This document shows, piece after piece, positions 1 through 64,000 of a DNA stretch of 64,000 bases. Origin of the DNA: Tissierellales bacterium (GTDB lineage: Bacteria; Bacillota; Clostridia; Tissierellales; JAOAQY01); contig JAOAQY010000034.1 of assembly GCA_025210965.1 (NCBI GenBank), positions 32,207 through 96,206 on the forward strand. Reading direction: 5' to 3'. How positions within the stretch are numbered: the first letter of the stretch is position 1; the number at the start of each line of letters is the position of its first letter. The notes under the pieces were generated by a model. The model was not told where the DNA came from. It worked only from the letters and a program-made list of their open reading frames with translations, and ran no database searches. The position numbers and the translations under genes were made by a program.

Positions 1-85
1 CAATTATATAGTCAAAAATTCATCAGAAGAAGAGATGCGTGAAATTATAACGCAGACATGGGAACTCTATGGGGATGCAGAATAA
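1..85 (+). CDS. 3' end of an unidentified CDS (last 27 codons, ...TQTWELYGDAE, stop TAA 83-85)
   Basis: An open frame runs from the window edge (frame 2) to TAA at 83-85. It is too short to assign a family. Confidence 0.4.
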   Translation, partial: NYIVKNSSEEEMREIITQTWELYGDAE

Positions 86-152
86 TAGTATTATGGAAAT
101 GTAGCTTCAATCGTGCTATAATGAATCAATAAAGAATTATGAGGAGTTGGCA

Positions 153-788
153 ATGTTGAGCAAAAGAGAAGAACAGCTTAAGCAAGAATATATCAATTTG
201 AAAAAGTTTGATGAAGAATTTGGAGTTGAAAATCTTTGTGGCTTAGATGAAGCAGGACGTGGACCGATGATGGGACCTGTGGTAGCAGCTGCAGTAATAC
301 TTGGAGAAGAACCTATAATAGGAGTAAGAGATAGTAAAAAAATATCAGAAAAGAAAAGATATATACTAGCTGAGACTATAAAAGAAAAATCGAAAGCATG
401 GGCAATAGGATATGCTACTAGTGCTGAAGTTGATGAATTTGGAATTCAGAAAGCAAATTATATGGCTTTTGAACGAGCATATTCGAAACTTAAAGATGAT
501 GGAGTAGTGATAAATTATAGTTTGATTGATGGAAATTATAAGAATATTGATATAGAAAATCATGAAACAGTTGTTAAAGGTGATTCGAAAAGTGCTTGTA
601 TCGCGGCGGCTTCTATATTAGCAAAAACGGCTAGAGATTCTTATATAGTTGATGTATGTCATAAAGAATATCCAGAATATAATTTTGAAAAAAATAAAGG
701 TTATGGCACAAAAGAGCATTTAGAGAAGATAAAGGAGCTTGGTTTGACACCGTATCATAGAAAATCATTTTGCGGTAAATATATTTAG
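153..788 (+). CDS. rnhB: Ribonuclease HII
   Basis: It carries the motif GLDEAGRGPMMGPVV and has RNase HII length. The RBS GAGGAG lies 6 nt before ATG 153; the ORF-track start at 147 is a TTG inside the spacer. Confidence 0.9.
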   Translation: MLSKREEQLKQEYINLKKFDEEFGVENLCGLDEAGRGPMMGPVVAAAVILGEEPIIGVRDSKKISEKKRYILAETIKEKSKAWAIGYATSAEVDEFGIQKANYMAFERAYSKLKDDGVVINYSLIDGNYKNIDIENHETVVKGDSKSACIAAASILAKTARDSYIVDVCHKEYPEYNFEKNKGYGTKEHLEKIKELGLTPYHRKSFCGKYI

Positions 789-801
789 AAAGGATTAAAT
801 T

Positions 802-1143
802 ATGAATGGAGATATAAGAGAAATTGGAAAAGTTTTTATAGCAACAATAGTATCGATAATGATCATGTATCTGGGTCTATTTGTTGCATCTACAGTATTT
901 ATAGGAATTATAGTTTTACTTATTGGTATACATATTTTTGTTCAAATAAGGGACTTAAAATATGTTAGTAGAGCTTACTATAGAGAGTTTTCATTTAGAA
1001 ATCCTATATTGATAATATTATTGGATGTAGCTATTATTATTGCTGTTTTGAGTTTTAGTCCGATATTTAAAAGGATTTTATTTGCTGTATTTACAATTGG
1101 TTTACTGATAAATTTCTTAAAGATGTTGGTATATAAAAGATAA
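802..1143 (+). CDS. Small hypothetical membrane protein (about 3 TM helices)
   Basis: The 113-aa ORF has an AAAGGA RBS and hydrophobic stretches, with a terminator directly downstream. I did not recognise a family. Confidence 0.55.
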   Translation: MNGDIREIGKVFIATIVSIMIMYLGLFVASTVFIGIIVLLIGIHIFVQIRDLKYVSRAYYREFSFRNPILIILLDVAIIIAVLSFSPIFKRILFAVFTIGLLINFLKMLVYKR

Positions 1144-1183
1144 GCAGAAGACGTGATTTGTATTTCGCGTCTTCTGCTTTTTT
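1144..1183 (+). terminator. Intrinsic terminator between convergent genes
   Basis: A 10-bp stem GCAGAAGACG/CGTCTTCTGC is followed by TTTTTT. Confidence 0.75.
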
Positions 1184-1190
1184 GTTGAGT

Positions 1191-2321
1191 TTAATTATTT
1201 TTATTTACATGTGAAACTTGATTTCGTCCACTTTCTTTTGACATATACAATGCTTGATCTGAACTTTCAAGTAAGCCTTTCAAGGTATTCCCATCTTCAG
1301 GATAAGAAGCAATACCTATTGAAACGGTGAAATGAGGATCAGAATTAGCAGAGACTTCTTTTCTAAGTCTTTCAGCAACTAGAAAAGCTTCTCGTGTTCC
1401 GAGTCCTGGAAGTATTATCATGAATTCATCACCACCAAATCGGCCCAAGTAGTCATGATCTCTAATAGTTGAAATTGCAGTCTTGGCAAGAAATTTGATA
1501 CATTTATCTCCAACAACATGTCCGTAGGTATCATTTACAGATTTGAACTTGTCTATATCGAACATTAAAAGTGAAAATTCAGATGAATGTTCATCGTTTA
1601 TGAGTGAATTAACAATAGAAAGAGATGCATTTTTGTTATATGCCTGAGTCATTTTATCAAGCTTATTGCTCTCGCGAAGCGCCATGTTGTGTCTTTCGAT
1701 ACTCCATGTCCGTATCTTTAGTTCTCTTCTGAGTTCATCTTCAAATTCTTCGTCCAATTTTTTATACTTAGCGTCGTTTTGAGACTCATATGATCTCCAT
1801 TGGTTTAGACATTCATATAATGGTAAAAAATAAACCAATAATGTAAGTTCAAAACGTGGATCCAATACTAGTTCTGGGGAGCTAATTGTGAAAAAAGATA
1901 TTAGTATTGAGCCGAGAAAAAATAATTGCAAAATATAAAATTGATGTTTCCACTTTATATAGTCAATAATTAGTAGGCCAATAGAACAGGCTAGAATGAT
2001 ATAAAGTAAAATATTGACTGGAATTGTTTGAAAATAGAAAACAAATACGGCAATAGAAGATATCGCAATTAAGAAAAATACAAAATTTTCATGGTTGTTG
2101 AATAAATTCAAAATTAAAAAACTAGACAAGAAACCAGCGAGACAGAACACTAACAATTTTGGGTTTGTTATATCAATGCTGAAAAAAGGAGAACTCGCAC
2201 AGATTAAAAGTGGTAAAGAACCTGATAAAACTAGTTTTTTTAAGATATAATTTAATTTGTCCATTCGGGATATTAAAGAAAGCATAATTGCACCTAAAAA
2301 TGTAAAAAATATACCATACAT
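1191..2321 (-). CDS. Membrane-bound diguanylate cyclase (GGDEF domain)
   Basis: The N-terminal half is polytopic and hydrophobic. The C-terminal domain has the GGDEF motif (RFGGDEFMIILPG) and DIDKFKSVNDTYGH. RBS is AGGGTGG. Confidence 0.85.
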   Translation of the reverse strand: MYGIFFTFLGAIMLSLISRMDKLNYILKKLVLSGSLPLLICASSPFFSIDITNPKLLVFCLAGFLSSFLILNLFNNHENFVFFLIAISSIAVFVFYFQTIPVNILLYIILACSIGLLIIDYIKWKHQFYILQLFFLGSILISFFTISSPELVLDPRFELTLLVYFLPLYECLNQWRSYESQNDAKYKKLDEEFEDELRRELKIRTWSIERHNMALRESNKLDKMTQAYNKNASLSIVNSLINDEHSSEFSLLMFDIDKFKSVNDTYGHVVGDKCIKFLAKTAISTIRDHDYLGRFGGDEFMIILPGLGTREAFLVAERLRKEVSANSDPHFTVSIGIASYPEDGNTLKGLLESSDQALYMSKESGRNQVSHVNKNN

Positions 2322-2448
2322 AAGTAACCACCCTATCTTGAATAAATTGTAAAAAGCATATATAAATTATAACATATAATTTATAATTGTTTCTTAATTG
2401 ATACCCAAGAGCTTGTGGAATATTTCATAAAATGGATTTGAAATTGAA

Positions 2449-3279
2449 CTATAAACAATTGAGCTGAAATTGTTTTGGCGTCAATTTGTATTTTTTTTTG
2501 AATAATTTAATGAAATAAGACATGCTTTCAAATCCCAACTCAAATGAAACTTCGGTAACAGAGCGATCTTTTAAAAGTTCAGTAGCGAGTTTTAGTTTGC
2601 TTTCGTTAATGTACTTTTGTGGACTCATGCCATAATTTTTTTTGAAATTATGAGAGAAATTTGAGCAACTCATTCCAAGCATATCTGATAACTTTTCGAT
2701 TGAAATAGGTTCATGAAGGTGTTTTCTTATATAGTGGATGGATTGGTCTATATGTGTTGAACTTTTCATGCTAAGTAATTGCTCAGGAGAATACAACTTT
2801 AGTAGGTCATAAACCAGTTTTTGTGCATATAAGTCTATTAGAAAAGCTTCTTGTTTTGATTTTGATCTAGTTAAATTGTGGATATTTTTTATATCTTGTT
2901 TTAAGTCGTAATTATGAGTTCCTAAAATAAAATTATCATTTTGTTTTTTGCTAGAATTATTATATATAGGCATATTTGAGGCTACTTTTTTTATTAAAGA
3001 TTCATTTAGTTCGAAAACTAAAGCTTTTGTTTGAATTGGAATATCCATATCTACAGATGTATTTGCTGGCATTATAAGAAATTGATCAGAAGTGTATTTG
3101 AAAGATTTACTTCCTAAATTCAATTCTTTTTCACCTTCTAAGATGGTACAAAAGCGCAAATGGTTTTTTGATTTATAAGTTCCAGTATAATTTTTTGGTA
3201 AATCATAGTAGAGTGTTTTTACATATTCGGTTTCAAATCCATCTAAATTTTCTAACCTAGAATTGAAATTGTGTAGCAT
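2449..3279 (-). CDS. AraC family transcriptional regulator
   Basis: The C-terminal region is an AraC-type double HTH (SIEKLSDMLGMSCSNFSHNFKK...SVTEVSFELGFESMSYFIKLFKKKY). It is divergent from the adh gene. Confidence 0.85.
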   Translation of the reverse strand: MLHNFNSRLENLDGFETEYVKTLYYDLPKNYTGTYKSKNHLRFCTILEGEKELNLGSKSFKYTSDQFLIMPANTSVDMDIPIQTKALVFELNESLIKKVASNMPIYNNSSKKQNDNFILGTHNYDLKQDIKNIHNLTRSKSKQEAFLIDLYAQKLVYDLLKLYSPEQLLSMKSSTHIDQSIHYIRKHLHEPISIEKLSDMLGMSCSNFSHNFKKNYGMSPQKYINESKLKLATELLKDRSVTEVSFELGFESMSYFIKLFKKKYKLTPKQFQLNCL

Positions 3280-3323
3280 TTTAATTCCCCCAATACAAAA
3301 GATTGCTAAAAAAATATCATATT

Positions 3324-3370
3324 TTTTGAAAAAACGACTAATTTTTCAAAATAGAGTTAGTTTTGAAAAA
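3324..3370. promoter_or_regulatory. Three regularly spaced copies of TTTTGAAAAA (+,-,+) in the araC/adh divergent intergenic region; candidate regulator binding sites
   Basis: TTTTGAAAAA is at 3324-3333, its reverse complement TTTTTCAAAA is at 3342-3351, and TTTTGAAAAA is at 3361-3370. The spacing is 18-19 bp. Confidence 0.3.
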
Positions 3371-3423
3371 ATTTATTTGTTATACTTCAACTATAAACAA
3401 TAACACTTAAACAAGCAAGAACT

Positions 3424-3441
3424 TTGTTAGAATATTAACAA
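3424..3441. promoter_or_regulatory. Rex (redox-sensing repressor) operator-like palindrome upstream of the alcohol dehydrogenase gene
   Basis: TTGTTAGAATATTAACAA compared with the clostridial Rex consensus TTGTTAA-N4-TTAACAA gives 1 mismatch. It lies 60 nt upstream of the adh start. Confidence 0.55.
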
Positions 3442-3500
3442 AAAGTCAACAAGTGTGTGTTTAAGAAATTAGAGCATATAAATTTTAAGGGGGAATTAAA

Positions 3501-4658
3501 ATGGGTTTACAAGCATTCAGAGTACCTAAAGATATTATTTTCGGAGAAAATGCATTAGAGCATTTAGCTACATTAGAAGGTAAAAAAGCTACAATTGTAA
3601 CTGGTGGAAATTCAATGAAACGTTTTGGTTTCTTGGAAGAGACACAAAAACAACTTGAGAAAGCAGGTATGGAAGTATCAATTGTAGATGGTGTAGAACC
3701 AAACCCATCAATAGAAACAGTGGTAAGAGGTGGCCGTGAAATGGCTGAATTTAATCCAGATTGGATAGTGGCAGTTGGCGGTGGCTCAGCACTAGATGCA
3801 GCAAAGATTATGTGGGTATATTATGAGTATCCAGATACAAAATTTGAAGATTTGGTTGCTGGAAAATTCCCTAAATTGAGAACTAAAGCTAAATTTATTG
3901 CTTGTCCATCTACAAGCGGTACAGCTTCAGAAATAACAGCGTTTTCAGTAATTACAGATACAAAAAATCATATCAAATATCCTTTAGTATCTTATGAAAT
4001 GACACCTGATATTGCACTTTTGGATGCAAATATTCCAGCTAAGATGCCTAAGCATATAACAGCTAATACTGGTATGGATGTTATGGCGCATGCTGTAGAA
4101 GCTTATGTTTCAACTGCAGCTACAAGCTATACAGACCCATTAGCTTTAGAGGCTATTGATTTAGTTAAGAATAATTTACCAAAAGCTTATGAAAATGCAG
4201 GCGACATAAAGGCAAGAGAAGATATGCACAATGCATCAGCACTTGCTGGAATGGCATTTACAAATGCATCGCTTGGATTGGTTCATAGTACTGCTCATAA
4301 AATTGGTGGAGAATTTGGTATAACTCATGGTTTGGCAAATGCTATATTGATGCCATATATAGTTGAGTACAATAGAAAAGCAACTGATAAGGTTGATAAA
4401 TTAGAGAAGTTCTTTGGAATAGACAGTTTACCAGAGACACTTAAAGAACTTAATAAAAAATTGGATATACCAGTTACATTAAAAGAAGTTACTGAAGTTG
4501 ATATTCCAGAAGATAAATTCTTGGAAGTGTTGGATAGAATGAGCAAAAATGCATTTGAAGATCCTTGCACTTTAACGAATCCAAGGGAGTCATCTCCAGA
4601 AGATGTTAAGCAAATTTTTAAATGTGCATACTATGGAAAATCAGCTCTTGAAATTTAA
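3501..4658 (+). CDS. Iron-containing (group III) alcohol dehydrogenase
   Basis: It has the GGGSALDAAK motif, conserved His residues (HAVEAY, HSTAHKIGG) and is 385 aa. The RBS AAGGGGG is strong. Confidence 0.9.
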   Translation: MGLQAFRVPKDIIFGENALEHLATLEGKKATIVTGGNSMKRFGFLEETQKQLEKAGMEVSIVDGVEPNPSIETVVRGGREMAEFNPDWIVAVGGGSALDAAKIMWVYYEYPDTKFEDLVAGKFPKLRTKAKFIACPSTSGTASEITAFSVITDTKNHIKYPLVSYEMTPDIALLDANIPAKMPKHITANTGMDVMAHAVEAYVSTAATSYTDPLALEAIDLVKNNLPKAYENAGDIKAREDMHNASALAGMAFTNASLGLVHSTAHKIGGEFGITHGLANAILMPYIVEYNRKATDKVDKLEKFFGIDSLPETLKELNKKLDIPVTLKEVTEVDIPEDKFLEVLDRMSKNAFEDPCTLTNPRESSPEDVKQIFKCAYYGKSALEI

Positions 4659-4676
4659 TTAACTATAAAATTATTA

Positions 4677-4709
4677 AAAAACTAGCTTAAATAGGCTAGT
4701 TTTTTTTTA
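4677..4709. terminator. Intrinsic terminator after adh (A-run/T-run flanked, possibly bidirectional)
   Basis: The stem is ACTAGC/GCTAGT, flanked by AAAAAA upstream and TTTTTTTTT downstream. Confidence 0.7.
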
Positions 4710-4847
4710 TTCAAAATCATTTTTTACTCTATAAAGCTAAATTTGTATAATTTTGTCAAAAAAAAATACTATTTTTTGTATTTGTGTTTTGATTTATGGG
4801 TATAGGTTGGAATAAGATGGTAGTAAATGAAATTAGGAGGTTTAAGC

Positions 4848-6407
4848 GTGAATGATATGTGGAAAATATTGATTGTTGATGATGAGGAATCTGTTCATGC
4901 GATGACCAAGTTAGTTAGTAAAAAACTTGTTTTTGAGAATAAAAATGTAAAATTTTATAGTGCGTATTCTGAAGAAGAAGCAAAGAATATTTTAAAAGAG
5001 AATGATGATATAGCGGTTGTATTACTTGATGTTGTTATGGAACATAGAGATAGTGGATTCCGCTTGGTTAGATTTATTAGAGAGGAACTTAAAAATAAAG
5101 AATTACGCATTATAATTAGAACTGGTCAACCAGGAACAGCTCCAGAAAAAGAAGTTGTTTTGAAATATGATATAAATGACTATAGGGAGAAAACAGACCT
5201 AAGTTATCAAAAACTCATAACAGGATTGCTTATGTCTATCAGAAACTATAAAGATTTGATGGCACTTAAAAATTCAAAAGGAGAGACGTTGAGGGCTAAG
5301 GAAGAAGCCCACAAGGCTAATCAGGTTAAAGTTCAATTCTTGGCAAATATGAGTCATGAAATTAGAACGCCAATGAATGGGATAATGGGAATTACGCAAC
5401 TTTTGGAATATACAGATTTGACGCAGCAACAAGAAGAATATGTGAAGTTATTGAAGGACTCGGCAGAGAGATTGATGCATACTATAAATGATATACTCGA
5501 TTTATCAAAGATTGAATCTGGGACTATAGTATTGAAAAAAAATCCTTTCGGATTAAAGAAATTGTATGAGGAAATTGTAAATAAATACCAATATGAATTT
5601 GAAAAGAAGGGAATTGAATTCAATTATGAGATGGATCCTTTGATGCCTGAATATGTTTTAGGAGATAGAGATAAGATATATCAGATTATTTCTATTTTAC
5701 TAGATAATTCAATTAAATTTACACCTAAGGGTTATGTAAGATTTTGCATGAAAAGAGAAAAGACAAATTATATAAAGATTGAAGTTGAAGATAGTGGTAT
5801 TGGTATGACGCATCAAGCAAAAGACAGGATATTTGATATATTTACACAAGAAGATGAGTCAAATACAAGAAAATTTGGCGGAAGTGGATTGGGATTAGCA
5901 ATTGCAAAAAGTTATGTAGATTTGATGGATGGAGAAATCGACGTGGTGTCAGAACTAGGTGAAGGAAGCTTCTTTTCAGCAATAATAAGAATTTTGTATT
6001 TAGAAGAGGGGAAACAAGAATTAGATATAAATAATGCCATGTCAATACTCTTAGTGGAAGATGATTTGATAAATCAGCAAGTCATATCTAGTTTACTCGA
6101 AAGAGTTTCAGATAATGTAGATATAGCAATGGATGGAGAAAAAGCTTTGACCATGACCAAGAATAAAAAATATGATTTTATTTTTATGGATATAAGTATT
6201 CCAATAATAGATGGCATAGAATTAACAAAAATGATTAGGAAAATGCCGGATTATAAAGGAATACCTATAGTGGCACTGACTGCACACTCACATTCTAACA
6301 TCAAGAAAATGTGTTTAGATAGTGGGATGAATGATTACTTGTCAAAACCTGTAAAGGCTGACGAGTTATATCAAAAAATAGATGAGTTTAGTATTGACAA
6401 CTTGTAA
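4848..6407 (+). CDS. Soluble hybrid sensor histidine kinase (REC - HisKA - HATPase_c - REC), no TM or obvious sensor domain
   Basis: The N-terminal receiver has ILIVDDEE...LLDVVME. The H-box is MSHEIRTPMNG, the G-boxes are DSGIGM and GGSGLGLAI, and the C-terminal receiver has LLVEDD...FMDISIPIIDG...SKP. The RBS AGGAGG lies 7 nt before GTG 4848. Confidence 0.85.
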   Translation: MNDMWKILIVDDEESVHAMTKLVSKKLVFENKNVKFYSAYSEEEAKNILKENDDIAVVLLDVVMEHRDSGFRLVRFIREELKNKELRIIIRTGQPGTAPEKEVVLKYDINDYREKTDLSYQKLITGLLMSIRNYKDLMALKNSKGETLRAKEEAHKANQVKVQFLANMSHEIRTPMNGIMGITQLLEYTDLTQQQEEYVKLLKDSAERLMHTINDILDLSKIESGTIVLKKNPFGLKKLYEEIVNKYQYEFEKKGIEFNYEMDPLMPEYVLGDRDKIYQIISILLDNSIKFTPKGYVRFCMKREKTNYIKIEVEDSGIGMTHQAKDRIFDIFTQEDESNTRKFGGSGLGLAIAKSYVDLMDGEIDVVSELGEGSFFSAIIRILYLEEGKQELDINNAMSILLVEDDLINQQVISSLLERVSDNVDIAMDGEKALTMTKNKKYDFIFMDISIPIIDGIELTKMIRKMPDYKGIPIVALTAHSHSNIKKMCLDSGMNDYLSKPVKADELYQKIDEFSIDNL

Positions 6408-6440
6408 GTATGATAACTTAAGTTTTAAGGGGGAGATGGC

Positions 6441-8810
6441 ATGAATAAAAAATTAGAATTGAAACCAGGACAATTGAAATTAAGGTGTGATCCAAATATT
6501 TTTGAGGAAGAACTTTTGTGCAGAGAGTTGGAAGAAACTGAAATTATAGGACAGAAAAGAGCTGTCAAGTCACTTGCATTTGGATTTAGAATAAAGAGAA
6601 AAGGATACAATATATTTGTAACAGGCTTACCCGGAACAGGAAGAAATAGTTATGTATATGCACTTGCAAGTACATTTGCAAAACAAAGTCATACACCTGA
6701 CGATTGGATTTATGTGTACAATTATGAGAAACCAGAAAAACCAAAAGCAATAAATCTAGAAGCTGGAAAAGGGAAAGCTTTTCAGAAAGATATGCAATTT
6801 TTTATAGAAAAACTTGAAGAAGAGTTTCCTAAAGTTTTTACTTCTAAAGAATATGAAGAAAAGAAAAATAATATATATGTTGAATATGATAAATTGATGA
6901 ATGATGCAATTGGAGATTTAAATGAATTATCAGCCCCATATGAATTTGAGTTTCAAATGACTGAAAATGGTTTGATATCATATCCACTAAAGGATGATCA
7001 TCCTTTAACACAAAAAGAAATGGGTGAAATGGATGATGACGAAATTGCAGAACTGCGTGATAGGTCGCTACAGTTAAATTCAGTAGTATATGAATCTGTA
7101 AAAGCACTAAAAAATTTAGAAGTAGAGCTTAGACAAAAAATAAAAGAATTGACTGAAAAAATGGCATTAGATCATATAGGATTGCACTTAGAAAATATAT
7201 ATGAGTCTTATAAAGGCAATAAAAAAATAGAGCAATATTTAAAGTCAACATCGTCAGATATAATAGAAAATATAAAAAATTTCACATCTAACGAAGTAGC
7301 AGATCAAAAAGAAGCGTATATGAGAGAGTTATTTTTTACAAGGTATGAGGTTAATTTATTTATAGATAATAGCAAACAGGAAAATGCACCAGTAATAAAA
7401 GAACTAAACCCAAATTACTATAATTTGCTAGGTAAAATAGAGTATGTTAATGAAAATAATTATTATAGAACTGATCACACTAGAATAAAGCCAGGAAGCT
7501 TGCACACGGCTAATGGCGGCTATATAATACTCCAAGCAAAAGATTTATTGGTAAGTCCATATGCATGGGCTGGTCTTAAACGTGCTCTAGTGTCTAACGA
7601 AATACAAATAGAGAATATAGCAGCTAAAGGAACTGTTTTGGCTGAAACAATAAAACCAGAGCCGATTCCTATAGATACGAAGATTATAATAATAGGAGAT
7701 ACAAGGACATACCAGACATTATTTTACTATGACGAAGATTTTAAAAAACTATTTAAAATTAGAGCTGATTTTGACGTAGACTTGGATAGATCAGAACAAA
7801 ATATGAAAAAGATTGCAACGTTTGTTTCAGGTCATTGTAAGCAAAAAGATATAATGAAATTTTCAAGAGATGCATTGGCTAGATTAGTTGAGTATAGTTC
7901 AAGATTAGCGTCTAGTCAGGATAAATTGACGGCTCATTTTAATGAGTTGGTTGAGACGATTTATGAAGCTGAGGCACTTGCTGATTTTTCTGGAGCAGAA
8001 ATTGTTACGGAAGAATATATAGACAAGGCAATACATGAAAAGAATCAAAGAAACAATAAATACGAGGAACATCTATTAGAGATGATAGATAAAGAAATTA
8101 TAATGATAGAGACTGATGGAAGTGAAATTGGTCAAATAAATGGACTAGCGGTTATAGATTCGGGCCAATATTCATTTGGTAGACCTAGTAAAATAACTGC
8201 ATCTACATTTGCTGGAGAAGATGGCATACTCAATATTGAAAGAGAAGTAAATCAAAGTGGAGATATACATGACAAAGGAATGCTCATATTACAGGGGTAC
8301 ATGGGAGATAGATTTGCTCAAGGGTTACCACTTTCGCTAACAGCAAGCATAACGTTTGAACAATCATATAGTATGATTGATGGAGATAGTGCTTCTAGTA
8401 CAGAACTTTATTCATTATTATCAAGTTTGTCAGAGATTCCTATAAGACAGTCCATAGCGGTTACGGGAAGCGTAAATCAAAAGGGTTATATACAGCCGAT
8501 TGGAGGAGTAAACGAAAAAATAGAAGGTTTCTACAAGGTTTGTAAGCTTAAGGGTCTAAATGGACATGAGGGGGTTATGATTCCTCATCAAAATGTTCAA
8601 GATTTGATGCTATCAGATGAAGTGATAGATGCTGTAGAACGTGGTGAATTCCACATATACGCAGTGACAACTATTGATGAAGGGATAGAACTTCTTACTG
8701 GAGTAGAAGCTGGAGAAAAAAATGATGAAGGTGAGTATCCAGAGGGTACAATAAATTATTTAGTTCAGAAAAAGTTAGAGTACTATGCAAATTTGAGAAA
8801 AGATTATTAA
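6441..8810 (+). CDS. Lon-like protease of the LonC type (degenerate AAA-like module + S16 Lon protease domain)
   Basis: The C-terminal Lon catalytic region has DGDSASSTE (Ser) and IGGVNEKIEGF (Lys). The Walker-A-like motif GLPGTGRNS has Arg in place of Lys. There is a long helical insertion. Confidence 0.8.
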   Translation: MNKKLELKPGQLKLRCDPNIFEEELLCRELEETEIIGQKRAVKSLAFGFRIKRKGYNIFVTGLPGTGRNSYVYALASTFAKQSHTPDDWIYVYNYEKPEKPKAINLEAGKGKAFQKDMQFFIEKLEEEFPKVFTSKEYEEKKNNIYVEYDKLMNDAIGDLNELSAPYEFEFQMTENGLISYPLKDDHPLTQKEMGEMDDDEIAELRDRSLQLNSVVYESVKALKNLEVELRQKIKELTEKMALDHIGLHLENIYESYKGNKKIEQYLKSTSSDIIENIKNFTSNEVADQKEAYMRELFFTRYEVNLFIDNSKQENAPVIKELNPNYYNLLGKIEYVNENNYYRTDHTRIKPGSLHTANGGYIILQAKDLLVSPYAWAGLKRALVSNEIQIENIAAKGTVLAETIKPEPIPIDTKIIIIGDTRTYQTLFYYDEDFKKLFKIRADFDVDLDRSEQNMKKIATFVSGHCKQKDIMKFSRDALARLVEYSSRLASSQDKLTAHFNELVETIYEAEALADFSGAEIVTEEYIDKAIHEKNQRNNKYEEHLLEMIDKEIIMIETDGSEIGQINGLAVIDSGQYSFGRPSKITASTFAGEDGILNIEREVNQSGDIHDKGMLILQGYMGDRFAQGLPLSLTASITFEQSYSMIDGDSASSTELYSLLSSLSEIPIRQSIAVTGSVNQKGYIQPIGGVNEKIEGFYKVCKLKGLNGHEGVMIPHQNVQDLMLSDEVIDAVERGEFHIYAVTTIDEGIELLTGVEAGEKNDEGEYPEGTINYLVQKKLEYYANLRKDY

Positions 8811-8925
8811 TTTTGTTTTATCTGTCAAAACGGCCTATAGATTTTGTATATATTGTCAATAGAGATTTTATTAAGTGTAATGTAAAATATTACTAAAGAT
8901 ATAAACAAGAACTGGAGGGCTTAAT

Positions 8926-10038
8926 ATGGCAGGATTGGTATTAAAAAATATTGAGAAAATCTATCCTGGAGATGTGAAAGCGGTAGATGATTTTAATTTA
9001 AAGATTGAAGATAAAGAGTTTATTGTGTTTGTAGGACCATCAGGGTGTGGGAAATCTACAACTTTGAGAATGATAGCTGGTTTGGAAGAAATTAGTGGTG
9101 GTGAACTTTATATTGATGATGAATTAATGAATGAGGTTCCGCCAAAAGATCGAAATATTGCTATGGTATTCCAAAATTATGCGCTTTATCCTCACATGAC
9201 AGTTTATGATAACATGGCTTTTGGATTGAAACTTAGAAAAGTGTCAAAAAGTGAAATAGATGAAAAGGTGAAATCAGCAGCTAAGATATTAGGACTAGAA
9301 GAATATCTTAGCCGAAAGCCGAGAGCGTTGTCAGGTGGACAGAGGCAGCGTGTTGCGCTTGGAAGAGCATTAGTTAGAAATCCTAAGGTGTTTTTACTTG
9401 ATGAACCTTTGTCAAACTTGGATGCAAAACTTAGAGTTCAAACGCGTACAGAAATATCTAAACTTCATAAAAAGCTTGAAACAACATTTATATATGTAAC
9501 GCATGACCAGACAGAGGCTATGACCATGGCTGATAGAATTGTAGTAATGAAAGATGGTGTTATGCAACAAGCGGCAACGCCTAAAGAAGTTTACGATAAC
9601 CCAGCTAATATGTTTGTCGCAGGTTTTATTGGAAGTCCACAGATGAATTTTATATCAGCTGAAATTAGTGGATCATCAGTTGAGAATTGTAAAATTAATT
9701 TTGGAGATGTTTCTTTTGAAGTACCTAAAGGAAAAGCAGAAACTGTAGTTGAGAAGGGTTACCTAGGGAAAAAGGTTTTTTTAGGAATTAGACCAGAGCA
9801 TTTGCATGAAGAGCAGGCATTTATAGATTTATCAAGAGACTCTGTGATGAAGGTAAAGGTTGATGTGGTTGAAATGATGGGGTCTGAATCTTACTTGTAT
9901 ATAGATGTTTATGGTAATAGAGGAATTGCAAGGGTGGACTCTAGATTTTCTCCGGCTATGGGTGAAGTTATAGAATTAGCAATTGACAAAAATAGAATTA
10001 AGTTATTTGATGCAGATACTGAGGAAAGTATAATATAA
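8926..10038 (+). CDS. Carbohydrate-type ABC transporter ATP-binding protein (MsmX/MalK/UgpC family), orphan
   Basis: It has Walker [10 protein letters not shown], signature LSGGQRQR and Walker B FLLDEP, plus a C-terminal MalK-like regulatory domain. There are no adjacent permease genes. Confidence 0.85.
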
Positions 10039-10088
10039 GCTATGGGGCATTGAGTTCGCAATTTTACAAGGCCCCTACCTCATGCTAG

Positions 10089-10115
10089 CGAGAGAGAAAT
10101 CTCTCGCTTTTTTTT
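10089..10115 (+). terminator. Intrinsic terminator after the MsmX-like gene
   Basis: The stem GCGAGAG/CTCTCGC is followed by TTTTTTTT. Confidence 0.75.
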
Positions 10116-10135
10116 ATTTTCATAAAATAAAAAGC

Positions 10136-10164
10136 TTTACAACTTTATCAAACTAAAGTATAAT
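10136..10164 (+). promoter_or_regulatory. SigA-type promoter of the amino-acid ABC transporter operon
   Basis: The arrangement is TTTACA - 17 nt - TATAAT. Confidence 0.6.
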
Positions 10165-10275
10165 TAGATTCATAGTTTAGTTCACTAAAGTAAAAAGGGG
10201 GGATGACTATGGACCATCATCATTCTATTATAAAAAGAATTGTAGAAGACAAACATAAAAATGGAGGAATTGAAA

Positions 10276-11079
10276 ATGAAAAAGATATTAGTATTAGTCA
10301 TCGCAGCGATGATTGTTTTGGGGTTAGCAGGATGTAGTGGAAATACATCTAAAGTTGGAATAGAAGCGATAAAGGAAAAAGGTAAAATAGTGGTAGGTTT
10401 GGATGATAATTTTCCACCTATGGGATTTGTAGATGAAACTGGAGAAATAGTTGGTTTTGATATAGATTTGGCAAAAGCTGTTGGAGAGAAACTTGGCGTT
10501 GAAGTTGAATTTAAGCCAGTTGAATGGGATGGCATTATATTATCGCTTATAAATAAAGATATAGATTTAATTTGGAATGGGCTCACTATAACAGAAGAGA
10601 GAAAAAAGAAAATAGGATTTTCAGGAGCATATATGGCGAATAAACAAATTGTTGTTGTAAATGGAGATTCAAAAGTAAATAGTTTGAAAGATTTGAGTGG
10701 GAAAATTGTTGCAGCACAGCTTGAAAGTAGTAGTTCGGAAGCTATAGATTCAAAGGCTGGTTTTAAAGAATCACTAAATGATGTAAAGTATTATCCTACG
10801 AATACAGAAGCGTTCATGGATTTGCAAATTGGAAGAGTAGATGCGCTTGTGGTGGATGAAATTTTGGGAAGATATTACATTGAACAATCAGAATCTGATT
10901 TCAAAGTTCTTGAAGAGGATCTTGGAAAAGAGTTGTACGGAATTGGTATGAGAATGGAAGATGATACTCTAAAAAAAGAAATTGATAAGTACTTGAAAGA
11001 GCTGAAAAAAGAAGGAAAATCGAAAGAGATTTCAGAAAAATGGTTTGGAGAAGATATAGTATTGACGGAGGCAGAATAA
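10276..11079 (+). CDS. Polar amino-acid ABC transporter substrate-binding lipoprotein
   Basis: It has a signal peptide with the lipobox LAGC and family-3 SBP motifs (VGLDDNFPPMGF, DLIWNGLTITEERKK). The RBS GGAGGA lies 7 nt before ATG 10276. Confidence 0.85.
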   Translation: MKKILVLVIAAMIVLGLAGCSGNTSKVGIEAIKEKGKIVVGLDDNFPPMGFVDETGEIVGFDIDLAKAVGEKLGVEVEFKPVEWDGIILSLINKDIDLIWNGLTITEERKKKIGFSGAYMANKQIVVVNGDSKVNSLKDLSGKIVAAQLESSSSEAIDSKAGFKESLNDVKYYPTNTEAFMDLQIGRVDALVVDEILGRYYIEQSESDFKVLEEDLGKELYGIGMRMEDDTLKKEIDKYLKELKKEGKSKEISEKWFGEDIVLTEAE

Positions 11080-11721
11080 ATGAATGAAGTAATTCAAACA
11101 ATACAATTCATGATAAAGGGCGTTGGCTTAACGACAGCCCTTTATCTATTTACAATATTAGGAGCATATCCACTTGGAATAGCTCTGGCATTTTTAAGGA
11201 AAAGAGAAAATAAAATAGTAGAGAACATTATATTTTTATATACATGGCTTTTTAGAGGAACGCCACTTCTATTGCAATTATTTTTTGTTTATTTTGGTTT
11301 ACCTGCTATAGGAATTCGTTTAGGAGCTTTTCAATCGGCATTGCTGGCTTTTGTTTTGAACTACGGAGCTTATATGACGGAAATTATAAGAGGCGGTATA
11401 AACGCTATAGACAAAGGTCAATGGGAAGCTGCCAAAGTATTAAAATTATCTAAAAAAACTTTGTATATGAAAATAATATTACCTCAAGCTATTAAGAATT
11501 GTTTACCTTCTATAGCAAATGAATCTATAACACTGGTAAAAGATACAGCGTTAGTCGCAGCTATAGGTATGGGAGATGTCCTAAGAGCTGCAAAACAAGT
11601 AGTTACTAGAGACATAGTTATATATCCATTTATACTTGCGGCAGTGTTCTATTTGATTTTTACAGCTATAGTAGTTTTTGGATTTAAGAAAATTGAAAAA
11701 TATTATGAAAAATGGGGTTAA
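11080..11721 (+). CDS. Amino-acid ABC transporter permease (His/Glu/Gln/Arg/opine family)
   Basis: It has the TM profile and the EAA-like loop (YMTEIIRGGINAIDKGQWEAAKVL). Confidence 0.85.
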   Translation: MNEVIQTIQFMIKGVGLTTALYLFTILGAYPLGIALAFLRKRENKIVENIIFLYTWLFRGTPLLLQLFFVYFGLPAIGIRLGAFQSALLAFVLNYGAYMTEIIRGGINAIDKGQWEAAKVLKLSKKTLYMKIILPQAIKNCLPSIANESITLVKDTALVAAIGMGDVLRAAKQVVTRDIVIYPFILAAVFYLIFTAIVVFGFKKIEKYYEKWG

Positions 11722-11724
11722 AAT

Positions 11725-12393
11725 ATGATTAAATGTAGAAATGTAAGCAAAAAGTATGATTCGTTAGAGGTGCTTAAAGCTATAAATTTGGATATAAAAA
11801 AAGGAGAAATAGTATCTATTATAGGGCCATCTGGATCGGGGAAAAGTACATTGCTTAAAGTTATAGCTAGTCTTGAGAGTATAGATAGTGGGATCATTGA
11901 AACTAATGGTTCTTTAGGGATGGTATTTCAAAACTATAATTTATTTAAAAATATGGATGCAATAGAAAATATAACTATTGGTCTTAAAGACGTGAAAAAA
12001 AATACTAGTGAAGAAGCGCTATTAATTGCAAGAGATTCACTAAAGAAGGTTGGTTTAGCGGATAGAGAAAATCATTATCCGAATCAACTTTCAGGTGGTC
12101 AAAAACAGAGGTTGTCTATAGCGAGATCTCTTGCTATGTCGTCGGATATAATATTATTTGATGAGCCTACTGCGGCATTAGATCCAGAACTTACTCAAGA
12201 GGTTTTGCAAACAATTAAATCGTTAGCTGATGAAGGTCTTAGCTTAGTTATAGTAACCCATGAAGTTGAATTCGCAAAGGCAATTTCTGATAGAATAATA
12301 TTTATGGAAGATGGCGAAATAATAATGGATGCGCATATAGATGAAATAAGCTATAATAGTAGTGATAGGATTAGAGAATATTTGAAAATTTAA
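11725..12393 (+). CDS. Amino-acid ABC transporter ATP-binding protein
   Basis: Walker A is GPSGSGKST, the signature is LSGGQKQR and Walker B is ILFDEPT. Confidence 0.9.
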   Translation: MIKCRNVSKKYDSLEVLKAINLDIKKGEIVSIIGPSGSGKSTLLKVIASLESIDSGIIETNGSLGMVFQNYNLFKNMDAIENITIGLKDVKKNTSEEALLIARDSLKKVGLADRENHYPNQLSGGQKQRLSIARSLAMSSDIILFDEPTAALDPELTQEVLQTIKSLADEGLSLVIVTHEVEFAKAISDRIIFMEDGEIIMDAHIDEISYNSSDRIREYLKI

Positions 12394-12429
12394 TTCTATC
12401 AACTAGAAAATTTAGAAATGAGGAATTAA

Positions 12430-13593
12430 ATGGAAGCGAATGTTAAAATTTCTTATGCAAAATTATTGCTTATTGTAATTGTAGGTATTATATTTTTCAA
12501 TGTCGTAAATGATGCGGAAAAGTTTAGATGGCTTATGAGTATATTGACTCCACTACTTACTGCATTTGCTATTGCGTATTTACTAGATCCTATGGTTAGC
12601 TTTTTTATGAGAAACTTGAAGGTATCAAGAGGAATAAGTATAGCGTTGACTACAATAATAGTTATAGGTGTAGTCTTCTTTTTAGTTATGATAGGATTAC
12701 CATATTTGGCTAAAAGTTTAACTGATTCTTTCAATGCACTATCTTCTTATATGGGGCAAGTTGATGAGATACTAACTAAGGTGGAAACTTCCTTTAATAG
12801 ACCAGAAGTTTATCAAATAACAGCGAAGATACGAGTGTATATAGATAAATTTGCAGAATCTGTGGGGACGTGGGTACCTGATATTGCGCCGCTTGTGCTT
12901 AATAAAGCTTTGAATTTTACACTTAGTGTTTTTGGTGTAGTTATCAGTTTTTTCTTGGCTATATACATGTTGGTAGATAAATCAGATTTGATGGCACGAG
13001 TGAAGCGGTTTATTTATGCGTTTAAGAAAAAAGAGTCTGCTGATCAATTTATGAATACTTTGGAAGAAGCAAATGATATTTTTTCTAAATTCTTAGTGGG
13101 GAAATTCATAGACTCTCTAATAATTGGAATTATTTGTTTCCTTGTGTTATTTATATTTAAGATACCAAATGGTGCTTTGATAAGTACAATTGTAGGTATA
13201 ACCAATATGATACCTTATTTTGGCCCGTTTATAGGAGCTGTACCATCTGTATTGATTACACTTCTTATTGATCCTATAAAAGCACTTTGGCTTATGATTA
13301 TAATATTTGCGTTACAACAATTCGATGGATTGTATTTAGGACCCAAAATATTAGGTGATAGAGTTGGAGTTAGACCTTTTTGGATATTACTTGCCGTTAC
13401 GCTTGGCGGAAAAGTGATGGGGGTTGTTGGAATGCTTTTGGGTGTTCCTTTTGTGGTACTTATTAAAAGTATACTTGAGCGTAAAATAAAGAGCAGACTT
13501 GAAAAGTTAGAGATGTCTGATTTTTGTGAGGACGATTTGCTAGATAAAAAAGAGAAATTTAAGGCTATAAAAAAAATAATTGTAAAAAAATAA
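12430..13593 (+). CDS. AI-2E family transporter (PerM-like membrane protein)
   Basis: It is a polytopic membrane protein with the typical ...NMIPYFGPFIGAVP... motif. Confidence 0.75.
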   Translation: MEANVKISYAKLLLIVIVGIIFFNVVNDAEKFRWLMSILTPLLTAFAIAYLLDPMVSFFMRNLKVSRGISIALTTIIVIGVVFFLVMIGLPYLAKSLTDSFNALSSYMGQVDEILTKVETSFNRPEVYQITAKIRVYIDKFAESVGTWVPDIAPLVLNKALNFTLSVFGVVISFFLAIYMLVDKSDLMARVKRFIYAFKKKESADQFMNTLEEANDIFSKFLVGKFIDSLIIGIICFLVLFIFKIPNGALISTIVGITNMIPYFGPFIGAVPSVLITLLIDPIKALWLMIIIFALQQFDGLYLGPKILGDRVGVRPFWILLAVTLGGKVMGVVGMLLGVPFVVLIKSILERKIKSRLEKLEMSDFCEDDLLDKKEKFKAIKKIIVKK

Positions 13594-13628
13594 ATGCTGA
13601 TTTTTATTAGAAAACAGTGGTATTAAAA

Positions 13629-13651
13629 ATAGGAGCGAATGCTCCTATTTT
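13629..13651 (+). terminator. Intrinsic terminator
   Basis: The stem ATAGGAGC/GCTCCTAT has a GAAT loop and is followed by TTTT. Confidence 0.6.
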
Positions 13652-13675
13652 GATGTCAATAAGAGGTGTTTTATT

Positions 13676-14326
13676 ATGAAAATAAAAAAATTAGTTGTAG
13701 GAATATTATTAGCACTATATATGGCAAGTTTGAGCGTAGTTATTGCAGGAAATTTTGAAATAAATATGTACAAAAGCATATTATCAGAAATGCATTTAGA
13801 ACGGTATGTTAATTTAGAAAGAGATACAGTTGAGAAAGAAATAACTCATTTAATAGAATACACGCTAAATGCTGAAATTAAAGAGCTTAGATTAAACTAT
13901 TTTGAGCTATCAAGTGATTCAGCCTATCACTTTGAAGAAGTAAAGCATATCGTAAATAGCATAAATCAAATTGTCATATATGCAACACCATTTGTATTAG
14001 CAATTGTAGTTTGGATTATAGCAAGAAATCGAAAAGGATATTTAAAGTATGCAATGATTAGCTCAATAGTAATTTTGTTGATAATTGGGGTTAGCTTTTT
14101 ATTTTTTGAGGATTGGTCATTTGAATTTTTTCACAGACTTGTTTTTAAAAATGAATATTGGATTTTTGATCCGCGAATAGATCCTATTATTTATGTTTTA
14201 CCACAGAAATTTTTTATAAATAGTTTGTATTTGATTTTAAGTATTTATTTAGGATTCAATGTCATTGTATTTTATATTGAGAGGAAAATAATACAAAGAG
14301 TTAAAGAGAAAAGTGTTTCATTATAG
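13676..14326 (+). CDS. Integral membrane protein (probably TIGR01906/DUF1461-like)
   Basis: It is 216 aa with an N-terminal TM, a central soluble part and 3 C-terminal TMs. The family assignment is from memory only. Confidence 0.45.
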   Translation: MKIKKLVVGILLALYMASLSVVIAGNFEINMYKSILSEMHLERYVNLERDTVEKEITHLIEYTLNAEIKELRLNYFELSSDSAYHFEEVKHIVNSINQIVIYATPFVLAIVVWIIARNRKGYLKYAMISSIVILLIIGVSFLFFEDWSFEFFHRLVFKNEYWIFDPRIDPIIYVLPQKFFINSLYLILSIYLGFNVIVFYIERKIIQRVKEKSVSL

Positions 14327-14368
14327 CTAAGTTTCTGTTATCATTAGAACAAAAGGAGGTATTTGACT

Positions 14369-14692
14369 ATGGAAAATAAAATTACTATTCAGTTTGAAAA
14401 CGGAGAAGAGGCACTTTGTGACGTATTGTGCTTGTTTGAAACAGATGAGCATGAATATATCGCATTACTACCAGAAGATGGAGAAGAGGTATTCTTGTAT
14501 AGATATGAAGAACAAGATGGCGCTATTGCCTTAGATAATATAGAAACAGATGAAGAATACGAGCAAGTAGCTGAGATATTCGAAGCTATATTAGAAGAAG
14601 AGCATGACCATGACCATGAATGTGGTTGTGGCTGTCACGATGACGAAGAGAAACATGAGTGCGAGTGTGGCGGAAACTGCGGTTGCGAATAA
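14369..14692 (+). CDS. DUF1292-like acidic protein with C-terminal Cys/His-rich tail
   Basis: The core FENGEEALCDVLCLFETDEHEYIALLPEDGEE...LYRYEE resembles DUF1292. The tail is HDHDHECGCGCHDDEEKHECECGGNCGCE. The RBS AAGGAGG lies 9 nt before ATG 14369. Confidence 0.6.
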   Translation: MENKITIQFENGEEALCDVLCLFETDEHEYIALLPEDGEEVFLYRYEEQDGAIALDNIETDEEYEQVAEIFEAILEEEHDHDHECGCGCHDDEEKHECECGGNCGCE

Positions 14693-14707
14693 TTAATTGA
14701 GTTAAGG

Positions 14708-14732
14708 AAGGAGGGAGAATTCCCTTCTTTTT
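14708..14732 (+). terminator. Probable intrinsic terminator
   Basis: An imperfect stem around GGGA-GAAT-TCCC is followed by TCTTTTT. Confidence 0.5.
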
Positions 14733-14776
14733 GCTCGTTTAAATTAAATTTTAATAAACTAGGGGGAGTTATAACT

Positions 14777-16078
14777 ATGGAACAATCAAAACAATTTGCT
14801 AAAGACCTTTTATCATTTATAGATGATTCGCCTTCAAAATTTCATGTTGTTGAAAATTTGAGAAAGGATTTGGTAGAATCAGGTTATCAAGAATTAGTTT
14901 TATCTGAACCATGGAAGTTAGATAGAGAGAAAAAATACTTTGTAACAAAAAATGATTCAGCATTAGTAGCTTTTAAAACTGGGGCAAAATTACCATCAGA
15001 AACTGGATTTAAGCTTATTGGTGCACATACTGATGCTCCTACATTTAGTATAAAGCCAATGCCTGAAATAAAAGCGGAAGGATCATATCTGAAATTAAAT
15101 ACAGAGGTATATGGTGGACCAATATATAATACATGGATGGATAGACCACTTTCTATAGCTGGTAGAGTTTGCGTGAAATCAGATTCACCATTAAAACCTA
15201 CAACTATAATTGTTGATATGAATAAACCTCTTATGATAATTCCAAATTTGGCTATACATTTCCAAAGAGAAGTAAATAATGGATATAAATACAATGCGCA
15301 GAAAGATTTGTTGCCACTTGTTGAAATGATAAATGATGAATTTGAAAAAGAAAATTACTTAGTAAAAAAATTAGCAGAACACATAGGTGTCAAAGCAGAA
15401 GAAATACTAGATTTTGAACTAACACTTTATGAATTTGCAAAGGGTAGTTTGGTAGGATTCAATGAAGAATTTATATCATCTGGTAAATTAGATGATTTGG
15501 CTATGGTTCATGCAGGAATCGAAGCACTTAAAACATCTAAAGATGTAGATTCTACAAATGTCATGATTTGCTTTGACAATGAAGAGGTTGGAAGTAGAAC
15601 AAAACAAGGTGCAGCTTCACCAATGTTGAAAAATATATTAGAGAGAATTTGTTTGTCTTACGATGAAGACAGAGAACACTTTATGACTGCACTTTACAAA
15701 TCATTTATGATATCTGCAGATATGGCACATGCAGTACACCCTAATTATGGTGAGGCACATGATCCAGTCACTAGACCGGTAATAAATAAAGGACCAGTAT
15801 TGAAAGTTAATGCAAGTCAGGCTTATACTACAGATGGTCAATCAGGAGCTGTGTTTAAAGCACTTTGCCAAGCTGCTGATGTGAACTTGCAGTACATGGC
15901 AAATAGATCTGATAAACGTGGTGGATCTACTATAGGTCCTATTAGCTCTACTCAATTAGATATAAAATCAGTTGATATTGGAAATCCTATGTTTGCAATG
16001 CATTCAGTTAGAGAACTTGGCGGAGTCGAAGACCATAGATCTGTATATAAAGTGTTTAAAACGTTCTTTGAAGCTTAG
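14777..16078 (+). CDS. M18 family aminopeptidase
   Basis: It has GAHTDAPTFSIKP, DNEEVGS and SADMAHAVHPNY motifs and is 433 aa. Confidence 0.85.
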   Translation: MEQSKQFAKDLLSFIDDSPSKFHVVENLRKDLVESGYQELVLSEPWKLDREKKYFVTKNDSALVAFKTGAKLPSETGFKLIGAHTDAPTFSIKPMPEIKAEGSYLKLNTEVYGGPIYNTWMDRPLSIAGRVCVKSDSPLKPTTIIVDMNKPLMIIPNLAIHFQREVNNGYKYNAQKDLLPLVEMINDEFEKENYLVKKLAEHIGVKAEEILDFELTLYEFAKGSLVGFNEEFISSGKLDDLAMVHAGIEALKTSKDVDSTNVMICFDNEEVGSRTKQGAASPMLKNILERICLSYDEDREHFMTALYKSFMISADMAHAVHPNYGEAHDPVTRPVINKGPVLKVNASQAYTTDGQSGAVFKALCQAADVNLQYMANRSDKRGGSTIGPISSTQLDIKSVDIGNPMFAMHSVRELGGVEDHRSVYKVFKTFFEA

Positions 16079-16147
16079 TAATTCTTGCAAAAAAGTGATT
16101 TTTGTAGTAAGGTAAAGATGATGACTTATAATAAAGGAGAGAATTAG

Positions 16148-16888
16148 ATGGAAAATAAAGTTTTAGCCGTTGTTGAAGGTAGAGAAATAACAGAGCAAGA
16201 TCTTCATTTATTGATGCAAGGTTTGGGTCAGAGAGCTATGCAATTTAGTAGCGAAGAAGGTAGAAAACAATTAATTAACGAATTAGTAACTCAGGAGTTG
16301 TTTTTAGTAGACTCAAAAGATAAAAATTACGAAGCAGATAAAGAATATCAAGACGAATTAAAAAAAGTTACAGAAAATTTTACAAAGCAATATGCTATTG
16401 CAAAATTATTAAAAGCAGCTACAGTTGAAGAAGATGAAGCTGTGAAGTTCTACGATGAGCATAAGTCAATGTACAAAGTTAATGAGACAGTTCGTGCTAG
16501 CCACATTCTTGTAGATTCAGAAGAAAAAGCAAAGGCAGTTATGGGCGAAATTGAAGGTGGAAAAAGCTTTGAAGAAGCAGCTCAAGAACATTCAAGCTGT
16601 CCATCAAGTGCTAAAGGTGGAGATTTAGGTTCATTTGACCAAGGTAAAATGGTACCAGAATTTGAAGAAGCTGTATTTAGCATGAATATTGATGAGGTTA
16701 GAGGTCCTGTTCAAACACAGTTCGGATACCACATTATCAAAGTTACTGATAAAAAACCAGCTGGTGAGAAGACTTATGATGAAGTTAAAGAGCAAATCAA
16801 AGGTCAATTGGTAGCTATGAAGCAAAATAAATTGTATTTGGAAGAATCAGAAAGATTGAGAAGCGAATACAAAGTAGAAATCAAGTAA
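16148..16888 (+). CDS. Peptidyl-prolyl cis-trans isomerase (parvulin/PpiC type, no signal peptide visible)
   Basis: The parvulin core is RASHILV...CPSSAKGGDLGSF..GKMVPEFEEA...QFGYHIIKV. Confidence 0.8.
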   Translation: MENKVLAVVEGREITEQDLHLLMQGLGQRAMQFSSEEGRKQLINELVTQELFLVDSKDKNYEADKEYQDELKKVTENFTKQYAIAKLLKAATVEEDEAVKFYDEHKSMYKVNETVRASHILVDSEEKAKAVMGEIEGGKSFEEAAQEHSSCPSSAKGGDLGSFDQGKMVPEFEEAVFSMNIDEVRGPVQTQFGYHIIKVTDKKPAGEKTYDEVKEQIKGQLVAMKQNKLYLEESERLRSEYKVEIK

Positions 16889-16910
16889 CACCTAGAATTC
16901 AGAACTGATA

Positions 16911-16932
16911 GGTAGGGGAAACCCTACCTTTT
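16911..16932 (+). terminator. Intrinsic terminator
   Basis: The stem GGTAGGG/CCCTACC has a GAAA loop and is followed by TTTT. Confidence 0.7.
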
Positions 16933-16953
16933 CTATTTTAGAAGAGGTATAAT

Positions 16954-17919
16954 ATGGATAAAAATGTAATTAATGAAGACGAATTGTATAGAGTGTATTC
17001 AAGTGAATTAAAGAGAATGTATGGAGAAAAGGTTTATAAAATTCCAATTAACTTACCCGTTACTTGCCCTAATAGAGATGGAAAAGTGGGAACCGGAGGA
17101 TGTATTTATTGTGGCAGCATGGGGGCAGGTCATGAATCACTAGAATCTAATATTTCAGTTAAAGATCAATTTGAACAGAATTCAGCGTATATTCGCAAGA
17201 GATATAATGCAAAGAAATTTATTACTTATTTTCAAAACTTCTCAAATACATATATGCCGATTGAACAATTTAAAGAGTTTATGAAAGCTGGAATACAGAA
17301 AGATGTTCTTGAAATGGCTATATCAACGAGGCCAGATTGTATAAGTGATGAGTACTTGAAATATTTAAAGGCATTGTCAAATGAGAATAATGTCAAGATA
17401 ACAATAGAACTTGGTTTACAAACAGTAAACTATAAAACTTTAAAAATTATAAATAGAGGACATGGATTAGCTGAATTTATAGATGCAGTTTATAGAATTA
17501 AATCACATGGTTTTAAAGTTTGTGCTCATTTGATAATAGATTTACCATGGGATGATATTGTGGATGTAATTGAAGCTGCAAAAGTTTTGTCTGCACTGCG
17601 AGTAGATTATGTGAAATTACATGCTCTTTATATTGTTAAGAATACTAGATTGGCAGAGTTGTATGCAAATGAGGAAGTAACATTGCTAACGAAAGAAGAT
17701 TATATAAATCGAGTTATTGAATTTTTAATGTATCTAGATAAAGATATAGTTCTTCAGCGTTTGATTGGCAGAGCTCCAGAAAAGGATACCATAACAGCGA
17801 ATTGGAATACTAGTTGGTGGAAAATTAAAGACGAATTACTTGAGAAGATGATTATAAATGGGTATAGACAGGGTATGAAGTGTAACTATTTAAACGGAAG
17901 AGCATTGAAAGATATTTAG
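16954..17919 (+). CDS. Radical SAM protein (TIGR01212-like)
   Basis: It has Cys clusters CPNRDGKVGTGGCIYCG and a TIM-barrel-like remainder, and is 321 aa. Confidence 0.7.
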   Translation: MDKNVINEDELYRVYSSELKRMYGEKVYKIPINLPVTCPNRDGKVGTGGCIYCGSMGAGHESLESNISVKDQFEQNSAYIRKRYNAKKFITYFQNFSNTYMPIEQFKEFMKAGIQKDVLEMAISTRPDCISDEYLKYLKALSNENNVKITIELGLQTVNYKTLKIINRGHGLAEFIDAVYRIKSHGFKVCAHLIIDLPWDDIVDVIEAAKVLSALRVDYVKLHALYIVKNTRLAELYANEEVTLLTKEDYINRVIEFLMYLDKDIVLQRLIGRAPEKDTITANWNTSWWKIKDELLEKMIINGYRQGMKCNYLNGRALKDI

Positions 17920-17932
17920 AAGGAGATTGCGT

Positions 17933-18775
17933 ATGCTTGTATTTAATAGAAACCATGCTATAAAAGTTTTTGTTGAAATGTATAGGCGATTTAATGATCA
18001 TCATGCGACAGCATTAGGATCTGAAATAGCTTATTTTTTGCTTATGTCAATATTTCCTTTTTTAATGTTCTTGATGACGCTTTTGAGTTTTGCTAATCTG
18101 TCGTCAGATTTGGTAGTAGATTACATATATAGATATGTACCAGCAAAGTGGATTGATCTAAGTTTCATGGAGAATTATCTAGATTATTTGTTGAATGAAA
18201 GACACTATGTTGTACTTTTTTCTTCGCTGATATTTACTATATGGGCAGCATCAAAAGGAGTAAATGCAATATTTAGAGCATTAGATTCAGCATATGACAC
18301 TGTAGAATCAAGGTCGTATTTTAGAAGAAGAGGTATAGCGTATCTATATACTGTGATGCTAGGCGTTTGTATTGTTGCAATTATATTTTTCCCTATATTA
18401 GGGGAGTTTGTTTTTTCTAGATTAACGCAGTTAGAAATTGAGAATAACTTTATTCTTTGGATTATAGCAAGGTTTAAGTGGATCATATTTGCAGGAATAT
18501 TAGGTTTGGTATTAGCGTCGCTTTATTACGTTGCACCGAAGCCTAAGTTGACATTTAAGAGTATTTTACCAGGAACTATATTTACGTTAGCGAGTTGGGC
18601 CTTTATGTCTTATTTTTATTTGTTATATGTTAGATTTTTTACTAGATATACTACGATTTATGGTAGCCTAGGAGCATTGATATTGGCGATGATTTGGTTT
18701 TGGTTTTTGAGTGTAGCAATAGTGTTGGGTGGAGAATTAAATGCGGTTATTTGGGCATTAAAGAAGAAGGGATGA
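17933..18775 (+). CDS. YihY/BrkB family membrane protein
   Basis: It has a polytopic profile with a typical N-terminal region (...ATALGSEIAYFLLMSIFPFLMFL...). The RBS AAGGAG lies 7 nt before ATG 17933. Confidence 0.75.
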   Translation: MLVFNRNHAIKVFVEMYRRFNDHHATALGSEIAYFLLMSIFPFLMFLMTLLSFANLSSDLVVDYIYRYVPAKWIDLSFMENYLDYLLNERHYVVLFSSLIFTIWAASKGVNAIFRALDSAYDTVESRSYFRRRGIAYLYTVMLGVCIVAIIFFPILGEFVFSRLTQLEIENNFILWIIARFKWIIFAGILGLVLASLYYVAPKPKLTFKSILPGTIFTLASWAFMSYFYLLYVRFFTRYTTIYGSLGALILAMIWFWFLSVAIVLGGELNAVIWALKKKG

Positions 18776-18782
18776 AGCTGGA

Positions 18783-19322
18783 GTGGAAGATAAAAATTAT
18801 TTAGAAGCATTTTTTTTAAATAGAGATTCATTGATAGATAAATATGAAAAAGGTAATATTACTAAAACTGAATATGTGTGTGAATGTATGAAGTTTTTTA
18901 AGGACAATAACTTAGAACCATATGACCATATAACGACAATCGAACAAGGAATGTTCAATTATCAATATTATAATATGTTAGCTAAGTATTACTATATAGA
19001 AGCGCATGAATGTGAATTAAAAGGTGAAGAAAAATACATGCAATCATTTTTAGATGAAGCCTATGAATGTTACAAGATAAAAGATAGGGCTACATTTGAA
19101 ATAATTAAAATAGTAAATTTGAAGAATGTAGAAGCTTATTATATAAAGTTATCGTCTGAGAGTTTAAGTGGTAAGCTATTTGAAATAAAAATTTGTAACT
19201 ATGATCGTGCAGTCTTTCATTCTAAAAATTATAAAATACGTGACTATCTAAAGCGAAATGGTGTATTTAAAAAAGAAGCTCAAAAGTCAATTATAGATTC
19301 ATATGTAAATGATAAATATTAA
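18783..19322 (+). CDS. Hypothetical protein (179 aa, Tyr/Cys/Glu-rich, no recognised domain)
   Basis: An open frame with a GTG start follows yihY and precedes a strong terminator. The start is uncertain. Confidence 0.5.
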   Translation: MEDKNYLEAFFLNRDSLIDKYEKGNITKTEYVCECMKFFKDNNLEPYDHITTIEQGMFNYQYYNMLAKYYYIEAHECELKGEEKYMQSFLDEAYECYKIKDRATFEIIKIVNLKNVEAYYIKLSSESLSGKLFEIKICNYDRAVFHSKNYKIRDYLKRNGVFKKEAQKSIIDSYVNDKY

Positions 19323-19327
19323 TAAAA

Positions 19328-19385
19328 ATACCTCCAAAGTAGACAATCTAATTTAACTAGATCGTTTATTTTGGAGGTATTTTAT
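19328..19385. terminator. Bidirectional terminator between convergent genes
   Basis: An 11-bp stem ATACCTCCAAA/TTTGGAGGTAT has A-rich and T-rich flanks. Confidence 0.7.
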
Positions 19386-19409
19386 TATTCAGCTGCTTTT
19401 TGTTAATGT

Positions 19410-19958
19410 TTATCTTCCTGCAATTTTTTTTATTATATTGTCTAGAGACATATCTGAGCTAAGGTCAAATGTTCCAGATTGTAATTTCGTATCCAATTTT
19501 AACTCACCAGCTCTTTTCAAAAATTCAGATTTGCTAGCAATAATATTTGAGTCAACTAAAATTTGTCCGATTTTTTGACTAGTAGAACCGCTAGGAATCT
19601 TTACTTTTTTAGAAACAACAGAAGATTTGTTTCCTGAGTTTGCATTTGCTTGGGAATTATTGGAAACTGTTGTTGATTCATTGGAATTTGAAGCAGTTTG
19701 TTCTGATAAATCGATGCTTACACTAATTGGTTTATCTTCATCGTCAATAATACCAGCTTCGGTAACTGTTTCGATTTCACGTATAACTTCACTAGATGTT
19801 CCAGTTTCAGCAGATTCTACAGCTGCAATCTTATTATCGAAAACTATGCCTAACCGCCAATCTAAAATACCTAAAACACAAATTACAACAACACCAATTA
19901 TTATGTAATCGACAATATCATAGAAAAAATCTTTTGCCTTATCTGAAAATGTTCTCAT
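19410..19958 (-). CDS. Membrane-anchored protein with only the MltG/YceG-type N-terminal (LysM-like) domain
   Basis: It has an N-terminal TM, a Ser/Asn/Thr-rich linker, and a C-terminus KIPSGSTSQKIGQILVDSNII...LQSGTFDLSSDMSLDNIIKKI that resembles the MltG N-domain. No catalytic domain is present. The RBS is AGGGGGA. Confidence 0.6.
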   Translation of the reverse strand: MRTFSDKAKDFFYDIVDYIIIGVVVICVLGILDWRLGIVFDNKIAAVESAETGTSSEVIREIETVTEAGIIDDEDKPISVSIDLSEQTASNSNESTTVSNNSQANANSGNKSSVVSKKVKIPSGSTSQKIGQILVDSNIIASKSEFLKRAGELKLDTKLQSGTFDLSSDMSLDNIIKKIAGR

Positions 19959-20171
19959 ATCAAATCCCCCTGTCTTACATTATTGATCATACCATATTTT
20001 ATCACAAAAAACCATGAAATAACTATGTAGAATTTTTATAAAAATTATTGTCTAGTGATTCTAATAGCTTATAGTGTAGATATTAGTAAATTATGGTAGA
20101 ATAATACTAGAATGGGTATAAAGTTAAAAGACTAGAAATTTAATATGATGCTTTTGAAGGAGGCTATATTT

Positions 20172-21833
20172 ATGACTATTATTAATGTGAAAAATTATGG
20201 GACTTGTGAAGTGAGTAAAACGAGTAAATATATAGATGTTGTTAAACATTTTTTGAAAGATAATTATAAAAGTGTGCTATGTGTAAAAGCGAATAATAAT
20301 ATTGAACACTTAGAAAGCTTTGTTGAAAAAGATGCCGAAATTGAATTTTTGAATATTAGAAATAAAGACGGATGGAGAGTTTATATAAGAACGTTAACTT
20401 TGATTTATATAAAAGCAGTGAGAGAGCTTTTTCCAAATGAAAGTGTGGTTATAGAACACTCGCTTAACAGAGGTTTATCGACTAGATTGTCTTCAGATAT
20501 AGAAGTAGATGAAGCGGTTGTGATTAAAATTAAAGATAAAATGAAAAAAATAATTAGTAATGATGAGCCTATTGAAAGAGTTTATTTGGATCTTCAAGTT
20601 GCAAATAGATATTTTGAAGAAGAAGGATTAGAAGATAAAGTTAGACTTTCCAAATACAGAGCGCAAGATATGATTCATGTGTCAAAGCTTGGAGATTATT
20701 ATGATAAATTTTATGGATACTTAGCAATTTCTACTGGCTATATAGATTTATTTGATTTGAGAGCATATAGAGGTGGGATAATACTTCATTTTCCTGATAG
20801 AGAGCATGAGTATAAGATTCCACCAGTTGAAAATACTGACAAATTAGCTCAAGTTTTTGGAGAATCGGAGGCATGGGCCAAAATATTAGGTGTAGGTGAA
20901 GTTGCAAGTCTAAATGAGCATATAGATAATTGCACTATAGCCAATATAATAAGAGTTAGTGAAGGGCTTCAAGAAAAGAAAATAGCAATGATAGCTGATC
21001 AGATTTGTGAAAAACCAAATAGGAGAATAATATTGATTGCAGGACCTTCATCATCAGGTAAAACAACTTTTGCACAAAGGTTGTCTGTGCAATTACAAGT
21101 GAATGGAAAGAGGCCAGTTGCTATATCGGTAGATGATTATTTTGTAAATAGAGAAAATACACCGGTCGACGAAAATGGCGATTATGATTTTGAAGCATTA
21201 GAAGCTATTGATTTAGAACAATTCAATAAAGATTTACTTGAATTAATACAAGGAAAAAAAGTTGAATTGCCAAGATTTAATTTTAAAGAAGGTAGAAGAG
21301 AATATCACGGCGATTATATACAGATAGATGAAGATCAAATTGTTATAATAGAGGGGATACATGGCTTGAATGATAGACTTACTTCTGCTATATCACATGA
21401 TCAAAAATTCAAAATATATATAAGTGCATTGACTCAATTGAATGTTGATAGGCACAATAGAATACCAACTACAGATACTAGAATCTTAAGAAGAATGGTT
21501 AGAGATTTTAAATATAGAGGAAGTGATGCTGAGCGTACATTTAGTTTGTGGGCGTCAGTTAGAAGAGGGGAGAACAAAAATATATTCCCATTCCAAGAGA
21601 GTGCTGATGCGATATTTAACTCTGCATTAGTTTATGAATTAGGTGTACTAAAGAAATATGCTGAGCCATTGTTGAAATCGATAGATGCAAATTCGAAGTA
21701 TTATTCAGAAGCGAGGAGACTTTTGAAGTTCTTAAAATACTTTAAAGCAATAGAGGATGAGCGAGTAATACCTAGCACTTCCATAGTGAAAGAATTTGTA
21801 GGAGGAAGTTGTTTTAGAAGAGATGAAGAGTAA
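20172..21833 (+). CDS. Uridine-kinase/phosphoribulokinase-family P-loop kinase with long N-terminal TGS/ThrRS-like extension
   Basis: The P-loop is AGPSSSGKTTFAQRL and the C-terminal half is Udk-like. The N-terminal ~280 aa are non-kinase. The RBS GAAGGAGG lies 8 nt before ATG 20172. Confidence 0.7.
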   Translation: MTIINVKNYGTCEVSKTSKYIDVVKHFLKDNYKSVLCVKANNNIEHLESFVEKDAEIEFLNIRNKDGWRVYIRTLTLIYIKAVRELFPNESVVIEHSLNRGLSTRLSSDIEVDEAVVIKIKDKMKKIISNDEPIERVYLDLQVANRYFEEEGLEDKVRLSKYRAQDMIHVSKLGDYYDKFYGYLAISTGYIDLFDLRAYRGGIILHFPDREHEYKIPPVENTDKLAQVFGESEAWAKILGVGEVASLNEHIDNCTIANIIRVSEGLQEKKIAMIADQICEKPNRRIILIAGPSSSGKTTFAQRLSVQLQVNGKRPVAISVDDYFVNRENTPVDENGDYDFEALEAIDLEQFNKDLLELIQGKKVELPRFNFKEGRREYHGDYIQIDEDQIVIIEGIHGLNDRLTSAISHDQKFKIYISALTQLNVDRHNRIPTTDTRILRRMVRDFKYRGSDAERTFSLWASVRRGENKNIFPFQESADAIFNSALVYELGVLKKYAEPLLKSIDANSKYYSEARRLLKFLKYFKAIEDERVIPSTSIVKEFVGGSCFRRDEE

Positions 21834-23178
21834 TGTTATAGAATTAAATGATGATGTAGAGAGTATAATTAAAATATTTAAAAAAAGTGGATATGAATGT
21901 TATATTGTTGGCGGAGCGATTAGGGATAAGTTGATTGGCAGAGGCGTAAATGATTGGGATTTCACGACTGATGCCAATCCTGATCAAATATTGGAATTAG
22001 CAAGAAAAAACAGCGTTAAATCAATTCCTACAGGTAAAAAATTTGGAACAATTACACTTTTGATCAATGATGAAAAATATGAAGTGACAACTTATAGAAT
22101 CGAAAAGGACTATGTGGACCATAGAGAACCAAGTGTGGTATATTATTCTGATTCTTTGATTGAGGATTTGAAACGGCGAGATTTTACAATTAACTCTTTA
22201 GCTTACGATATTGAAATGGGCGTTGTTGATTATTTTGAAGGAATAAGTGATTTGAAAAATAGAATTATAAGATGTGTTGGAGAGGCAGAGGAACGTTTCG
22301 AAGAAGATGCACTTAGAATGCTTAGGGCTATAAGATTTGCAGCACAATTGAATTTTGAAATTGAAAGTAGAACAATGGATGCTATATTGAAAAAAAAGAA
22401 TTTGCTTACATTTTTGAGCGAGGAGAGAATTAGGGAGGAATTAAATAAAATACTCCTTAGCAATAATCCGCGAAAAGGCTTGGATCTGTTTGTAAAGACT
22501 GGAATTATTGAAGTTATATTTCCTGAATTAAAAGATATGATAGGATTTGAGCAAAATACACCCCATCATGATATGGATGTTTTTGACCATACGATTAGCG
22601 TTGTTGAAAAGACACCGTGTAGATTGAATATAAGGTTAGCGGCGCTTTTACATGATATTGCAAAGCCAAAATGTTATTTAGAGGATGAAACAGGTGTTGG
22701 TCACTTTTATGGTCATGAGAAAGAATCATCGATTTTAGCTAATGAGTTTTTGAAGAGGCTAAAGTATAGTAATGAAATGACGGAAAGTGTTGTGAATTTG
22801 GTAAAAAATCATATGCATGTATACCGAGGAGAATACACGGATAAAGCTATAAAGAAGTTTGTGAATAAGTTAAAGCCAAATACGTTGTATGATTTTATAG
22901 ACCTTCAATGGGCAGATGTCATGAGTACTACGCATAGAGGTGAAACCGAATTTTTAGAGGTACTTAAAAGACGATATGAAGCTATACTAGAAAGAAATGA
23001 GGCGTTTTCACTAAAGGACTTGGATATAAATGGTAATGATTTGATGAATGCTGGGTTTGATCGAGGACCAATTATTGGAGAAATATTGGAATATATATTG
23101 GAAAAAGTTCTTGAAAACCCCGATTTAAATAGGAAGAAGAAACTTATGAAGATTGCTGAGACTAAATTTTTGAATTAA
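21823..23178 (+). CDS. cca: CCA-adding tRNA nucleotidyltransferase (with HD domain)
   Basis: It has GGAIRDKLIGR..NDWDFTT, RDFTINSLAY and an HD motif (HHDMDVFDHT...LLHDIAKP). Confidence 0.85.
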   Translation: MKSNVIELNDDVESIIKIFKKSGYECYIVGGAIRDKLIGRGVNDWDFTTDANPDQILELARKNSVKSIPTGKKFGTITLLINDEKYEVTTYRIEKDYVDHREPSVVYYSDSLIEDLKRRDFTINSLAYDIEMGVVDYFEGISDLKNRIIRCVGEAEERFEEDALRMLRAIRFAAQLNFEIESRTMDAILKKKNLLTFLSEERIREELNKILLSNNPRKGLDLFVKTGIIEVIFPELKDMIGFEQNTPHHDMDVFDHTISVVEKTPCRLNIRLAALLHDIAKPKCYLEDETGVGHFYGHEKESSILANEFLKRLKYSNEMTESVVNLVKNHMHVYRGEYTDKAIKKFVNKLKPNTLYDFIDLQWADVMSTTHRGETEFLEVLKRRYEAILERNEAFSLKDLDINGNDLMNAGFDRGPIIGEILEYILEKVLENPDLNRKKKLMKIAETKFLN

Positions 23179-23186
23179 AAAGCATT

Positions 23187-23231
23187 AAAAAAGAGTTCTG
23201 AAAATCAAATAGATTTTCAGAACTCTTTTTT
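23187..23231. terminator. Bidirectional terminator between cca and rodA
   Basis: A perfect 15-bp stem AGAGTTCTGAAAATC/GATTTTCAGAACTCT is flanked by an A-run and a T-run. Confidence 0.85.
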
Positions 23232-23248
23232 ATATTTTCATTATATTG

Positions 23249-24358
23249 CTAATCAAATAGTAAATTTTTTCTACGCATACCAACGCTTAGTGCCATACCT
23301 ACTCCCAATAAGTTTGATAGCAATGCAGTTCCACCATAACTTATAAATGGAAGAGGTATTCCGGTAACAGGCATAAGCCCCATATTCATACCTACATTTT
23401 CGATAACATGAAATAGAATCATAGCTAAAATTCCCATATTTAGGAGAGAACCATAAAGATCTTTACTGTCCCTAGCTAGTTTGATTAATCTATAAAAAAT
23501 AACTAGATAGAGAAATAATAGAAACATGCCACCAGCAAAACCAAAAACCTCACCAATTACTGAAAAAATCATATCAGTATGATTTTCAGGTAGATAACCA
23601 TATTTTATAAATTTTGCATCTTCAAGGCCCCTGCCAAAAAGCATTCCCGAGCCGATAGCTGTTTTAGCTTGCAAAACTTGATAGCCACTGCCGGTAGGAT
23701 CTTTTGTTGGGTCAAGAAAGACAAGTATTCTTTGTTGTTGATATTCGTCGAATTTAAGCCAAAGTAAAGGCATACTCAAAAGCACAACAGAGATAGCTGA
23801 AAGAATATATTTCCAATTTAAGCCTGCAACGAATAGCATTATAGCTATTATAAAAGTACATACCATAGCTGTTCCAAAGTCGTTTTCAAGAATTAAAGCA
23901 ACTGGGAAAAATGAAAATACTAAAACTTTTATAAGTGTAAGTGGTTCGTTTATATGCTCTTTATTTAGATCAATGAATTTACCTACACAGATTATAATTG
24001 AAATTTTTGCTATTTCTGAGGGTTGAAATCTTATAAAACTACCTATAACTAGCCAACTTTTCGCTCCATTAGCCTCATCACCTATTAACATAACTAAAAT
24101 TAGTAAAAAACAAGTGATTATGTAAATTGGGATGTATAGTTTCCCTATAAATTCATAGTCGATAAAAAGCAAAAGAGCTATAGCAAAGATTCCCAAAACT
24201 AATGCAGCACCTTGAGGTTTTAGGTATCTAAAAAAGCCTGAACTGGAATTTACAGTAGCAACATATATAGTGACCATTCCAAAACAAGAAATAACAATAG
24301 TTGTTATCAATAATGGCCAGTCAAAATATTTTAAAAGTTTTTTATCAAAATTAAACAC
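23249..24358 (-). CDS. rodA: FtsW/RodA/SpoVE family peptidoglycan glycosyltransferase
   Basis: It has the SEDS profile (...DFGTAMV..., ...PENHTDMIFSVIGEVFGF..., ...PVTGIPLPFISYGGT...). The RBS GGAGTG lies 5 nt before GTG at 24358. The ORF-track upstream extension lacks an RBS. Confidence 0.8.
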   Translation of the reverse strand: MFNFDKKLLKYFDWPLLITTIVISCFGMVTIYVATVNSSSGFFRYLKPQGAALVLGIFAIALLLFIDYEFIGKLYIPIYIITCFLLILVMLIGDEANGAKSWLVIGSFIRFQPSEIAKISIIICVGKFIDLNKEHINEPLTLIKVLVFSFFPVALILENDFGTAMVCTFIIAIMLFVAGLNWKYILSAISVVLLSMPLLWLKFDEYQQQRILVFLDPTKDPTGSGYQVLQAKTAIGSGMLFGRGLEDAKFIKYGYLPENHTDMIFSVIGEVFGFAGGMFLLFLYLVIFYRLIKLARDSKDLYGSLLNMGILAMILFHVIENVGMNMGLMPVTGIPLPFISYGGTALLSNLLGVGMALSVGMRRKNLLFD

Positions 24359-24478
24359 AGAATCACTCCGTTTCAAGTACAAAAAGTCAAAATAGACTAG
24401 ATTATTAATCATAAAAATTATATCATAAAATAATACTAGAATATATGAGTATTTTGTGTAAATCAATATTTATAGGAG

Positions 24479-25321
24479 TTGATGTTATTGAATATAGGGT
24501 GTCACTTATCTGTTGCAAAAGGATTTTATAAAGCAGGATTACAAGCATGCGAAATTGGAGCAAATACATTTCAATTTTTTACTAGGAATCCTCGAGGTGG
24601 TAAAGCAAAAGCTTTAGATACTGAAGATATAGATAAATTGAAAGTGCTAATGAGAGAACATCAATTTAGCAATTTGTGCGCACATGCATCGTACACAATG
24701 AATTTGTGCTCAAATAATGAAGATACTAGAGACTTTGCAAAACAATTATTTAGAGATGATTTAAAGAGGTTGAAGCAATTGCCAAGATCATACTATATTT
24801 TTCATCCAGGTTCTCATGTAAAACAAGGTAGTGAGAAAGGAATAGAATATATAATTAGTGCACTTAATGAAATATTACTAGAGGATACGGAGACGTATAT
24901 ATTGCTTGAGACTATGGCGGGAAAAGGAAGTGAAGTTGGCAGGAATTTGAATGAAATAAAGAATATAATTGATGGAGTTAAGTATAATAAGCAGTTAGGA
25001 GTGTGTTTAGATACTTGTCATTTGTATTCTTCGGGATATGATTTAAAAAATAATTTAAATGGTGTAGTTTCAGAAATTGACAAGATAGTTGGATTAGAAA
25101 AAGTTAAAGCCATGCATTTAAATGATAGTAAAACTGAATTTGCATCATTTAAAGATCGTCATGAAAAATTAGGCGAAGGTAGCCTTGGATGGGATACAAT
25201 TGAATCGATTGTCAATCATACTGCGTTTGAGAATATAGTATTTAATTTGGAAACTCCTAATGAGTTGGAGGGATATAAACGCGAAATAGAGATTGTTAGA
25301 AATTTTGTGACGAATAATTAA
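24479..25321 (+). CDS. nfo: Deoxyribonuclease IV (endonuclease IV)
   Basis: It has an AP endonuclease family 2 pattern (IGCHLS..., FHPGSH, CLDTCHLYSSGYD, MHLNDSK). The exact start (24479-24491) is ambiguous. Confidence 0.85.
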   Translation: MMLLNIGCHLSVAKGFYKAGLQACEIGANTFQFFTRNPRGGKAKALDTEDIDKLKVLMREHQFSNLCAHASYTMNLCSNNEDTRDFAKQLFRDDLKRLKQLPRSYYIFHPGSHVKQGSEKGIEYIISALNEILLEDTETYILLETMAGKGSEVGRNLNEIKNIIDGVKYNKQLGVCLDTCHLYSSGYDLKNNLNGVVSEIDKIVGLEKVKAMHLNDSKTEFASFKDRHEKLGEGSLGWDTIESIVNHTAFENIVFNLETPNELEGYKREIEIVRNFVTNN

Positions 25322-25410
25322 CAAAAAAATGAATCGAAAGAGTAGGAAATAAAAGGAATGATGTAGTATAGTTTATATAGAGAAGGATATCTTTAAAGGG
25401 GGATTATGAT

Positions 25411-26598
25411 ATGTCAAATGTACATGAATTAGCTTATTTGAAAGATAAAATAGAAGACCTAAAGGAAAGTGGTGTTTATAGAAAGCTACCAGTATTAGGA
25501 GGGGCTTGTGATGCAGAGGCAGAACTTAACGGAAAAGATGTTATAAATTTATCTTCTAATAACTACTTAGGATTTGCGAATCATCCTAGAATTAAAGAAG
25601 CTGCAAAGAAAGCTATAGACAAATACGGAGTAGGAGCAGGTGCTGTTAGGACTATAGTTGGTAATATGGATATACACGAACAATTAGATAAAAAGTTGGC
25701 TGAATTTAAAAGAGAAGAAGCTGCTATAGCATTTCAATCTGGATTTAATTGTAATGCAGGAACTATACAAGCTATAACAGAAAAAGGGGACTTAATCATA
25801 TCAGATCAATTAAATCATGCTAGTATAATTGATGGGGCGAGACTTAGTAGAGCTGATAAGACTGTATTTAAACATTCTGATATGGAAGATCTAGAGAGAG
25901 TGCTAAAGGAAAAGAGAGATCAGTATAGAAATGTTTTAATCATAACAGATGGTGTATTCAGTATGGATGGTGATATTGCTAAATTACCAGAAATAGTTGA
26001 GTTAGCAGAAAAATATAATTGTATGACATATGTTGATGATGCGCATGGATCAGGGGTGTTAGGTGAAAGCGGAAGAGGAACGGTTGATCACTTTGGACTT
26101 CATGGCAGAGTGGATTTTAGTATCGGAACACTTTCTAAAGCGATTGGTTCTGTTGGCGGTTATGTAGCTTGTAGTAAAACTGCTTATGAATGGTTAAATC
26201 ATAGGGGAAGACCGATTCTATTTAGTACAGCACTTCCACCAGCATCTGTAGGAGCTATATTAGAAGCTCTTGGTATGCTTATGGAATCGACGGAATATAC
26301 TGATAGATTGTGGGATAATGCAAAGTATTTTAAATCTAAATTAGGCAAATTAGGATTTGATACAGGTCATAGCGAAACTCCTATTACGCCTGTTATAATT
26401 GGAGATGAAGCTAAAACTATGGAGTTTAGTAAAAAGCTTTTAGATGCTGGAGTTTATGTATCTGGAATTGTATTTCCAACAGTTCCAAAAGGAACAGGTC
26501 GCTTAAGATGCATGGTTACAGCAGGACATACAAAAGAACAACTTGATAAAGCAGTAGATATTTTTGAAAAGATTGGATCAGAAATGTCTTTGATTTAA
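25411..26598 (+). CDS. kbl: Glycine C-acetyltransferase (2-amino-3-ketobutyrate CoA ligase)
   Basis: It has [38 protein letters not shown] and GTLSKA (PLP Lys), and is 395 aa. Confidence 0.8.
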
Positions 26599-26613
26599 GA
26601 ATTATGAAGCGAG

Positions 26614-26652
26614 AGAGCTAAATTTGTTAAATTCAAATTTAGTTCTTTTTTT
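26614..26652 (+). terminator. Intrinsic terminator after kbl
   Basis: The stem AGCTAAATTTG/CAAATTTAGTT (one G-U) is followed by TTTTTTT. Confidence 0.7.
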
Positions 26653-26817
26653 AGTTAAATAATCTGAAGATAAACTACATGTTTTTTGTATGTTTAAGTA
26701 AGAGAGTGAAATGTTATATACGTGATTTTGTTTGTAGTTAACAAATGATTCTTCATTTACAGTATAAAAAGAAGTATGATAGAATAGGAAGAGTGATTAA
26801 TATAAGGGGAAGTGGCT

Positions 26818-27459
26818 ATGCGGATATTGCAAAAAAAAGAGATTAAAAGAGTATTAGCTATACTAGAAGAAACTTATCCTGATGCAAAACCAGAACTAGA
26901 ATACACTACAGCATTTGAGCTTTTGATAGCAGTGATGCTTAGTGCGCAATGTACAGATAAGCGGGTTAATTTAGTTACTAGAGAATTGTTTAAAAAATAC
27001 AATACTCCTAAGACAATGATTGAATTGACAGTAGAAGAACTTGGCGAATTGATTAAGACTGCAGGATTGTACAAAAATAAAAGTAAAAATATTTTGGCAA
27101 CATGTAGAATTTTGATTGATGAGTACGATGCAGAGGTGCCTGATAATAGAAGTGATTTGGAAAGATTGCCAGGGGTAGGACGAAAAACTGCGAGTGTTGT
27201 GCTAAGTGTTTGGTTTGATATACCAGCTATTGCTGTTGACACGCATGTATTTAGGGTATCAAATAGAATAGGGATTGCAGAGGCTAGTACGGTCAATAAA
27301 ACGGAAAATCAATTGATGGATAATATTCCAGAAAAGCAGTGGTCAAAAGCTCATCATTGGTTAATTTTTCATGGCAGGAGGCTGTGTAAAGCTAGAAATC
27401 CACTATGCGAAGATTGTCCAATTAATGCATTGTGTAAATATTATTCAAATATTAAATAG
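26818..27459 (+). CDS. nth: Endonuclease III
   Basis: It has the HhH-GPD motif (LPGVGRKTASVVL, VDTHVFRV) and the C-terminal 4Fe-4S cluster CX6CX2CX5C (CKARNPLCEDCPINALC). Confidence 0.9.
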   Translation: MRILQKKEIKRVLAILEETYPDAKPELEYTTAFELLIAVMLSAQCTDKRVNLVTRELFKKYNTPKTMIELTVEELGELIKTAGLYKNKSKNILATCRILIDEYDAEVPDNRSDLERLPGVGRKTASVVLSVWFDIPAIAVDTHVFRVSNRIGIAEASTVNKTENQLMDNIPEKQWSKAHHWLIFHGRRLCKARNPLCEDCPINALCKYYSNIK

Positions 27460-27485
27460 ATATATTAGAGTAGAGGTGAAAAATT

Positions 27486-29462
27486 ATGCCTACAGATAAA
27501 AGTAACATAAAAAAAGAAGTCATATTTGCGTTAGATATAGGTACGAAGACTGTAATTGGAGTAGTCGGATACTACGAAGGTGATGTTTTTAAAATACTTG
27601 ATTCGGAATTGGTAGAACACAAGAAGCGTTCTATGTACGATGGACAAATTCACAATATTCAAGAAGTTGCAGAAGTTGTGATTGATGTAAAACTAAAATT
27701 GGAAAATAGACTTAGTTTAAAATTTGATAAGGTTGCTATTGCAGCGGCTGGTAGAGCATTAAAGACATATAGAGAAAGATTTGATAGAGAAATTGACTTG
27801 AGTGTAAAGATAGATCAAAGGATGATAAATAGCCTTGAAATGGAAACTATACAAAAAGCTCAAGAACAATTAGAAAAAGAAAATGATACAAATGAGCCAC
27901 GTTATTATTGTGTAGGACATTCTATTATGAATTATTATTTGGATGATAATTTCATTGAGAGTCTTGAAGGTCATAGTGGGAATAAAATAGGGGTAGAAAT
28001 TATTGCTACATTCTTGCCACATGTTGTAGTTGATAGTTTGTATACTGTTATGGATAGAGCTGGGCTTGAGGTTATGAATCTTACATTGGAGCCTATTGCA
28101 GCCATAAACGTAGCGATAAAAAAAGATTTGAGATTATTAAATCTTTGCCTAGTCGACATTGGAGCTGGGACATCGGATATTGCCATAACAAAAGAAGGGC
28201 GTATAGTTGCATATGATATGGTACCTCTTGCTGGAGATGAAATAACTGAGAGGATAGCAAAGAGATACCTAATTGGTTTTGATATGGCAGAGAAAATAAA
28301 GAAGAATTTGTACAAAAACGTAAAGCATAAATTCAATGATGTAGTTGGGATTCCATATGAAATAGATTCAGAAGAAATATTAAATGAAGTAGATGAGGGT
28401 ATAAGTAAACTAGCTACAGAAATAGCAATTAAGATAAAGGGTTGTAACAAGAAGGCTCCAAGTGCGGTGCTCATGATTGGTGGAGGAAGTCAAATACCTA
28501 GATTGACAGATTATGTTGCTAGGGAATTGGATATGCCGGCAGAGAGAGTCGTAACGAAGAGTGCTGAAATCATAGATTCTGTAGACGGAATAGGAAGCGT
28601 ACTAGAGGGACCACAAGGGATTACACCTATAGGTATAGCAACTACTGCAGGACGATGTGCTAGTGTGAAAAATTTCATAGAGGTCTCTGTGAATGGTGAG
28701 AAGATTAAACTTATGCAGGCTAAGGATGTTAAGATATCCGATGCATTGGTTTTGGTTGGATATAATCCAAGAAAATTGATACCTAAAAAGGGCGATGATT
28801 TTATATACTTCTACAATGGCCAACTGAAAAGGGTGAGAGGATTACTTGGAAAACCAGCAATTATAAAAGTCAATGGAGAGGATGGTAATCTAGAAACTGT
28901 AATCTCTGATGGGGATATAATTGAGGTAGATGAAGCAACTCAGGGTAAAACTGTAGTCCCAAAAATTTCAGATGTTGTTAAACAGTATGGAATTTACTTT
29001 GATGAATCTTATGTAGATTTAATTGAAAATTTTAAAGTTAACGGAAATGATGTAGATGATGAGTTTCTGTTAAATGAAAAAGATTCTGTGGAAGTTGATG
29101 AAATTGCAAATGTTGAAATGTTTATGAGAAGATACCAGCTAAGCTCAAACGAATTTATACCTATTGTAAACGGAAAGATTGTTGAAAATCAATATTTGTT
29201 TGAAGATGGAGATGTTCTTAGTTTTGAAAAAAAAATTGAAAATAAGAATTCGATTATTGTACAGATAAATGGTGAAACTAAAAAACTTGAAACTGAAAAA
29301 GAAAAATTTGTTTTTGTTGATATATTTGACTATGTTGATATTGATTTGAAACAACCGCATGGTAAATTAATACTTAAGTTAAATGGAGAAAAAGCTGATT
29401 TTACTAGGGAACTAAAAGATGGGGATCTTTTGGATGTTTATTGGACAAAAGAGAATGTGTAA
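27486..29462 (+). CDS. Actin-fold (FtsA/PilM/EutJ-like) ATPase fused to a C-terminal array of ThiS/MoaD-like repeats
   Basis: The N-terminal part has the phosphate-1 motif FALDIGTKTVIG, the phosphate-2 motif LVDIGAGTSDIAI and the adenosine motif LMIGGGSQIP. The C-terminal ~260 aa contain four recurrences of (V/L)NG-x8-12-(D/E)GD-x-(I/L/V)-x-(V/F). Confidence 0.7.
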   Translation: MPTDKSNIKKEVIFALDIGTKTVIGVVGYYEGDVFKILDSELVEHKKRSMYDGQIHNIQEVAEVVIDVKLKLENRLSLKFDKVAIAAAGRALKTYRERFDREIDLSVKIDQRMINSLEMETIQKAQEQLEKENDTNEPRYYCVGHSIMNYYLDDNFIESLEGHSGNKIGVEIIATFLPHVVVDSLYTVMDRAGLEVMNLTLEPIAAINVAIKKDLRLLNLCLVDIGAGTSDIAITKEGRIVAYDMVPLAGDEITERIAKRYLIGFDMAEKIKKNLYKNVKHKFNDVVGIPYEIDSEEILNEVDEGISKLATEIAIKIKGCNKKAPSAVLMIGGGSQIPRLTDYVARELDMPAERVVTKSAEIIDSVDGIGSVLEGPQGITPIGIATTAGRCASVKNFIEVSVNGEKIKLMQAKDVKISDALVLVGYNPRKLIPKKGDDFIYFYNGQLKRVRGLLGKPAIIKVNGEDGNLETVISDGDIIEVDEATQGKTVVPKISDVVKQYGIYFDESYVDLIENFKVNGNDVDDEFLLNEKDSVEVDEIANVEMFMRRYQLSSNEFIPIVNGKIVENQYLFEDGDVLSFEKKIENKNSIIVQINGETKKLETEKEKFVFVDIFDYVDIDLKQPHGKLILKLNGEKADFTRELKDGDLLDVYWTKENV

Positions 29463-29484
29463 TTTTTAATATAGAGGTGTTTAA

Positions 29485-30171
29485 ATGGAGGCATTATATG
29501 ATAAGCATTTTACTTGTCCGGTTTGCAAGGATGAGTTTACTACGAAGCAGGTTAAGAAAAAGCATATTAAAGTTTTGAAGAGGGATTCGGATTTAATGGT
29601 TCATTATGATGCTGAGAATCCTATGGTGTATAGTATTGTTGTTTGTAAAAAATGTGGATATTCTAATTTGGCAAACAAGTTTGAAGAATTGAATTATAAG
29701 AAGAAGCAATTATATCAAGAAAATTTGTCGAAAATTTGGAAAGAAAAAGACTATACTGGAGAGAGAACAGTAAGGGAAGGTATTGAGACATACAAGCTTA
29801 TGTTGTTTTGCGAAAATTTAGTTGGAGCAAAGCATTATGAAAAAGCAGGTACTATTCTCAAAATTTCTTGGCTGTATAGGATACTTGGAGAAGCAGAAGA
29901 AGAAATAAAATTTCAAGAGATGGCTTTGGCTTTATATCAAGAGGCATTTGAAACTGAAGATTTAAGTAGAGGAGCAGTCAATGAAATCACTGTTAATTAT
30001 TTGATTGCGGAGTTAGCTTTTAGATTAGGAGAACTTGACCTTGCAACAAAGTGGATGAGTTCGTTGATTTCTAATAGAAATTTAAAAAATCATCCTCAAA
30101 TAGAAAAATTAGCAAAGGAACAATGGCTCAAAATAAAAGAAAAGAAGCAAAGTGATTCGGGGGAGAGTTAG
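29485..30171 (+). CDS. DUF2225-like protein (N-terminal zinc ribbon + helical/TPR-like C-terminal half)
   Basis: It has CPVC...x35...CKKCGY followed by a helical repeat region. It is separated from the upstream gene by 22 nt. Confidence 0.65.
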   Translation: MEALYDKHFTCPVCKDEFTTKQVKKKHIKVLKRDSDLMVHYDAENPMVYSIVVCKKCGYSNLANKFEELNYKKKQLYQENLSKIWKEKDYTGERTVREGIETYKLMLFCENLVGAKHYEKAGTILKISWLYRILGEAEEEIKFQEMALALYQEAFETEDLSRGAVNEITVNYLIAELAFRLGELDLATKWMSSLISNRNLKNHPQIEKLAKEQWLKIKEKKQSDSGES

Positions 30172-30184
30172 ATTGGATTATAAA

Positions 30185-30991
30185 ATGATAGCGCTTGACT
30201 TAGATGGTACGACATTAAATAGTGATGGTGTATTAGAGTTAGAGACTCGAAGAGTATTAAATTGTGTCAAAAGAAAAAACATTAAAATTATAGTTTGTAC
30301 TGGCCGCATATTTGGATCGGCTAGATATTTTTCTAAAGAATTAGAGACAGATACTTGGATAGTTTCTAGTAATGGAGCTTTTGTAGCTAAATATGATATG
30401 AGTGATTCGATTTTGAGTTGTGAAATGGATAGAGAACTTGTTGAAAAAACATTTAGTATTTTAGAAGATTCAGGTGTTTATTATCATTTTTATGATCACA
30501 TACACTATTATACTAAAGAGATGACATATAGAGCTAAAATGTATGATAAGTGGAACAAAAGCTTAAACGAAGAAGATCGCATAGTGATGAGTGTGATTGA
30601 TAATCCTATTGAGTTGATAAAGAATACTAATATGCCTGTTTACAAAATAGTGGTGCATGATAAAGACTGTGAATTGATTTCTAAATTAAAGTCAGAAATT
30701 GCTGATTTGGGTCTTGAGGTTGTTAGTTCTATTGCTGAGTCTTTTGATATAATGAAAAAAGGTGCGACTAAGGGTAATGCTTTGAAATGCATAGCTGATG
30801 AGATGGGAATTGATAGAGAAGAGATAATAGCAATTGGCGATAATGAAAATGATATATCTATGATTGAATTTGCAGGATTAGGAGTTGCAGTTGGTAATGC
30901 AGAACTGTGCTTAAAGGAAAAAGCAGACTTAGTTATTGAGTCTAATGATAATCAAGGAGTTGCAAAGTTTTTAAGGAATCTATGCTCATGA
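30185..30991 (+). CDS. Cof-type HAD-IIB family hydrolase
   Basis: It has the DLDGT motif, the GDNENDISM motif and a cap region. ATG 30185 gives the canonical MIALDLDGT N-terminus. Confidence 0.8.
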   Translation: MIALDLDGTTLNSDGVLELETRRVLNCVKRKNIKIIVCTGRIFGSARYFSKELETDTWIVSSNGAFVAKYDMSDSILSCEMDRELVEKTFSILEDSGVYYHFYDHIHYYTKEMTYRAKMYDKWNKSLNEEDRIVMSVIDNPIELIKNTNMPVYKIVVHDKDCELISKLKSEIADLGLEVVSSIAESFDIMKKGATKGNALKCIADEMGIDREEIIAIGDNENDISMIEFAGLGVAVGNAELCLKEKADLVIESNDNQGVAKFLRNLCS

Positions 30992-31072
30992 AATGTTTAG
31001 AAAGAGATGTTTTATGGTATAATCAGAATAGATTATTGTAAAAAGTGTGTGTATAAATAAGAATGAGGTGAT

Positions 31073-31546
31073 ATGATGAAGGCAGAATTGATAAATCCTT
31101 TTGTTCAGGCAAGTGTTGATATTATTTCGATGATGACTCAGATTAATTTGCAAAAAGGAACACCAAGATTGGTAGAGGATATAAAATTAGAAAGTGATAT
31201 TGGCATAGTAATTGGTTTGACTGGAGAAATTCGTGGTCAAGTTGTAATTAGGATGAAAATTGAAGATGCTAAGACTGTAATATCTAAGATGATGGGTGGA
31301 GTTGAAGTTACAGAAATTGATAGCATGGGTAAAAGTGCTATTTCTGAGCTTGGAAACATGATACTTGGAACTTCGGCAAATAATTTGTATTCTCTTGGTT
31401 ATACAATTGATATTACGCCACCAAGTATATTATCGGGGGATGGTATAATATATTCTACAGTGGACCAAAATATAATTGAAATGCCGTTTGAATCTGAAGA
31501 AATTAATGTTAGAGTTGCAATTTCATTAGTAGAAGATAAAGAGTAG
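31073..31546 (+). CDS. cheX: CheX-type chemotaxis phosphatase (CheC/CheX/FliY family)
   Basis: The N-terminus INPFVQASVDIISMM and ELGNMILG are typical of CheX. It is ~155 aa. Confidence 0.7.
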   Translation: MMKAELINPFVQASVDIISMMTQINLQKGTPRLVEDIKLESDIGIVIGLTGEIRGQVVIRMKIEDAKTVISKMMGGVEVTEIDSMGKSAISELGNMILGTSANNLYSLGYTIDITPPSILSGDGIIYSTVDQNIIEMPFESEEINVRVAISLVEDKE

Positions 31547-31574
31547 TGGACATTTGGAAGGAGAAAGTTGACGT

Positions 31575-32045
31575 ATGGGTATTAATATAGTATTGATAGA
31601 GCCGGAAATTCCGCAAAACACAGGAAATATAGCGAGAACATGTGCCTTGACAGGAGCATCTTTGCATCTTGTTAAGCCATTAGGATTTTCGGTTAATGAT
31701 AAGTATTTGAAGAGAGCAGGATTAGATTATTGGCACTTATTAGATATAACATATCACGATAGTTTTCAAGAATTATTAGATAAAGTAGATGAAGGTAAGT
31801 TCTTTTATGCTACAACTAAAGGTGGTACTAGCTGCTACGATGTAGATTTTATGGATGATTGCTATATAGTATTTGGTAAAGAGACTGCAGGGATACCAGA
31901 ATCTCTTTTGAATCAATATAAAGACCAAAACATTCGTATACCAATGCTAAAGAATGAAGCGGCTAGATCACTCAATTTATCAAATTCAGTAGCAATTATT
32001 GCATATGAGGCGATGAGGCAATTGGGTTGTCCGGGTCTTGTTTAA
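31575..32045 (+). CDS. trmL: tRNA (cytidine/uridine-34 2'-O)-methyltransferase TrmL (SpoU family)
   Basis: It has NIVLIEPEIPQNTGNIARTC and RSLNLSNSVAI motifs and is 156 aa. Confidence 0.85.
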   Translation: MGINIVLIEPEIPQNTGNIARTCALTGASLHLVKPLGFSVNDKYLKRAGLDYWHLLDITYHDSFQELLDKVDEGKFFYATTKGGTSCYDVDFMDDCYIVFGKETAGIPESLLNQYKDQNIRIPMLKNEAARSLNLSNSVAIIAYEAMRQLGCPGLV

Positions 32046-32067
32046 CAAACTTAACAAAATCTTAACA
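32042..32067 (+). promoter_or_regulatory. Three direct TTAACA repeats (PhoP/Pho-box-like) upstream of the Na/Pi cotransporter gene
   Basis: TTAACA is at 32042, 32051 and 32062 (spacers 3 and 5 nt). TATAAT is at 32088-32093. The B. subtilis PhoP consensus is TT(A/T/C)ACA repeats with spacers of 5 +/- 2 nt. Confidence 0.45.
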
Positions 32068-32172
32068 AAACTAGGTCTAGAACCTAGTATAATATTAATT
32101 GCATGTTATACAAATCAACAGTTATCATACTTGTGTTAGCTGTTGGTTAATTTTTTGTTTGGGAGGATTTTT

Positions 32173-33813
32173 ATGCAAAAAGAAATGTTAGTAGGTATTT
32201 TAGGTGGTTTGGGATTGTTTTTGTATGGCATGAACCTTATGGGGACGGCGTTACAGAAAGTTGCTGGTGAGAAGATGAAGCAGCTTATTGGAGTGCTTAC
32301 AAATAATAGGTTCTTAGGTGTCGTTGTTGGAGCTATAGTTACTATGTTGATTCAAAGTAGTAGTGCTACAACTGTAATGGTTGTTGGTTTTGTAAATGCT
32401 GGTTTGATGACGCTTGGACAAGCTATTGGTGTTATTATGGGAGCTAATATTGGTACAACGATTACAGCGCAGTTAGTTGCATTTAAGCTAACAGATGTGG
32501 CGCCATTTGTAATTGCTTTGGGGGTTCTTATATGGCTTGGAGCATCTAAAAAGAAACACAAGGATATTGGAGAGATATTAATTGGTTTTGGTATATTATT
32601 CTTAGGAATGGGCATGATGTCAGGAGCTATGAAACCTCTTAGAACTGACGAGACTTTCAAAAGTTTACTTGCGAATTTAGAAAATCCATTTTTGGGTATA
32701 GCAGTTGGATTTATAATTACTGCAGTAGTACAAAGTAGTAGTGCGACTACTGGGATGCTTTTAGCACTTGCTAGTGCAGGAGCTATAGGAAATTTAGGAT
32801 CGGTTATACCTATACTATGTGGGCAGAATATAGGAACATGTGTTACAGCTATGATTTCGAGTTTTGGAGCAAATAAGACAGCAAAACGTGCTGCATTTAT
32901 GCATTTATTATTTAATGTTTTTGGTACAATTATTTTTATGACCATAGTCGCAATATTCCCTATAACTCAGATGATTCATGAGCTATCTCCAGAGGATATG
33001 TCGAGACAGATAGCAAATGCACATACATCTTTTAATATTTTGAATACATTGTTATTGTTCCCATTTGCTAACTGGTTTGTTAGAATTGCAGAAAAAGTTA
33101 TACAGGGTGAAGATGTTGACGAAACAGGTCTTAAATACATTGACTCTAGAATCATAGAAACGCCTTCGATTGCTGTCATGATGGCATCTAAAGAGGTGTT
33201 AAGAATGGGGAAGACTGTTAATAAATCTTTAAAATTGACGAAAGAAGCGTTTTTGGAACTTGATGAAAAGAAAATAGAAAAAGTGCTTGAAAGAGAGAAA
33301 AATATAAATGCACTTGAAAAGGATATAGTTTCTTATTTGAGCGAAGTGTTGAATGCTCAATTGACCAATGAACAACATGCAGTTGTTACTACCTTGTTTA
33401 ATACTGTAAATGATTTAGAAAGAGTTGCGGATCATGCAGAAAATATTGTGGAATTAGCTCAATATAGAATTGACAATAAAATTAAATTTTCTGAGGGTGC
33501 ACTTCTTGAATTAGATGTGATGTTTGAAAAAGTTGATAGAGCATATACTACTGCTTTGAATTCTTTTAAAACAGGCGATGAAGTTATGATAAAGCAAGTA
33601 TTTGATTTTGAAGAACAAGTTGATCAATTGGAAAAAGAAAATAGAAAAAATCATATAAAAAGATTAAATGATAAGGCATGTAAGCCAGAATCTGGTATAA
33701 TATATCTAGAGGTTATTGGAAACCTTGAAAGAATAGGTGACCACTCGGCGAATATAGCAGAATCAATACTTGAAGGAGTTAGAAGCAAGGCTATAGCTCA
33801 AAATATAAATTAA
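32173..33813 (+). CDS. Na+/phosphate cotransporter family protein with C-terminal PhoU-like repeats
   Basis: It has duplicated QSSSATT motifs in the membrane part and C-terminal PhoU-type helices (ERVADHAENI, ERIGDHSANI). The RBS GGGAGGA precedes ATG 32173. Confidence 0.85.
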   Translation: MQKEMLVGILGGLGLFLYGMNLMGTALQKVAGEKMKQLIGVLTNNRFLGVVVGAIVTMLIQSSSATTVMVVGFVNAGLMTLGQAIGVIMGANIGTTITAQLVAFKLTDVAPFVIALGVLIWLGASKKKHKDIGEILIGFGILFLGMGMMSGAMKPLRTDETFKSLLANLENPFLGIAVGFIITAVVQSSSATTGMLLALASAGAIGNLGSVIPILCGQNIGTCVTAMISSFGANKTAKRAAFMHLLFNVFGTIIFMTIVAIFPITQMIHELSPEDMSRQIANAHTSFNILNTLLLFPFANWFVRIAEKVIQGEDVDETGLKYIDSRIIETPSIAVMMASKEVLRMGKTVNKSLKLTKEAFLELDEKKIEKVLEREKNINALEKDIVSYLSEVLNAQLTNEQHAVVTTLFNTVNDLERVADHAENIVELAQYRIDNKIKFSEGALLELDVMFEKVDRAYTTALNSFKTGDEVMIKQVFDFEEQVDQLEKENRKNHIKRLNDKACKPESGIIYLEVIGNLERIGDHSANIAESILEGVRSKAIAQNIN

Positions 33814-33885
33814 AAATCTTGAAATATTCAGAAAATACAATCGTGATCAAATTTTATCAATAATAACAAAAAATGAAAAAAGTGA

Positions 33886-33914
33886 TTGACGTTTTTTTCA
33901 CAATGAGTTATACT
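33886..33914 (+). promoter_or_regulatory. SigA-type promoter P1 driving glycine riboswitch module 1
   Basis: The arrangement is TTGACG - 17 nt - TATACT. Confidence 0.6.
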
Positions 33915-33980
33915 AGTGCTATAAGAAAGATTGGTGATTGAAATTCATTAATTTATCTTACTATAGCAATCGGATGAAGT

Positions 33981-34147
33981 ATGCGGGAGAGACCGAAAGG
34001 CGCCGAAGGAGTAAGAGTTATTTATGCCATAGATAGCTTGAAACTCTCAGGCAAAAGGACCGTGTGTGGACGAAACTCTGGAAAGCGAAGTGTCACCGAT
34101 GGAGCAATATTCTTTTAAGAATAGAATCTCTCAGGTTAAGGAACAGA
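33981..34147 (+). promoter_or_regulatory. Glycine riboswitch, module 1 (two aptamers in tandem)
   Basis: Aptamer 1 is GCGGGAGAGACCGAAAGGCGCCGAAGGAG...AAACTCTCAGGCAAAAGGACCG. Aptamer 2 is GGACGAAACTCTGGAAAGCG...CACCGATGGAGCAA...TCTCTCAGGTTAAGGAACAGAG. Both match the conserved cores of the glycine riboswitch class. Confidence 0.85.
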
Positions 34148-34181
34148 GCGCAGGCAAATTAATTTTGCTTGCGCTTTTTTT
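34147..34181 (+). terminator. Expression-platform terminator of riboswitch module 1
   Basis: The stem AGCGCAGGCAAA/TTTGCTTGCGCT (one G-U) is followed by TTTTTTT. Its 5' arm abuts and overlaps the 3' strand (CAGAG) of aptamer-2 P1. Confidence 0.8.
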
Positions 34182-34243
34182 AGGCTCTGAAATAATCAAT
34201 TGGATCGAAAAATTGAATTATCGAAATAATTCATAAAAAAGCA

Positions 34244-34271
34244 TTGACCTTTTCAAAAAAAACGTTATACT
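34244..34271 (+). promoter_or_regulatory. SigA-type promoter P2 driving glycine riboswitch module 2
   Basis: The arrangement is TTGACC - 16 nt - TATACT. Confidence 0.55.
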
Positions 34272-34337
34272 GTATGTATAAGCACTAGTTATAAAAAACG
34301 AAATGCGATTAATAAAATTAATATATCTGAATGAAAC

Positions 34338-34506
34338 ATACGGGAGAGACCGAAAGGCGCCGAAGGAGTAAGATTTATTTTTGCCAAAAATATTTTGAAA
34401 CTCTCAGGCAAAAGGACCGTATGTGGACAGAACTCTGGAAAGCGAATTGTCACCGACGGAGCAATATTCTCTAGGAGAATAGAATCTCTCAGGTCCCAAA
34501 ACAGAG
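34338..34506 (+). promoter_or_regulatory. Glycine riboswitch, module 2 (two aptamers in tandem)
   Basis: It is near-identical to the module 1 aptamer cores (ACGGGAGAGACCGAAAGGCGCCGAAGGAG...CTCTCAGGCAAAAGGACCGT; GGACAGAACTCTGGAAAGCG...CACCGACGGAGCAA...TCTCTCAGGTCCCAAAACAGAG). Confidence 0.85.
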
Positions 34507-34541
34507 CATAGGCTATATTGTTACCTATGCTCTGTTTTTTT
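34502..34541 (+). terminator. Expression-platform terminator of riboswitch module 2
   Basis: The stem CAGAGCATAGG/CCTATGCTCTG is followed by TTTTTTT. Its 5' arm is the 3' strand of aptamer-2 P1, which is ON-switch logic. Confidence 0.85.
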
Positions 34542-34582
34542 ATTGCAGAAGTTTAGGTGGTTTAGTGAAGGTGAGGGCTCCT

Positions 34583-34957
34583 ATGAATTATGTATTAACG
34601 AATAATCCAAAAGTAAAACAACGTTTAGAGGACCAAATTGAGGTCAAGTATTTTGATGTTAGCTTGTATGAAATCATAAAGCGAACTAGAGATGCGATTC
34701 ACAAAGGAGATGAATTGTTAACACACCCTTTGTCAAGTAGTATAAAGCCTAATGAGACACCATATAAGAGTGTTGTGTTGAAAGAGGGAAATTTAGTTTG
34801 TTTAGATTCAGTGAAAATTATTGAGGAGTCTATACAGGTGGCAGAAAAGTTTTTGAACGATTTTGTTACACCAGACTGGACTGAAAAAGTTTTAGATGAC
34901 TTTCAAACGATTGACTTATCAGTGCTTGAAAACGCATTGCAAAATATGCTGTTTTAA
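34583..34957 (+). CDS. grdX: Glycine reductase complex-associated protein GrdX
   Basis: It is the ~124-aa first gene of a grd operon, with N-terminus MNYVLTNNPKV and ...ELLTHPLSSSIKPNETPYKS. The RBS AGGTGAGGG precedes ATG 34583. Confidence 0.75.
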   Translation: MNYVLTNNPKVKQRLEDQIEVKYFDVSLYEIIKRTRDAIHKGDELLTHPLSSSIKPNETPYKSVVLKEGNLVCLDSVKIIEESIQVAEKFLNDFVTPDWTEKVLDDFQTIDLSVLENALQNMLF

Positions 34958-35004
34958 GATATAGAATTAAGGTTTTATTTTATAAGCGAAAGGAAGTGAA
35001 AAAG

Positions 35005-35940
35005 ATGAGTGAAGTTTATGACATAGTTATTATAGGAGCTGGACCGGCTGGACTTGCTGCTGGACTTTATGCTGGAAGATCAAAGATGAAAACTTTGATT
35101 ATAGAAAAAGCGAAAGCAGGAGGACAGATAGTTATAACTGAAGAAGTTGAAAATTATCCAGGTTCAATAGAAAATGCTACTGGACCAACACTAATTTCTC
35201 GAATGGTAAAACAAGTAGATGAATTTGGTGCTGAAAGAGTTATTGATACTGTGAAATCAGTTAAAACTGAAGGCGAATATAAGCTAGTTGTAGGAAGTCA
35301 AGCAACCTACAAAGCTAAGTCTGTTATTGTTGCATCAGGTGCTAAGCCAAAGACACTTGGTTGTCCTGGAGAGAAGGAATTTACTGGGAAAGGGGTTTCT
35401 TATTGTGCTACTTGCGATGCAGCCTTTTTCGAAGACTTCGAAGTATTCGTAGTAGGCGGTGGAGATTCTGCTGTTGAAGAGGCAATTTATTTATCAAGAT
35501 TTGCTAGAAAGGTAACAATACTTTACCGAAAAGGCGTATTTAGAGCTGCTAAGTCATTGGCAGATAAAGCTTTGAATAATGAAAAAATTGAAGTTAAATG
35601 GTTTACTGAGGTAAAAGAAATCGCCGGAGATGGTATAGTGCAAGAAATGACATTATTTAACAATCAGACTGGTGAAGAAGAAATCATCAAAGCTGATGAA
35701 GATGATGGTATGTTTGGTGTATTTATGTTTGTAGGATATGAACCACAGACACAGATTTATGAAGGTTTATTGGAAATGGAACATGGATACATTGTTACAG
35801 ATACAGAAATGAGAACTAATGTAGATGGGATATTTGCAGCAGGAGATTGTAGAGTTAAATCACTCAGACAAGTTGTTACAGCTTGTGCTGATGGTGCAAT
35901 TGCAGCAACTCAAGCTGAAAAATATATAGAAAAAATTTAA
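35005..35940 (+). CDS. trxB: Thioredoxin-disulfide reductase
   Basis: It has the FAD motif IIGAGPAG, the redox-active CATC (SYCATCDA), the NADPH motif VVGGGDSAVEEA and the C-terminal GIFAAGD. Confidence 0.9.
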   Translation: MSEVYDIVIIGAGPAGLAAGLYAGRSKMKTLIIEKAKAGGQIVITEEVENYPGSIENATGPTLISRMVKQVDEFGAERVIDTVKSVKTEGEYKLVVGSQATYKAKSVIVASGAKPKTLGCPGEKEFTGKGVSYCATCDAAFFEDFEVFVVGGGDSAVEEAIYLSRFARKVTILYRKGVFRAAKSLADKALNNEKIEVKWFTEVKEIAGDGIVQEMTLFNNQTGEEEIIKADEDDGMFGVFMFVGYEPQTQIYEGLLEMEHGYIVTDTEMRTNVDGIFAAGDCRVKSLRQVVTACADGAIAATQAEKYIEKI

Positions 35941-35981
35941 AAAGATAATTTATTATCTTTAACCTTTTGGGGGTGACGTAA

Positions 35982-37268
35982 ATGCGTTTGGAACTTGGAA
36001 AAATATTTATCAAAGATATGGTTTTTGGAGAAAAAACTGAGGTTAAAAATGGAACACTTCACGTCAATAAGCAGGAAGTGCTCGACTTAATCAAAGAGGA
36101 CGAGAATTTTAAGTCAATTGACTTAGAAATCGCAAAACCTGGTCAAAGTATCAGAATTACACCAGTAAAAGATGTTGTAGAACCAAGAGTAAAGGTAGAA
36201 GGTCAAGGTGGAATTTTCCCAGGCGTTTTATCAAAAGTTGATACAGTAGGTTCTGGTAGAACTCACGTATTACAAGGAGCAGCAGTTGTAACAACTGGTC
36301 ATATTGTTGGATTCCAAGAAGGAATTATAGATATGACAGGTACTGGTGCAGAGTATACACCATTTTCAAAATTAAATAATCTTGTAGTTGTTTGTGAGCC
36401 AATTGATGGTTTAAAAGCACATGATTATGAAAAATCAGTTCGTTTAGCTGGATTTAAAACTGCTAAATATTTAGGTGAGTTTGGTAGAGAAATTACACCA
36501 GACGAAATCGACACATATGAAACACTTCCATTATTTGAAGGTGCTGCTAAGTACCCTAATTTACCGAAGGTAGCATATGTACAAATGCTTCAAAGTCAGG
36601 GATTGTTACATGATACTTATGTATATGGTGTAGACGCTAAGCGTATAATTCCTACTCTTATAAGCCCAACTGAAATTATGGATGGAGCAATTATCAGTGG
36701 TAACTGTGTATCGGCTTGCGATAAAAATACAACTTACCACCACTTAAATAACCCAGTTATTAAAGATTTATTTGCTCAGCATGGAAAAGAAATTAATTTT
36801 GTTGGTATGATTATAACAAATGAAAATGTTTATCTAGCAGATAAAGAAAGATCATCTAATTGTACTGCTAAATTAGCAGAATTCTTAGGATTAGATGGTG
36901 TAGTTATTTCTCAAGAAGGATTTGGTAATCCAGATACAGACTTGATAATGAACTGCAAAAAAATCGAAGACAAAGGTATTAAAACAGTTATTATTACTGA
37001 TGAGTATGCAGGTAGAGATGGAGCTAGTCAGGGATTGGCAGATGCTGATGTTAAGGCAAATGCTGTAGTTACAGGTGGAAATGCCAACCAAGTTATTGAT
37101 TTACCAGCATTGGATAGAGTTATTGGAGATCCAACTAAGGTTGATATAATTGCAGGTGGATTCGATGGAAGTCTTAGAAAAGATGGATCTATTCAAGTTG
37201 AACTTCAAGCTATTACTGGAGCAACTAATGAATTAGGTTTCAATAAATTAACTGCTAAGACATACTAA
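35982..37268 (+). CDS. grdE: Glycine reductase protein B proprotein GrdE (alpha/beta subunits, pyruvoyl-forming)
   Basis: It is 428 aa and lies immediately upstream of grdA/grdB. By my count the Asn241-Cys242 pair (SGN|CVSACDK, Cys codon 36705-36707) sits at the position where GrdE proproteins self-cleave. Confidence 0.85.
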   Translation: MRLELGKIFIKDMVFGEKTEVKNGTLHVNKQEVLDLIKEDENFKSIDLEIAKPGQSIRITPVKDVVEPRVKVEGQGGIFPGVLSKVDTVGSGRTHVLQGAAVVTTGHIVGFQEGIIDMTGTGAEYTPFSKLNNLVVVCEPIDGLKAHDYEKSVRLAGFKTAKYLGEFGREITPDEIDTYETLPLFEGAAKYPNLPKVAYVQMLQSQGLLHDTYVYGVDAKRIIPTLISPTEIMDGAIISGNCVSACDKNTTYHHLNNPVIKDLFAQHGKEINFVGMIITNENVYLADKERSSNCTAKLAEFLGLDGVVISQEGFGNPDTDLIMNCKKIEDKGIKTVIITDEYAGRDGASQGLADADVKANAVVTGGNANQVIDLPALDRVIGDPTKVDIIAGGFDGSLRKDGSIQVELQAITGATNELGFNKLTAKTY

Positions 37269-37312
37269 TTTGATTTAATATGGAATAATATGTATAGAGA
37301 GGATGTTATAAG

Positions 37313-37771
37313 ATGAGCGTTATCGATAATAAAAAAGTTATCATTATCGGGGACCGCGACGGTGTACCGGGACCTGCTATTGAGGAATGCTTAAAAGGAA
37401 CTACTGCAGAAGTTATATTCTCATCAACAGAGTGTTTTGTTTGAACGGCTGCGGGTGCGATGGATTTGGAAAATCAAAAAAGAATTAAAGACTTTGCAGA
37501 GCAATACGGAAAAGAAAATTTATTGGTTATTTTAGGTGCAGCTGAAGGTGAAGCTTCTGGGCTTGCAGCAGAAACAGTAAGAGTTGGAGATCCAACTTTT
37601 GCAGGACCATTATCTAATGTAGCTTTAGGGTTAGATGTATATCATATAGTAGAATCAGAAATTAAAGATAACGTTGATGCTGAAATTTATGATGAGCAAG
37701 TAGGCATGATGGAAATGGTATTAGATGTAGAAGATATCATCGGAGAAATGACTGATATTAGAGAAAGCTAA
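37313..37771 (+). CDS. grdA: Glycine reductase selenoprotein A (GrdA); in-frame UGA = selenocysteine at 37442-37444
   Basis: ATG 37313 has the RBS GAGAGGA. Translation gives [26 protein letters not shown]...[18 protein letters not shown], the conserved GrdA redox motif. The ORF track only shows the part after the UGA (37460..37771), in the same frame. Confidence 0.9.
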
Positions 37772-37807
37772 AAAAATCATTATCCCAAGAGAGAGAGGGG
37801 TGTCACA

Positions 37808-39118
37808 ATGGGCAAATTAAAAGTAGTACATTATATAAATCAATTCTTTGCTGGTATTGGCGGCGAGGAGAAAGCAGATTACAAACCAGAATTAAGAGAA
37901 GAGGTAGTAGGTCCAGGTGCAGCGTTAGAGGCGGCATTCGGAGATGAAGCAGAAATCGTAGCGACAATTATTTGTGGAGATTCTTATTTCAACGAAAACT
38001 TAGATGAAGCTAAGGCGGAAGTTCTTGATTTCGTTAAGAAATATGAACCAGATGTATTTGTTGCAGGTCCAGCATTTAATGCAGGTAGATACGGTGTTGC
38101 TTGCGGAACAATTGCGGATGCAGTTAAAGAAGAGTTAAATATACCTGTTATCACTGGTATGTATGAAGAAAATCCAGGTGCAGACATGTTTAAGAAAAAC
38201 TTGCATGTTGTTGCAACTAAAAACAATGCAGCTGGTATGAGATCTGCTGTGAAAACTATGGCTCCACTTACACTTAAATTAGCTAAAGGTGAAGAAATTG
38301 GAAGTCCTAAAGAAGAAGGATACATGGAGAGAGGCGTTCGTGTGAATTATTTTGCAGAAGAACGCGGTGCAACTCGTGCTGTAAATATGCTTGTTAAAAA
38401 GCTAAAAGGTGAGGAATTTGAAACAGAATTCCCAATGCCAGTATTTGATCACGTAGCTCCAAATCCAGCTGTTAAAGATATCACTAAAGCTAAAATTGCT
38501 TTGGTTACATCAGGTGGTATAGTGCCTAAGCACAATCCAGATCATATTGAAGCATCAAGTGCATCAAAATATGGTAAATACGATATAGATTCAGTAATGG
38601 ATTTGACTGAAGAAGGTTATGAAACAGCACATGGTGGATATGATCCAACTTATGCAAATGAAGATTCAGATAGAGTATTGCCAGTTGACGTATTAAGAGA
38701 TCTTGAAAAAGAAGGAAAAATTGGTGAACTTCACAGATATTTCTATACTACAACAGGTAATGGTACTGCTGTTGCTAGTTCTAAGCAATTTGCAGAAGAA
38801 TTCTCAAAAGAATTACTAGCTGATGGAGTAGATGCAGTTATATTAACTTCTACTTGAGGCACTTGTACTCGTTGCGGTGCAACGATGGTAAAAGAAATTG
38901 AAAGAGCGGGAATTCCTGTAGTACACATGTGTACAGTAGTTCCTATTTCATTGACAGTTGGAGCGAATAGAATTATACCAACAATTGCTATTCCACATCC
39001 ACTTGGAAACCCAGCATTAACAATGGAAGAAGAAAAAGTTATCAGAAGAGATTTAGTAGTTAAAGCATTAAAAGCATTAGAAACAGAAGTAGACGGACAG
39101 ACTGTATTTGAAGACTAA
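37808..39118 (+). CDS. grdB: Glycine reductase selenoprotein B (GrdB); in-frame UGA = selenocysteine at 38855-38857
   Basis: The ORFs 37808..38857 and 38885..39118 are in the same frame. Read-through gives ...VILTST-U-GTCTRCGATMVKEIERAGIP, the conserved GrdB Sec motif. The total is 436 aa. Confidence 0.9.
38869..38885 (+). promoter_or_regulatory. Candidate SECIS hairpin for the grdB UGA
   Basis: A 7-bp stem TCGTTGC/GCAACGA with a GGT apical loop starts 11 nt after the UGA. Confidence 0.45.
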
Positions 39119-39140
39119 TACGTCGTGTGTAGTTTTGAAA

Positions 39141-39162
39141 GGGCGAGAAATCGCCCTTTTTT
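39141..39162 (+). terminator. Intrinsic terminator ending the grd operon
   Basis: The stem GGGCGA/TCGCCC has a GAAA loop and is followed by TTTTTT. Confidence 0.8.
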
Positions 39163-39270
39163 AATAGTTAAAAAATAAAAAAAATTATAGTAGTTTTCAA
39201 TGGAGATGGTTTCTGTTAAAATATAGTGTGTAAGATATATGGATTTTGTATTGAAATTGTTAAGTTTCGC

Positions 39271-39299
39271 TTGCAAAAGTAAGAAAAACTCCATATAAT
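39271..39299 (+). promoter_or_regulatory. SigA-type promoter of the BMP/nucleoside ABC transporter operon
   Basis: The arrangement is TTGCAA - 17 nt - TATAAT. Confidence 0.65.
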
Positions 39300-39367
39300 A
39301 GAAGATGGAAGATTTGAGGAAAACGTATTCACGTTTTTTCAAATTAAATAGCATGAGGAGGGTTAAT

Positions 39368-40465
39368 ATGTTAAAGAAAAAAATTGCTTTAGGTTTAGCA
39401 GCAGCATTAGTTTTAACATCTGCAGTAGGGTGTTCAGGTGGAGAAAAAACTGAGCCAGCTAAAGAGGAAACAAAACCAGCAGAACAAACAGAGGCAGCAA
39501 AAGAGGAAGCACCAGCTGCTGAAAAGGCATTAAAAGTAGGTATGGTTACTGATGTTGGTGGAGTAAATGACGAGTCATTTAACCAATCAGCATGGGAAGG
39601 TCTTGTAAGAGCTAAGGATGACTTAGGAATTGAAGTTAACTACATCGAGTCAAAACAAGATGCTGACTACCAAACAAACTTAGAAACTATGATCGACAGT
39701 GAAAATGATTTGATTTGGGGTATTGGATACAAAATGGGTGACGCTCTTTTAGATTCAGCTAAGCAAAATCCAGATCAAAAATATGCAATTATCGACTATT
39801 CTTACGGAGATTCTACTCCAGAGAATATCGTAGGTGTTGTATTCCATCAAGAACAATGTTCTTTCTTAGTTGGATATATCGCAGGTAAAATGACAGAGAC
39901 TAATAAAGTTGGATTTGTTGGTGGTATGACAGGTGCATTAATCGAACAATTCGAAGCTGGATACAAAGCAGGCGTTAAGTATGCTAATCCAAATGCAGAA
40001 ATTGCTTCACAATATGCAGAGTCTTTCTCAGACGCAGCAAAAGGTAAAGCTATTGCTCAAAAAATGTATAATGATGGCGCTGATATCGTATTCCACGCAG
40101 CTGGAAACGTAGGATCAGGTGTTATTGAAGCAGCAAATGAAATGGGTAAATGGGCAATCGGTGTTGACAGAGACCAAAACTACTTGGCTCCAGATCACGT
40201 ATTGACATCAGCTATGAAATTAGTTGGATCAGGAACTTACAACATTACTAAAGACTTAATGGACGGCAAGTGGGCTGGTGGAACTACTGTAGATTACGGT
40301 GTTGCAGAGCAAGGTGTTGGTATTGCTCCTACATCACCAAACCATGTTCCAGCTGAAATTTTAGAAAAAGTTACTAATATCGAAAGTAAAATTGCTTCAG
40401 GTGAAATCGTTGTACCTTTGACAAATGAAGAAGCAGAAGCTTTTGATGCAACTGACGCTGAATAA
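39368..40465 (+). CDS. BMP family (PnrA/Med-like) nucleoside ABC transporter substrate-binding lipoprotein
   Basis: It has a signal peptide with the lipobox AVGCSG, a Glu/Ala/Lys/Pro-rich linker, and a BMP core (VGMVTDVGGVNDESFNQSAWEG). The RBS AGGAGG precedes ATG 39368. Confidence 0.85.
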   Translation: MLKKKIALGLAAALVLTSAVGCSGGEKTEPAKEETKPAEQTEAAKEEAPAAEKALKVGMVTDVGGVNDESFNQSAWEGLVRAKDDLGIEVNYIESKQDADYQTNLETMIDSENDLIWGIGYKMGDALLDSAKQNPDQKYAIIDYSYGDSTPENIVGVVFHQEQCSFLVGYIAGKMTETNKVGFVGGMTGALIEQFEAGYKAGVKYANPNAEIASQYAESFSDAAKGKAIAQKMYNDGADIVFHAAGNVGSGVIEAANEMGKWAIGVDRDQNYLAPDHVLTSAMKLVGSGTYNITKDLMDGKWAGGTTVDYGVAEQGVGIAPTSPNHVPAEILEKVTNIESKIASGEIVVPLTNEEAEAFDATDAE

Positions 40466-40508
40466 TAATTTGATTAGTAAGTTTATATAGGGTTAGTATG
40501 TTTTAGAT

Positions 40509-40538
40509 ACAGCTCAGGCCTACTGTCTGAGCTGTTTT
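40509..40538 (+). terminator. Intra-operon (partial) terminator after the binding-protein gene
   Basis: A 9-bp stem ACAGCTCAG/CTGAGCTGT is followed by TTTT. Confidence 0.65.
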
Positions 40539-40648
40539 AATTTTGAGGTTGATTTTATTGTATTTAAATTAATCTAAAGGGTTTTGGCTCTTAAATTTTT
40601 AAGTATTATGTTTAGGGTGTAATATAAGATAGAATGGAGGTTTTATTC

Positions 40649-42190
40649 TTGGGCAACAATATTGATTTTGGTTGTAAAGTCGTAGAAATGAAGAATATTA
40701 CAAAAAAATTCGGAGATTTTACGGCGAATCATAACATTGATTTGACGATTCACAAGGGTGAAGTTCATGCCCTCTTGGGAGAGAATGGTGCTGGAAAGAC
40801 GACACTTATGAACACATTGTATGGTTTGTATAGACCGACAACGGGGGAAATTTACATTGATGGTAAGAAAGTGTCTATGGATAATCCTAATGTTGCAATA
40901 GAGCATGGGATTGGTATGGTGCATCAACATTTTATGTTGGTAGAACCATTTACAGTAACAGAAAACATTATATTAGGTATGGAAGTTACAAAAACTGGCG
41001 GTTATATTGATATTAACGCTGCTAGAAAAAAAGTTAAAGAATTATCAGACAAATATGGTTTGGTAGTAGATCCTGATGCTAAAATTCAGGATATTACAGT
41101 TGGTATGCAGCAGAGAGTTGAAATTTTAAAAGCACTTTATAGAGGTGCGGATATACTCATATTAGATGAGCCGACGGCGGTATTAACGCCTCAGGAAATT
41201 AGAGATCTTATAAAAATTATAAGAAATCTAACAGAAGAAGGCAAAAGCATTATAATAATAACGCATAAATTGAAGGAAATTAAAGCTGTTGCTGACTATT
41301 GTACTATAATAAGACGTGGTAAACATATAGATACAGTAGAAGTTGAAAAGGTTACTGAAAACGATCTTGCATCAATGATGGTAGGTAGAGAAGTTAACTT
41401 CATCGTTGAGAAGGAAGAGCGTGAAGCTGGAGATGTTGTTCTTCAGATTGAAAATCTTGTGGTAAAAGATAATAGAGATATCCCACAAGTAGATGGTTTG
41501 TCATTAGAGGTTAGACGTGGAGAAATTCTTGGTTTAGCTGGAGTTGATGGAAACGGTCAAAGTGAACTTGTAGAGGCACTTACTGGACTTAGAAAATCTG
41601 AGTCTGGAAAAGTATTTATGAATGGTGAAGATATAACAAATAAACCACCTAGAAAAATCATTGACAGTAAACTATCTAGTATACCTGAAGATAGACAGAA
41701 AAGAGGTCTAGTTCTTCAATATTCAGTAGCAGAAAATATGATATTAGAAAATTATATGAAAGAGCCATTTTCTAAAAAAGGAAGGTTCTTAAATCATGAC
41801 AAAATAAAAGAACATGCAAAAGCGTTGATTGAAAAGTTTGATGTGCGACCAACAAATGGCTCGTTGCCAGCAGGGGCACTATCAGGTGGTAATCAGCAAA
41901 AGGTAATCATTGCAAGAGAGGTTACAAATGATCCAGACTTGCTTATAGCTGCGCAACCTACTCGTGGATTAGATGTTGGAGCTATAGAATATGTTCATAA
42001 GTCATTAGTAGAACAAAGAGATAAGAATAAAGGTGTTTTACTAGTTTCATTAGAGTTAGACGAAGTTATGAATGTTTCTGACAGAATAGCAGTAATTTAC
42101 GAAGGAAAAATCGTAGGTATAGTCGATGCAGCAGAAGCTGATGAAAATACAATCGGTTTGATGATGGCAGGAGGTGCATCTGATGAGTAG
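40649..42190 (+). CDS. ABC transporter ATP-binding protein with two fused NBDs (nucleoside/sugar type)
   Basis: Walker A is GENGAGKTT, and there is a second NBD with LSGGNQQK. The start is ambiguous: TTG 40649 (GGAGG 8 nt upstream) or ATG 40688. Confidence 0.85.
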   Translation: MGNNIDFGCKVVEMKNITKKFGDFTANHNIDLTIHKGEVHALLGENGAGKTTLMNTLYGLYRPTTGEIYIDGKKVSMDNPNVAIEHGIGMVHQHFMLVEPFTVTENIILGMEVTKTGGYIDINAARKKVKELSDKYGLVVDPDAKIQDITVGMQQRVEILKALYRGADILILDEPTAVLTPQEIRDLIKIIRNLTEEGKSIIIITHKLKEIKAVADYCTIIRRGKHIDTVEVEKVTENDLASMMVGREVNFIVEKEEREAGDVVLQIENLVVKDNRDIPQVDGLSLEVRRGEILGLAGVDGNGQSELVEALTGLRKSESGKVFMNGEDITNKPPRKIIDSKLSSIPEDRQKRGLVLQYSVAENMILENYMKEPFSKKGRFLNHDKIKEHAKALIEKFDVRPTNGSLPAGALSGGNQQKVIIAREVTNDPDLLIAAQPTRGLDVGAIEYVHKSLVEQRDKNKGVLLVSLELDEVMNVSDRIAVIYEGKIVGIVDAAEADENTIGLMMAGGASDE

Positions 42191-43307
42191 TAATCAAAAT
42201 AAACAACTTAGCCCGCTTGTGATGACCATTATATCGATTTTACTTGGTATGGCTGTTGGGGCAATTATATTATTAGCAATTGGTTATAATCCATTTGAAG
42301 CATATGGGATTATGATAAATGGTATATTTGGAAAGCCTAAGTATATGTCTTGGACAATAATTACGGCAACTCCACTTATTATGACTGGTTTGTCAGTTGC
42401 TTTTGCTGATAAGACAGGTTTATTTAATATCGGAGCAGAGGGTCAATTTATAATTGGTGCTCTAGTAGCTGCTTTAGCAGGATATTTCTTACACCTTCCA
42501 GTAATAATTCATGTTATAGTAGTATTTGTTTTGGCCTGTCTTGCAGCCGGCGTTTGGGGCGGTATTGCAGGATGGATGAAGGCAAGATTTGGAATAAATG
42601 AAGTTATATCTACTATTATGCTCAACTGGATAGCATTCTATTTGAGCAATTATATAGTCGGACTAAAAGGTTTCAAAAATCCTAACAACGATGCATCTAT
42701 GAAGATACTTAAGACAGCTAGAGTTGATATTTTAGGTGATTGGAAATTAACAGAGGCTGGTAGAGCTTGGAGAGGGGAACACCCGTTTTTTAACAGTGTA
42801 TTTACTACGCCAGTTAATATAGGATTTATCATAGCTATATTGTTAGCTGTTTTAGTTTGGTTTATATTAAACAAAACTACACTTGGATACGAATTGAAAG
42901 CTGTAGGACATAACAAGGATGCAGCTGAGTATGGTGGAATAGATGTGAAAAAGAAAATGGTAACGTCGATGTTTATTTCAGGAGCTTTAGCAGGAGCAGC
43001 AGGAGCGCTACAGGTAATGGGTAGAACTCAAGGTATTGCACTGCTTAGTGTACAAGAAGGACATGGATTTGACGGTATCGCAGTATCTCTTATCGGATCA
43101 AGTAATCCATTTGGAATTATTTTATCAGGACTTTTCTTTGGAGGACTTAAATATGGTGGGACTAAGATTCAGCCTAGATTAGGAGCTCCTTATGAGATTG
43201 TAAACATAGTACTTGGAACGATAGTATTCTTTGTTGCTATTCCAAGATTGTTTAGAGGATTGAATAAATTATTACAAAAAAAGAAAAGTGGTGATATAAA
43301 TGCTTAG
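42183..43307 (+). CDS. ABC transporter permease (BMP/nucleoside system)
   Basis: It is a polytopic membrane protein. The RBS GGAGGTG precedes ATG 42183, which overlaps the ATPase stop. Confidence 0.8.
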   Translation: MSSNQNKQLSPLVMTIISILLGMAVGAIILLAIGYNPFEAYGIMINGIFGKPKYMSWTIITATPLIMTGLSVAFADKTGLFNIGAEGQFIIGALVAALAGYFLHLPVIIHVIVVFVLACLAAGVWGGIAGWMKARFGINEVISTIMLNWIAFYLSNYIVGLKGFKNPNNDASMKILKTARVDILGDWKLTEAGRAWRGEHPFFNSVFTTPVNIGFIIAILLAVLVWFILNKTTLGYELKAVGHNKDAAEYGGIDVKKKMVTSMFISGALAGAAGALQVMGRTQGIALLSVQEGHGFDGIAVSLIGSSNPFGIILSGLFFGGLKYGGTKIQPRLGAPYEIVNIVLGTIVFFVAIPRLFRGLNKLLQKKKSGDINA

Positions 43308-44271
43308 TGGTTTTGATTTAGCTCGTGCAATTGGTGATTTAGGTTTTATTATAGGAACTTCACTTATGTACGCGACACCATTGATATACACATCACTTGG
43401 TGGTACAGTGAGTGAAAACTCAGGAGTTGTAAATATTGGTCTAGAGGGTATGATGGCAATCGGAGCTTTTGTGGCAGCTGCAGTTGGATACTTTACAGGT
43501 AATCCTTGGCTTGGATTTTTAGCAGGTGGTGCAGCAGGAGGACTGATGGCGTTACTTCACGCTATTGCTAGTGTTACACTTGCAGCGGATCAGATTATAT
43601 CAGGTGTTGCGATTAACTTTTTAGGGCCTGGTCTTGCATTATTTTTATCTCGCGTATTCTTTGAAAATGCAACTACAACAAAGGCACTTGATTTGAAGAA
43701 TAAAATTGAGAGACCATTGAATGGTTTGTTTACTCAGGGATCGTTCTTAGATTCTGTATTTAACCAATATACTACAGTTTATTTAGCGTTTTTCTTAGTA
43801 TTTGTGATATGGTTTATGCTTTATAAAACTAGATTTGGACTTAGACTTAGAGCTTGTGGAGAACATCCTAAAGCGGCAGATACATTGGGTATAAATGTAT
43901 ATAGAATAAGATATATAGCTGTGATCATGTCTGGTATATTAGCTGGATTTGGTGGAGCATCACTTAGTATAGCAGTTGTCTCAAGATTCAGCCCTGCGCT
44001 TATATCTGGACAAGGATTTATCGCTCTTGCTGCTATGATATTTGGAAAGTGGAAGCCGCAAGGAGCTATGGGAGCATCTCTATTCTTTGGAGCTGCAACT
44101 GGATTATCTATATACATCGGATCGCTTGAGAATGTTAATGTTTCATCACACTTGTTACAGATGATTCCTTACATCTTGACATTAGTTGTTCTTATGGGAT
44201 TCATTGGTAAAGCGACAGCACCAAGTGCTGATGGTGAAGCTTATATAAAAGATGGTGAAGGTAGAGTTTAA
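43300..44271 (+). CDS. ABC transporter permease (BMP/nucleoside system)
   Basis: It is a polytopic membrane protein whose start overlaps the preceding permease by 8 nt. Confidence 0.8.
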   Translation: MLSGFDLARAIGDLGFIIGTSLMYATPLIYTSLGGTVSENSGVVNIGLEGMMAIGAFVAAAVGYFTGNPWLGFLAGGAAGGLMALLHAIASVTLAADQIISGVAINFLGPGLALFLSRVFFENATTTKALDLKNKIERPLNGLFTQGSFLDSVFNQYTTVYLAFFLVFVIWFMLYKTRFGLRLRACGEHPKAADTLGINVYRIRYIAVIMSGILAGFGGASLSIAVVSRFSPALISGQGFIALAAMIFGKWKPQGAMGASLFFGAATGLSIYIGSLENVNVSSHLLQMIPYILTLVVLMGFIGKATAPSADGEAYIKDGEGRV

Positions 44272-44291
44272 AACTATCGATTAATTGAAAG

Positions 44292-44325
44292 ACTGCTCTT
44301 GTTATGGTAAGAGCAGTTTTTTTTT
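44292..44325 (+). terminator. Intrinsic terminator
   Basis: The stem ACTGCTCTT/AAGAGCAGT is followed by TTTTTTTTT. Confidence 0.8.
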
Positions 44326-44466
44326 GAAATGATATAGTTGAGATTTGTTTTGTAATATTTTTATTGACTAAAATATTTAAATAAGATTGATATTGGTACT
44401 GTTTCTTATATATAATATAAGTATGAAAAGGGATACTAGTTGGTATAGCGATTTGGAGTGAGTTAT

Positions 44467-45867
44467 ATGAATATTGGATTTGGGTTGAATTTGGAACAGA
44501 CTCAGAAGTTAATAATGACAACAGAATTAAAGCAGGCAATACAATTATTACAATATACTAGCATTGAACTTAATGATTATATAACAAGCGAAATGGAGGT
44601 AAATCCTCTGCTTGAATTTGATCAAAAAAAAGAGAAAAGTGAAGAGTTTGAAGAAAAAACTAAAAATGATGATAAAGAAATTGACTGGCAAGAGTATGCA
44701 AATCAATACGATGATATCAGCTATTCTCAGCATGGTAAAAACAACGATAATGAAAACTCATTTGAAAATATGGTTGCAGAACAAGAGACACTTAGAGACT
44801 ATTTGATTCATCAATTAAGAAATAATTATAAACTTACTGAAGATGAGTTTGAAATTGGAAGTTTTATAATTGAAAGTCTAGATTCTAATGGCTATTTGTC
44901 TTTCAAAATTGAAAATATCGCTGAATTTTTGGGAAAAAGCGTTGAAGAAATAGAGAATATGCTTTATATAATACAATCGTGTGAGCCAGTAGGAGTAGGG
45001 TGCAGAAATTTAAAGGAGTGTTTACTTCTTCAGGTTGAGCGAGATAATGAGTCGGATCCGAAAGCTAGAGAAATTATTGAAGATTATTTAGAAGATATTG
45101 CGAGTAATAAAGTCACACAAGTGGCAAAAAAAATGGGGCTAGAAGCATCTCAGGTACAAGTTTTGTTTGACTATATAAAAACACTTCAACCTAAACCAGG
45201 GAGTGGATTTAATTTTTCGAATGAGGAGATTAAATTTATACAACCAGATGTAGAACTAAAAGAAATAGATGGTGAAATGGTCATTTTGGTCAAAGATAGT
45301 GCAGCACCTAGACTTAGAATTAATGATTTTTATAGAAAGATGCTTCAGAGTCAAGATCAAAAAGAAGTTTCGGAGTTTATAAGTGAAAAATTAAATTCTG
45401 CAGCATGGCTTATCAAAACAATCGAACAAAGAAGAAGTACAATTCAAAGAGTTGCAGAGGCAATATATAAAAGACAAGTTGATTTCTTCAAAGATGGCAA
45501 GCAAGCACTTAAGCCAATGACACTAAGAGATATAGCTGAAGAAATCGAAATGCACGAGTCTACAGTTAGTAGAGCAACTAATGGAAAGTATATATTAACG
45601 CCAAAAGGTACCTATGAACTAAAGTATTTTTTCTCTACAGGATTATCTCAGGGAAGTGGAGGTTCGGAAGAGGAGATTTCTACAATGAAGATAAAGATGG
45701 AACTACAAAAGATAGTTGAGGAAGAAGATACTAAGAAGCCACTTAGTGATCAAAAAATAGTTTCAAAATTGAAGGAAAATGGTTTCACAATATCAAGGAG
45801 AACGGTTGCAAAGTATAGAGAAGAGCTTGGAATACTATCATCGTCTAAGCGAAAAAGATTTGACTAA
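44467..45867 (+). CDS. rpoN: RNA polymerase sigma-54 factor
   Basis: It has the Gln/Leu-rich region I (LEQTQKLIMTTELKQAIQLLQ), an HTH (ESTVSRATNGKYI) and the RpoN box (SRRTVAKYREELGI). The RBS GGAGTG precedes ATG 44467. Confidence 0.9.
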   Translation: MNIGFGLNLEQTQKLIMTTELKQAIQLLQYTSIELNDYITSEMEVNPLLEFDQKKEKSEEFEEKTKNDDKEIDWQEYANQYDDISYSQHGKNNDNENSFENMVAEQETLRDYLIHQLRNNYKLTEDEFEIGSFIIESLDSNGYLSFKIENIAEFLGKSVEEIENMLYIIQSCEPVGVGCRNLKECLLLQVERDNESDPKAREIIEDYLEDIASNKVTQVAKKMGLEASQVQVLFDYIKTLQPKPGSGFNFSNEEIKFIQPDVELKEIDGEMVILVKDSAAPRLRINDFYRKMLQSQDQKEVSEFISEKLNSAAWLIKTIEQRRSTIQRVAEAIYKRQVDFFKDGKQALKPMTLRDIAEEIEMHESTVSRATNGKYILTPKGTYELKYFFSTGLSQGSGGSEEEISTMKIKMELQKIVEEEDTKKPLSDQKIVSKLKENGFTISRRTVAKYREELGILSSSKRKRFD

Positions 45868-45973
45868 GTGAACAAATGAAAAAAAGTGACAGAAATTAAT
45901 AAATGACTTGTATTTTTTTAGTAAGTATATTATAATGAGGTTGCATGGAGATGCAATCTTTTTTTGTAACAAT

Positions 45974-46008
45974 TGGGACGAAAAACGTCCCCAGGGACAA
46001 AAATGATC
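45974..46008 (+). promoter_or_regulatory. CggR operator-like tandem repeat upstream of cggR-gap
   Basis: The sequence is TGGGAC-gaaaaa-CGTC-ccca-GGGAC-aaaaat-GATC with a 19-bp period. It resembles the B. subtilis CggR operator CGGGAC-N6-TGTC-N4-CGGGAC-N6-TGTC. Confidence 0.6.
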
Positions 46009-46024
46009 CGTAGGAGAGGTCAAG

Positions 46025-47050
46025 ATGAATGATATTTTAGAAGTTCAGAAAAAAGTTATTCCTGAAATGATTGAACTGTTAGAGAAGAGGTATAATATAT
46101 TACGTAGTATATATTTTAGTCAGCCAATCGGAAGACGGACTCTAGCAAATTCATTGGAGTTAGGAGAGCGAGTCATACGAACTGAAACGACTATGTTAAG
46201 AGAGAGTCGTTTGATAGATATAGATTCATCAGGTATGAAACTCACTGATGAAGGCATTGACATCTTGAATAGTTTGCAAGACTTTATGCATGATGTTAAG
46301 GGATTAAGTGATTTAGAGAAAACAATTGCTGATCAGCTTAATATAAAGAAAGTAATAATAGTGCCTGGTATCTATGATGAAGATTCATGTGTAGTGAAAG
46401 ATATCGGTAAGATTGCATCATTATTTGTCAAAAAACAATTGTTTGAAGGCTGTATAGCTGGTATAACAGGTGGGACGACGATGTATGAAGTGGTTGAAGC
46501 ACTACAATCAACAGATATAAATAAATCATTTCTTATTGTTCCTGCTCGCGGGGGAGTTGGAGCAAATTTAGAAATTCAAGCTAATAATATTGCAGCAACA
46601 TTTGCTAGAAAGCTCGGGGGAGAATACAAATTGTTGCAAGCGCCAGATAATGTTAATAAAGAAGCGTTTGAATCGTTGGTCAGATTGCCAGAAATTCAAG
46701 AATTGGTTGAAATAATAAAGAAATTAGATATTCTCATGTTTGGAATCGGCAGGGCTGACAAGATGGCAAAGAGAAGAAATCTGTCAAATGAACAGTTTGA
46801 AGAGCTTGAAAAAGGTAATGCAGTAGCAGAGGCTTTTGGCTATTACTTTGATATTGATGCAAATATTATTAGAGAGTCTAACACTATAGGGCTTCAACTA
46901 GATGATTTTAAAAAGATAAAGTTAGCTATTGGAGTTGCATGTGGTAAAGAAAAGGCTGAGGCAATGATGGCTATTTCTAGATTAAAGAAAGATTTAGTGC
47001 TAATTATGGATGAAGGAGCAGCTAGAGCTCTTTTAGATAAATTGTTTTAA
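46025..47050 (+). CDS. cggR: Central glycolytic genes regulator (SorC/DeoR-type sugar-binding repressor)
   Basis: It is 341 aa and immediately upstream of gap. It has an N-terminal wHTH and a SorC-like sugar-binding domain (ITGGTTM...VPARGG). Confidence 0.85.
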
Positions 47051-47070
47051 GTTTGAAGGAGGAATTTGAT

Positions 47071-48081
47071 ATGGCAACTAAAATTGCAATCAATGGTTTT
47101 GGAAGAATTGGTAGAAATGTATTAAAAGCAGCTGTAGAAAGAGGCGTTGAAGATTTTGAAATAGTAGCAATCAACGACGGGGTAGATGCTAAAAGTTTAG
47201 CACATTTATTAAAATATGATTCATGCTTTGGTAAGTTCAATGGAACAGTAGAAGCTAAAGATGATGCATTGATCATCAATGGAAAAGAAGTTAAGAAACT
47301 TAGAGAATTTGATCCAGCTAAATTACCTTGGGGAGAATTAGGTGTTGATATCGTTATCGAATCAACTGGATTCTTTAGAGATCGTGAAGGTGCAGCTAAG
47401 CATATCACTGCTGGAGCTAAGAAAGTTATCATCAGTGCACCTGCTAAAGATGAAGACATTACTATCGTAATGGGCGTTAACGAAGGCGATTATGATGCAG
47501 CTAATCACCACATTATTTCAAATGCATCTTGTACAACAAACTGTGTTGCACCATTTGCAAAAGTGATTCTTGAGAAATTTGGTATTGAAAGAGGTTTGAT
47601 GACAACAGTTCACTCATACACTAATGACCAAAACATATTAGATGCTGGACATTCAGATATGAGAAGAGCAAGAGCAGCAGCTGAGTCAATTATTCCTACT
47701 ACTACTGGAGCAACAAAAGCAGTTGGTAAAGTAATTCCTGAATTGCTTGGTAAATTAGATGGTATGGCAATGAGAGTGCCAACTCCAACAGTTTCACTAG
47801 TTGATATGGTATTTGAGTTATCTAAAAAAGCAACAGTTGAAGAAATCAATGGAGCTCTTAAAGAAGCTGCAGAAGGTGAATTAGCTGGTGTATTAGGATA
47901 TTCTGATGAGCCATTAGTATCAATTGACTACAGAAAAGATCCTAACTCTTCAATCGTTGATAGCTTATCAACAATGATCGTTGGAGATAACTTAGTTAAA
48001 ATCGTATCTTGGTACGACAATGAGTGGGGTTACTCAAATAGAGTTGTTGATTTAACAGCTTTAGTAGCTAAAAGCTTATAA
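47071..48081 (+). CDS. gap: Type I glyceraldehyde-3-phosphate dehydrogenase
   Basis: It has INGFGRIGR, the active site SNASCTTNC and WYDNEWGYS. The RBS GAAGGAGG precedes ATG 47071. Confidence 0.95.
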
Positions 48082-48096
48082 ATAGAAATAAAAACT

Positions 48097-48127
48097 GCGC
48101 TTAGCCACTTGGCTAAGCACGGTTTTT
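48097..48127 (+). terminator. Probable (leaky) terminator after gap
   Basis: The stem GCGCTTAGCC/GGCTAAGCAC (one mismatch) is followed by GGTTTTT. Confidence 0.6.
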
Positions 48128-48325
48128 GATTATAATTATTTTTACTGAAAGTTAATATTAGATATGCCATTTGCTGAATGGCTGAATCATGCCAAGCTAT
48201 TTTAAATGCATATATGTATCTGAATAGCTTTTTTTATAGTTTTAAAATCGAACGTTTAGATATATAATATAGAAGAGAGAAGTCTGAGGACTTCTATATG
48301 AAATGTAAGTCGAGGAGGAACGTCA

Positions 48326-49519
48326 ATGTTAAACAAAAAATCAGTTGAAAATCTTCAGGTAAAAGGAAAACGAGTTTTAGTAAGATGCGATTTCAATGTT
48401 CCTATGGATGGAGAGAGAAATATTACAAATGATGCTAGAATACAAGCGGCATTACCAACTATCAAATACTTGATTGATAATGAAGCAAAAGTAATTTTAA
48501 TGTCTCATCTAGGAAGACCAAAAGGAGAAGCAAAGGCTGAATATAGCTTAGATAAGGTTGCTGCTAGATTAAGTGAAGTTTTAGGCAAAAGTGTAGTATT
48601 TGCTGATGATGATACAGTAGTTGGTGACAATGCGAAAAAAGCAGTTGAAGAAATGAATGCTGGCGATGTAGTGTTGTTACAAAATACTCGTTATAGAAAA
48701 GAAGAAACGAAGTGCGGAGAAGATTTTTCAAAAGAATTAGCAGAGCTTGCGGATCTTTATGTAAATGATGCATTTGGAACGGCACATAGAGCTCATGCAT
48801 CTAATGTTGGTGTTTCAAACTTGTTGCCATCAGCAGTTGGATACTTAGTGAAGAAAGAATTAGATATAATGGGTAAAGCTATGGAAGCACCAGAGCGACC
48901 ATTTGTAGCAATTTTAGGTGGTGCAAAAGTTTCTGATAAAATAGGTGTAATTGAAAATTTACTTGATAAAGTAGATACGCTTATTATCGGTGGTGGAATG
49001 GCTTATACATTCTTTGTTGCAAAAGGCTGGGAAGTGGGTAAATCACTTTTAGAAACAGATAAAGTAGAATTAGCAAAAACATTGATGGAGAAGGCAGAGG
49101 AAAAAGGCGTTAAACTATTACTACCTATGGATACTGTTGTAGCTAAAGAATTTAAAAATGATACAGAGTTCTTTACTGTAGAGTCTAATGAAATTCCTAG
49201 TGATATGGAAGGATTAGATATTGGTGAGAAAACAAGAGAAATATTTGCAGCGGCAGTAAGAGAAGCGAAAACTGTAATTTGGAATGGTCCTATGGGAGTT
49301 TTTGAAATGGAAAACTTTGCAAAAGGAACATTAGCAGTTGCAGATGCTATGGCTGATTCTGATGCAGTTACTATAATCGGTGGCGGAGATAGTGCGGCAG
49401 CTGTTGCTCAAACAGGATTATCAGAAAAAATGACACATATATCTACTGGTGGTGGAGCTTCACTTGAATTGTTCGAGGGAAAAGTATTACCAGGAATAGA
49501 CGCAATTGATGAAAACTAA
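48326..49519 (+). CDS. pgk: Phosphoglycerate kinase
   Basis: It has [23 protein letters not shown] and GGGDSAAAV motifs. Confidence 0.95.
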
Positions 49520-49531
49520 GGAGGCAGAATA

Positions 49532-50278
49532 ATGAGAGTACCTTTTATTGCAGGAAATTGGAAAATGAATAATACTATAGAGCAGGGTGTTGAACTAGTT
49601 AAAAAGTTAATGCCTATAGCAGATGCTACTGATGTTCAAGTAGCAGTTTGCGTTCCGTTTTTGGGACTTAAAGAAATTGTAGAACTTACAAAAGATTCAA
49701 AACTTTTAGTGGGTGCGCAAAATATGCATTGGGAAGAAAATGGAGCATTTACAGGAGAAGTATCTCCAACTATGCTAAATGAAATTGGTGTTGAACTTGT
49801 AGTTTTGGGTCATTCGGAGAGAAGAGAGTACTTTGGAGAGACTAATGAAACTGTAAACAAAAAAGTTAAATCGGCATTGGCACATGGAATAAGACCTATA
49901 CTTTGCTGTGGAGAATCATTAGAAACTAGAGAAGCTAATGAAGAAAAAAATTGGGTGAAAACTCAAATACTAGAAGGTGTTGAAGGAATATCAGAAGATG
50001 ATATGACTAAGATTGTTATAGCATATGAACCAATTTGGGCTATCGGTACAGGTAAAACAGCTACTAGTGAACAAGCAAACGAAATGTGCGCGTTTATCAG
50101 AGAAACATTAAATGAAAAATATGGTTCAGAAGTGTCAGAAGAGGTTATAATACAATATGGTGGAAGTGTTAAACCTGCTAATGTTACAGAGATAATGAAT
50201 CAAGAAGATATTGATGGAGCTTTGGTTGGTGGAGCTAGCTTGAAAGCTGATTCATTTACAGATATTATTAACTTTTAG
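49532..50278 (+). CDS. tpiA: Triose-phosphate isomerase
   Basis: It has GNWKMN, GHSERR, AYEPIWAIGTG and YGGS motifs. Confidence 0.95.
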   Translation: MRVPFIAGNWKMNNTIEQGVELVKKLMPIADATDVQVAVCVPFLGLKEIVELTKDSKLLVGAQNMHWEENGAFTGEVSPTMLNEIGVELVVLGHSERREYFGETNETVNKKVKSALAHGIRPILCCGESLETREANEEKNWVKTQILEGVEGISEDDMTKIVIAYEPIWAIGTGKTATSEQANEMCAFIRETLNEKYGSEVSEEVIIQYGGSVKPANVTEIMNQEDIDGALVGGASLKADSFTDIINF

Positions 50279-50292
50279 GAAGGTTGTCTAAT

Positions 50293-51831
50293 ATGAAAAA
50301 TAATTTTGTAGGATTAATGATTTTAGATGGTTGGGGAATAGGAAGAGACTATGAAGGTAATGCTGCTCTTAAAGCTAATACTCCAAACCTAGATGCTTTG
50401 CTAGAAAAGTACCCTCATGTGCCTATTGAAGCTAGTGGATTGCATGTAGGATTGCCAGATGGACAAATGGGTAATTCTGAAGTTGGACATATGAATTTAG
50501 GTGCGGGGAGAATTATATATCAATCATTAACTAAGATTACAAAAGAAATTGAAGATGGAGATTTCTTTGAAAAAAAAGAATTATTAGATGCAATAGAACA
50601 TGCGAAGAAAAACAATTCGAAAGTACATCTTATGGGATTGATGTCTAAAGGTGGAGTTCACAGCCATATGAAGCATCTGTTTGGTTTACTTGAGCTTGGC
50701 AAAAAGAATAACTTCAATGATATGTATGTTCATGCTTTTATGGACGGTAGAGATGTTGATCCAAAGTCTGGACAAAATGATATTGCTGAATTAGTTAGTG
50801 AAATGAATGAAAAGAATATTGGACAGTTAGCTACAGTAATAGGCAGATATTATGCTATGGATCGAGATAATCGATGGGATAGAGTTGAAAGAGCCTATAA
50901 AGCTATGGTTAATGGAGATGGAATTGCTTCAAGTGATGCGGTTGTATCATTGAAGGATTCGTATTCAAAAGATATAACAGATGAGTTTATTAATCCAATT
51001 GTTATGCAAAATGAAAATAAACCTGTCGCTAAAATAGAAGATGGTGATTCAATTATTTTCTTCAATTTCAGACCGGATAGAGCTCGTCAAATCACGAGAG
51101 CTATAGTAGATGAAAATTTTGATGGTTTTGATCGTGGAGAAAAATTAAAGGATATTTATTTTGCTTGCATGACTCAATATGATAAAACTATAGAAAATGT
51201 GAATGTGGTTTATGGACCAGAGACTATAAATAATACGTTTGGTGAATATATTAGCCAAAAGGGTTTGAAGCAACTTAGAATAGCAGAAACAGAAAAGTAT
51301 GCTCATGTTACATTTTTCTTCAATGGTGGAGTAGAAGAGCCGAATGAAGGTGAAGACCGCGAGCTAATTAGTTCTCCAAAGGTTGCTACTTATGATTTAC
51401 AACCTGAGATGAGCGCTATAGAAGTCAAAGAGAAAGCTGTTAATCTAATTAAGTCAGAAAAATATGATACAATGGTATTGAATTTTGCTAATCCAGACAT
51501 GGTAGGTCATACTGGAATAATGGAGGCTGCTATGAAAGCGATTGAGACTGTAGATTCTTGTGTTAAAGAAGTAGTAGAGGCAGTTGAATCTATTGGTGGT
51601 AAATTGATAATTACAGCAGATCATGGAAATTTAGAGCAGATGCTTGATTTTGAGACTGGTGATCCAATGACAGCTCATACTACAAACCCAGTTCATTGTT
51701 TAGTACTTGGAGCTGGCGATGTGAAACTTAGAAATGATGGTAAACTAGCAGATATTGCGCCAACTTTATTTGATATGATGGACATTGAAAAACCTAGTGA
51801 AATGACAGGAGAATCTTTGATAATCAAGTAG
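50293..51831 (+). CDS. gpmI: 2,3-bisphosphoglycerate-independent phosphoglycerate mutase
   Basis: It has LMILDGWG, GNSEVGHMNLGAGR and TADHGN motifs and is ~512 aa. Confidence 0.95.
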   Translation: MKNNFVGLMILDGWGIGRDYEGNAALKANTPNLDALLEKYPHVPIEASGLHVGLPDGQMGNSEVGHMNLGAGRIIYQSLTKITKEIEDGDFFEKKELLDAIEHAKKNNSKVHLMGLMSKGGVHSHMKHLFGLLELGKKNNFNDMYVHAFMDGRDVDPKSGQNDIAELVSEMNEKNIGQLATVIGRYYAMDRDNRWDRVERAYKAMVNGDGIASSDAVVSLKDSYSKDITDEFINPIVMQNENKPVAKIEDGDSIIFFNFRPDRARQITRAIVDENFDGFDRGEKLKDIYFACMTQYDKTIENVNVVYGPETINNTFGEYISQKGLKQLRIAETEKYAHVTFFFNGGVEEPNEGEDRELISSPKVATYDLQPEMSAIEVKEKAVNLIKSEKYDTMVLNFANPDMVGHTGIMEAAMKAIETVDSCVKEVVEAVESIGGKLIITADHGNLEQMLDFETGDPMTAHTTNPVHCLVLGAGDVKLRNDGKLADIAPTLFDMMDIEKPSEMTGESLIIK

Positions 51832-51864
51832 AGATGGATTGTATATAAATAACCTTGAGATTAA

Positions 51865-53169
<1,305 letters not shown>

Positions 53170-53174
53170 TTTCT

Positions 53175-53204
53175 AAAAAAGAGAACCAATGGTTCTCTTT
53201 TTTT
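53175..53204 (+). terminator. Intrinsic terminator after eno
   Basis: The stem AGAGAACC/GGTTCTCT is flanked by an A-run and TTTTTTT. Confidence 0.75.
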
Positions 53205-53273
53205 ATTGATTCTATACTACTCATGTGATAAAATGTAGTGTAAGATTGTGTGAACAAATAGGAGGTGAAAGAC

Positions 53274-53504
53274 ATGAAAACGGCTTTGATCGTCATACTT
53301 GTAATCGTTAGTTTAATATTAATAGCAAGTATACTATTACAACAAGGTAAATCAGCTGGGCTATCTGGTAGTATTGCTGGAGGAGCTGAAAGCATTTGGG
53401 GTAAGAATAAGGGACGTAGCTATGAAGCAGTTCTTGAAAAACTTACAACAATATCAGCAGCAATCTTTATCTTGGCATCATTGGCACTAGCTGCCGTACA
53501 ATAA
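53274..53504 (+). CDS. secG: Preprotein translocase subunit SecG
   Basis: It is 76 aa with two TMs and LLQQGKSAGLSGSIAGGAE, which is typical of SecG. The RBS AGGAGGTG precedes ATG 53274. Confidence 0.85.
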   Translation: MKTALIVILVIVSLILIASILLQQGKSAGLSGSIAGGAESIWGKNKGRSYEAVLEKLTTISAAIFILASLALAAVQ

Positions 53505-53529
53505 AACTGAATAATTTAGGGGGAATATC

Positions 53530-55524
53530 ATGTATTACTTAGTAGCACCCATAGTGGGTATTATAGCACTTTTATTTTCTTTGTATAAGGCAAAGGTTAT
53601 CGGAAACACTAGTTCTGGAAACGATCGCATGAAGGAGATTGCATCGTATATTCAAGAAGGTGCGATGGCATTTTTAGAGAGACAATACAAAACTCTTTCG
53701 ATTTTTGTAGTATTACTTTTTGTAATATTAAATTTTGCCATAAACACTAGAACTGCAATTGCGTTTTTGGTAGGAGCTTGTTTCTCAGCATTAGCAGGAT
53801 TCATTGGTATGAAAGTTGCGACAAAAGCCAATGTGAAAACTGCAAATGCAGCTAAAGAAGGCGGTATGAACAAAGCACTTAACATTGCGTTTTCGGGCGG
53901 AACGGTAATGGGAATGTGCGTTGTTGGTCTAGGACTATTAGGAGTTGGTTCACTTTTATATGTATATACAAAAGGATCGACAACTTTGACTGTAGAAGAA
54001 TATTCTAAAGTAGCTAGCTGGATTACTGGATTTGCACTAGGTGCATCTTCAATAGCATTATTTGGACGTGTTGGTGGTGGTATTTACACTAAAGCAGCAG
54101 ACGTTGGAGCTGACTTAGTAGGTAAAGTTGAAGCAGGAATACCAGAAGACGATCCAAGAAACCCTGCAGTTATCGCTGACAACGTTGGAGATAATGTAGG
54201 TGACGTAGCAGGTATGGGAGCTGACTTATTTGAGTCTTATGTAGGATCAATTATATCAGCTATTACATTAGGACTATTAGCATTTGGATTAAATGGAGCA
54301 TTTTTCCCATTGATATTGGCATCTGTTGGTGTTATATCTTCAATTATTGGAACAATGTTTGTTCGTGGAAAAGATGGTTCAAATCCTCAAAAAGCATTAA
54401 ACATGGGAACTATGATAAGTGCTATAATAACAGTTATAGCAGCTTATGCTTTAAGTACACAATTGTTACAAGATACTAAGCCATTCTTCGCTGTAGTGAC
54501 AGGTTTAATTGTTGGTTTGGTTGTAGCAAAAATTACAGAGTACTATACGTCAACAGAATACAAGCCAGTTAAAGACATTGCAAGAGAATCTGAAACTGGT
54601 GCGTCAACAAATATTATTGCTGGTTTATCAGTAGGTATGGGATCGACTGCATTACCAATATTAGTAATATCAGGTGGAATTATTGTTGCATTTAATGTAG
54701 CTGAATTATATGGTATCGCACTTGCAGCTGTAGGTATGTTATCAACAGCTGGTATGACAATTGCAGTAGATGCTTATGGTCCAATTGCTGACAATGCAGG
54801 TGGTATCGCTGAGATGGCTCAATTGCCACCAGAGGTAAGAAAAGTTACTGATACACTTGATGCTGTTGGTAACACAACTGCAGCTATTGGTAAAGGTTTT
54901 GCTATTGGTTCAGCAGCACTTACATCATTGGCATTATTTGTTTCTTATACGCAAGCAGTTCAATTAGCTTCAATCGACTTAATTAAACCAACAGTAATAG
55001 TTGGATTGTTAATCGGTGGTATGTTACCATTCTTGTTCTCATCTATTACAATGAGTGCAGTTGGTAAAGCAGCTAATGAAATGATTGAAGAAGTTAGACG
55101 TCAATTTAGAGAAATTCCAGGTTTGATGGAAGGAACAGCAACACCAGAATATAAAAAATGTGTTGAAATCAGTACAACGGCAGCACTTAAGCAAATGGTT
55201 ATTCCAGGAATATTAGCAGTAACAGCACCAGTTGCTACTGGTTTGATACTTGGAAAAGAGGCATTAGGTGGTTTATTAGCAGGAGCGCTAGTAACAGGAG
55301 TATTGACAGCAATTTACATGGCAAATGCTGGTGGAGCATGGGATAATGCGAAAAAGTATATTGAAGAAGGAAGTCATGGTGGTAAAGGTAGTGATGCACA
55401 CAAGGCAGCAGTTGTTGGAGATACAGTAGGAGATCCATTCAAGGATACATCTGGTCCATCAATTAATATATTAATCAAATTGATGACAATTGTAGCATTA
55501 GTATTCGCACCATTATTCATCTAA
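53530..55524 (+). CDS. hppA: Membrane-integral ion-translocating pyrophosphatase (K+-dependent type)
   Basis: It has [41 protein letters not shown] and [15 protein letters not shown]. The [10 protein letters not shown] motif (Ala rather than Lys) is the K+-dependent signature. Confidence 0.9.
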
Positions 55525-55540
55525 TTTTTATAGAAATTTT

Positions 55541-55565
55541 GAGCGGGAATTCCCGCTCTTTTTTT
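55541..55565 (+). terminator. Intrinsic terminator after hppA
   Basis: The stem GAGCGGG/CCCGCTC has an AATT loop and is followed by TTTTTTT. Confidence 0.85.
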
Positions 55566-55718
55566 GTTGGCTAGAATATTATGTGAAAAATAATTTCATT
55601 AATAAAATACTAAGTAAAAAGTGTATGATTGTAGCTTTATTCTCGTTTTATTGCTTCAATATATAGCAAAGAGCATCTATATTTGGTATAATCTAATAGG
55701 ACGTAAGGAGAGAAGGAA

Positions 55719-56489
55719 ATGATAATACAAGTAGATAAAATGAACATTCACTACATAGAAAGAGGTAGCGGAGATGAGATAGTGCTGTTTTTGCATGGTT
55801 GGGGGGCAAATGTAGATACTATGATTCCGGCTATGAAAACGATTGAGGAAAAATATAGGACAATAGCTGTTGATTTGCCTGGATTTGGTCAAAGTGATAA
55901 GCCAAAGAGTGTTTGGGATGCATTTGATTATGGTGAATTTGTCATAAATTTTATGGATGCGCTTTCGCTAAATAAAGTTACTTTAGTAGGACATTCTCAT
56001 GGTGGAAGGACATCAATAGTAGTTGGATCTAAAAATAAAGAGAGAGTTTCAAAAATGGTATTGATTGATAGTGCTGGAATACCATCTAAAAAAAGTTTAA
56101 AATATCATTTGAAAGTATTTGGATTCAAATGTTTGAAAAGACTTTATAAGTTGATGTTTTTTTGGAAAAATTCAGAGGATACTATGGAAACTTTTTATAA
56201 AAAATTTGGATCTGATGATTATAGAAATGCCGATGGTATAATGAGAAAAATAATGGTTGCTGTGCTTGGAAATAATCTTACGGATTATTTGAGCGAAATT
56301 GAATGTTCAACGCTGCTGATTTGGGGAGAAAATGATGATGCAACTCCACTATATATGGGTAAATTAATGGAGTCTAGAATAAAAGATAGTGGTTTGGTTG
56401 TGTTAAAAGATGCAGGTCATTTTTCATATATTGACCAATATGCTCAATTTGATGCGGTTATGAAACACTTTTTTGAGATATCTAGATAA
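55719..56489 (+). CDS. Alpha/beta-fold hydrolase
   Basis: It has the HGWG oxyanion region, the nucleophile elbow GHSHGG, and C-terminal D...H (DAGHF). Confidence 0.75.
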   Translation: MIIQVDKMNIHYIERGSGDEIVLFLHGWGANVDTMIPAMKTIEEKYRTIAVDLPGFGQSDKPKSVWDAFDYGEFVINFMDALSLNKVTLVGHSHGGRTSIVVGSKNKERVSKMVLIDSAGIPSKKSLKYHLKVFGFKCLKRLYKLMFFWKNSEDTMETFYKKFGSDDYRNADGIMRKIMVAVLGNNLTDYLSEIECSTLLIWGENDDATPLYMGKLMESRIKDSGLVVLKDAGHFSYIDQYAQFDAVMKHFFEISR

Positions 56490-56516
56490 ATCAACTAAAA
56501 TGTAAGAGGTGTTAAA

Positions 56517-58160
56517 ATGATAAATGTGTTAGAGAAGTATTACTATATTGCGATGTTTGGAATTATTTTGATTTGGATGTATCCACAATTTAAAAGGTTG
56601 ACGTACTTTTTTCACATGCTACAGCTAAATGAATATGATCAAGGAAACTATATCAATTGGAATAAAGAACATTTTTCGACTAAAGTTTTTACTATTAGAG
56701 AAGCGATTTTGGCTCTTCTATTTAGTTTGTTAATTTTTGTTGGGATTAAAATGCCTGGAATTGAAGTAACGGTAGGGGCTGAAATTATATTTATAGCCTA
56801 TCTGTTAATTGCAGATTATACTAGAAAAAAACCAGAAGTAAGAAAACCGTTGGTATATACTATGAGAATGAAACGACTTGTTGCAAGTAGTTTTGTTTGG
56901 AATGTGATTTTATTTTTGATGCTTGGATATAGTTTTCAAAATAAATATTTTATAGAGAAGGATATATCATTGATTGGAATTCTAGGTATAATATATATAT
57001 TAGCTCCAATTATAGTTTATTTGTCAAATTTATCTATGAAACCAGTGGAAAAAATGATTGCAAAACATTATTTCGATATGGCTCATGAAAAAGTTAGATC
57101 GTTTCCAGAATTAAGAATAGTTGGGATTACTGGTAGTTATGGTAAAACTAGTACAAAATTTATTACAGGAACAATATTAGCTAGCAAGTATGAAACATTG
57201 GTTACACCGAGTAGCTATAATACGCCTATGGGACTTAGTAAAGTAATAAATAATGACTTGGATGAAAGATATGAAGTTTTTGTAGCTGAAATGGGAGCTA
57301 GAAAAATAGGGGAAATTGAAGAGGTTGCAGAGCTTTGTAATCCTAAAATTGGTATACTTACATCAGTTGGACCTGCACATTTAGAGACTTTTGGAAATTT
57401 GGAAAACATAGCTAAAACAAAATATGAGCTAATAGAATCATTGCCAGCAGACGGTATAGCAATATTTAACTATGACAATGAGTATACGAGAAAATTGGCA
57501 GACAAGACATACAAAGAAAAATTGACATATGGAATAGATAGTGATGATGCAGATTTGTATGCAACTGATATAAAAGTTACGGAGACAGGATCGAGCTTTA
57601 TGATGGCTGATAAATTTGGAAATAAAGTACAATGCCATACTAGGCTTCTAGGAAAGCATAATATATTGAATTTATTGGCAGGAGCTTGTGCAGGTCTTGC
57701 TATGGGTATGTCACTTGTCGAAATTGCAAAAGGTATAGAAAAAGTGCAACCAGTTGAACACAGACTTCAGCTTATAAATAGTGGTAATGGAGTGTTGGTT
57801 ATTGATGATGCTTTTAATTCGAATCCTCATGGTGCAAGAGCTGCACTAGAGGTTTTAGATGAGTTTACAACAGGAAGTAAGATAATAGTTACACCAGGGA
57901 TGATAGAACTTGGTGAATTTGGAGAAGAAGAAAATAGAAAATTTGGCGAAGTGATTGCGGGTGTTTGTGACACGGTAATATTGGTGGGAAAAAATCAAAC
58001 TAAACCGATACAAAATGGCCTTAAAATAGCAAACTTTGATGAAGAAAATTTATATATAGTTAATTCACTGAGTGAGGCTACTGAGATTATAGGGAAAATA
58101 GTACGTGTTGGTGATGTGGTATTGTTTGAAAATGATTTGCCAGATACTTTTGCAGAATAA
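56517..58160 (+). CDS. MurF-like Mur ligase (UDP-MurNAc-tripeptide--D-Ala-D-Ala ligase family) with N-terminal polytopic membrane domain
   Basis: About the first 170 aa form 4-5 hydrophobic helices. These are followed by the P-loop GITGSYGKTSTK, AEMGARKIGEI...VGPAHLETFG, GKHNILN, DDAFNSNP and PGMIELG, which are MurF-type motifs. Confidence 0.7.
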   Translation: MINVLEKYYYIAMFGIILIWMYPQFKRLTYFFHMLQLNEYDQGNYINWNKEHFSTKVFTIREAILALLFSLLIFVGIKMPGIEVTVGAEIIFIAYLLIADYTRKKPEVRKPLVYTMRMKRLVASSFVWNVILFLMLGYSFQNKYFIEKDISLIGILGIIYILAPIIVYLSNLSMKPVEKMIAKHYFDMAHEKVRSFPELRIVGITGSYGKTSTKFITGTILASKYETLVTPSSYNTPMGLSKVINNDLDERYEVFVAEMGARKIGEIEEVAELCNPKIGILTSVGPAHLETFGNLENIAKTKYELIESLPADGIAIFNYDNEYTRKLADKTYKEKLTYGIDSDDADLYATDIKVTETGSSFMMADKFGNKVQCHTRLLGKHNILNLLAGACAGLAMGMSLVEIAKGIEKVQPVEHRLQLINSGNGVLVIDDAFNSNPHGARAALEVLDEFTTGSKIIVTPGMIELGEFGEEENRKFGEVIAGVCDTVILVGKNQTKPIQNGLKIANFDEENLYIVNSLSEATEIIGKIVRVGDVVLFENDLPDTFAE

Positions 58161-58184
58161 TATAGACTAGAGAGGGTGGAAAAA

Positions 58185-59363
58185 ATGAAAAAGAAAATCG
58201 GTGTTTTTTTTGGCGGAAAGAGCGTAGAGCATGAGGTGTCAGTAATTACGGGTCATCAAGTAATGGAAAACATAGATCACGAATTATATGATGTAGTACC
58301 AGTTTTTATAGATAAAGATGGTAAATGGTATACGGGAGACTCTCTTAAAGATTTCAATAATTTTAAAAATAGAAAATTAGAAAACTTAATAGAGGTTACA
58401 ATGAATCCTGTTTATGGAGATTACAATTTGTATACTCATCATAACAAGATGAAGAGAATCGGAAAAAATTATTCTGAAAGATTAGATGTTATTTTCCCGG
58501 CTATGCATGGGACAAATGGTGAAGATGGATCACTTATGGGATTATTTGAACTTATAGGAATTCCTTATGTAGGGTGTGGAGTTATGGCATCAGCAGTAGG
58601 AATGGACAAAATCGTTATGAAGTCAGTATTTAAAGCGGAGAATCTACCTATAGTAAATTATGCATGGTTTTATAGACAACGATGGGAGCAAGATAGCGAG
58701 AAAATTATTGCGGATATAGAAACGAATATAGGATATCCTGTAGTTGTTAAACCAGCGAATCTAGGATCTAGTATAGGAATAAGTAAGGCAAGCAATCGAG
58801 AAGAACTTTTAGAATCAATTAAAGTTGCTATTTGTTATGACAGAAAAATAATAGTTGAAGAGGCAGTTCAAAACTTAAGAGAGATAAATTGTGCAGTTAT
58901 GGGATATGAAGACCAAGTTAAGGCTTCTCTTTGCGAAGAACCAATAGGTTGGGAAGAAATACAAACATTTGCAGACAAATATATGTCAGGTAGCAAGGGA
59001 ACAAAGGCTGGGACAAAAGATGGTGGAGCAGATAATCATCAAATTCCAGCAAATTTGCCAGGAGATATGAGCAGTGAGATTCAAAGACTTGCAAAAGAAG
59101 CATTCATAGCATTAGATTGTGCAGGGAATGCTCGAATTGATTTTATGATTGGTGATAACAAGGATATCTATGTAAATGAAATAAATACATTACCTGGTTC
59201 TCTTTCATTTCATATTTGGAAGGCTTCAGGTCTTGAATTTAAACCAATGCTTACAGAGATGGTTGAGATGGCTATAAAGATTAGCAGTGAAAAGCATGGA
59301 AATATGTATACTTATGATGTTGACTTGTACAATAATATGGGTAAAAAATCAACAACTAAGTAA
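58185..59363 (+). CDS. ddl: D-alanine--D-alanine ligase
   Basis: It has FGGKSVEHEVS, HGTNGEDGSLMG, an ATP-grasp core (GYPVVVKPANLGSSIGISKA) and NEINTLPG. Confidence 0.9.
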   Translation: MKKKIGVFFGGKSVEHEVSVITGHQVMENIDHELYDVVPVFIDKDGKWYTGDSLKDFNNFKNRKLENLIEVTMNPVYGDYNLYTHHNKMKRIGKNYSERLDVIFPAMHGTNGEDGSLMGLFELIGIPYVGCGVMASAVGMDKIVMKSVFKAENLPIVNYAWFYRQRWEQDSEKIIADIETNIGYPVVVKPANLGSSIGISKASNREELLESIKVAICYDRKIIVEEAVQNLREINCAVMGYEDQVKASLCEEPIGWEEIQTFADKYMSGSKGTKAGTKDGGADNHQIPANLPGDMSSEIQRLAKEAFIALDCAGNARIDFMIGDNKDIYVNEINTLPGSLSFHIWKASGLEFKPMLTEMVEMAIKISSEKHGNMYTYDVDLYNNMGKKSTTK

Positions 59364-59389
59364 TTGAAAATAAATTAATAATATAGAAA

Positions 59390-59449
59390 GGAGCTCAGTT
59401 TGATTGGCATGCTTTATAGGATATGCTTGTAGTATTTGGGCTCCTTTTT
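59390..59449 (+). terminator. Terminator after ddl (long hairpin with internal sub-stem)
   Basis: The outer stem GGAGCTCA/TGGGCTCC is followed by TTTTT, and the inner stem is GCAT/ATGC. It overlaps the ORF-track TTG start of rnr, which supports the downstream ATG. Confidence 0.6.
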
Positions 59450-59468
59450 AAAATTCGGAGAGGTGTAT

Positions 59469-61592
59469 ATGAATATAAAAGAGGTATTAGTAGGATTGAT
59501 GAGAGAAAAAGGGTACAGGCCATTAAAAAAACAAGAATTGGCCAAGATATTTGATATCAATAAGTACCAGAGAAAAGATTTTTACAAGTTGATTGATCAA
59601 ATGGAAAAAGAAGGATATATATTAAAATCTACAAATGACAAATATGGTTTACCTGAGAATATGGGTTATATTAAGGGCAAGGTTCAAATGAGCGACATGG
59701 GCTATGCTTTTTTGATACCAGAAGATAAAAATTTAAAAGATTTATTTATAGGAAAAGAAGCTACAAAATCGTCTATGGATGGAGATACTGTACTTGCTAT
59801 GGTAATTCGTGAAGCTACAGAAGATAAACGAGCTGAAGGGAAAATAATAAAAATATTAGAAAGAGCAAATAAAACAATAGTTGGTAAGTTTCAGCAAAAT
59901 ACTAACTTTGGATTTGTAGTTCCTGAGAGCAAAAAACTAAAGCAAGATATTTATGTAGCAAATAAGAAAAATCGTGGTGCTAAAAATAACCAAGTAGTGG
60001 TTGTTGAGATTGAAAAGTGGCCTGAAGAGGGACGAAAACCTGAGGGAAGAATAGTTCAGATTCTTGGATATATGAGTGAGCCGGGAGTAGATGTAGAAGC
60101 AATAATAAAGCAATTTAATTTGCCAGAAGATTTTCCAAAGGAAGTACACAAGGAATCAAAAAAAGTTGAAGAAGTTATTTCGGAAGATGAAATTAAGCGT
60201 AGACTAGATCTAAGATCTAAGAAAATTTTTACAATAGATGGTAAGGATGCTAAGGATTTAGATGATGCTATATCTATTGAGAAACTTGAAGATGGAAATT
60301 ATTTATTAGGAGTGCATATAGCAGATGTTACACACTATGTTAAAGAGAGAAGCGCTTTAGATGTAGAAGCTTTAAATCGAGGAACTAGTATTTACTTAGT
60401 TGATAGAGTAATACCTATGCTTCCAAAAAAATTGTCAAATGGGGTATGCTCTCTAAATCCAAATGTAGATAGATTGACATTATCTGTTCTTATGACTATT
60501 ACACCACAGGGAAAGGTTGTTTCACATGATATAAAGGAAACAATTATATGCTCTGTAGAACGATTAAATTATACTGATATATCAAATCTACTAGAGAATG
60601 ATGATGAACAGCTTAAAATGAGATATGATAACATTTTAGAGGATCTGTATACAGCAGAGAAGTTAGCAGCGATACTTAGATCAAAGAGAGAGCAAAGAGG
60701 AGCTATCGATTTTGATTTTGATGAAGCAAAGGTAATACTTGATGAGAGAGGAAAAGTTGCGAGTATAGATAAATACGATAGACGAGTTGCAAATAGAATG
60801 ATAGAAGAATTTATGCTAGTTTGTAATGAAACTGTATCAGAAGCAATGTTCTGGACTGAGACGCCGTTTTTATACAGAATTCATGAAGATCCTGATGATG
60901 AGAGAATGAATGTATTTATAAGATTTATAAATAATTTTGGATACACAATAAAAGGGATTGAAGATGGTGAGATACATCCAAAAGAATTACAGAAAATACT
61001 TGATCAAGTAAAAGGAAAGCGTGAAGAGGCTGTAATAAATACTTTGATGCTTAGATCGCTGAAAAAGGCAAGGTATAGTTCGGTTCCAGAAGGTCATTTT
61101 GGATTATCGGCAGAGTATTATAGTCATTTTACATCACCTATAAGAAGGTATCCAGATCTTCAGATCCATAGAATAATAAAAGAATTTATTAATGCAGAGC
61201 TTAATACTAAGAGAGATTTTCACTATCGTGGAATACTACCTAAGGTTGCAGAGCAAAGTTCTACTATGGAGAGAAGAGCAGAAGAAGCAGAGCGTGAGAG
61301 TGTAAAGATGAAGATGGCAGAGTATATGAAATCTCATATTGGAGAAGAGTATGAAGGTATAATATCAGGAGTTACTTCATTTGGATTATTTGTAGAATTA
61401 GATAATACTATAGAAGGTTTGGTACATGTAAACAAAATGCCAGGTTATTATGTATTTGATGAAGTCGAATTTGCATTGTATGATGAAAATAGTGGAAAAG
61501 AATATAAATTAGGCGATACAATAAGAATAAGAGTAGCTGGAGCGGATGTTACTAAAAGAGAGATTGATTTTGTAATCGTTGAAAGCGAATAG
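59469..61592 (+). CDS. rnr: Ribonuclease R
   Basis: It has an RNB domain (IDGKDAKDLDDAIS, ...FTSPIRRYPDLQIHR) and a C-terminal S1 domain (YEGIISGVTSFGLFVEL). The RBS GGAGAGGTG precedes ATG 59469. Confidence 0.9.
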   Translation: MNIKEVLVGLMREKGYRPLKKQELAKIFDINKYQRKDFYKLIDQMEKEGYILKSTNDKYGLPENMGYIKGKVQMSDMGYAFLIPEDKNLKDLFIGKEATKSSMDGDTVLAMVIREATEDKRAEGKIIKILERANKTIVGKFQQNTNFGFVVPESKKLKQDIYVANKKNRGAKNNQVVVVEIEKWPEEGRKPEGRIVQILGYMSEPGVDVEAIIKQFNLPEDFPKEVHKESKKVEEVISEDEIKRRLDLRSKKIFTIDGKDAKDLDDAISIEKLEDGNYLLGVHIADVTHYVKERSALDVEALNRGTSIYLVDRVIPMLPKKLSNGVCSLNPNVDRLTLSVLMTITPQGKVVSHDIKETIICSVERLNYTDISNLLENDDEQLKMRYDNILEDLYTAEKLAAILRSKREQRGAIDFDFDEAKVILDERGKVASIDKYDRRVANRMIEEFMLVCNETVSEAMFWTETPFLYRIHEDPDDERMNVFIRFINNFGYTIKGIEDGEIHPKELQKILDQVKGKREEAVINTLMLRSLKKARYSSVPEGHFGLSAEYYSHFTSPIRRYPDLQIHRIIKEFINAELNTKRDFHYRGILPKVAEQSSTMERRAEEAERESVKMKMAEYMKSHIGEEYEGIISGVTSFGLFVELDNTIEGLVHVNKMPGYYVFDEVEFALYDENSGKEYKLGDTIRIRVAGADVTKREIDFVIVESE

Positions 61593-61604
61593 ATAATTTT
61601 TGAA

Positions 61605-61631
61605 ATAGCAGTTTTATGCTGCTATTTTTTT
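61605..61631 (+). terminator. Intrinsic terminator after rnr
   Basis: The stem ATAGCAG/CTGCTAT is followed by TTTTTTT. Confidence 0.75.
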
Positions 61632-61682
61632 GTACAAAAACAGCAGGAAAGCCTTTTCTTTTTATTAATTTCACAAAAAGTA

Positions 61683-61711
61683 TTGCAAAATGTTAATAAA
61701 ATGTGTATAAT
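61683..61711 (+). promoter_or_regulatory. SigA-type promoter of the symporter gene
   Basis: The arrangement is TTGCAA - 17 nt - TATAAT, with TG immediately upstream of the -10. Confidence 0.65.
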
Positions 61712-61758
61712 AACAAAAAACACTTGTCGACGCAGAGAAGACAAAAGGGAGGAACAAG

Positions 61759-62952
61759 ATGAAAAAAATAGGGCTACTGCCGAGACTGATAATCGGCATT
61801 ATAATGGGTATAGCTATTGGACTTTTATCAGCGCAAGCTGGAAGATTTGAAGTGGTGAGAATATTATCCACATTTAGTAGTATATTTGGCAATTTTCTTA
61901 AATTTATTATTCCATTTATTATTGTAGGATTTGTTGCACCGGGTATAGCTGACTTGGGAAATAAGGCAGGTAAATTATTGGGTATTACAGCTGTGTTTGC
62001 CTATGTTTCTGCAGTATTAGCAGGACTTATGGCATTTTTTGTTGGAAGTACTATTTTACCGAACTTTATCAAAATTGGTGAAGAAGCCGCTGGAAATGGA
62101 GCAGATGTATCTGCATTTTTCACTATTGAAATGCCACCAGCTATGGGAGTTATGACAGCTCTTGTAACAGCATTTGTTATAGGATTAGGTATGGCGGTTC
62201 TTAAGGAAAAGAATTTACTTGGAGTTATAAAGGATTTTCAATCTATAGTTATGCTAGTTGTAAACAATGTATTGATTCCATGTATACCAATTTATATAGC
62301 TGGTGTATTTGCTAAATTGTCAGCTACAGGTAAGATATTTGATACTATTAAAGGATTTTCGTCAGTATTTGCAATGATACTTATATTACAGGTGGTGTAT
62401 TTGATAATTCAATATACATTGGCTTGGGCTATAACTGGTAAGAATCCGGTAAAAGCAATAAAAAATTTATTACCAGCATATTTTACAGCACTTGGAACAC
62501 AATCTTCAGCAGCAACTATTCCTGTTTCATTAGAGGCATCTAGAAAAAATGGAGTAGATGATGATATCGTAGATTTTGTTGTACCACTTTGTGCAACTAT
62601 TCACTTGGCTGGTGACACTATAACATTAGTACTTGGAGCTATGGGTATAATGATGGTATCTGGAACTGTGCCAGGCTTGCAAGAAATAGTTCCATATATA
62701 TTGATGCTTGGAGTTACAATGGTTGCAGCTCCGGGGATACCAGGTGGTGGAGTTTATGCAGCGTTAGGTCTTTTAGAAAATATGCTTGGCTTTGCAGGAC
62801 CACAACAAGCACTTATGATTGCACTTCACTTCTCGCAAGATAGTTTTGGAACAGCGACTAATGTTACAGGTGATGGAGCAATTGCTATAATAATGAATTA
62901 TGTAAATTCAAAAATGAATGCAAAGAGTGAAAAAGTTAAAAAAACTGCATAA
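61759..62952 (+). CDS. Dicarboxylate/amino acid:cation symporter family transporter (SstT-like, possibly Ser/Thr)
   Basis: It is a polytopic protein with DAACS-type motifs (...TQSSAATIPV..., ...ATIHLAGDTI..., ...DSFGTATNVTGDGA...). Confidence 0.75.
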   Translation: MKKIGLLPRLIIGIIMGIAIGLLSAQAGRFEVVRILSTFSSIFGNFLKFIIPFIIVGFVAPGIADLGNKAGKLLGITAVFAYVSAVLAGLMAFFVGSTILPNFIKIGEEAAGNGADVSAFFTIEMPPAMGVMTALVTAFVIGLGMAVLKEKNLLGVIKDFQSIVMLVVNNVLIPCIPIYIAGVFAKLSATGKIFDTIKGFSSVFAMILILQVVYLIIQYTLAWAITGKNPVKAIKNLLPAYFTALGTQSSAATIPVSLEASRKNGVDDDIVDFVVPLCATIHLAGDTITLVLGAMGIMMVSGTVPGLQEIVPYILMLGVTMVAAPGIPGGGVYAALGLLENMLGFAGPQQALMIALHFSQDSFGTATNVTGDGAIAIIMNYVNSKMNAKSEKVKKTA

Positions 62953-62971
62953 ATAAAGAGTTGATTAAAAA

Positions 62972-62995
62972 AGAGATGCTGAGCATCTCTTTTTT
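62972..62995 (+). terminator. Intrinsic terminator
   Basis: The inverted repeat AGAGATGCT/AGCATCTCT is followed by TTTTTT. Confidence 0.75.
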
Positions 62996-63106
62996 AATTT
63001 TTAAATTTTTGTCATTATTTATTTTTGATAAAAGGGTTTCCTAGTCCAGTTAGTACATGATAAGATGATTGTGTATGGCAATATGACTTATGAAGAGGTG
63101 ATTGAT

Positions 63107-63967
63107 ATGGACAAAAAAGAGATTATCAAGAATTTAAAGGATTATGCAGTAATTACAGGTGGAATATTGATTATGGTTTTAGGATTAAGTTTCTTTTTAG
63201 AACCATCAGAATTGGCAGTTGGAGGAGTTTTTGGTTTCGCAATGCTTGTTAATAAAATGATACCTAGTATCCAAACTGGAGATGCGATGCTTATAATGAA
63301 TATAGTTCTATTTATAGTTGCATTTATAGTAATAGGAAAAGAATTTGGTGCTAAAACTATATTTTCAAGCTTGCTCTTATCTTATTTGGTAAAAGTGACT
63401 GGAAATTTATTTCATGTAACACAACCGCTTACAGATGATATGTTTTTAAATTTATTTTTCGGAATATTGATACAAGGCATTGGAATGGCAATTATTTTTT
63501 ATTATGGAGCTTCAACTGGCGGAACAGATATAGTTGCTAAGATTATAAACAAATTTACAAATATGAATATTGGAAAGGCATTATTATTGTCAGATTTTCT
63601 TATTGTGCTTGGTGCATGCTTTATATTTGGTCTTACAAAAGGATTGTACGCCTTACTTGGAGTTATAATGAATGCGGTAGTCATAGATAATATGATTGAA
63701 GGATTAGATATGAAAATTAATATATCTGTAGTGAGTTATAAATTGGATGAGGTACAGAAATTTATAATAGATGATTTAGAGAGAGGTGCCACATTGTATG
63801 AAGCAAAAGGTGCTTATACAGGATCTCCTAAATTTGTATTACATGCAGTTATGAGTAGAAAAGAATTTATAGCACTTAGACATCATATAAAAAAAGTAGA
63901 TCCAGACGCTTTTGTAATAGCTCACAATGTTAGAGAAGTAATGGGAGAAGGGTTTATGGGAAATTAA
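63107..63967 (+). CDS. YitT family membrane protein (with C-terminal DUF2179 domain)
   Basis: It has a YitT-type TM region (GASTGGTDIVAKI) and a soluble C-terminal domain. The RBS GAAGAGGTG precedes ATG 63107. Confidence 0.75.
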   Translation: MDKKEIIKNLKDYAVITGGILIMVLGLSFFLEPSELAVGGVFGFAMLVNKMIPSIQTGDAMLIMNIVLFIVAFIVIGKEFGAKTIFSSLLLSYLVKVTGNLFHVTQPLTDDMFLNLFFGILIQGIGMAIIFYYGASTGGTDIVAKIINKFTNMNIGKALLLSDFLIVLGACFIFGLTKGLYALLGVIMNAVVIDNMIEGLDMKINISVVSYKLDEVQKFIIDDLERGATLYEAKGAYTGSPKFVLHAVMSRKEFIALRHHIKKVDPDAFVIAHNVREVMGEGFMGN

Positions 63968-63968
63968 T

Positions 63969-64000
63969 ATGAAAATATATATAGATGCAGATGGATGCCC
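63969..64000 (+). CDS. 5' end of a YaiI/YqxD (UPF0178) family gene, truncated by the window edge
   Basis: The N-terminus MKIYIDADGC matches the conserved UPF0178 start (MxIxVDADxCP). Only 10 codons are visible. Confidence 0.5.
   Translation, partial: MKIYIDADGC

What the first reader, a model, noticed from the sequence alone, without database searches (positions are those of the whole stretch)
27486..30171. Actin-fold ATPase fused to four ThiS/MoaD-like repeats, paired with a DUF2225 zinc-ribbon protein: an uncharacterised two-gene module
Seen in sequence. The 658-aa protein starts with an FtsA/PilM/EutJ-type sugar-kinase/actin fold (DIGTKTVIG; DIGAGTSDIAI; IGGGSQIP). It lacks the FtsA C-terminal membrane-targeting helix. 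Instead, from about nt 28680 to 29450, it carries four recurrences of a short module ending in (V/L)NG-x8-12-L/F-x-(D/E)GD-x-(I/L/V)-(E/S/D)-(V/F). These are KVNGEDGNLETVISDGDIIEVDE, KVNGNDVDDEFLLNEKDSVEVDE, IVNGKIVENQYLFEDGDVLSFE and LNGEKADFTRELKDGDLLDVYW. Two units also have the leading xVNGE strand (VSVNGEKIKL, VQINGETKKL). This pattern resembles the first and last strands of ThiS/MoaD beta-grasp proteins, but here no C-terminal GG is present. The next gene, 22 nt downstream and probably co-transcribed, encodes a zinc-ribbon (CPVC...CKKCGY) plus helical-repeat protein of the DUF2225 type. Inference: this may be a polymer-forming or nucleotide-switch ATPase that displays an array of ubiquitin-like adaptor domains and works with a Zn-ribbon/TPR-like partner. 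I know of no experimentally established function for this pair.
Basis: partly seen in the sequence, partly recalled or inferred. Interest (0 to 1): 0.6.

Follow-up and report, generated by a model that had tools for sequence, protein, structure and literature searches.

The report
FtsA paralogue with ubiquitin-like tail
This is a widespread but unstudied second copy of the cell-division protein FtsA in Clostridia-type bacteria, whose membrane anchor is replaced by three ubiquitin-like domains; its pairing with the neighbouring zinc-ribbon gene holds only in some relatives.

Summary
Window 27486-29462 (+) encodes a 658-aa protein. Residues ~10-392 model as an FtsA-type actin fold with all nucleotide-binding motifs. 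Residues 395-658 model as tandem beta-grasp (ThiS/MoaD/TGS/ubiquitin-like) domains with no C-terminal Gly-Gly. The four motif recurrences are real, but the model shows three complete beta-grasp domains. The second recurrence is a 27-residue insertion inside the middle domain.

It is not the canonical FtsA, which lies beside ftsZ on another contig. The tail family occurs in 208 of 401 sampled genomes of the phylum and has at least 1,592 representative clusters. Sources name it inconsistently, and I found no paper on it.

The gene 22 nt downstream is a clear DUF2225 protein (zinc ribbon plus TPR). The pairing is only partly conserved: 21 of 80 related loci carry DUF2225 downstream, 17 of them with a VanW/Ldt4-type L,D-transpeptidase gene in between. 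That gene was not found in this genome. Elsewhere the two genes usually lie far apart.

Other relatives carry a membrane GAF-GGDEF cyclase or a PilZ protein directly downstream. DUF2225 is often fused to a cyclic-nucleotide-binding domain.

Best reading: a cytoplasmic FtsA-like scaffold or adaptor linked to the envelope and to second-messenger signalling. The mechanism is inferred.

The parts
26812..27459 (+). Endonuclease III (nth) gene, 26 nt upstream. It is the most often conserved neighbour of the family.
   Evidence: Pfam gives HhH-GPD 2.2e-26 and EndIII_4Fe-2S. An nth homologue lies upstream on the same strand in 35 of 80 related loci. It lies within 400 nt in 29 of the 74 loci that have at least 800 nt of upstream sequence.
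27473..27478 (+). Shine-Dalgarno-like GAGGTG, 7 nt before the ATG of the FtsA-like gene.
   Evidence: Read directly from the sequence.
27486..29462 (+). Gene for the 658-aa FtsA paralogue with a beta-grasp tail (P0001).
   Evidence: ORF list and translation. Homologues of 598-716 aa share 45-98% identity. The full-length model has pLDDT 84.3.
27513..28661 (+). FtsA-type actin-fold ATPase domain (residues ~10-392), including a 1C-like inserted subdomain and the phosphate-1, phosphate-2 and adenosine motifs.
   Evidence: Foldseek matches FtsA 7q6f/7q6g/7q6i/7q6d at E about 1e-28, TM-target 0.85-0.87 and rmsd 2.9-3.4 A. PilM scores lower, at TM-target 0.68-0.79. A PDB profile search gives FtsA at 8e-20. 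D17, G19, T20, D224, G226-D231, G332 and G333 are invariant in 50 homologues.
28668..28943 (+). Beta-grasp domain 1 (residues 395-486), TGS/SAMP-like, with a beta-hairpin insertion.
   Evidence: VIA-align places model residues 9-100 on TGS 3hvz (Z 7.4), SAMP1 4hro (Z 7.3), BubA 9ea8 (Z 7.3) and SpoT TGS 7qpr (Z 7.1). N427, P428, R429 and P433 are at least 90% conserved.
28986..29246 (+). Beta-grasp domain 2 (residues 501-587), ThiS/MoaD/ubiquitin-like.
   Evidence: VIA-align places model residues 111/116-201 on Mth1743 1ryj (Z 8.1, 66 of 70 residues aligned), TT1568 2cu3 (Z 8.1), ThiS 1zud (Z 7.8) and MoaD 1fm0 (Z 7.6).
29022..29102 (+). 27-residue three-stranded insertion (residues 513-539) inside beta-grasp domain 2.
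   Evidence: This is an inference. ThiS-like chains align 59-66 residues over an 85-91-residue span of the model. The strands at 513-539 have no helix between them. The module matches the other three at the profile level.
29247..29459 (+). Beta-grasp domain 3 (residues 588-658), MoaD/Urm1/ThiS-like. It ends ...DVYWTKENV, with no Gly-Gly.
   Evidence: VIA-align places model residues 202-272 on MoaD 6jbz (Z 7.0), Urm1 7q5n (Z 6.9) and ThiS 3cwi (Z 6.8). Pfam Ub-Mut7C hits residues 629-657. W653 is at least 90% conserved.
29474..29479 (+). Shine-Dalgarno-like GAGGTG, 5 nt before the ATG of the DUF2225 gene, inside the 22-nt intergenic gap.
   Evidence: Read directly from the sequence. No terminator-like hairpin was found between the genes.
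29485..30171 (+). Gene for the 228-aa DUF2225 protein (P0002): an N-terminal four-cysteine zinc ribbon followed by a TPR-like helical region.
   Evidence: Pfam gives PF09986 at 2.2e-64 over profile positions 1-213 of 214, and TPR_12 at 9.5e-5. C11, C14, C54 and C57 are invariant in 20 homologues.
29515..29655 (+). Zinc-ribbon part of DUF2225 (CPVC ... CKKCGY, residues 11-57).
   Evidence: Invariant C11, P12, C14, C54, C57, G58 and Y59.

Best explanation
Shown: the 658-aa protein is a paralogue of FtsA and not the divisome FtsA. It is a cytoplasmic actin-fold protein with intact nucleotide-binding motifs. The C-terminal membrane-targeting helix of FtsA is replaced by three tandem beta-grasp (ubiquitin/ThiS/TGS-like) domains that cannot be conjugated, because there is no terminal Gly-Gly and no E1/E2 genes nearby.

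Inferred: it acts as an ATP-dependent scaffold or adaptor. The FtsA-like body would self-associate or switch conformation with nucleotide, as FtsA and PilM do. The beta-grasp array would serve as a non-covalent docking surface, or possibly a ligand-binding surface.

The process it serves is most likely envelope- or peptidoglycan-related and tied to cyclic-nucleotide signalling. In relatives the gene is followed either by an Ldt4-type VanW L,D-transpeptidase gene plus DUF2225, or by a membrane GAF-GGDEF diguanylate cyclase, or in one locus by a PilZ protein.

In this genome the VanW gene was not found, which leaves the FtsA-like gene and DUF2225 directly adjacent. They are probably co-transcribed with nth upstream.

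DUF2225 is a cytoplasmic zinc-ribbon/TPR protein that in other genomes carries an N-terminal cyclic-nucleotide-binding domain. It is most likely a regulatory partner in this lineage rather than an obligatory subunit.
For: Identity:
- FtsA fold at TM-target 0.85-0.87, and a profile hit to solved FtsA at 8e-20.
- ATP-binding motifs invariant in 50 homologues.
- TIGR01174 ftsA scores 96.9 bits against a cut-off of 175.85.
- The true FtsA scores 369.6 bits and lies next to ftsZ on C217. It is 24% identical over 229 residues.
- Beta-grasp tail: Foldseek gives 24 hits at E<=1e-3, led by linear tetra-ubiquitin (5.8e-8) and bacterial multi-ubiquitin proteins. VIA gives three domains at Z 7-8.

A fixed architecture:
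- All 80 related loci keep at least part of the tail.
- 1,592 representative clusters match the tail profile. Of the best 150, 106 are 611-967 aa.
- The tail is found in 208 of 401 sampled genomes of the phylum.

Context:
- nth lies upstream in 35 of 80 loci.
- VanW (PG_binding_4+VanW+G5) lies directly downstream in 18 of 80.
- DUF2225 lies downstream on the same strand in 21 of 80. That is 18 of the 61 loci with at least 2.5 kb of downstream sequence.
- VanW lies between in 17 of those 21. The only VanW locus without DUF2225 (L024) ends at a contig edge.
- A membrane GAF-GGDEF gene lies directly downstream in 17 of 80, with a median gap of 15 nt.
- A PilZ protein lies downstream in L055, and a GAF-HD-GYP gene upstream in 10 loci.

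Independent re-association: in G387 (L101) a cNMP_binding-DUF2225 gene lies 142 nt upstream of the FtsA-like gene on the same strand, which is the reverse order.

DUF2225 and signalling: cNMP_binding-DUF2225 fusions occur in 10 of the 13 N-terminally extended reading frames scanned.

Co-occurrence in the 401 genomes: both genes in 121, the tail only in 87, DUF2225 only in 33, neither in 160.

VanW domains are L,D-transpeptidases, and Ldt4 has the same PG4-VanW-G5 architecture (PMC11348318, passages read).

This genome: no VanW hit. Tight spacing and ribosome-binding sites.
Against: - No direct evidence for ATP hydrolysis, polymerisation, partner binding or any phenotype.
- The contexts differ between lineages, and the family has no constant operon partner apart from nth, a DNA-repair gene that fits none of the proposed roles.
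- In complete genomes that carry both genes they are usually hundreds of kilobases apart, for example G052, G163, G085, G061 and G269.
- None of 20 DUF2225 loci spread over different families has the FtsA-like gene within 5 kb.
- VanW-DUF2225 pairs exist in genomes with no hit to the tail (L097, L098). DUF2225 may therefore belong with VanW rather than with the FtsA paralogue.
- The cytoplasmic N-terminal tails of the linked VanW proteins are only about 5-12 basic residues with no conserved motif. That argues against PilM-PilN-type tail capture.
- The co-occurrence statistic is not corrected for shared ancestry.
- GGDEF genes are very numerous in these genomes. This genome alone gives 32 matches to a GGDEF query, so some proximity is expected by chance. 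Seventeen immediately adjacent cases are harder to dismiss that way.
- The 80 loci are those most similar to the query, so they are biased towards close relatives.
Confidence: 0.45

Rival explanations
1. The adjacency is an accident of gene loss and the two proteins do not work together. The ancestral order was nth - FtsA-like - vanW - DUF2225 - ogt. Loss of vanW in this lineage brought the two genes together. DUF2225 is an independent regulator, or a VanW-linked one, and the FtsA paralogue acts without it.
For: - 17 of the 21 loci with DUF2225 downstream have VanW between the two genes.
- No VanW was found in this genome.
- VanW-DUF2225 pairs occur in genomes with no hit to the tail (L097, L098).
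- 87 of the 208 genomes with the tail have no DUF2225 hit, and 33 genomes have DUF2225 only.
- None of 20 family-spread DUF2225 loci has the FtsA-like gene nearby.
- DUF2225 has fusion partners of its own: cNMP_binding, and an unassigned C-terminal domain.
Against: - DUF2225 is retained next to the FtsA-like gene even though no VanW gene was found in this genome.
- Direct adjacency recurs in 4 other loci (L002, L004, L031, L042).
- It recurs in the reverse order, with a cNMP fusion, in G387.
- The two genes occur together in 121 of 401 genomes, with an odds ratio of 6.7 that is not corrected for phylogeny.
Confidence: 0.3
2. The protein is itself a second-messenger effector. The beta-grasp array or the FtsA-like body binds c-di-GMP or a cyclic mononucleotide, and this controls its assembly. 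Cell-wall or division behaviour would then be coupled to the neighbouring cyclase, phosphodiesterase or cNMP-DUF2225 proteins.
For: - A GAF-GGDEF gene lies directly downstream in 17 of 80 loci, with a median gap of 15 nt. A PilZ protein lies downstream in L055, and a GAF-HD-GYP gene upstream in 10 loci.
- cNMP_binding-DUF2225 fusions are common, and one is adjacent to the FtsA-like gene.
- Some known beta-grasp families bind soluble ligands (recalled knowledge, not tested here).
- Basic motifs in domain 1 (GYNPRKLIPKRG) and the FIFVDIF..IDFDL..P.G motif in domain 3 are highly conserved.
Against: - No recognised c-di-GMP-binding motif or domain was detected by Pfam or NCBIfam.
- The GGDEF link is confined to one set of lineages.
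- This genome has no full-length orthologue of the linked membrane cyclase.
Confidence: 0.15
3. It is a ubiquitin-like conjugation or anti-phage component (Bub/Bil-like), in which the tandem beta-grasp domains are conjugated or form defence filaments.
For: Foldseek hits to the Citrobacter and E. coli multi-ubiquitin proteins 9d5a and 9cd2 at E about 1e-6, and VIA Z 7.3 to BubA 9ea8.
Against: - There is no C-terminal Gly. The protein ends YWTKENV, and the family consensus ends IYWxK.
- No E1, E2 or JAB-type gene appears among the recurrent neighbour clusters of the 80 loci or beside the gene in the window.
- PADLOC gives no meaningful hit.
- The gene is single-copy, sits in a conserved chromosomal context and is present in half of the sampled genomes, which is unlike a defence island.
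Confidence: 0.02
4. It is simply the organism's FtsA (the Z-ring membrane tether), or a PilM of a type IV pilus machine, as public annotations say.
For: Public names include 'cell division protein FtsA', 'pilus assembly protein PilM' and 'rod shape-determining protein'. The fold is most like FtsA.
Against: - It scores below the curated cut-offs of ftsA (96.9 against 175.85) and pilM (68.5 against 133).
- A canonical FtsA lies next to ftsZ elsewhere in the genome.
- It has no membrane-targeting helix.
- No pilN, pilO or other pilus genes lie in the window neighbourhood or among the recurrent neighbours.
Confidence: 0.05

Closest known systems
FtsA (divisome actin homologue; solved structures 7q6f, 7q6d, 1e4g, 3wqt)
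   Same: The same actin fold, with the 1C-type inserted subdomain in place of 1B (TM-target 0.85-0.87, rmsd 2.9-3.4 A). The phosphate-1, phosphate-2 and adenosine motifs are conserved.
   Different: - 24% identity to the genome's own FtsA, and below the TIGR01174 cut-off.
- Not next to ftsZ.
- Pfam SHS2_FTSA is not detected, although the canonical copy has it.
- The C-terminal linker and amphipathic membrane helix are replaced by about 265 residues of beta-grasp domains.
PilM (type IV pilus cytoplasmic actin-like protein that binds the PilN N-terminal tail)
   Same: An FtsA-like fold without a membrane helix, acting as a cytoplasmic adaptor for a membrane protein. The Pfam PilM_2 hit is 1.7e-9.
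   Different: - Lower structural similarity than to FtsA (TM-target 0.68-0.79), and below the TIGR01175 cut-off.
- No pilN, pilO, pilB or pilC genes nearby.
- The linked VanW proteins have only very short, unconserved cytoplasmic tails.
- PilM has no beta-grasp tail.
ThiS/MoaD/Urm1/SAMP sulfur-carrier and modifier beta-grasp proteins
   Same: Each of the three tail domains superposes on these proteins (Z 6.8-8.1, rmsd 1.9-3.0 A). The VNG and GD.I.V sequence motifs of the first and last strands recur.
   Different: - No C-terminal Gly-Gly.
- No adenylating E1-like partner.
- The domains are internal and tandem, fused to an ATPase.
- Domain 1 has a hairpin insertion, and domain 2 a three-stranded insertion.
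Bacterial multi-ubiquitin proteins of Bub operons (9d5a, 9cd2, 9d59; bioRxiv 10.1101/2024.11.21.623966, listing and start of abstract seen)
   Same: Several beta-grasp domains in one bacterial polypeptide. Foldseek E is about 1e-6.
   Different: Per that abstract, those proteins are encoded with predicted E1, E2 and deubiquitinase genes. Here there is no such operon, no conjugatable C-terminus and an N-terminal FtsA-like ATPase.
TGS domain (RelA/SpoT, ThrRS, Obg/DRG)
   Same: Tail domain 1 superposes on TGS domains: 3hvz at Z 7.4 and 19% identity, and SpoT 7qpr at Z 7.1 and 23% identity. Pfam TGS scores 21.7 bits at residues 560-579.
   Different: The score is below the Pfam cut-off of 22.2. 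Nothing here indicates RNA binding, and the domain context is different.
DUF2225 / PF09986 (uncharacterised zinc-ribbon plus TPR family)
   Same: The downstream protein is a full-length member (217.6 bits).
   Different: No function is known for the family. Three papers mention it. I saw only the listing and the starts of their abstracts, and by title and abstract none addresses its function. This copy is the stand-alone form. Relatives carry an N-terminal cNMP-binding domain or an unassigned C-terminal domain of about 60-75 residues behind a low-complexity linker.

Membership tests
Canonical FtsA (NCBIfam TIGR01174 equivalog) | Whole-protein score at or above the curated cut-off | tested here: not met
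   96.9 bits against a cut-off of 175.85. The genome's other copy scores 369.6 bits.
Canonical FtsA (NCBIfam TIGR01174 equivalog) | Location in a division cluster next to ftsZ | tested here: not met
   The window gene lies between nth and DUF2225. The true FtsA lies in DUF881-DUF1290-ftsA-ftsZ on contig C217.
Canonical FtsA (NCBIfam TIGR01174 equivalog) | C-terminal amphipathic membrane-targeting helix | tested here: not met
   The C-terminus is the last strand of a beta-grasp domain. The canonical copy ends in an amphipathic tail.
Canonical FtsA (NCBIfam TIGR01174 equivalog) | Actin fold with a 1C subdomain and nucleotide-binding motifs | tested here: met
   Foldseek TM-target 0.85-0.87 to FtsA structures. 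The motifs are invariant in 50 homologues.
Canonical FtsA (NCBIfam TIGR01174 equivalog) | Binds the FtsZ C-terminal peptide and tethers the Z-ring | not testable with these tools
PilM (TIGR01175) | Score at or above the cut-off, and a pilMNO(PQ) gene context | tested here: not met
   68.5 bits against 133. No pilus genes lie in the window neighbourhood or among the recurrent neighbours of the 80 loci.
ThiS/MoaD-type sulfur carriers and ubiquitin-like modifiers | Beta-grasp fold | tested here: met
   Three domains at VIA Z 6.8-8.1 to ThiS, MoaD, Urm1 and SAMP1. The models are predictions with pLDDT 89.7.
ThiS/MoaD-type sulfur carriers and ubiquitin-like modifiers | Free C-terminal Gly-Gly for adenylation or thiocarboxylation | tested here: not met
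   The protein ends DVYWTKENV. The family consensus ends IYWxK. The first two domains are internal.
ThiS/MoaD-type sulfur carriers and ubiquitin-like modifiers | Partner E1-like adenylyltransferase (ThiF/MoeB) encoded nearby | tested here: not met
   None in the window genes scanned, and none among the recurrent neighbour clusters annotated.
Bub/Bil bacterial ubiquitination-like systems | Operon with E1, E2 and a deubiquitinase; recognised by defence-system models | tested here: not met
   No such neighbours. PADLOC gives only a 0.0012 hit over 34 residues of the ATPase motif.
TGS domain (PF02824) | Pfam score at or above the gathering threshold | tested here: inconclusive
   21.7 bits against 22.2. 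The structural match of domain 1 to TGS domains is Z 7.1-7.4. Precomputed Pfam lists PF02824 for several homologues.
DUF2225 (PF09986) | Full-length profile match above the cut-off, with the four-cysteine zinc ribbon | tested here: met
   217.6 bits against 21, over profile positions 1-213 of 214. C11, C14, C54 and C57 are invariant.

The most novel reading that the evidence does not exclude
A previously unrecognised cytoskeletal system of Clostridia-type bacteria. In this reading, an FtsA paralogue polymerises in the cytoplasm and displays an array of non-conjugatable ubiquitin-like domains. These domains recruit or read out envelope enzymes (Ldt4-type L,D-transpeptidase) and cyclic-nucleotide signalling proteins (GAF-GGDEF cyclase, PilZ, cNMP-DUF2225). 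Cell-wall cross-linking or cell shape would then be placed under second-messenger control, with DUF2225 as the zinc-ribbon/TPR coupling factor.
Probability: 0.15. Interest if true: 0.8.

Novelty: new variant of a known kind. Interest (0 to 1): 0.5.

Why it matters
Half of the sampled genomes of this phylum carry a second FtsA-like gene that annotation pipelines label as FtsA, PilM, MreB or DnaK. The fused ubiquitin-like array shows that it is a distinct protein with no assigned role.

If it organises L,D-transpeptidase-type wall synthesis or links division or shape proteins to c-di-GMP or cNMP signalling, it would add a new element to Gram-positive anaerobe cell biology. That group includes organisms in which 3-3 cross-linking is essential.

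It would also give a first functional handle on DUF2225. It would be an example of beta-grasp domains used as fixed scaffolding modules in bacteria.

At the least, the result corrects a systematic mis-annotation and shows that the apparent two-gene module here is a derived, lineage-specific arrangement.

Tried and rejected
- Complex prediction of the full FtsA-like protein (alignment A1) with DUF2225 (A4): no verdict, score 0.00 in both runs, controls not run. This is evidence neither for nor against binding.
- Sporulation link: rejected. SpoIVA is found in 324 of 401 sampled genomes, but not in this genome, which carries the FtsA-like gene. It is also missing in at least six other carriers (G330, G021, G030, G063, G087, G113). 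Families f17, f19 and f28 have SpoIVA in 4/4, 5/6 and 5/5 genomes but the tail in 0/4, 0/6 and 0/5. I did not compute the full overlap table.
- PilM-PilN-like capture of a VanW cytoplasmic tail: the 18 linked VanW proteins have only short basic N-termini with no conserved motif.
- DUF2225 homologue searches by word index: 'longer' found none and 'near' found only 6, so they were uninformative for a census of fusions. The census rests instead on 36 context loci and 31 fetched long-frame loci.
- The unassigned C-terminal domain of 11 DUF2225 proteins looked ribbon-helix-helix-like by eye. Neither a PDB profile search (best E 0.061) nor Pfam supports any assignment.
- Defence-system membership: PADLOC gave nothing.
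- Promoter and terminator scan: 46 promoter-like sites against 45.5 expected, and 3 terminator-like sites against 2.7 expected. A terminator-like hairpin at 26611-26649 and a TG-extended promoter-like site at 26756-26785 before nth are compatible with an nth-to-cof transcription unit, but the counts are not above chance.
- Expression: small contigs at 99% identity or more from metatranscriptome libraries cover parts of both genes. None bridges the junction, and DNA carry-over cannot be excluded. Parts without cover mean nothing.
- Literature searches for DUF2225, COG1655, FtsA with beta-grasp and ThiS, FtsA-like with Clostridia and ubiquitin-like, and 'FtsA paralog/homolog/second FtsA/FtsA-like protein' found nothing on this family. 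The library lacks most subscription journals.

Full report
**What is in the sequence**

Two co-directional ORFs occupy window 27486-29462 (658 aa, P0001) and 29485-30171 (228 aa, P0002). They are 22 nt apart, and each has a GAGGTG just upstream of its ATG. The long protein ends ...DVYWTKENV, without Gly-Gly.

Pfam finds FtsA (2.4e-14), MreB and PilM_2 in the N-terminal 390 residues. In the tail it finds weak Ub-Mut7C, ThiS and TGS hits. The short protein is a full-length DUF2225 (2.2e-64) with weak TPR hits.

No NCBIfam model reaches its cut-off. ftsA scores 96.9 bits against 175.85, and pilM 68.5 against 133.

**The N-terminal domain**

A model built on a 50-sequence alignment (pLDDT 84.3) matches solved FtsA structures best: 7q6f, 7q6g, 7q6i and 7q6d at E about 1e-28, TM-target 0.85-0.87 and rmsd 2.9-3.4 A. 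PilM (0.68-0.79), EutJ and MreB score lower. A profile search of PDB sequences gives the same order.

The phosphate-1 (DIGT), phosphate-2 (DIGAGTSD) and adenosine (GGGS) motifs are invariant in 50 homologues, so nucleotide binding is probably retained.

The genome has a canonical FtsA elsewhere. It is 427 aa long, scores 369.6 bits for TIGR01174 and carries Pfam SHS2_FTSA. It lies in a DUF881-DUF1290-ftsA-ftsZ cluster on contig C217 and ends in an amphipathic tail. It shares 24% identity with P0001 over 229 residues. P0001 is therefore a paralogue and not the divisome FtsA.

**The tail**

A separate model of residues 387-658 (pLDDT 89.7) gives 24 Foldseek hits at E<=1e-3. They are led by linear tetra-ubiquitin (5.8e-8) and by the multi-ubiquitin proteins of Citrobacter and E. 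coli (about 1e-6).

Re-alignment with VIA-align resolves three domains:
- Residues 395-486 match TGS, SAMP1 and BubA at Z 7.1-7.4.
- Residues 501-587 match Mth1743, ThiS and MoaD at Z 7.6-8.1.
- Residues 588-658 match MoaD, Urm1 and ThiS at Z 6.8-7.0.

Z values of 7-8 are in the range the tool calls common. The consistency across three domains, the Foldseek E-values and the Pfam hits together make the beta-grasp assignment secure.

In the middle domain, ThiS-like chains align 59-66 residues over a span of 85-91. That gives three complete beta-grasp domains plus one partial, nested copy.

At the profile level all four 'VNG...GD.I.V' modules match one another at 87-96% probability, so the recurrence is real.

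**How widespread the protein is**

The 120 best hits are 598-716 aa, carry FtsA/PilM/MreB Pfam hits and are named variously FtsA, PilM, rod shape-determining protein or DnaK.

A profile of the tail alone (A3) finds 1,592 representative clusters at E<=1e-3 and 606 at <=1e-30. Of the 150 listed, 106 are 611-967 aa, and in nearly all of those the array starts at about residue 370-610. The other 44 are 250-519 aa and may be fragments; I did not check.

The tail is found in 208 of 401 sampled genomes of the phylum. All 80 related genome loci fetched keep at least part of it. The atlas look-up returns only 'FtsA'-type automatic names. I found no paper on the family.

**Is the DUF2225 pairing conserved?**

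Among the 80 loci, which are the best matches and so are biased towards relatives, the counts are as follows:
- DUF2225 lies downstream on the same strand in 21 loci. That is 18 of the 61 loci with at least 2.5 kb of downstream sequence.
- It is directly adjacent in only 4 (L002, L004, L031, L042).
- In 17 a gene for a PG_binding_4-VanW-G5 protein lies between the two.
- The only VanW locus without DUF2225 stops at a contig end.

VanW domains are L,D-transpeptidases, and C. difficile Ldt4 has this same architecture (PMC11348318, passages read). This genome, at 95.8% completeness, has no VanW hit. The window arrangement therefore looks like the three-gene cluster minus VanW.

In the 401-genome sample, 154 genomes have DUF2225. 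Both genes occur in 121, the tail alone in 87, DUF2225 alone in 33 and neither in 160. The odds ratio is 6.7 but is not corrected for relatedness.

In complete genomes that hold both genes they are mostly far apart. None of 20 DUF2225 loci chosen across different families has the FtsA-like gene within 5 kb, although 17 of those genomes carry it.

Two observations pull in opposite directions. In G387, a cNMP_binding-DUF2225 gene sits 142 nt upstream of the FtsA-like gene, which is an independent arrangement in reverse order. But VanW-DUF2225 pairs also exist in genomes with no hit to the tail (L097, L098).

**Other contexts**

The most frequent neighbour is nth, upstream in 35 of 80 loci and within 400 nt in 29 of 74.

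A second group of lineages has a membrane-anchored GAF-GGDEF diguanylate cyclase directly downstream: 17 loci with a median gap of 15 nt. These often also have a GAF-HD-GYP gene (10 loci), glgA and htrA upstream, and recG downstream. L055 has a PilZ protein downstream, and L075 has an FtsW/RodA gene.

DUF2225 itself is fused to an N-terminal cyclic-nucleotide-binding domain in 10 of the 13 N-terminally extended reading frames I scanned. In 11 other cases it carries an unassigned C-terminal domain of about 60-75 residues behind a low-complexity linker.

This genome gives 32 matches to a GGDEF query but has no full-length orthologue of the linked cyclase.

**Interpretation**

What is shown: the protein is an FtsA paralogue with retained ATP-binding motifs. 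Its membrane anchor is replaced by three non-conjugatable beta-grasp domains. It is a fixed and widespread architecture.

What is inferred: it acts as a cytoplasmic, nucleotide-dependent scaffold or adaptor, with the tail as a docking or ligand-binding array. It would operate in an envelope or peptidoglycan process connected with cyclic-(di)nucleotide signalling. In this lineage DUF2225 would be a regulatory partner.

The main rival is that DUF2225 belongs with VanW, or acts alone, and that the adjacency here is a by-product of VanW loss.

Several other links were tested and not supported:
- Ubiquitin-like conjugation or defence: no Gly-Gly, no E1/E2, and PADLOC negative.
- A role as the canonical FtsA or as PilM.
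- A sporulation link.
- PilM-PilN-type capture of the VanW tail.

The complex prediction gave no verdict. Metatranscriptome contigs cover parts of both genes but do not bridge the junction.

**Verdict**

The protein is a new variant of a known kind. It is moderately interesting because it is common, consistently mis-annotated and functionally unknown.

Noticed in passing
L089-L092, L101, L107, L108, L122-L124 (DUF2225 genes in other genomes): DUF2225 is fused to an N-terminal cyclic-nucleotide-binding domain (PF00027) in 10 of the 13 N-terminally extended reading frames scanned. This suggests the family is an output module of cNMP signalling.
   Followed up: partly
L125-L135 (DUF2225 genes in other genomes): Eleven DUF2225 proteins carry a low-complexity linker followed by a conserved C-terminal domain of about 60-75 residues (LY.DQVEWL ... 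RA.LDAV ... EEELK). It has no Pfam or PDB sequence match. By eye it has a strand-helix-helix pattern, but that is unverified.
   Followed up: partly
L097 5835-7616 and L098 6885-8666: VanW (PG4-VanW-G5) and DUF2225 are adjacent in two genomes of one genus that gave no hit to the FtsA-like tail. The VanW-DUF2225 link therefore exists without the FtsA paralogue.
   Followed up: partly
L007, L008, L010, L012, L018, L020, L032, L033, L035-L037, L044, L050, L053, L063, L065 and others: In a second group of lineages the FtsA-like gene is followed at once by a polytopic-membrane, coiled-coil GAF-GGDEF cyclase. A GAF-HD-GYP phosphodiesterase, glgA and htrA often lie upstream, and a PsbP-like gene and recG downstream.
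   Followed up: partly
window 23249-24466 (-), 24479-25321 (+), 25411-26598 (+), 30152-30991 (+), 31073-31546 (+): Surrounding genes include endonuclease IV-like, a KBL-type aminotransferase, a Cof-type HAD hydrolase that overlaps or abuts the DUF2225 stop, and a CheX-like phosphatase. By my reading of its sequence, unscanned by Pfam, the 23249-24466 (-) ORF is an FtsW/RodA-type protein. The KBL and nth neighbours are shared with related loci. I did not check whether the others are conserved.
   Followed up: partly
G200:C14:378167-378895 and G134:C125:19417-20187: Two genomes show a single in-frame TAG inside the match to the beta-grasp tail. This could be a pseudogene, a sequencing error or stop-codon read-through; not examined.
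   Followed up: no
window's own genome: No SpoIVA match in this 95.8%-complete genome, whereas 324 of 401 sampled genomes of the phylum have one. The organism may be a non-sporulating lineage.
   Followed up: no
window 27831-29917: Short contigs at 99% identity or more from two coral-associated metatranscriptome runs, one microbial-mat metatranscriptome run and one run of unrecorded library type cover parts of both genes. This hints that the organism or a near relative occurs there, and possibly that the genes are expressed.
   Followed up: partly

Follow-up and report, generated by a model that had tools for sequence, protein, structure and literature searches.

Organization of the locus

The window, i.e., the whole 64-kb stretch of DNA that was analyzed, carries on its + strand two full glycine riboswitch modules in series ahead of the glycine reductase genes (Table 1). 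After module 2 the gene order is grdX-trxB-grdE-grdA-grdB, followed by a Bmp-type ABC transporter. GrdX homologues are ~124-130 aa in length, and both grdA and grdB contain an in-frame UGA (Sec) codon (37442-37444 and 38855-38857, respectively), that of grdB being followed by a SECIS element at 38858-38895 (Rfam SECIS_4, 65.9 bits). Under the control of this region are selenoprotein genes of Stickland glycine fermentation, which are costly to express. Upstream of module 1 lies a gene for a Na/Pi symporter-PhoU fusion, whose stop is at 33813. No intrinsic terminator was found between this stop and promoter P1, either in the window or in L090, a contig of a relative introduced below, unlike in the more distant L009, where the same interval holds a terminator of -26 kcal/mol. 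Going downstream from the Na/Pi-PhoU gene, T1, the terminator of module 1, is therefore the first one met.

Table 1. Features of the double riboswitch region and of the genes that follow it (window coordinates).
Feature	Position	Strand	Details
Promoter P1	33886..33914	+	sigma-A-type, TTGACG-17-TATACT; 10/12 consensus match
Leader 1	33915..33969	+	-10 end to P0 helix; 54% identity to leader 2 (shuffles 49%)
Module 1, P0/K-turn 5' strand and aptamer 1	33970..34072	+	RF00504 at 33974-34072, 62.4 bits, E 1.5e-10
Module 1, aptamer 2	34076..34148	+	RF00504, 38.4 bits
Terminator T1	34146..34181	+	intrinsic, module 1; 13-pair stem 34146-34158/34164-34176, 5-nt loop, U7
Inter-module spacer	34182..34243	+	A-rich; without credible ORF
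Promoter P2	34244..34271	+	putative, internal; TTGACC-16-TATACT; 10/12 consensus match
Leader 2	34272..34326	+	holds ATTAAT-AAA-ATTAAT at 34308-34322
Module 2, P0/K-turn 5' strand and aptamer 1	34327..34429	+	RF00504 at 34331-34429, 68.2 bits, E 4.6e-12
Module 2, aptamer 2	34433..34506	+	RF00504, 37.6 bits
Terminator T2	34498..34541	+	intrinsic, module 2; perfect 15-bp stem 34498-34512/34524-34538, then U run
grdX	34583..34957	+	first regulated gene; 124 aa from ATG 34583; NCBIfam NF038093 GrdX, 3e-38
trxB, grdE, grdA, grdB	34996..39118	+	NCBIfam matches (TrxB, GrdE, GrdA, GrdB)

The initial annotation, made from the DNA letters, had proposed two complete promoter/tandem-aptamer/terminator modules with no ORF between T1 and promoter P2. 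RF00504 matches, a promoter scan and terminator folds agree with the former, and the spacer holds no credible ORF. The repeated unit is longer than the ~330 nt it had given, with a measured period of 357-358 nt. An attempt to map the duplication junction through the sequence that follows T1 (TTGAATTATCGAAATAATTCA), which resembles the grdX start and the region upstream of P1, was dropped, given that local alignments against shuffles gave p ~0.07-0.08.

Relatives were defined as GrdX homologues together with their contigs, and were identified by GrdX identity to the window. The closest is L001 (98%), followed by an 83% relative represented by two contigs of the same sample, L090 and L002, the former carrying the Na/Pi gene. 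Relatives at 68% (L003-L008) and at 65% (L009) have one tandem riboswitch each.

Aptamers and P0 helix

An Rfam 15 cmscan of the whole window returned the four expected RF00504 matches, all on the + strand and above the gathering score of 32 bits; in the 64 kb, SECIS_4 was the only other match. Both first aptamers match 35 of the 36 highly conserved positions and form all 20 model pairs. Both second aptamers form 15/15 model pairs and match 29/36 highly conserved positions, the seven missed lying for the most part in junctions and in the A-rich bulge. The P2 helix is short in the RF00504 comparison of the aptamers (2 or 4 model pairs deleted). Specifically, J1/2 of both second aptamers reads GGAAAG and is off consensus, as is J3/1 in both (CCCAAAA in module 2), and their A-rich bulge is GAUGG (module 1) or GACGG (module 2). 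Correspondingly, the P3 bulge is CCGAAGG in the first aptamers, CCGAUGG (module 1) or CCGACGG (module 2) in the second ones, and CCGAAGG in L003 and L009, two single-copy orthologues that likewise show junction deviations. The A-rich bulge in P3 gives A-minor contacts to the P1 helix of the partner aptamer (Ruff et al., 2016, PMC5066625). Since the second aptamers miss 7/36 conserved positions, speaking of "four glycine aptamers" may count too many sensing sites, and the four may perhaps comprise two good sensors and two scaffolding partners.

Additionally, each module has a P0 helix with a K-turn between leader and linker, a feature absent from the initial annotation. Its motif is UCG-GAU-GA...GGA-CGA in module 1 (5' strand UCG-GAU-GA at 33970-33977) and CUG-AAU-GA...GGA-CAG in module 2. 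The helix is made by the pairs U33970-A34073, C33971-G34072 and G33972-C34071 in the former and C34327-G34430, U34328-A34429 and G34329-C34428 in the latter, all of them standard. P0 is also formed in 11/11 relatives examined, mostly as CUG/CAG.

Divergence and selection between the two modules

Similarity between the modules is distributed as a mosaic. As a direct repeat, 33974-34113 and 34331-34470 share 90% of their positions, and by segment the identity is 89% for aptamer 1 (shuffle mean 47%), 84% for the linker plus aptamer 2 (shuffle mean 47%), 71% from -35 to -10 (shuffle mean 46%), 58% for the terminator (shuffle mean 46%), 54% for the leader (shuffle mean 49%) and 49% for the post-terminator segment (shuffle mean 47%). 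The identity of the leader and post-terminator segments has thus fallen to the shuffle level with the aptamers still at 84-89%, which points to an old duplication. An assembly artefact was rejected, since 10-16% of aptamer positions are different between the copies and the remaining parts cannot be aligned.

The 11 differences within aptamer 1 comprise four in the P1 helix, six in the variable P3b insert and one in the 3' flank. All those in the P1 helix keep pairing through G.U to A-U or U.G to C-G exchanges, so that the change described at the outset does preserve the structure, albeit not by double substitutions. True compensatory changes occur elsewhere: the P3b insert of aptamer 1 holds one A-U to U-A exchange (34024/34030 versus 34381/34387), and two double compensatory changes separate the P0 helix of module 1 (UCG/CGA) from that of module 2 (CUG/CAG). 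With only six differences in the aptamer-1 P3b insert and terminators that are still 58% identical, the assertion that P3b loops and terminators had diverged completely proved too strong.

Collectively, the anatomy, homology and conservation of both modules fit the earlier view that both are maintained: neutral parts are saturated, aptamers are kept, helices form, compensatory changes have accrued and scores are not lost, with the bit scores of both modules being at least those of single-copy orthologues (56.8-58 and 35.6-35.8 bits). This pattern argues for purifying selection on both modules, which are very probably functional. It is very improbable that one module is an inert, decaying duplicate, or that the likeness of the aptamers stems from gene conversion and not from selection. 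The lineage-specific nature of the duplication (see below) would be compatible with such an origin, and the module-1 state of the aptamer-2 P3b in L001 could be a trace of conversion on occasion. Against this, the mosaic is fine, switching within 180 nt between highly conserved cores and poorly conserved P3b loops, J3/1 and terminators, which is unlike conversion tracts and favors purifying selection over both decay and conversion; the compensatory changes in P0 and P3b and the bit scores, which are not below those of orthologues, argue in the same direction.

Age and distribution of the duplication

The contigs of the two closest relatives, both metagenomic, break within the repeat. The L001 contig starts at GAGAGACCGAAAGGCGCCGAAGGAGTAAGAT, exactly the first 31-mer of module 2 in the window that is not shared with module 1; at such a point of a two-copy repeat, a break is what de Bruijn assembly with k=31 would produce. 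In the 83% relative, L090 has a promoter of the module-1 type (GATTGACGTTTTTTTCACAACAGGTTATACT), a leader that has diverged and the P0/P1 strand of module 1, and ends at ...CGCCGAAGGAG, whereas L002 starts at GAAGGAGTAAATC..., both ends lying inside aptamer 1. The two overlap by only 7 nt; adjacent unitigs should have 30 nt in common, and the shorter overlap fits an intervening shared repeat unitig. The breaks in the 98% and 83% relatives are therefore compatible with the same duplication, and it is from these contig ends that both relatives would be taken to carry the two modules.

Modules 1 and 2 are at a distance of 19 across the 144 shared aptamer positions, compared with 9 for module 2 and L002 and 4 for module 2 and L001. 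Of the 20 sites that distinguish the modules, 16 show the module-2 state in L002. Taken together, the distances and shared states suggest that the duplication predates the window/L002 split and, given the single copy in L003 and L009, would be later than the split from these two.

Beyond these relatives, the GTDB survey covered 80 species representatives with GrdX among the matches listed, the best being 55% identical to the window GrdX. For each, 1.5 kb upstream of grdX was taken; Rfam was run on 40/80 and an nhmmer profile of aptamer 1 on 80/80. About 50 of these 80 listed species have one glycine riboswitch directly before grdX, and a second aptamer 1 within 1.5 kb upstream of grdX was found by nhmmer in 0/80. 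Likewise, in JGI metagenomes, neither the exact pattern CCGAAGGAGTAAG N{329,359} CCGAAGGAGTAAG for the double module nor a module-1 40-mer common to the window and L090 gave any match.

Promoters and leaders

The promoter-like sites that the initial annotation had placed before each module were both recovered by a consensus scan. Matches of at least 10/12 are rare in the window (57 in 128 kb of strand, i.e., 4.5e-4 per nt per strand), and promoter-like matches overall are not enriched in the AT-rich region (5 found versus 4.8 expected). The hexamers of P1 and P2 are identical at 11/12 positions, and P2 retains the A-tract upstream of -35 and the TATAAG start region; in both modules the -10 hexamer ends exactly 56 nt ahead of P0. 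The surrounding parts are less alike, with the P2 spacer 53% identical to the P1 spacer and the leaders 37-54% identical, varying with how they are aligned.

In L090, both P1 hexamers are identical to those of the window, with three changes in the spacer, and the leader is not conserved. Against the promoter of L009 and L003, both single-copy orthologues, P1 shows 79% identity, and its spacer has kept the ancestral form (71% identical to both), in contrast to that of P2, which has diverged (47-53%). The leader shows the reverse, leader 2 being nearer to the L009 leader (63%) than leader 1 is (49%).

Promoter P2 is probably active as well, a view that, like the two-tier response discussed below, draws on promoter elements being conserved inside this single sequence. 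The opposite case is a single transcription unit in which P2 is an unused relic and grd transcripts start at or upstream of P1 and pass both checkpoints, making the region a pure cooperative plus pseudo-cooperative quadruplet. We consider this rather unlikely, even though Sherlock et al. (2022, PMC9481103) give this model for the 16 quadruplets known. The divergence of the P2 spacer (53%, and 16 versus 17 nt), together with the resemblance of the P1 spacer to those of L009 and L003, speaks for a relic, as does the fact that AT-rich DNA commonly holds promoter-like matches. However, hexamers 11/12 identical between flanks of ~50-55% identity have a binomial P of ~0.003-0.008, and P2 also retains the A-tract, the TATAAG start region and a spacing to P0 of exactly 56 nt; furthermore, the orthologue-like leader is leader 2, not leader 1.

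Terminators and switching

T1 and T2 fold stably, with -26.5 kcal/mol (z = -4.3) for a 71-nt segment around the T1 stem and -22.5 kcal/mol (z = -4.75) for T2. Neither was picked up by a consensus terminator scanner, whose stem and loop rules are too limited. The two differ in how they engage the aptamer. The T2 stem takes in the entire 3' strand of the aptamer-2 P1 helix plus four junction nucleotides, and when this helix is enforced a hairpin of only ~-7 kcal/mol is left, 5 nt from the U-tract. T1, on the other hand, shares only 3 nt with the corresponding strand, two of which pair with U-tract residues, and upon enforcing the P1 helix a 9-bp hairpin persists 2 nt from the U-tract, the residual fold amounting to -15.2 kcal/mol with a small extra helix included. 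The initial annotation had derived ON logic for both copies from an overlap between terminator and aptamer-2 P1. This deduction holds for module 2, which on these folds is clearly modeled as an ON switch, and is weaker for module 1, where the 3-nt overlap and the surviving 9-bp hairpin suggest that the response to glycine may be weak.

The full-overlap design of T2 is common to L001 and L002, whereas the low-overlap design of T1 is also found in the single-copy L009 and L003, where -11 and -13 kcal/mol remain. Since single-copy relatives show the same low overlap, T1 presumably represents the ancestral, workable design and T2 a derived, tighter one. The ancestral likeness of T1 is clear only for this design, i.e., the extent of overlap; the further proposal that T1 is ancestral and T2 derived in sequence was dropped, as their identities to the L009 and L003 terminators are similar (52-55% versus 44-54%).

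A low-overlap T1 raises the question of whether module 1 serves mainly as a terminator or insulator and as a source of short riboswitch RNA, T1 stopping both P1 transcripts and Na/Pi-PhoU read-through largely regardless of glycine and leaving P2 and module 2 as the real control of grd. The absence of an intrinsic terminator from 33813 to P1 in the window and in L090, where L009 has one of -26 kcal/mol, would suit such a role, and so would the persistence of the 9-bp T1 hairpin near the U-tract even with the aptamer-2 P1 helix closed, and the aptamer-1 P1 helix of module 1, in which 4/8 pairs are G.U. Yet a plain terminator needs neither two aptamers with 35/36 core positions and a compensatory P0 nor a conserved promoter of its own, and a terminator of the same low-overlap design serves in the single-copy orthologues, where switching is required. 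We therefore hold this role for module 1 to be improbable.

Proposed regulation by two glycine riboswitches in series

The reading that we favor, with a probability of about 0.6, is that an old local duplication gave two complete glycine-ON attenuation riboswitches in series, both kept by selection. In the duplicated unit, a promoter would be followed by a leader of ~56 nt, a riboswitch of two aptamers with its leader-linker K-turn, and finally an intrinsic terminator. Transcription begun at P1 would have two checkpoints to clear, T1 first and T2 second. At each, glycine would favor read-through by stabilizing the fold of the aptamers together with the second aptamer's P1 helix, to the detriment of the terminator. 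P1-derived expression would then scale with the product of two glycine-dependent probabilities, which would lead to a very low leak and a steeper response. In turn, P2 would feed transcripts that meet only the tighter module-2 switch, i.e., a single checkpoint. Glycine binding, antitermination and P2 activity are inferred parts of this scheme. In its favor, glycine induces grd in C. difficile, whose riboswitch is single, and Sherlock et al. (2022, PMC9481103) put forward the same logic for quadruplets. On this basis, the two-tier glycine response suggested initially is plausible, although it is weakened by its reliance on a putative P2 and on a module-1 switch that looks weak.

A more elaborate version, possible but doubtful, is that of a two-entry, two-checkpoint region in which induction of the selenoprotein genes by glycine would be graded in the low tier and near-digital in the high one. 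P1 and unterminated Na/Pi-PhoU read-through would feed transcripts that pass the ancestral T1 and then the derived T2, whereas the retained internal promoter P2 would feed transcripts that see T2 only. For the phosphate transporter transcript, T1 would double as a terminator conditional on glycine; phosphate itself is used by glycine reductase as a substrate. Within each module, the second aptamer would mostly serve as a scaffold rather than add another sensor.

Relation to known riboswitch arrangements

Whether a four-aptamer arrangement of this kind had been described was left undecided by the initial annotation. It had: 16 examples of quadruplet glycine aptamers were catalogued in 2022 and predicted to join cooperative and pseudo-cooperative behavior (Sherlock et al., 2022, RNA Biol 19:1059, PMC9481103). 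The locus is hence a well-preserved new example and not a new kind of regulator, and it reveals no new mechanism. Like those quadruplets, it has two two-aptamer riboswitches before one gene, each with its own expression platform; here they precede grdX, with no ORF between them. The main text of that paper mentions neither gene context nor a promoter between the switches (Sherlock et al., 2022, PMC9481103), whereas here a conserved-looking promoter lies between them and the two terminators differ in overlap design. P1 transcripts would carry both switches on one leader, with the 10/12 P2 site in between.

The more common arrangement is the single tandem riboswitch before grdX, as in Clostridioides difficile and many Clostridia/Tissierellia, which shares with this locus the grdX context, the P0/K-turn, two aptamers and a terminator but has one module only, versus two here. 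In C. difficile, which has a single riboswitch, transcription starts 297 nt upstream of grdX and glycine induces grd. Independent complete riboswitches for the same ligand in series on one leader, each with its own terminator and acting pseudo-cooperatively, are likewise found in the tandem TPP riboswitches of Bacillus anthracis and in the triple-tandem c-di-GMP riboswitch Bc3-5; these respond to other ligands and have a single aptamer per unit, in contrast to the two aptamers of each unit here. A tandem in Clostridium botulinum that joins an adenine riboswitch to a T-box(Tyr) has canonical -35/-10 elements before and between its elements, as here, and the number of checkpoints depends on promoter choice (Sherlock et al., 2022, PMC9481103). 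In that case, however, heterologous sensors form a logic gate, whereas here both sensors have the same ligand.

Stacked riboswitches are among the few natural means of sharpening an RNA-based dose-response. The quadruplet glycine arrangement is listed in the literature, where, as far as we searched, no dissection of it was found. The locus offers a clean natural test case in this regard, as its modules have diverged except where function demands, T1 and T2 show visibly different switching designs, and the probable internal promoter would allow transcripts with one and with two checkpoints to be compared in the same cell.

Distribution of grd riboswitches

Among the 80 grdX loci of GTDB species representatives, no glycine aptamer could be detected within the 1.5 kb preceding grdX in about 30 (L013, L015-L017, L020, L024, L026, L028, L030 and L031, among others), a situation seen in many Tissierellia-type genomes. 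Control of grd by a riboswitch is therefore frequent, but by no means general. In close relatives, namely L001 (98% GrdX identity) and the 83% relative represented by L002 and L090, contigs from one sample, the Logan contigs, assembled at k=31, break precisely at the edges of the stretch that modules 1 and 2 have in common. Short tandem riboswitch duplications of this type will be systematically split, and hence under-counted, in such assemblies.

Features of the double riboswitch region and its relatives
Feature	Position	Remark
Possible duplication remnant TTGAATTATCGAAATAATTCATAA	window 34213-34236	3' of T1
Inverted repeat, leader 2	window 34308-34322	ATTAAT-AAA-ATTAAT
Off-consensus second-aptamer positions, module 1	window 34083, 34100, 34136-34142	versus Rfam consensus
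Off-consensus second-aptamer positions, module 2	window 34440, 34457, 34494-34500	versus Rfam consensus
SECIS_4 of grdB	window 38858-38895	Rfam
Bmp/PnrA-type ABC transporter, four genes	within window 39305-53169	after grdB
rpoN, then cggR-gap-pgk-tpi-pgm-eno glycolysis cluster	within window 39305-53169	after the transporter
Shared leader block, L009	about 2050-2070	also in L003 leader
Terminator after Na/Pi symporter-PhoU gene, L009	1640-1710	-26 kcal/mol
Contig break, L001	1-31	border of shared sequence
Contig break, L090	6808-6837	border of shared sequence
Contig break, L002	1-30	border of shared sequence

Leaders, aptamers and spacer

At junction and bulge positions the second aptamers of both modules do not follow the Rfam consensus: GGAAAG stands in J1/2, GAUGG or GACGG takes the place of the expected GAAGG in the bulge, and J3/1 is altered. 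A non-consensus J3/1 also occurs in the single-copy orthologues L003 and L009 (68% and 65% GrdX identity), and this clade may have a partly "ghost-like" second aptamer. The AT-rich inverted repeat of leader 2 lies within a block, CGATTAAT..AATTAATA, that is shared with the leaders of these orthologues and degraded in leader 1; this repeat, of low information content, might serve as an operator or form a leader hairpin. In the spacer after T1, the terminator of module 1, TTGAATTATCGAAATAATTCATAA would encode a 7-codon ORF and resembles the grdX start ATGAATTATGTATTAACGAATAATCCA, a likeness without statistical significance (p about 0.08); it may be a remnant at the end of the duplicated unit.

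Genomic context

The upstream Na/Pi symporter-PhoU gene lacks an intrinsic terminator of its own (window 33813-33886; L090 6641-6715), and T1 is thus the first terminator reached from it; a strong one follows this gene in L009. As phosphate is among the substrates of glycine reductase, the co-orientation of this gene with grd may not be accidental. Downstream, the four transporter genes follow grdB in L002 as well, with an identical gene order. Since grdC, grdD and trxA are absent from the 64-kb window, the riboswitch-controlled cluster codes, apart from GrdX and TrxB, for just proteins A and B. The in-frame UGA of grdA (window 37442-37444) has no SECIS match at the Rfam gathering threshold, whereas the UGA of grdB is immediately followed by SECIS_4.
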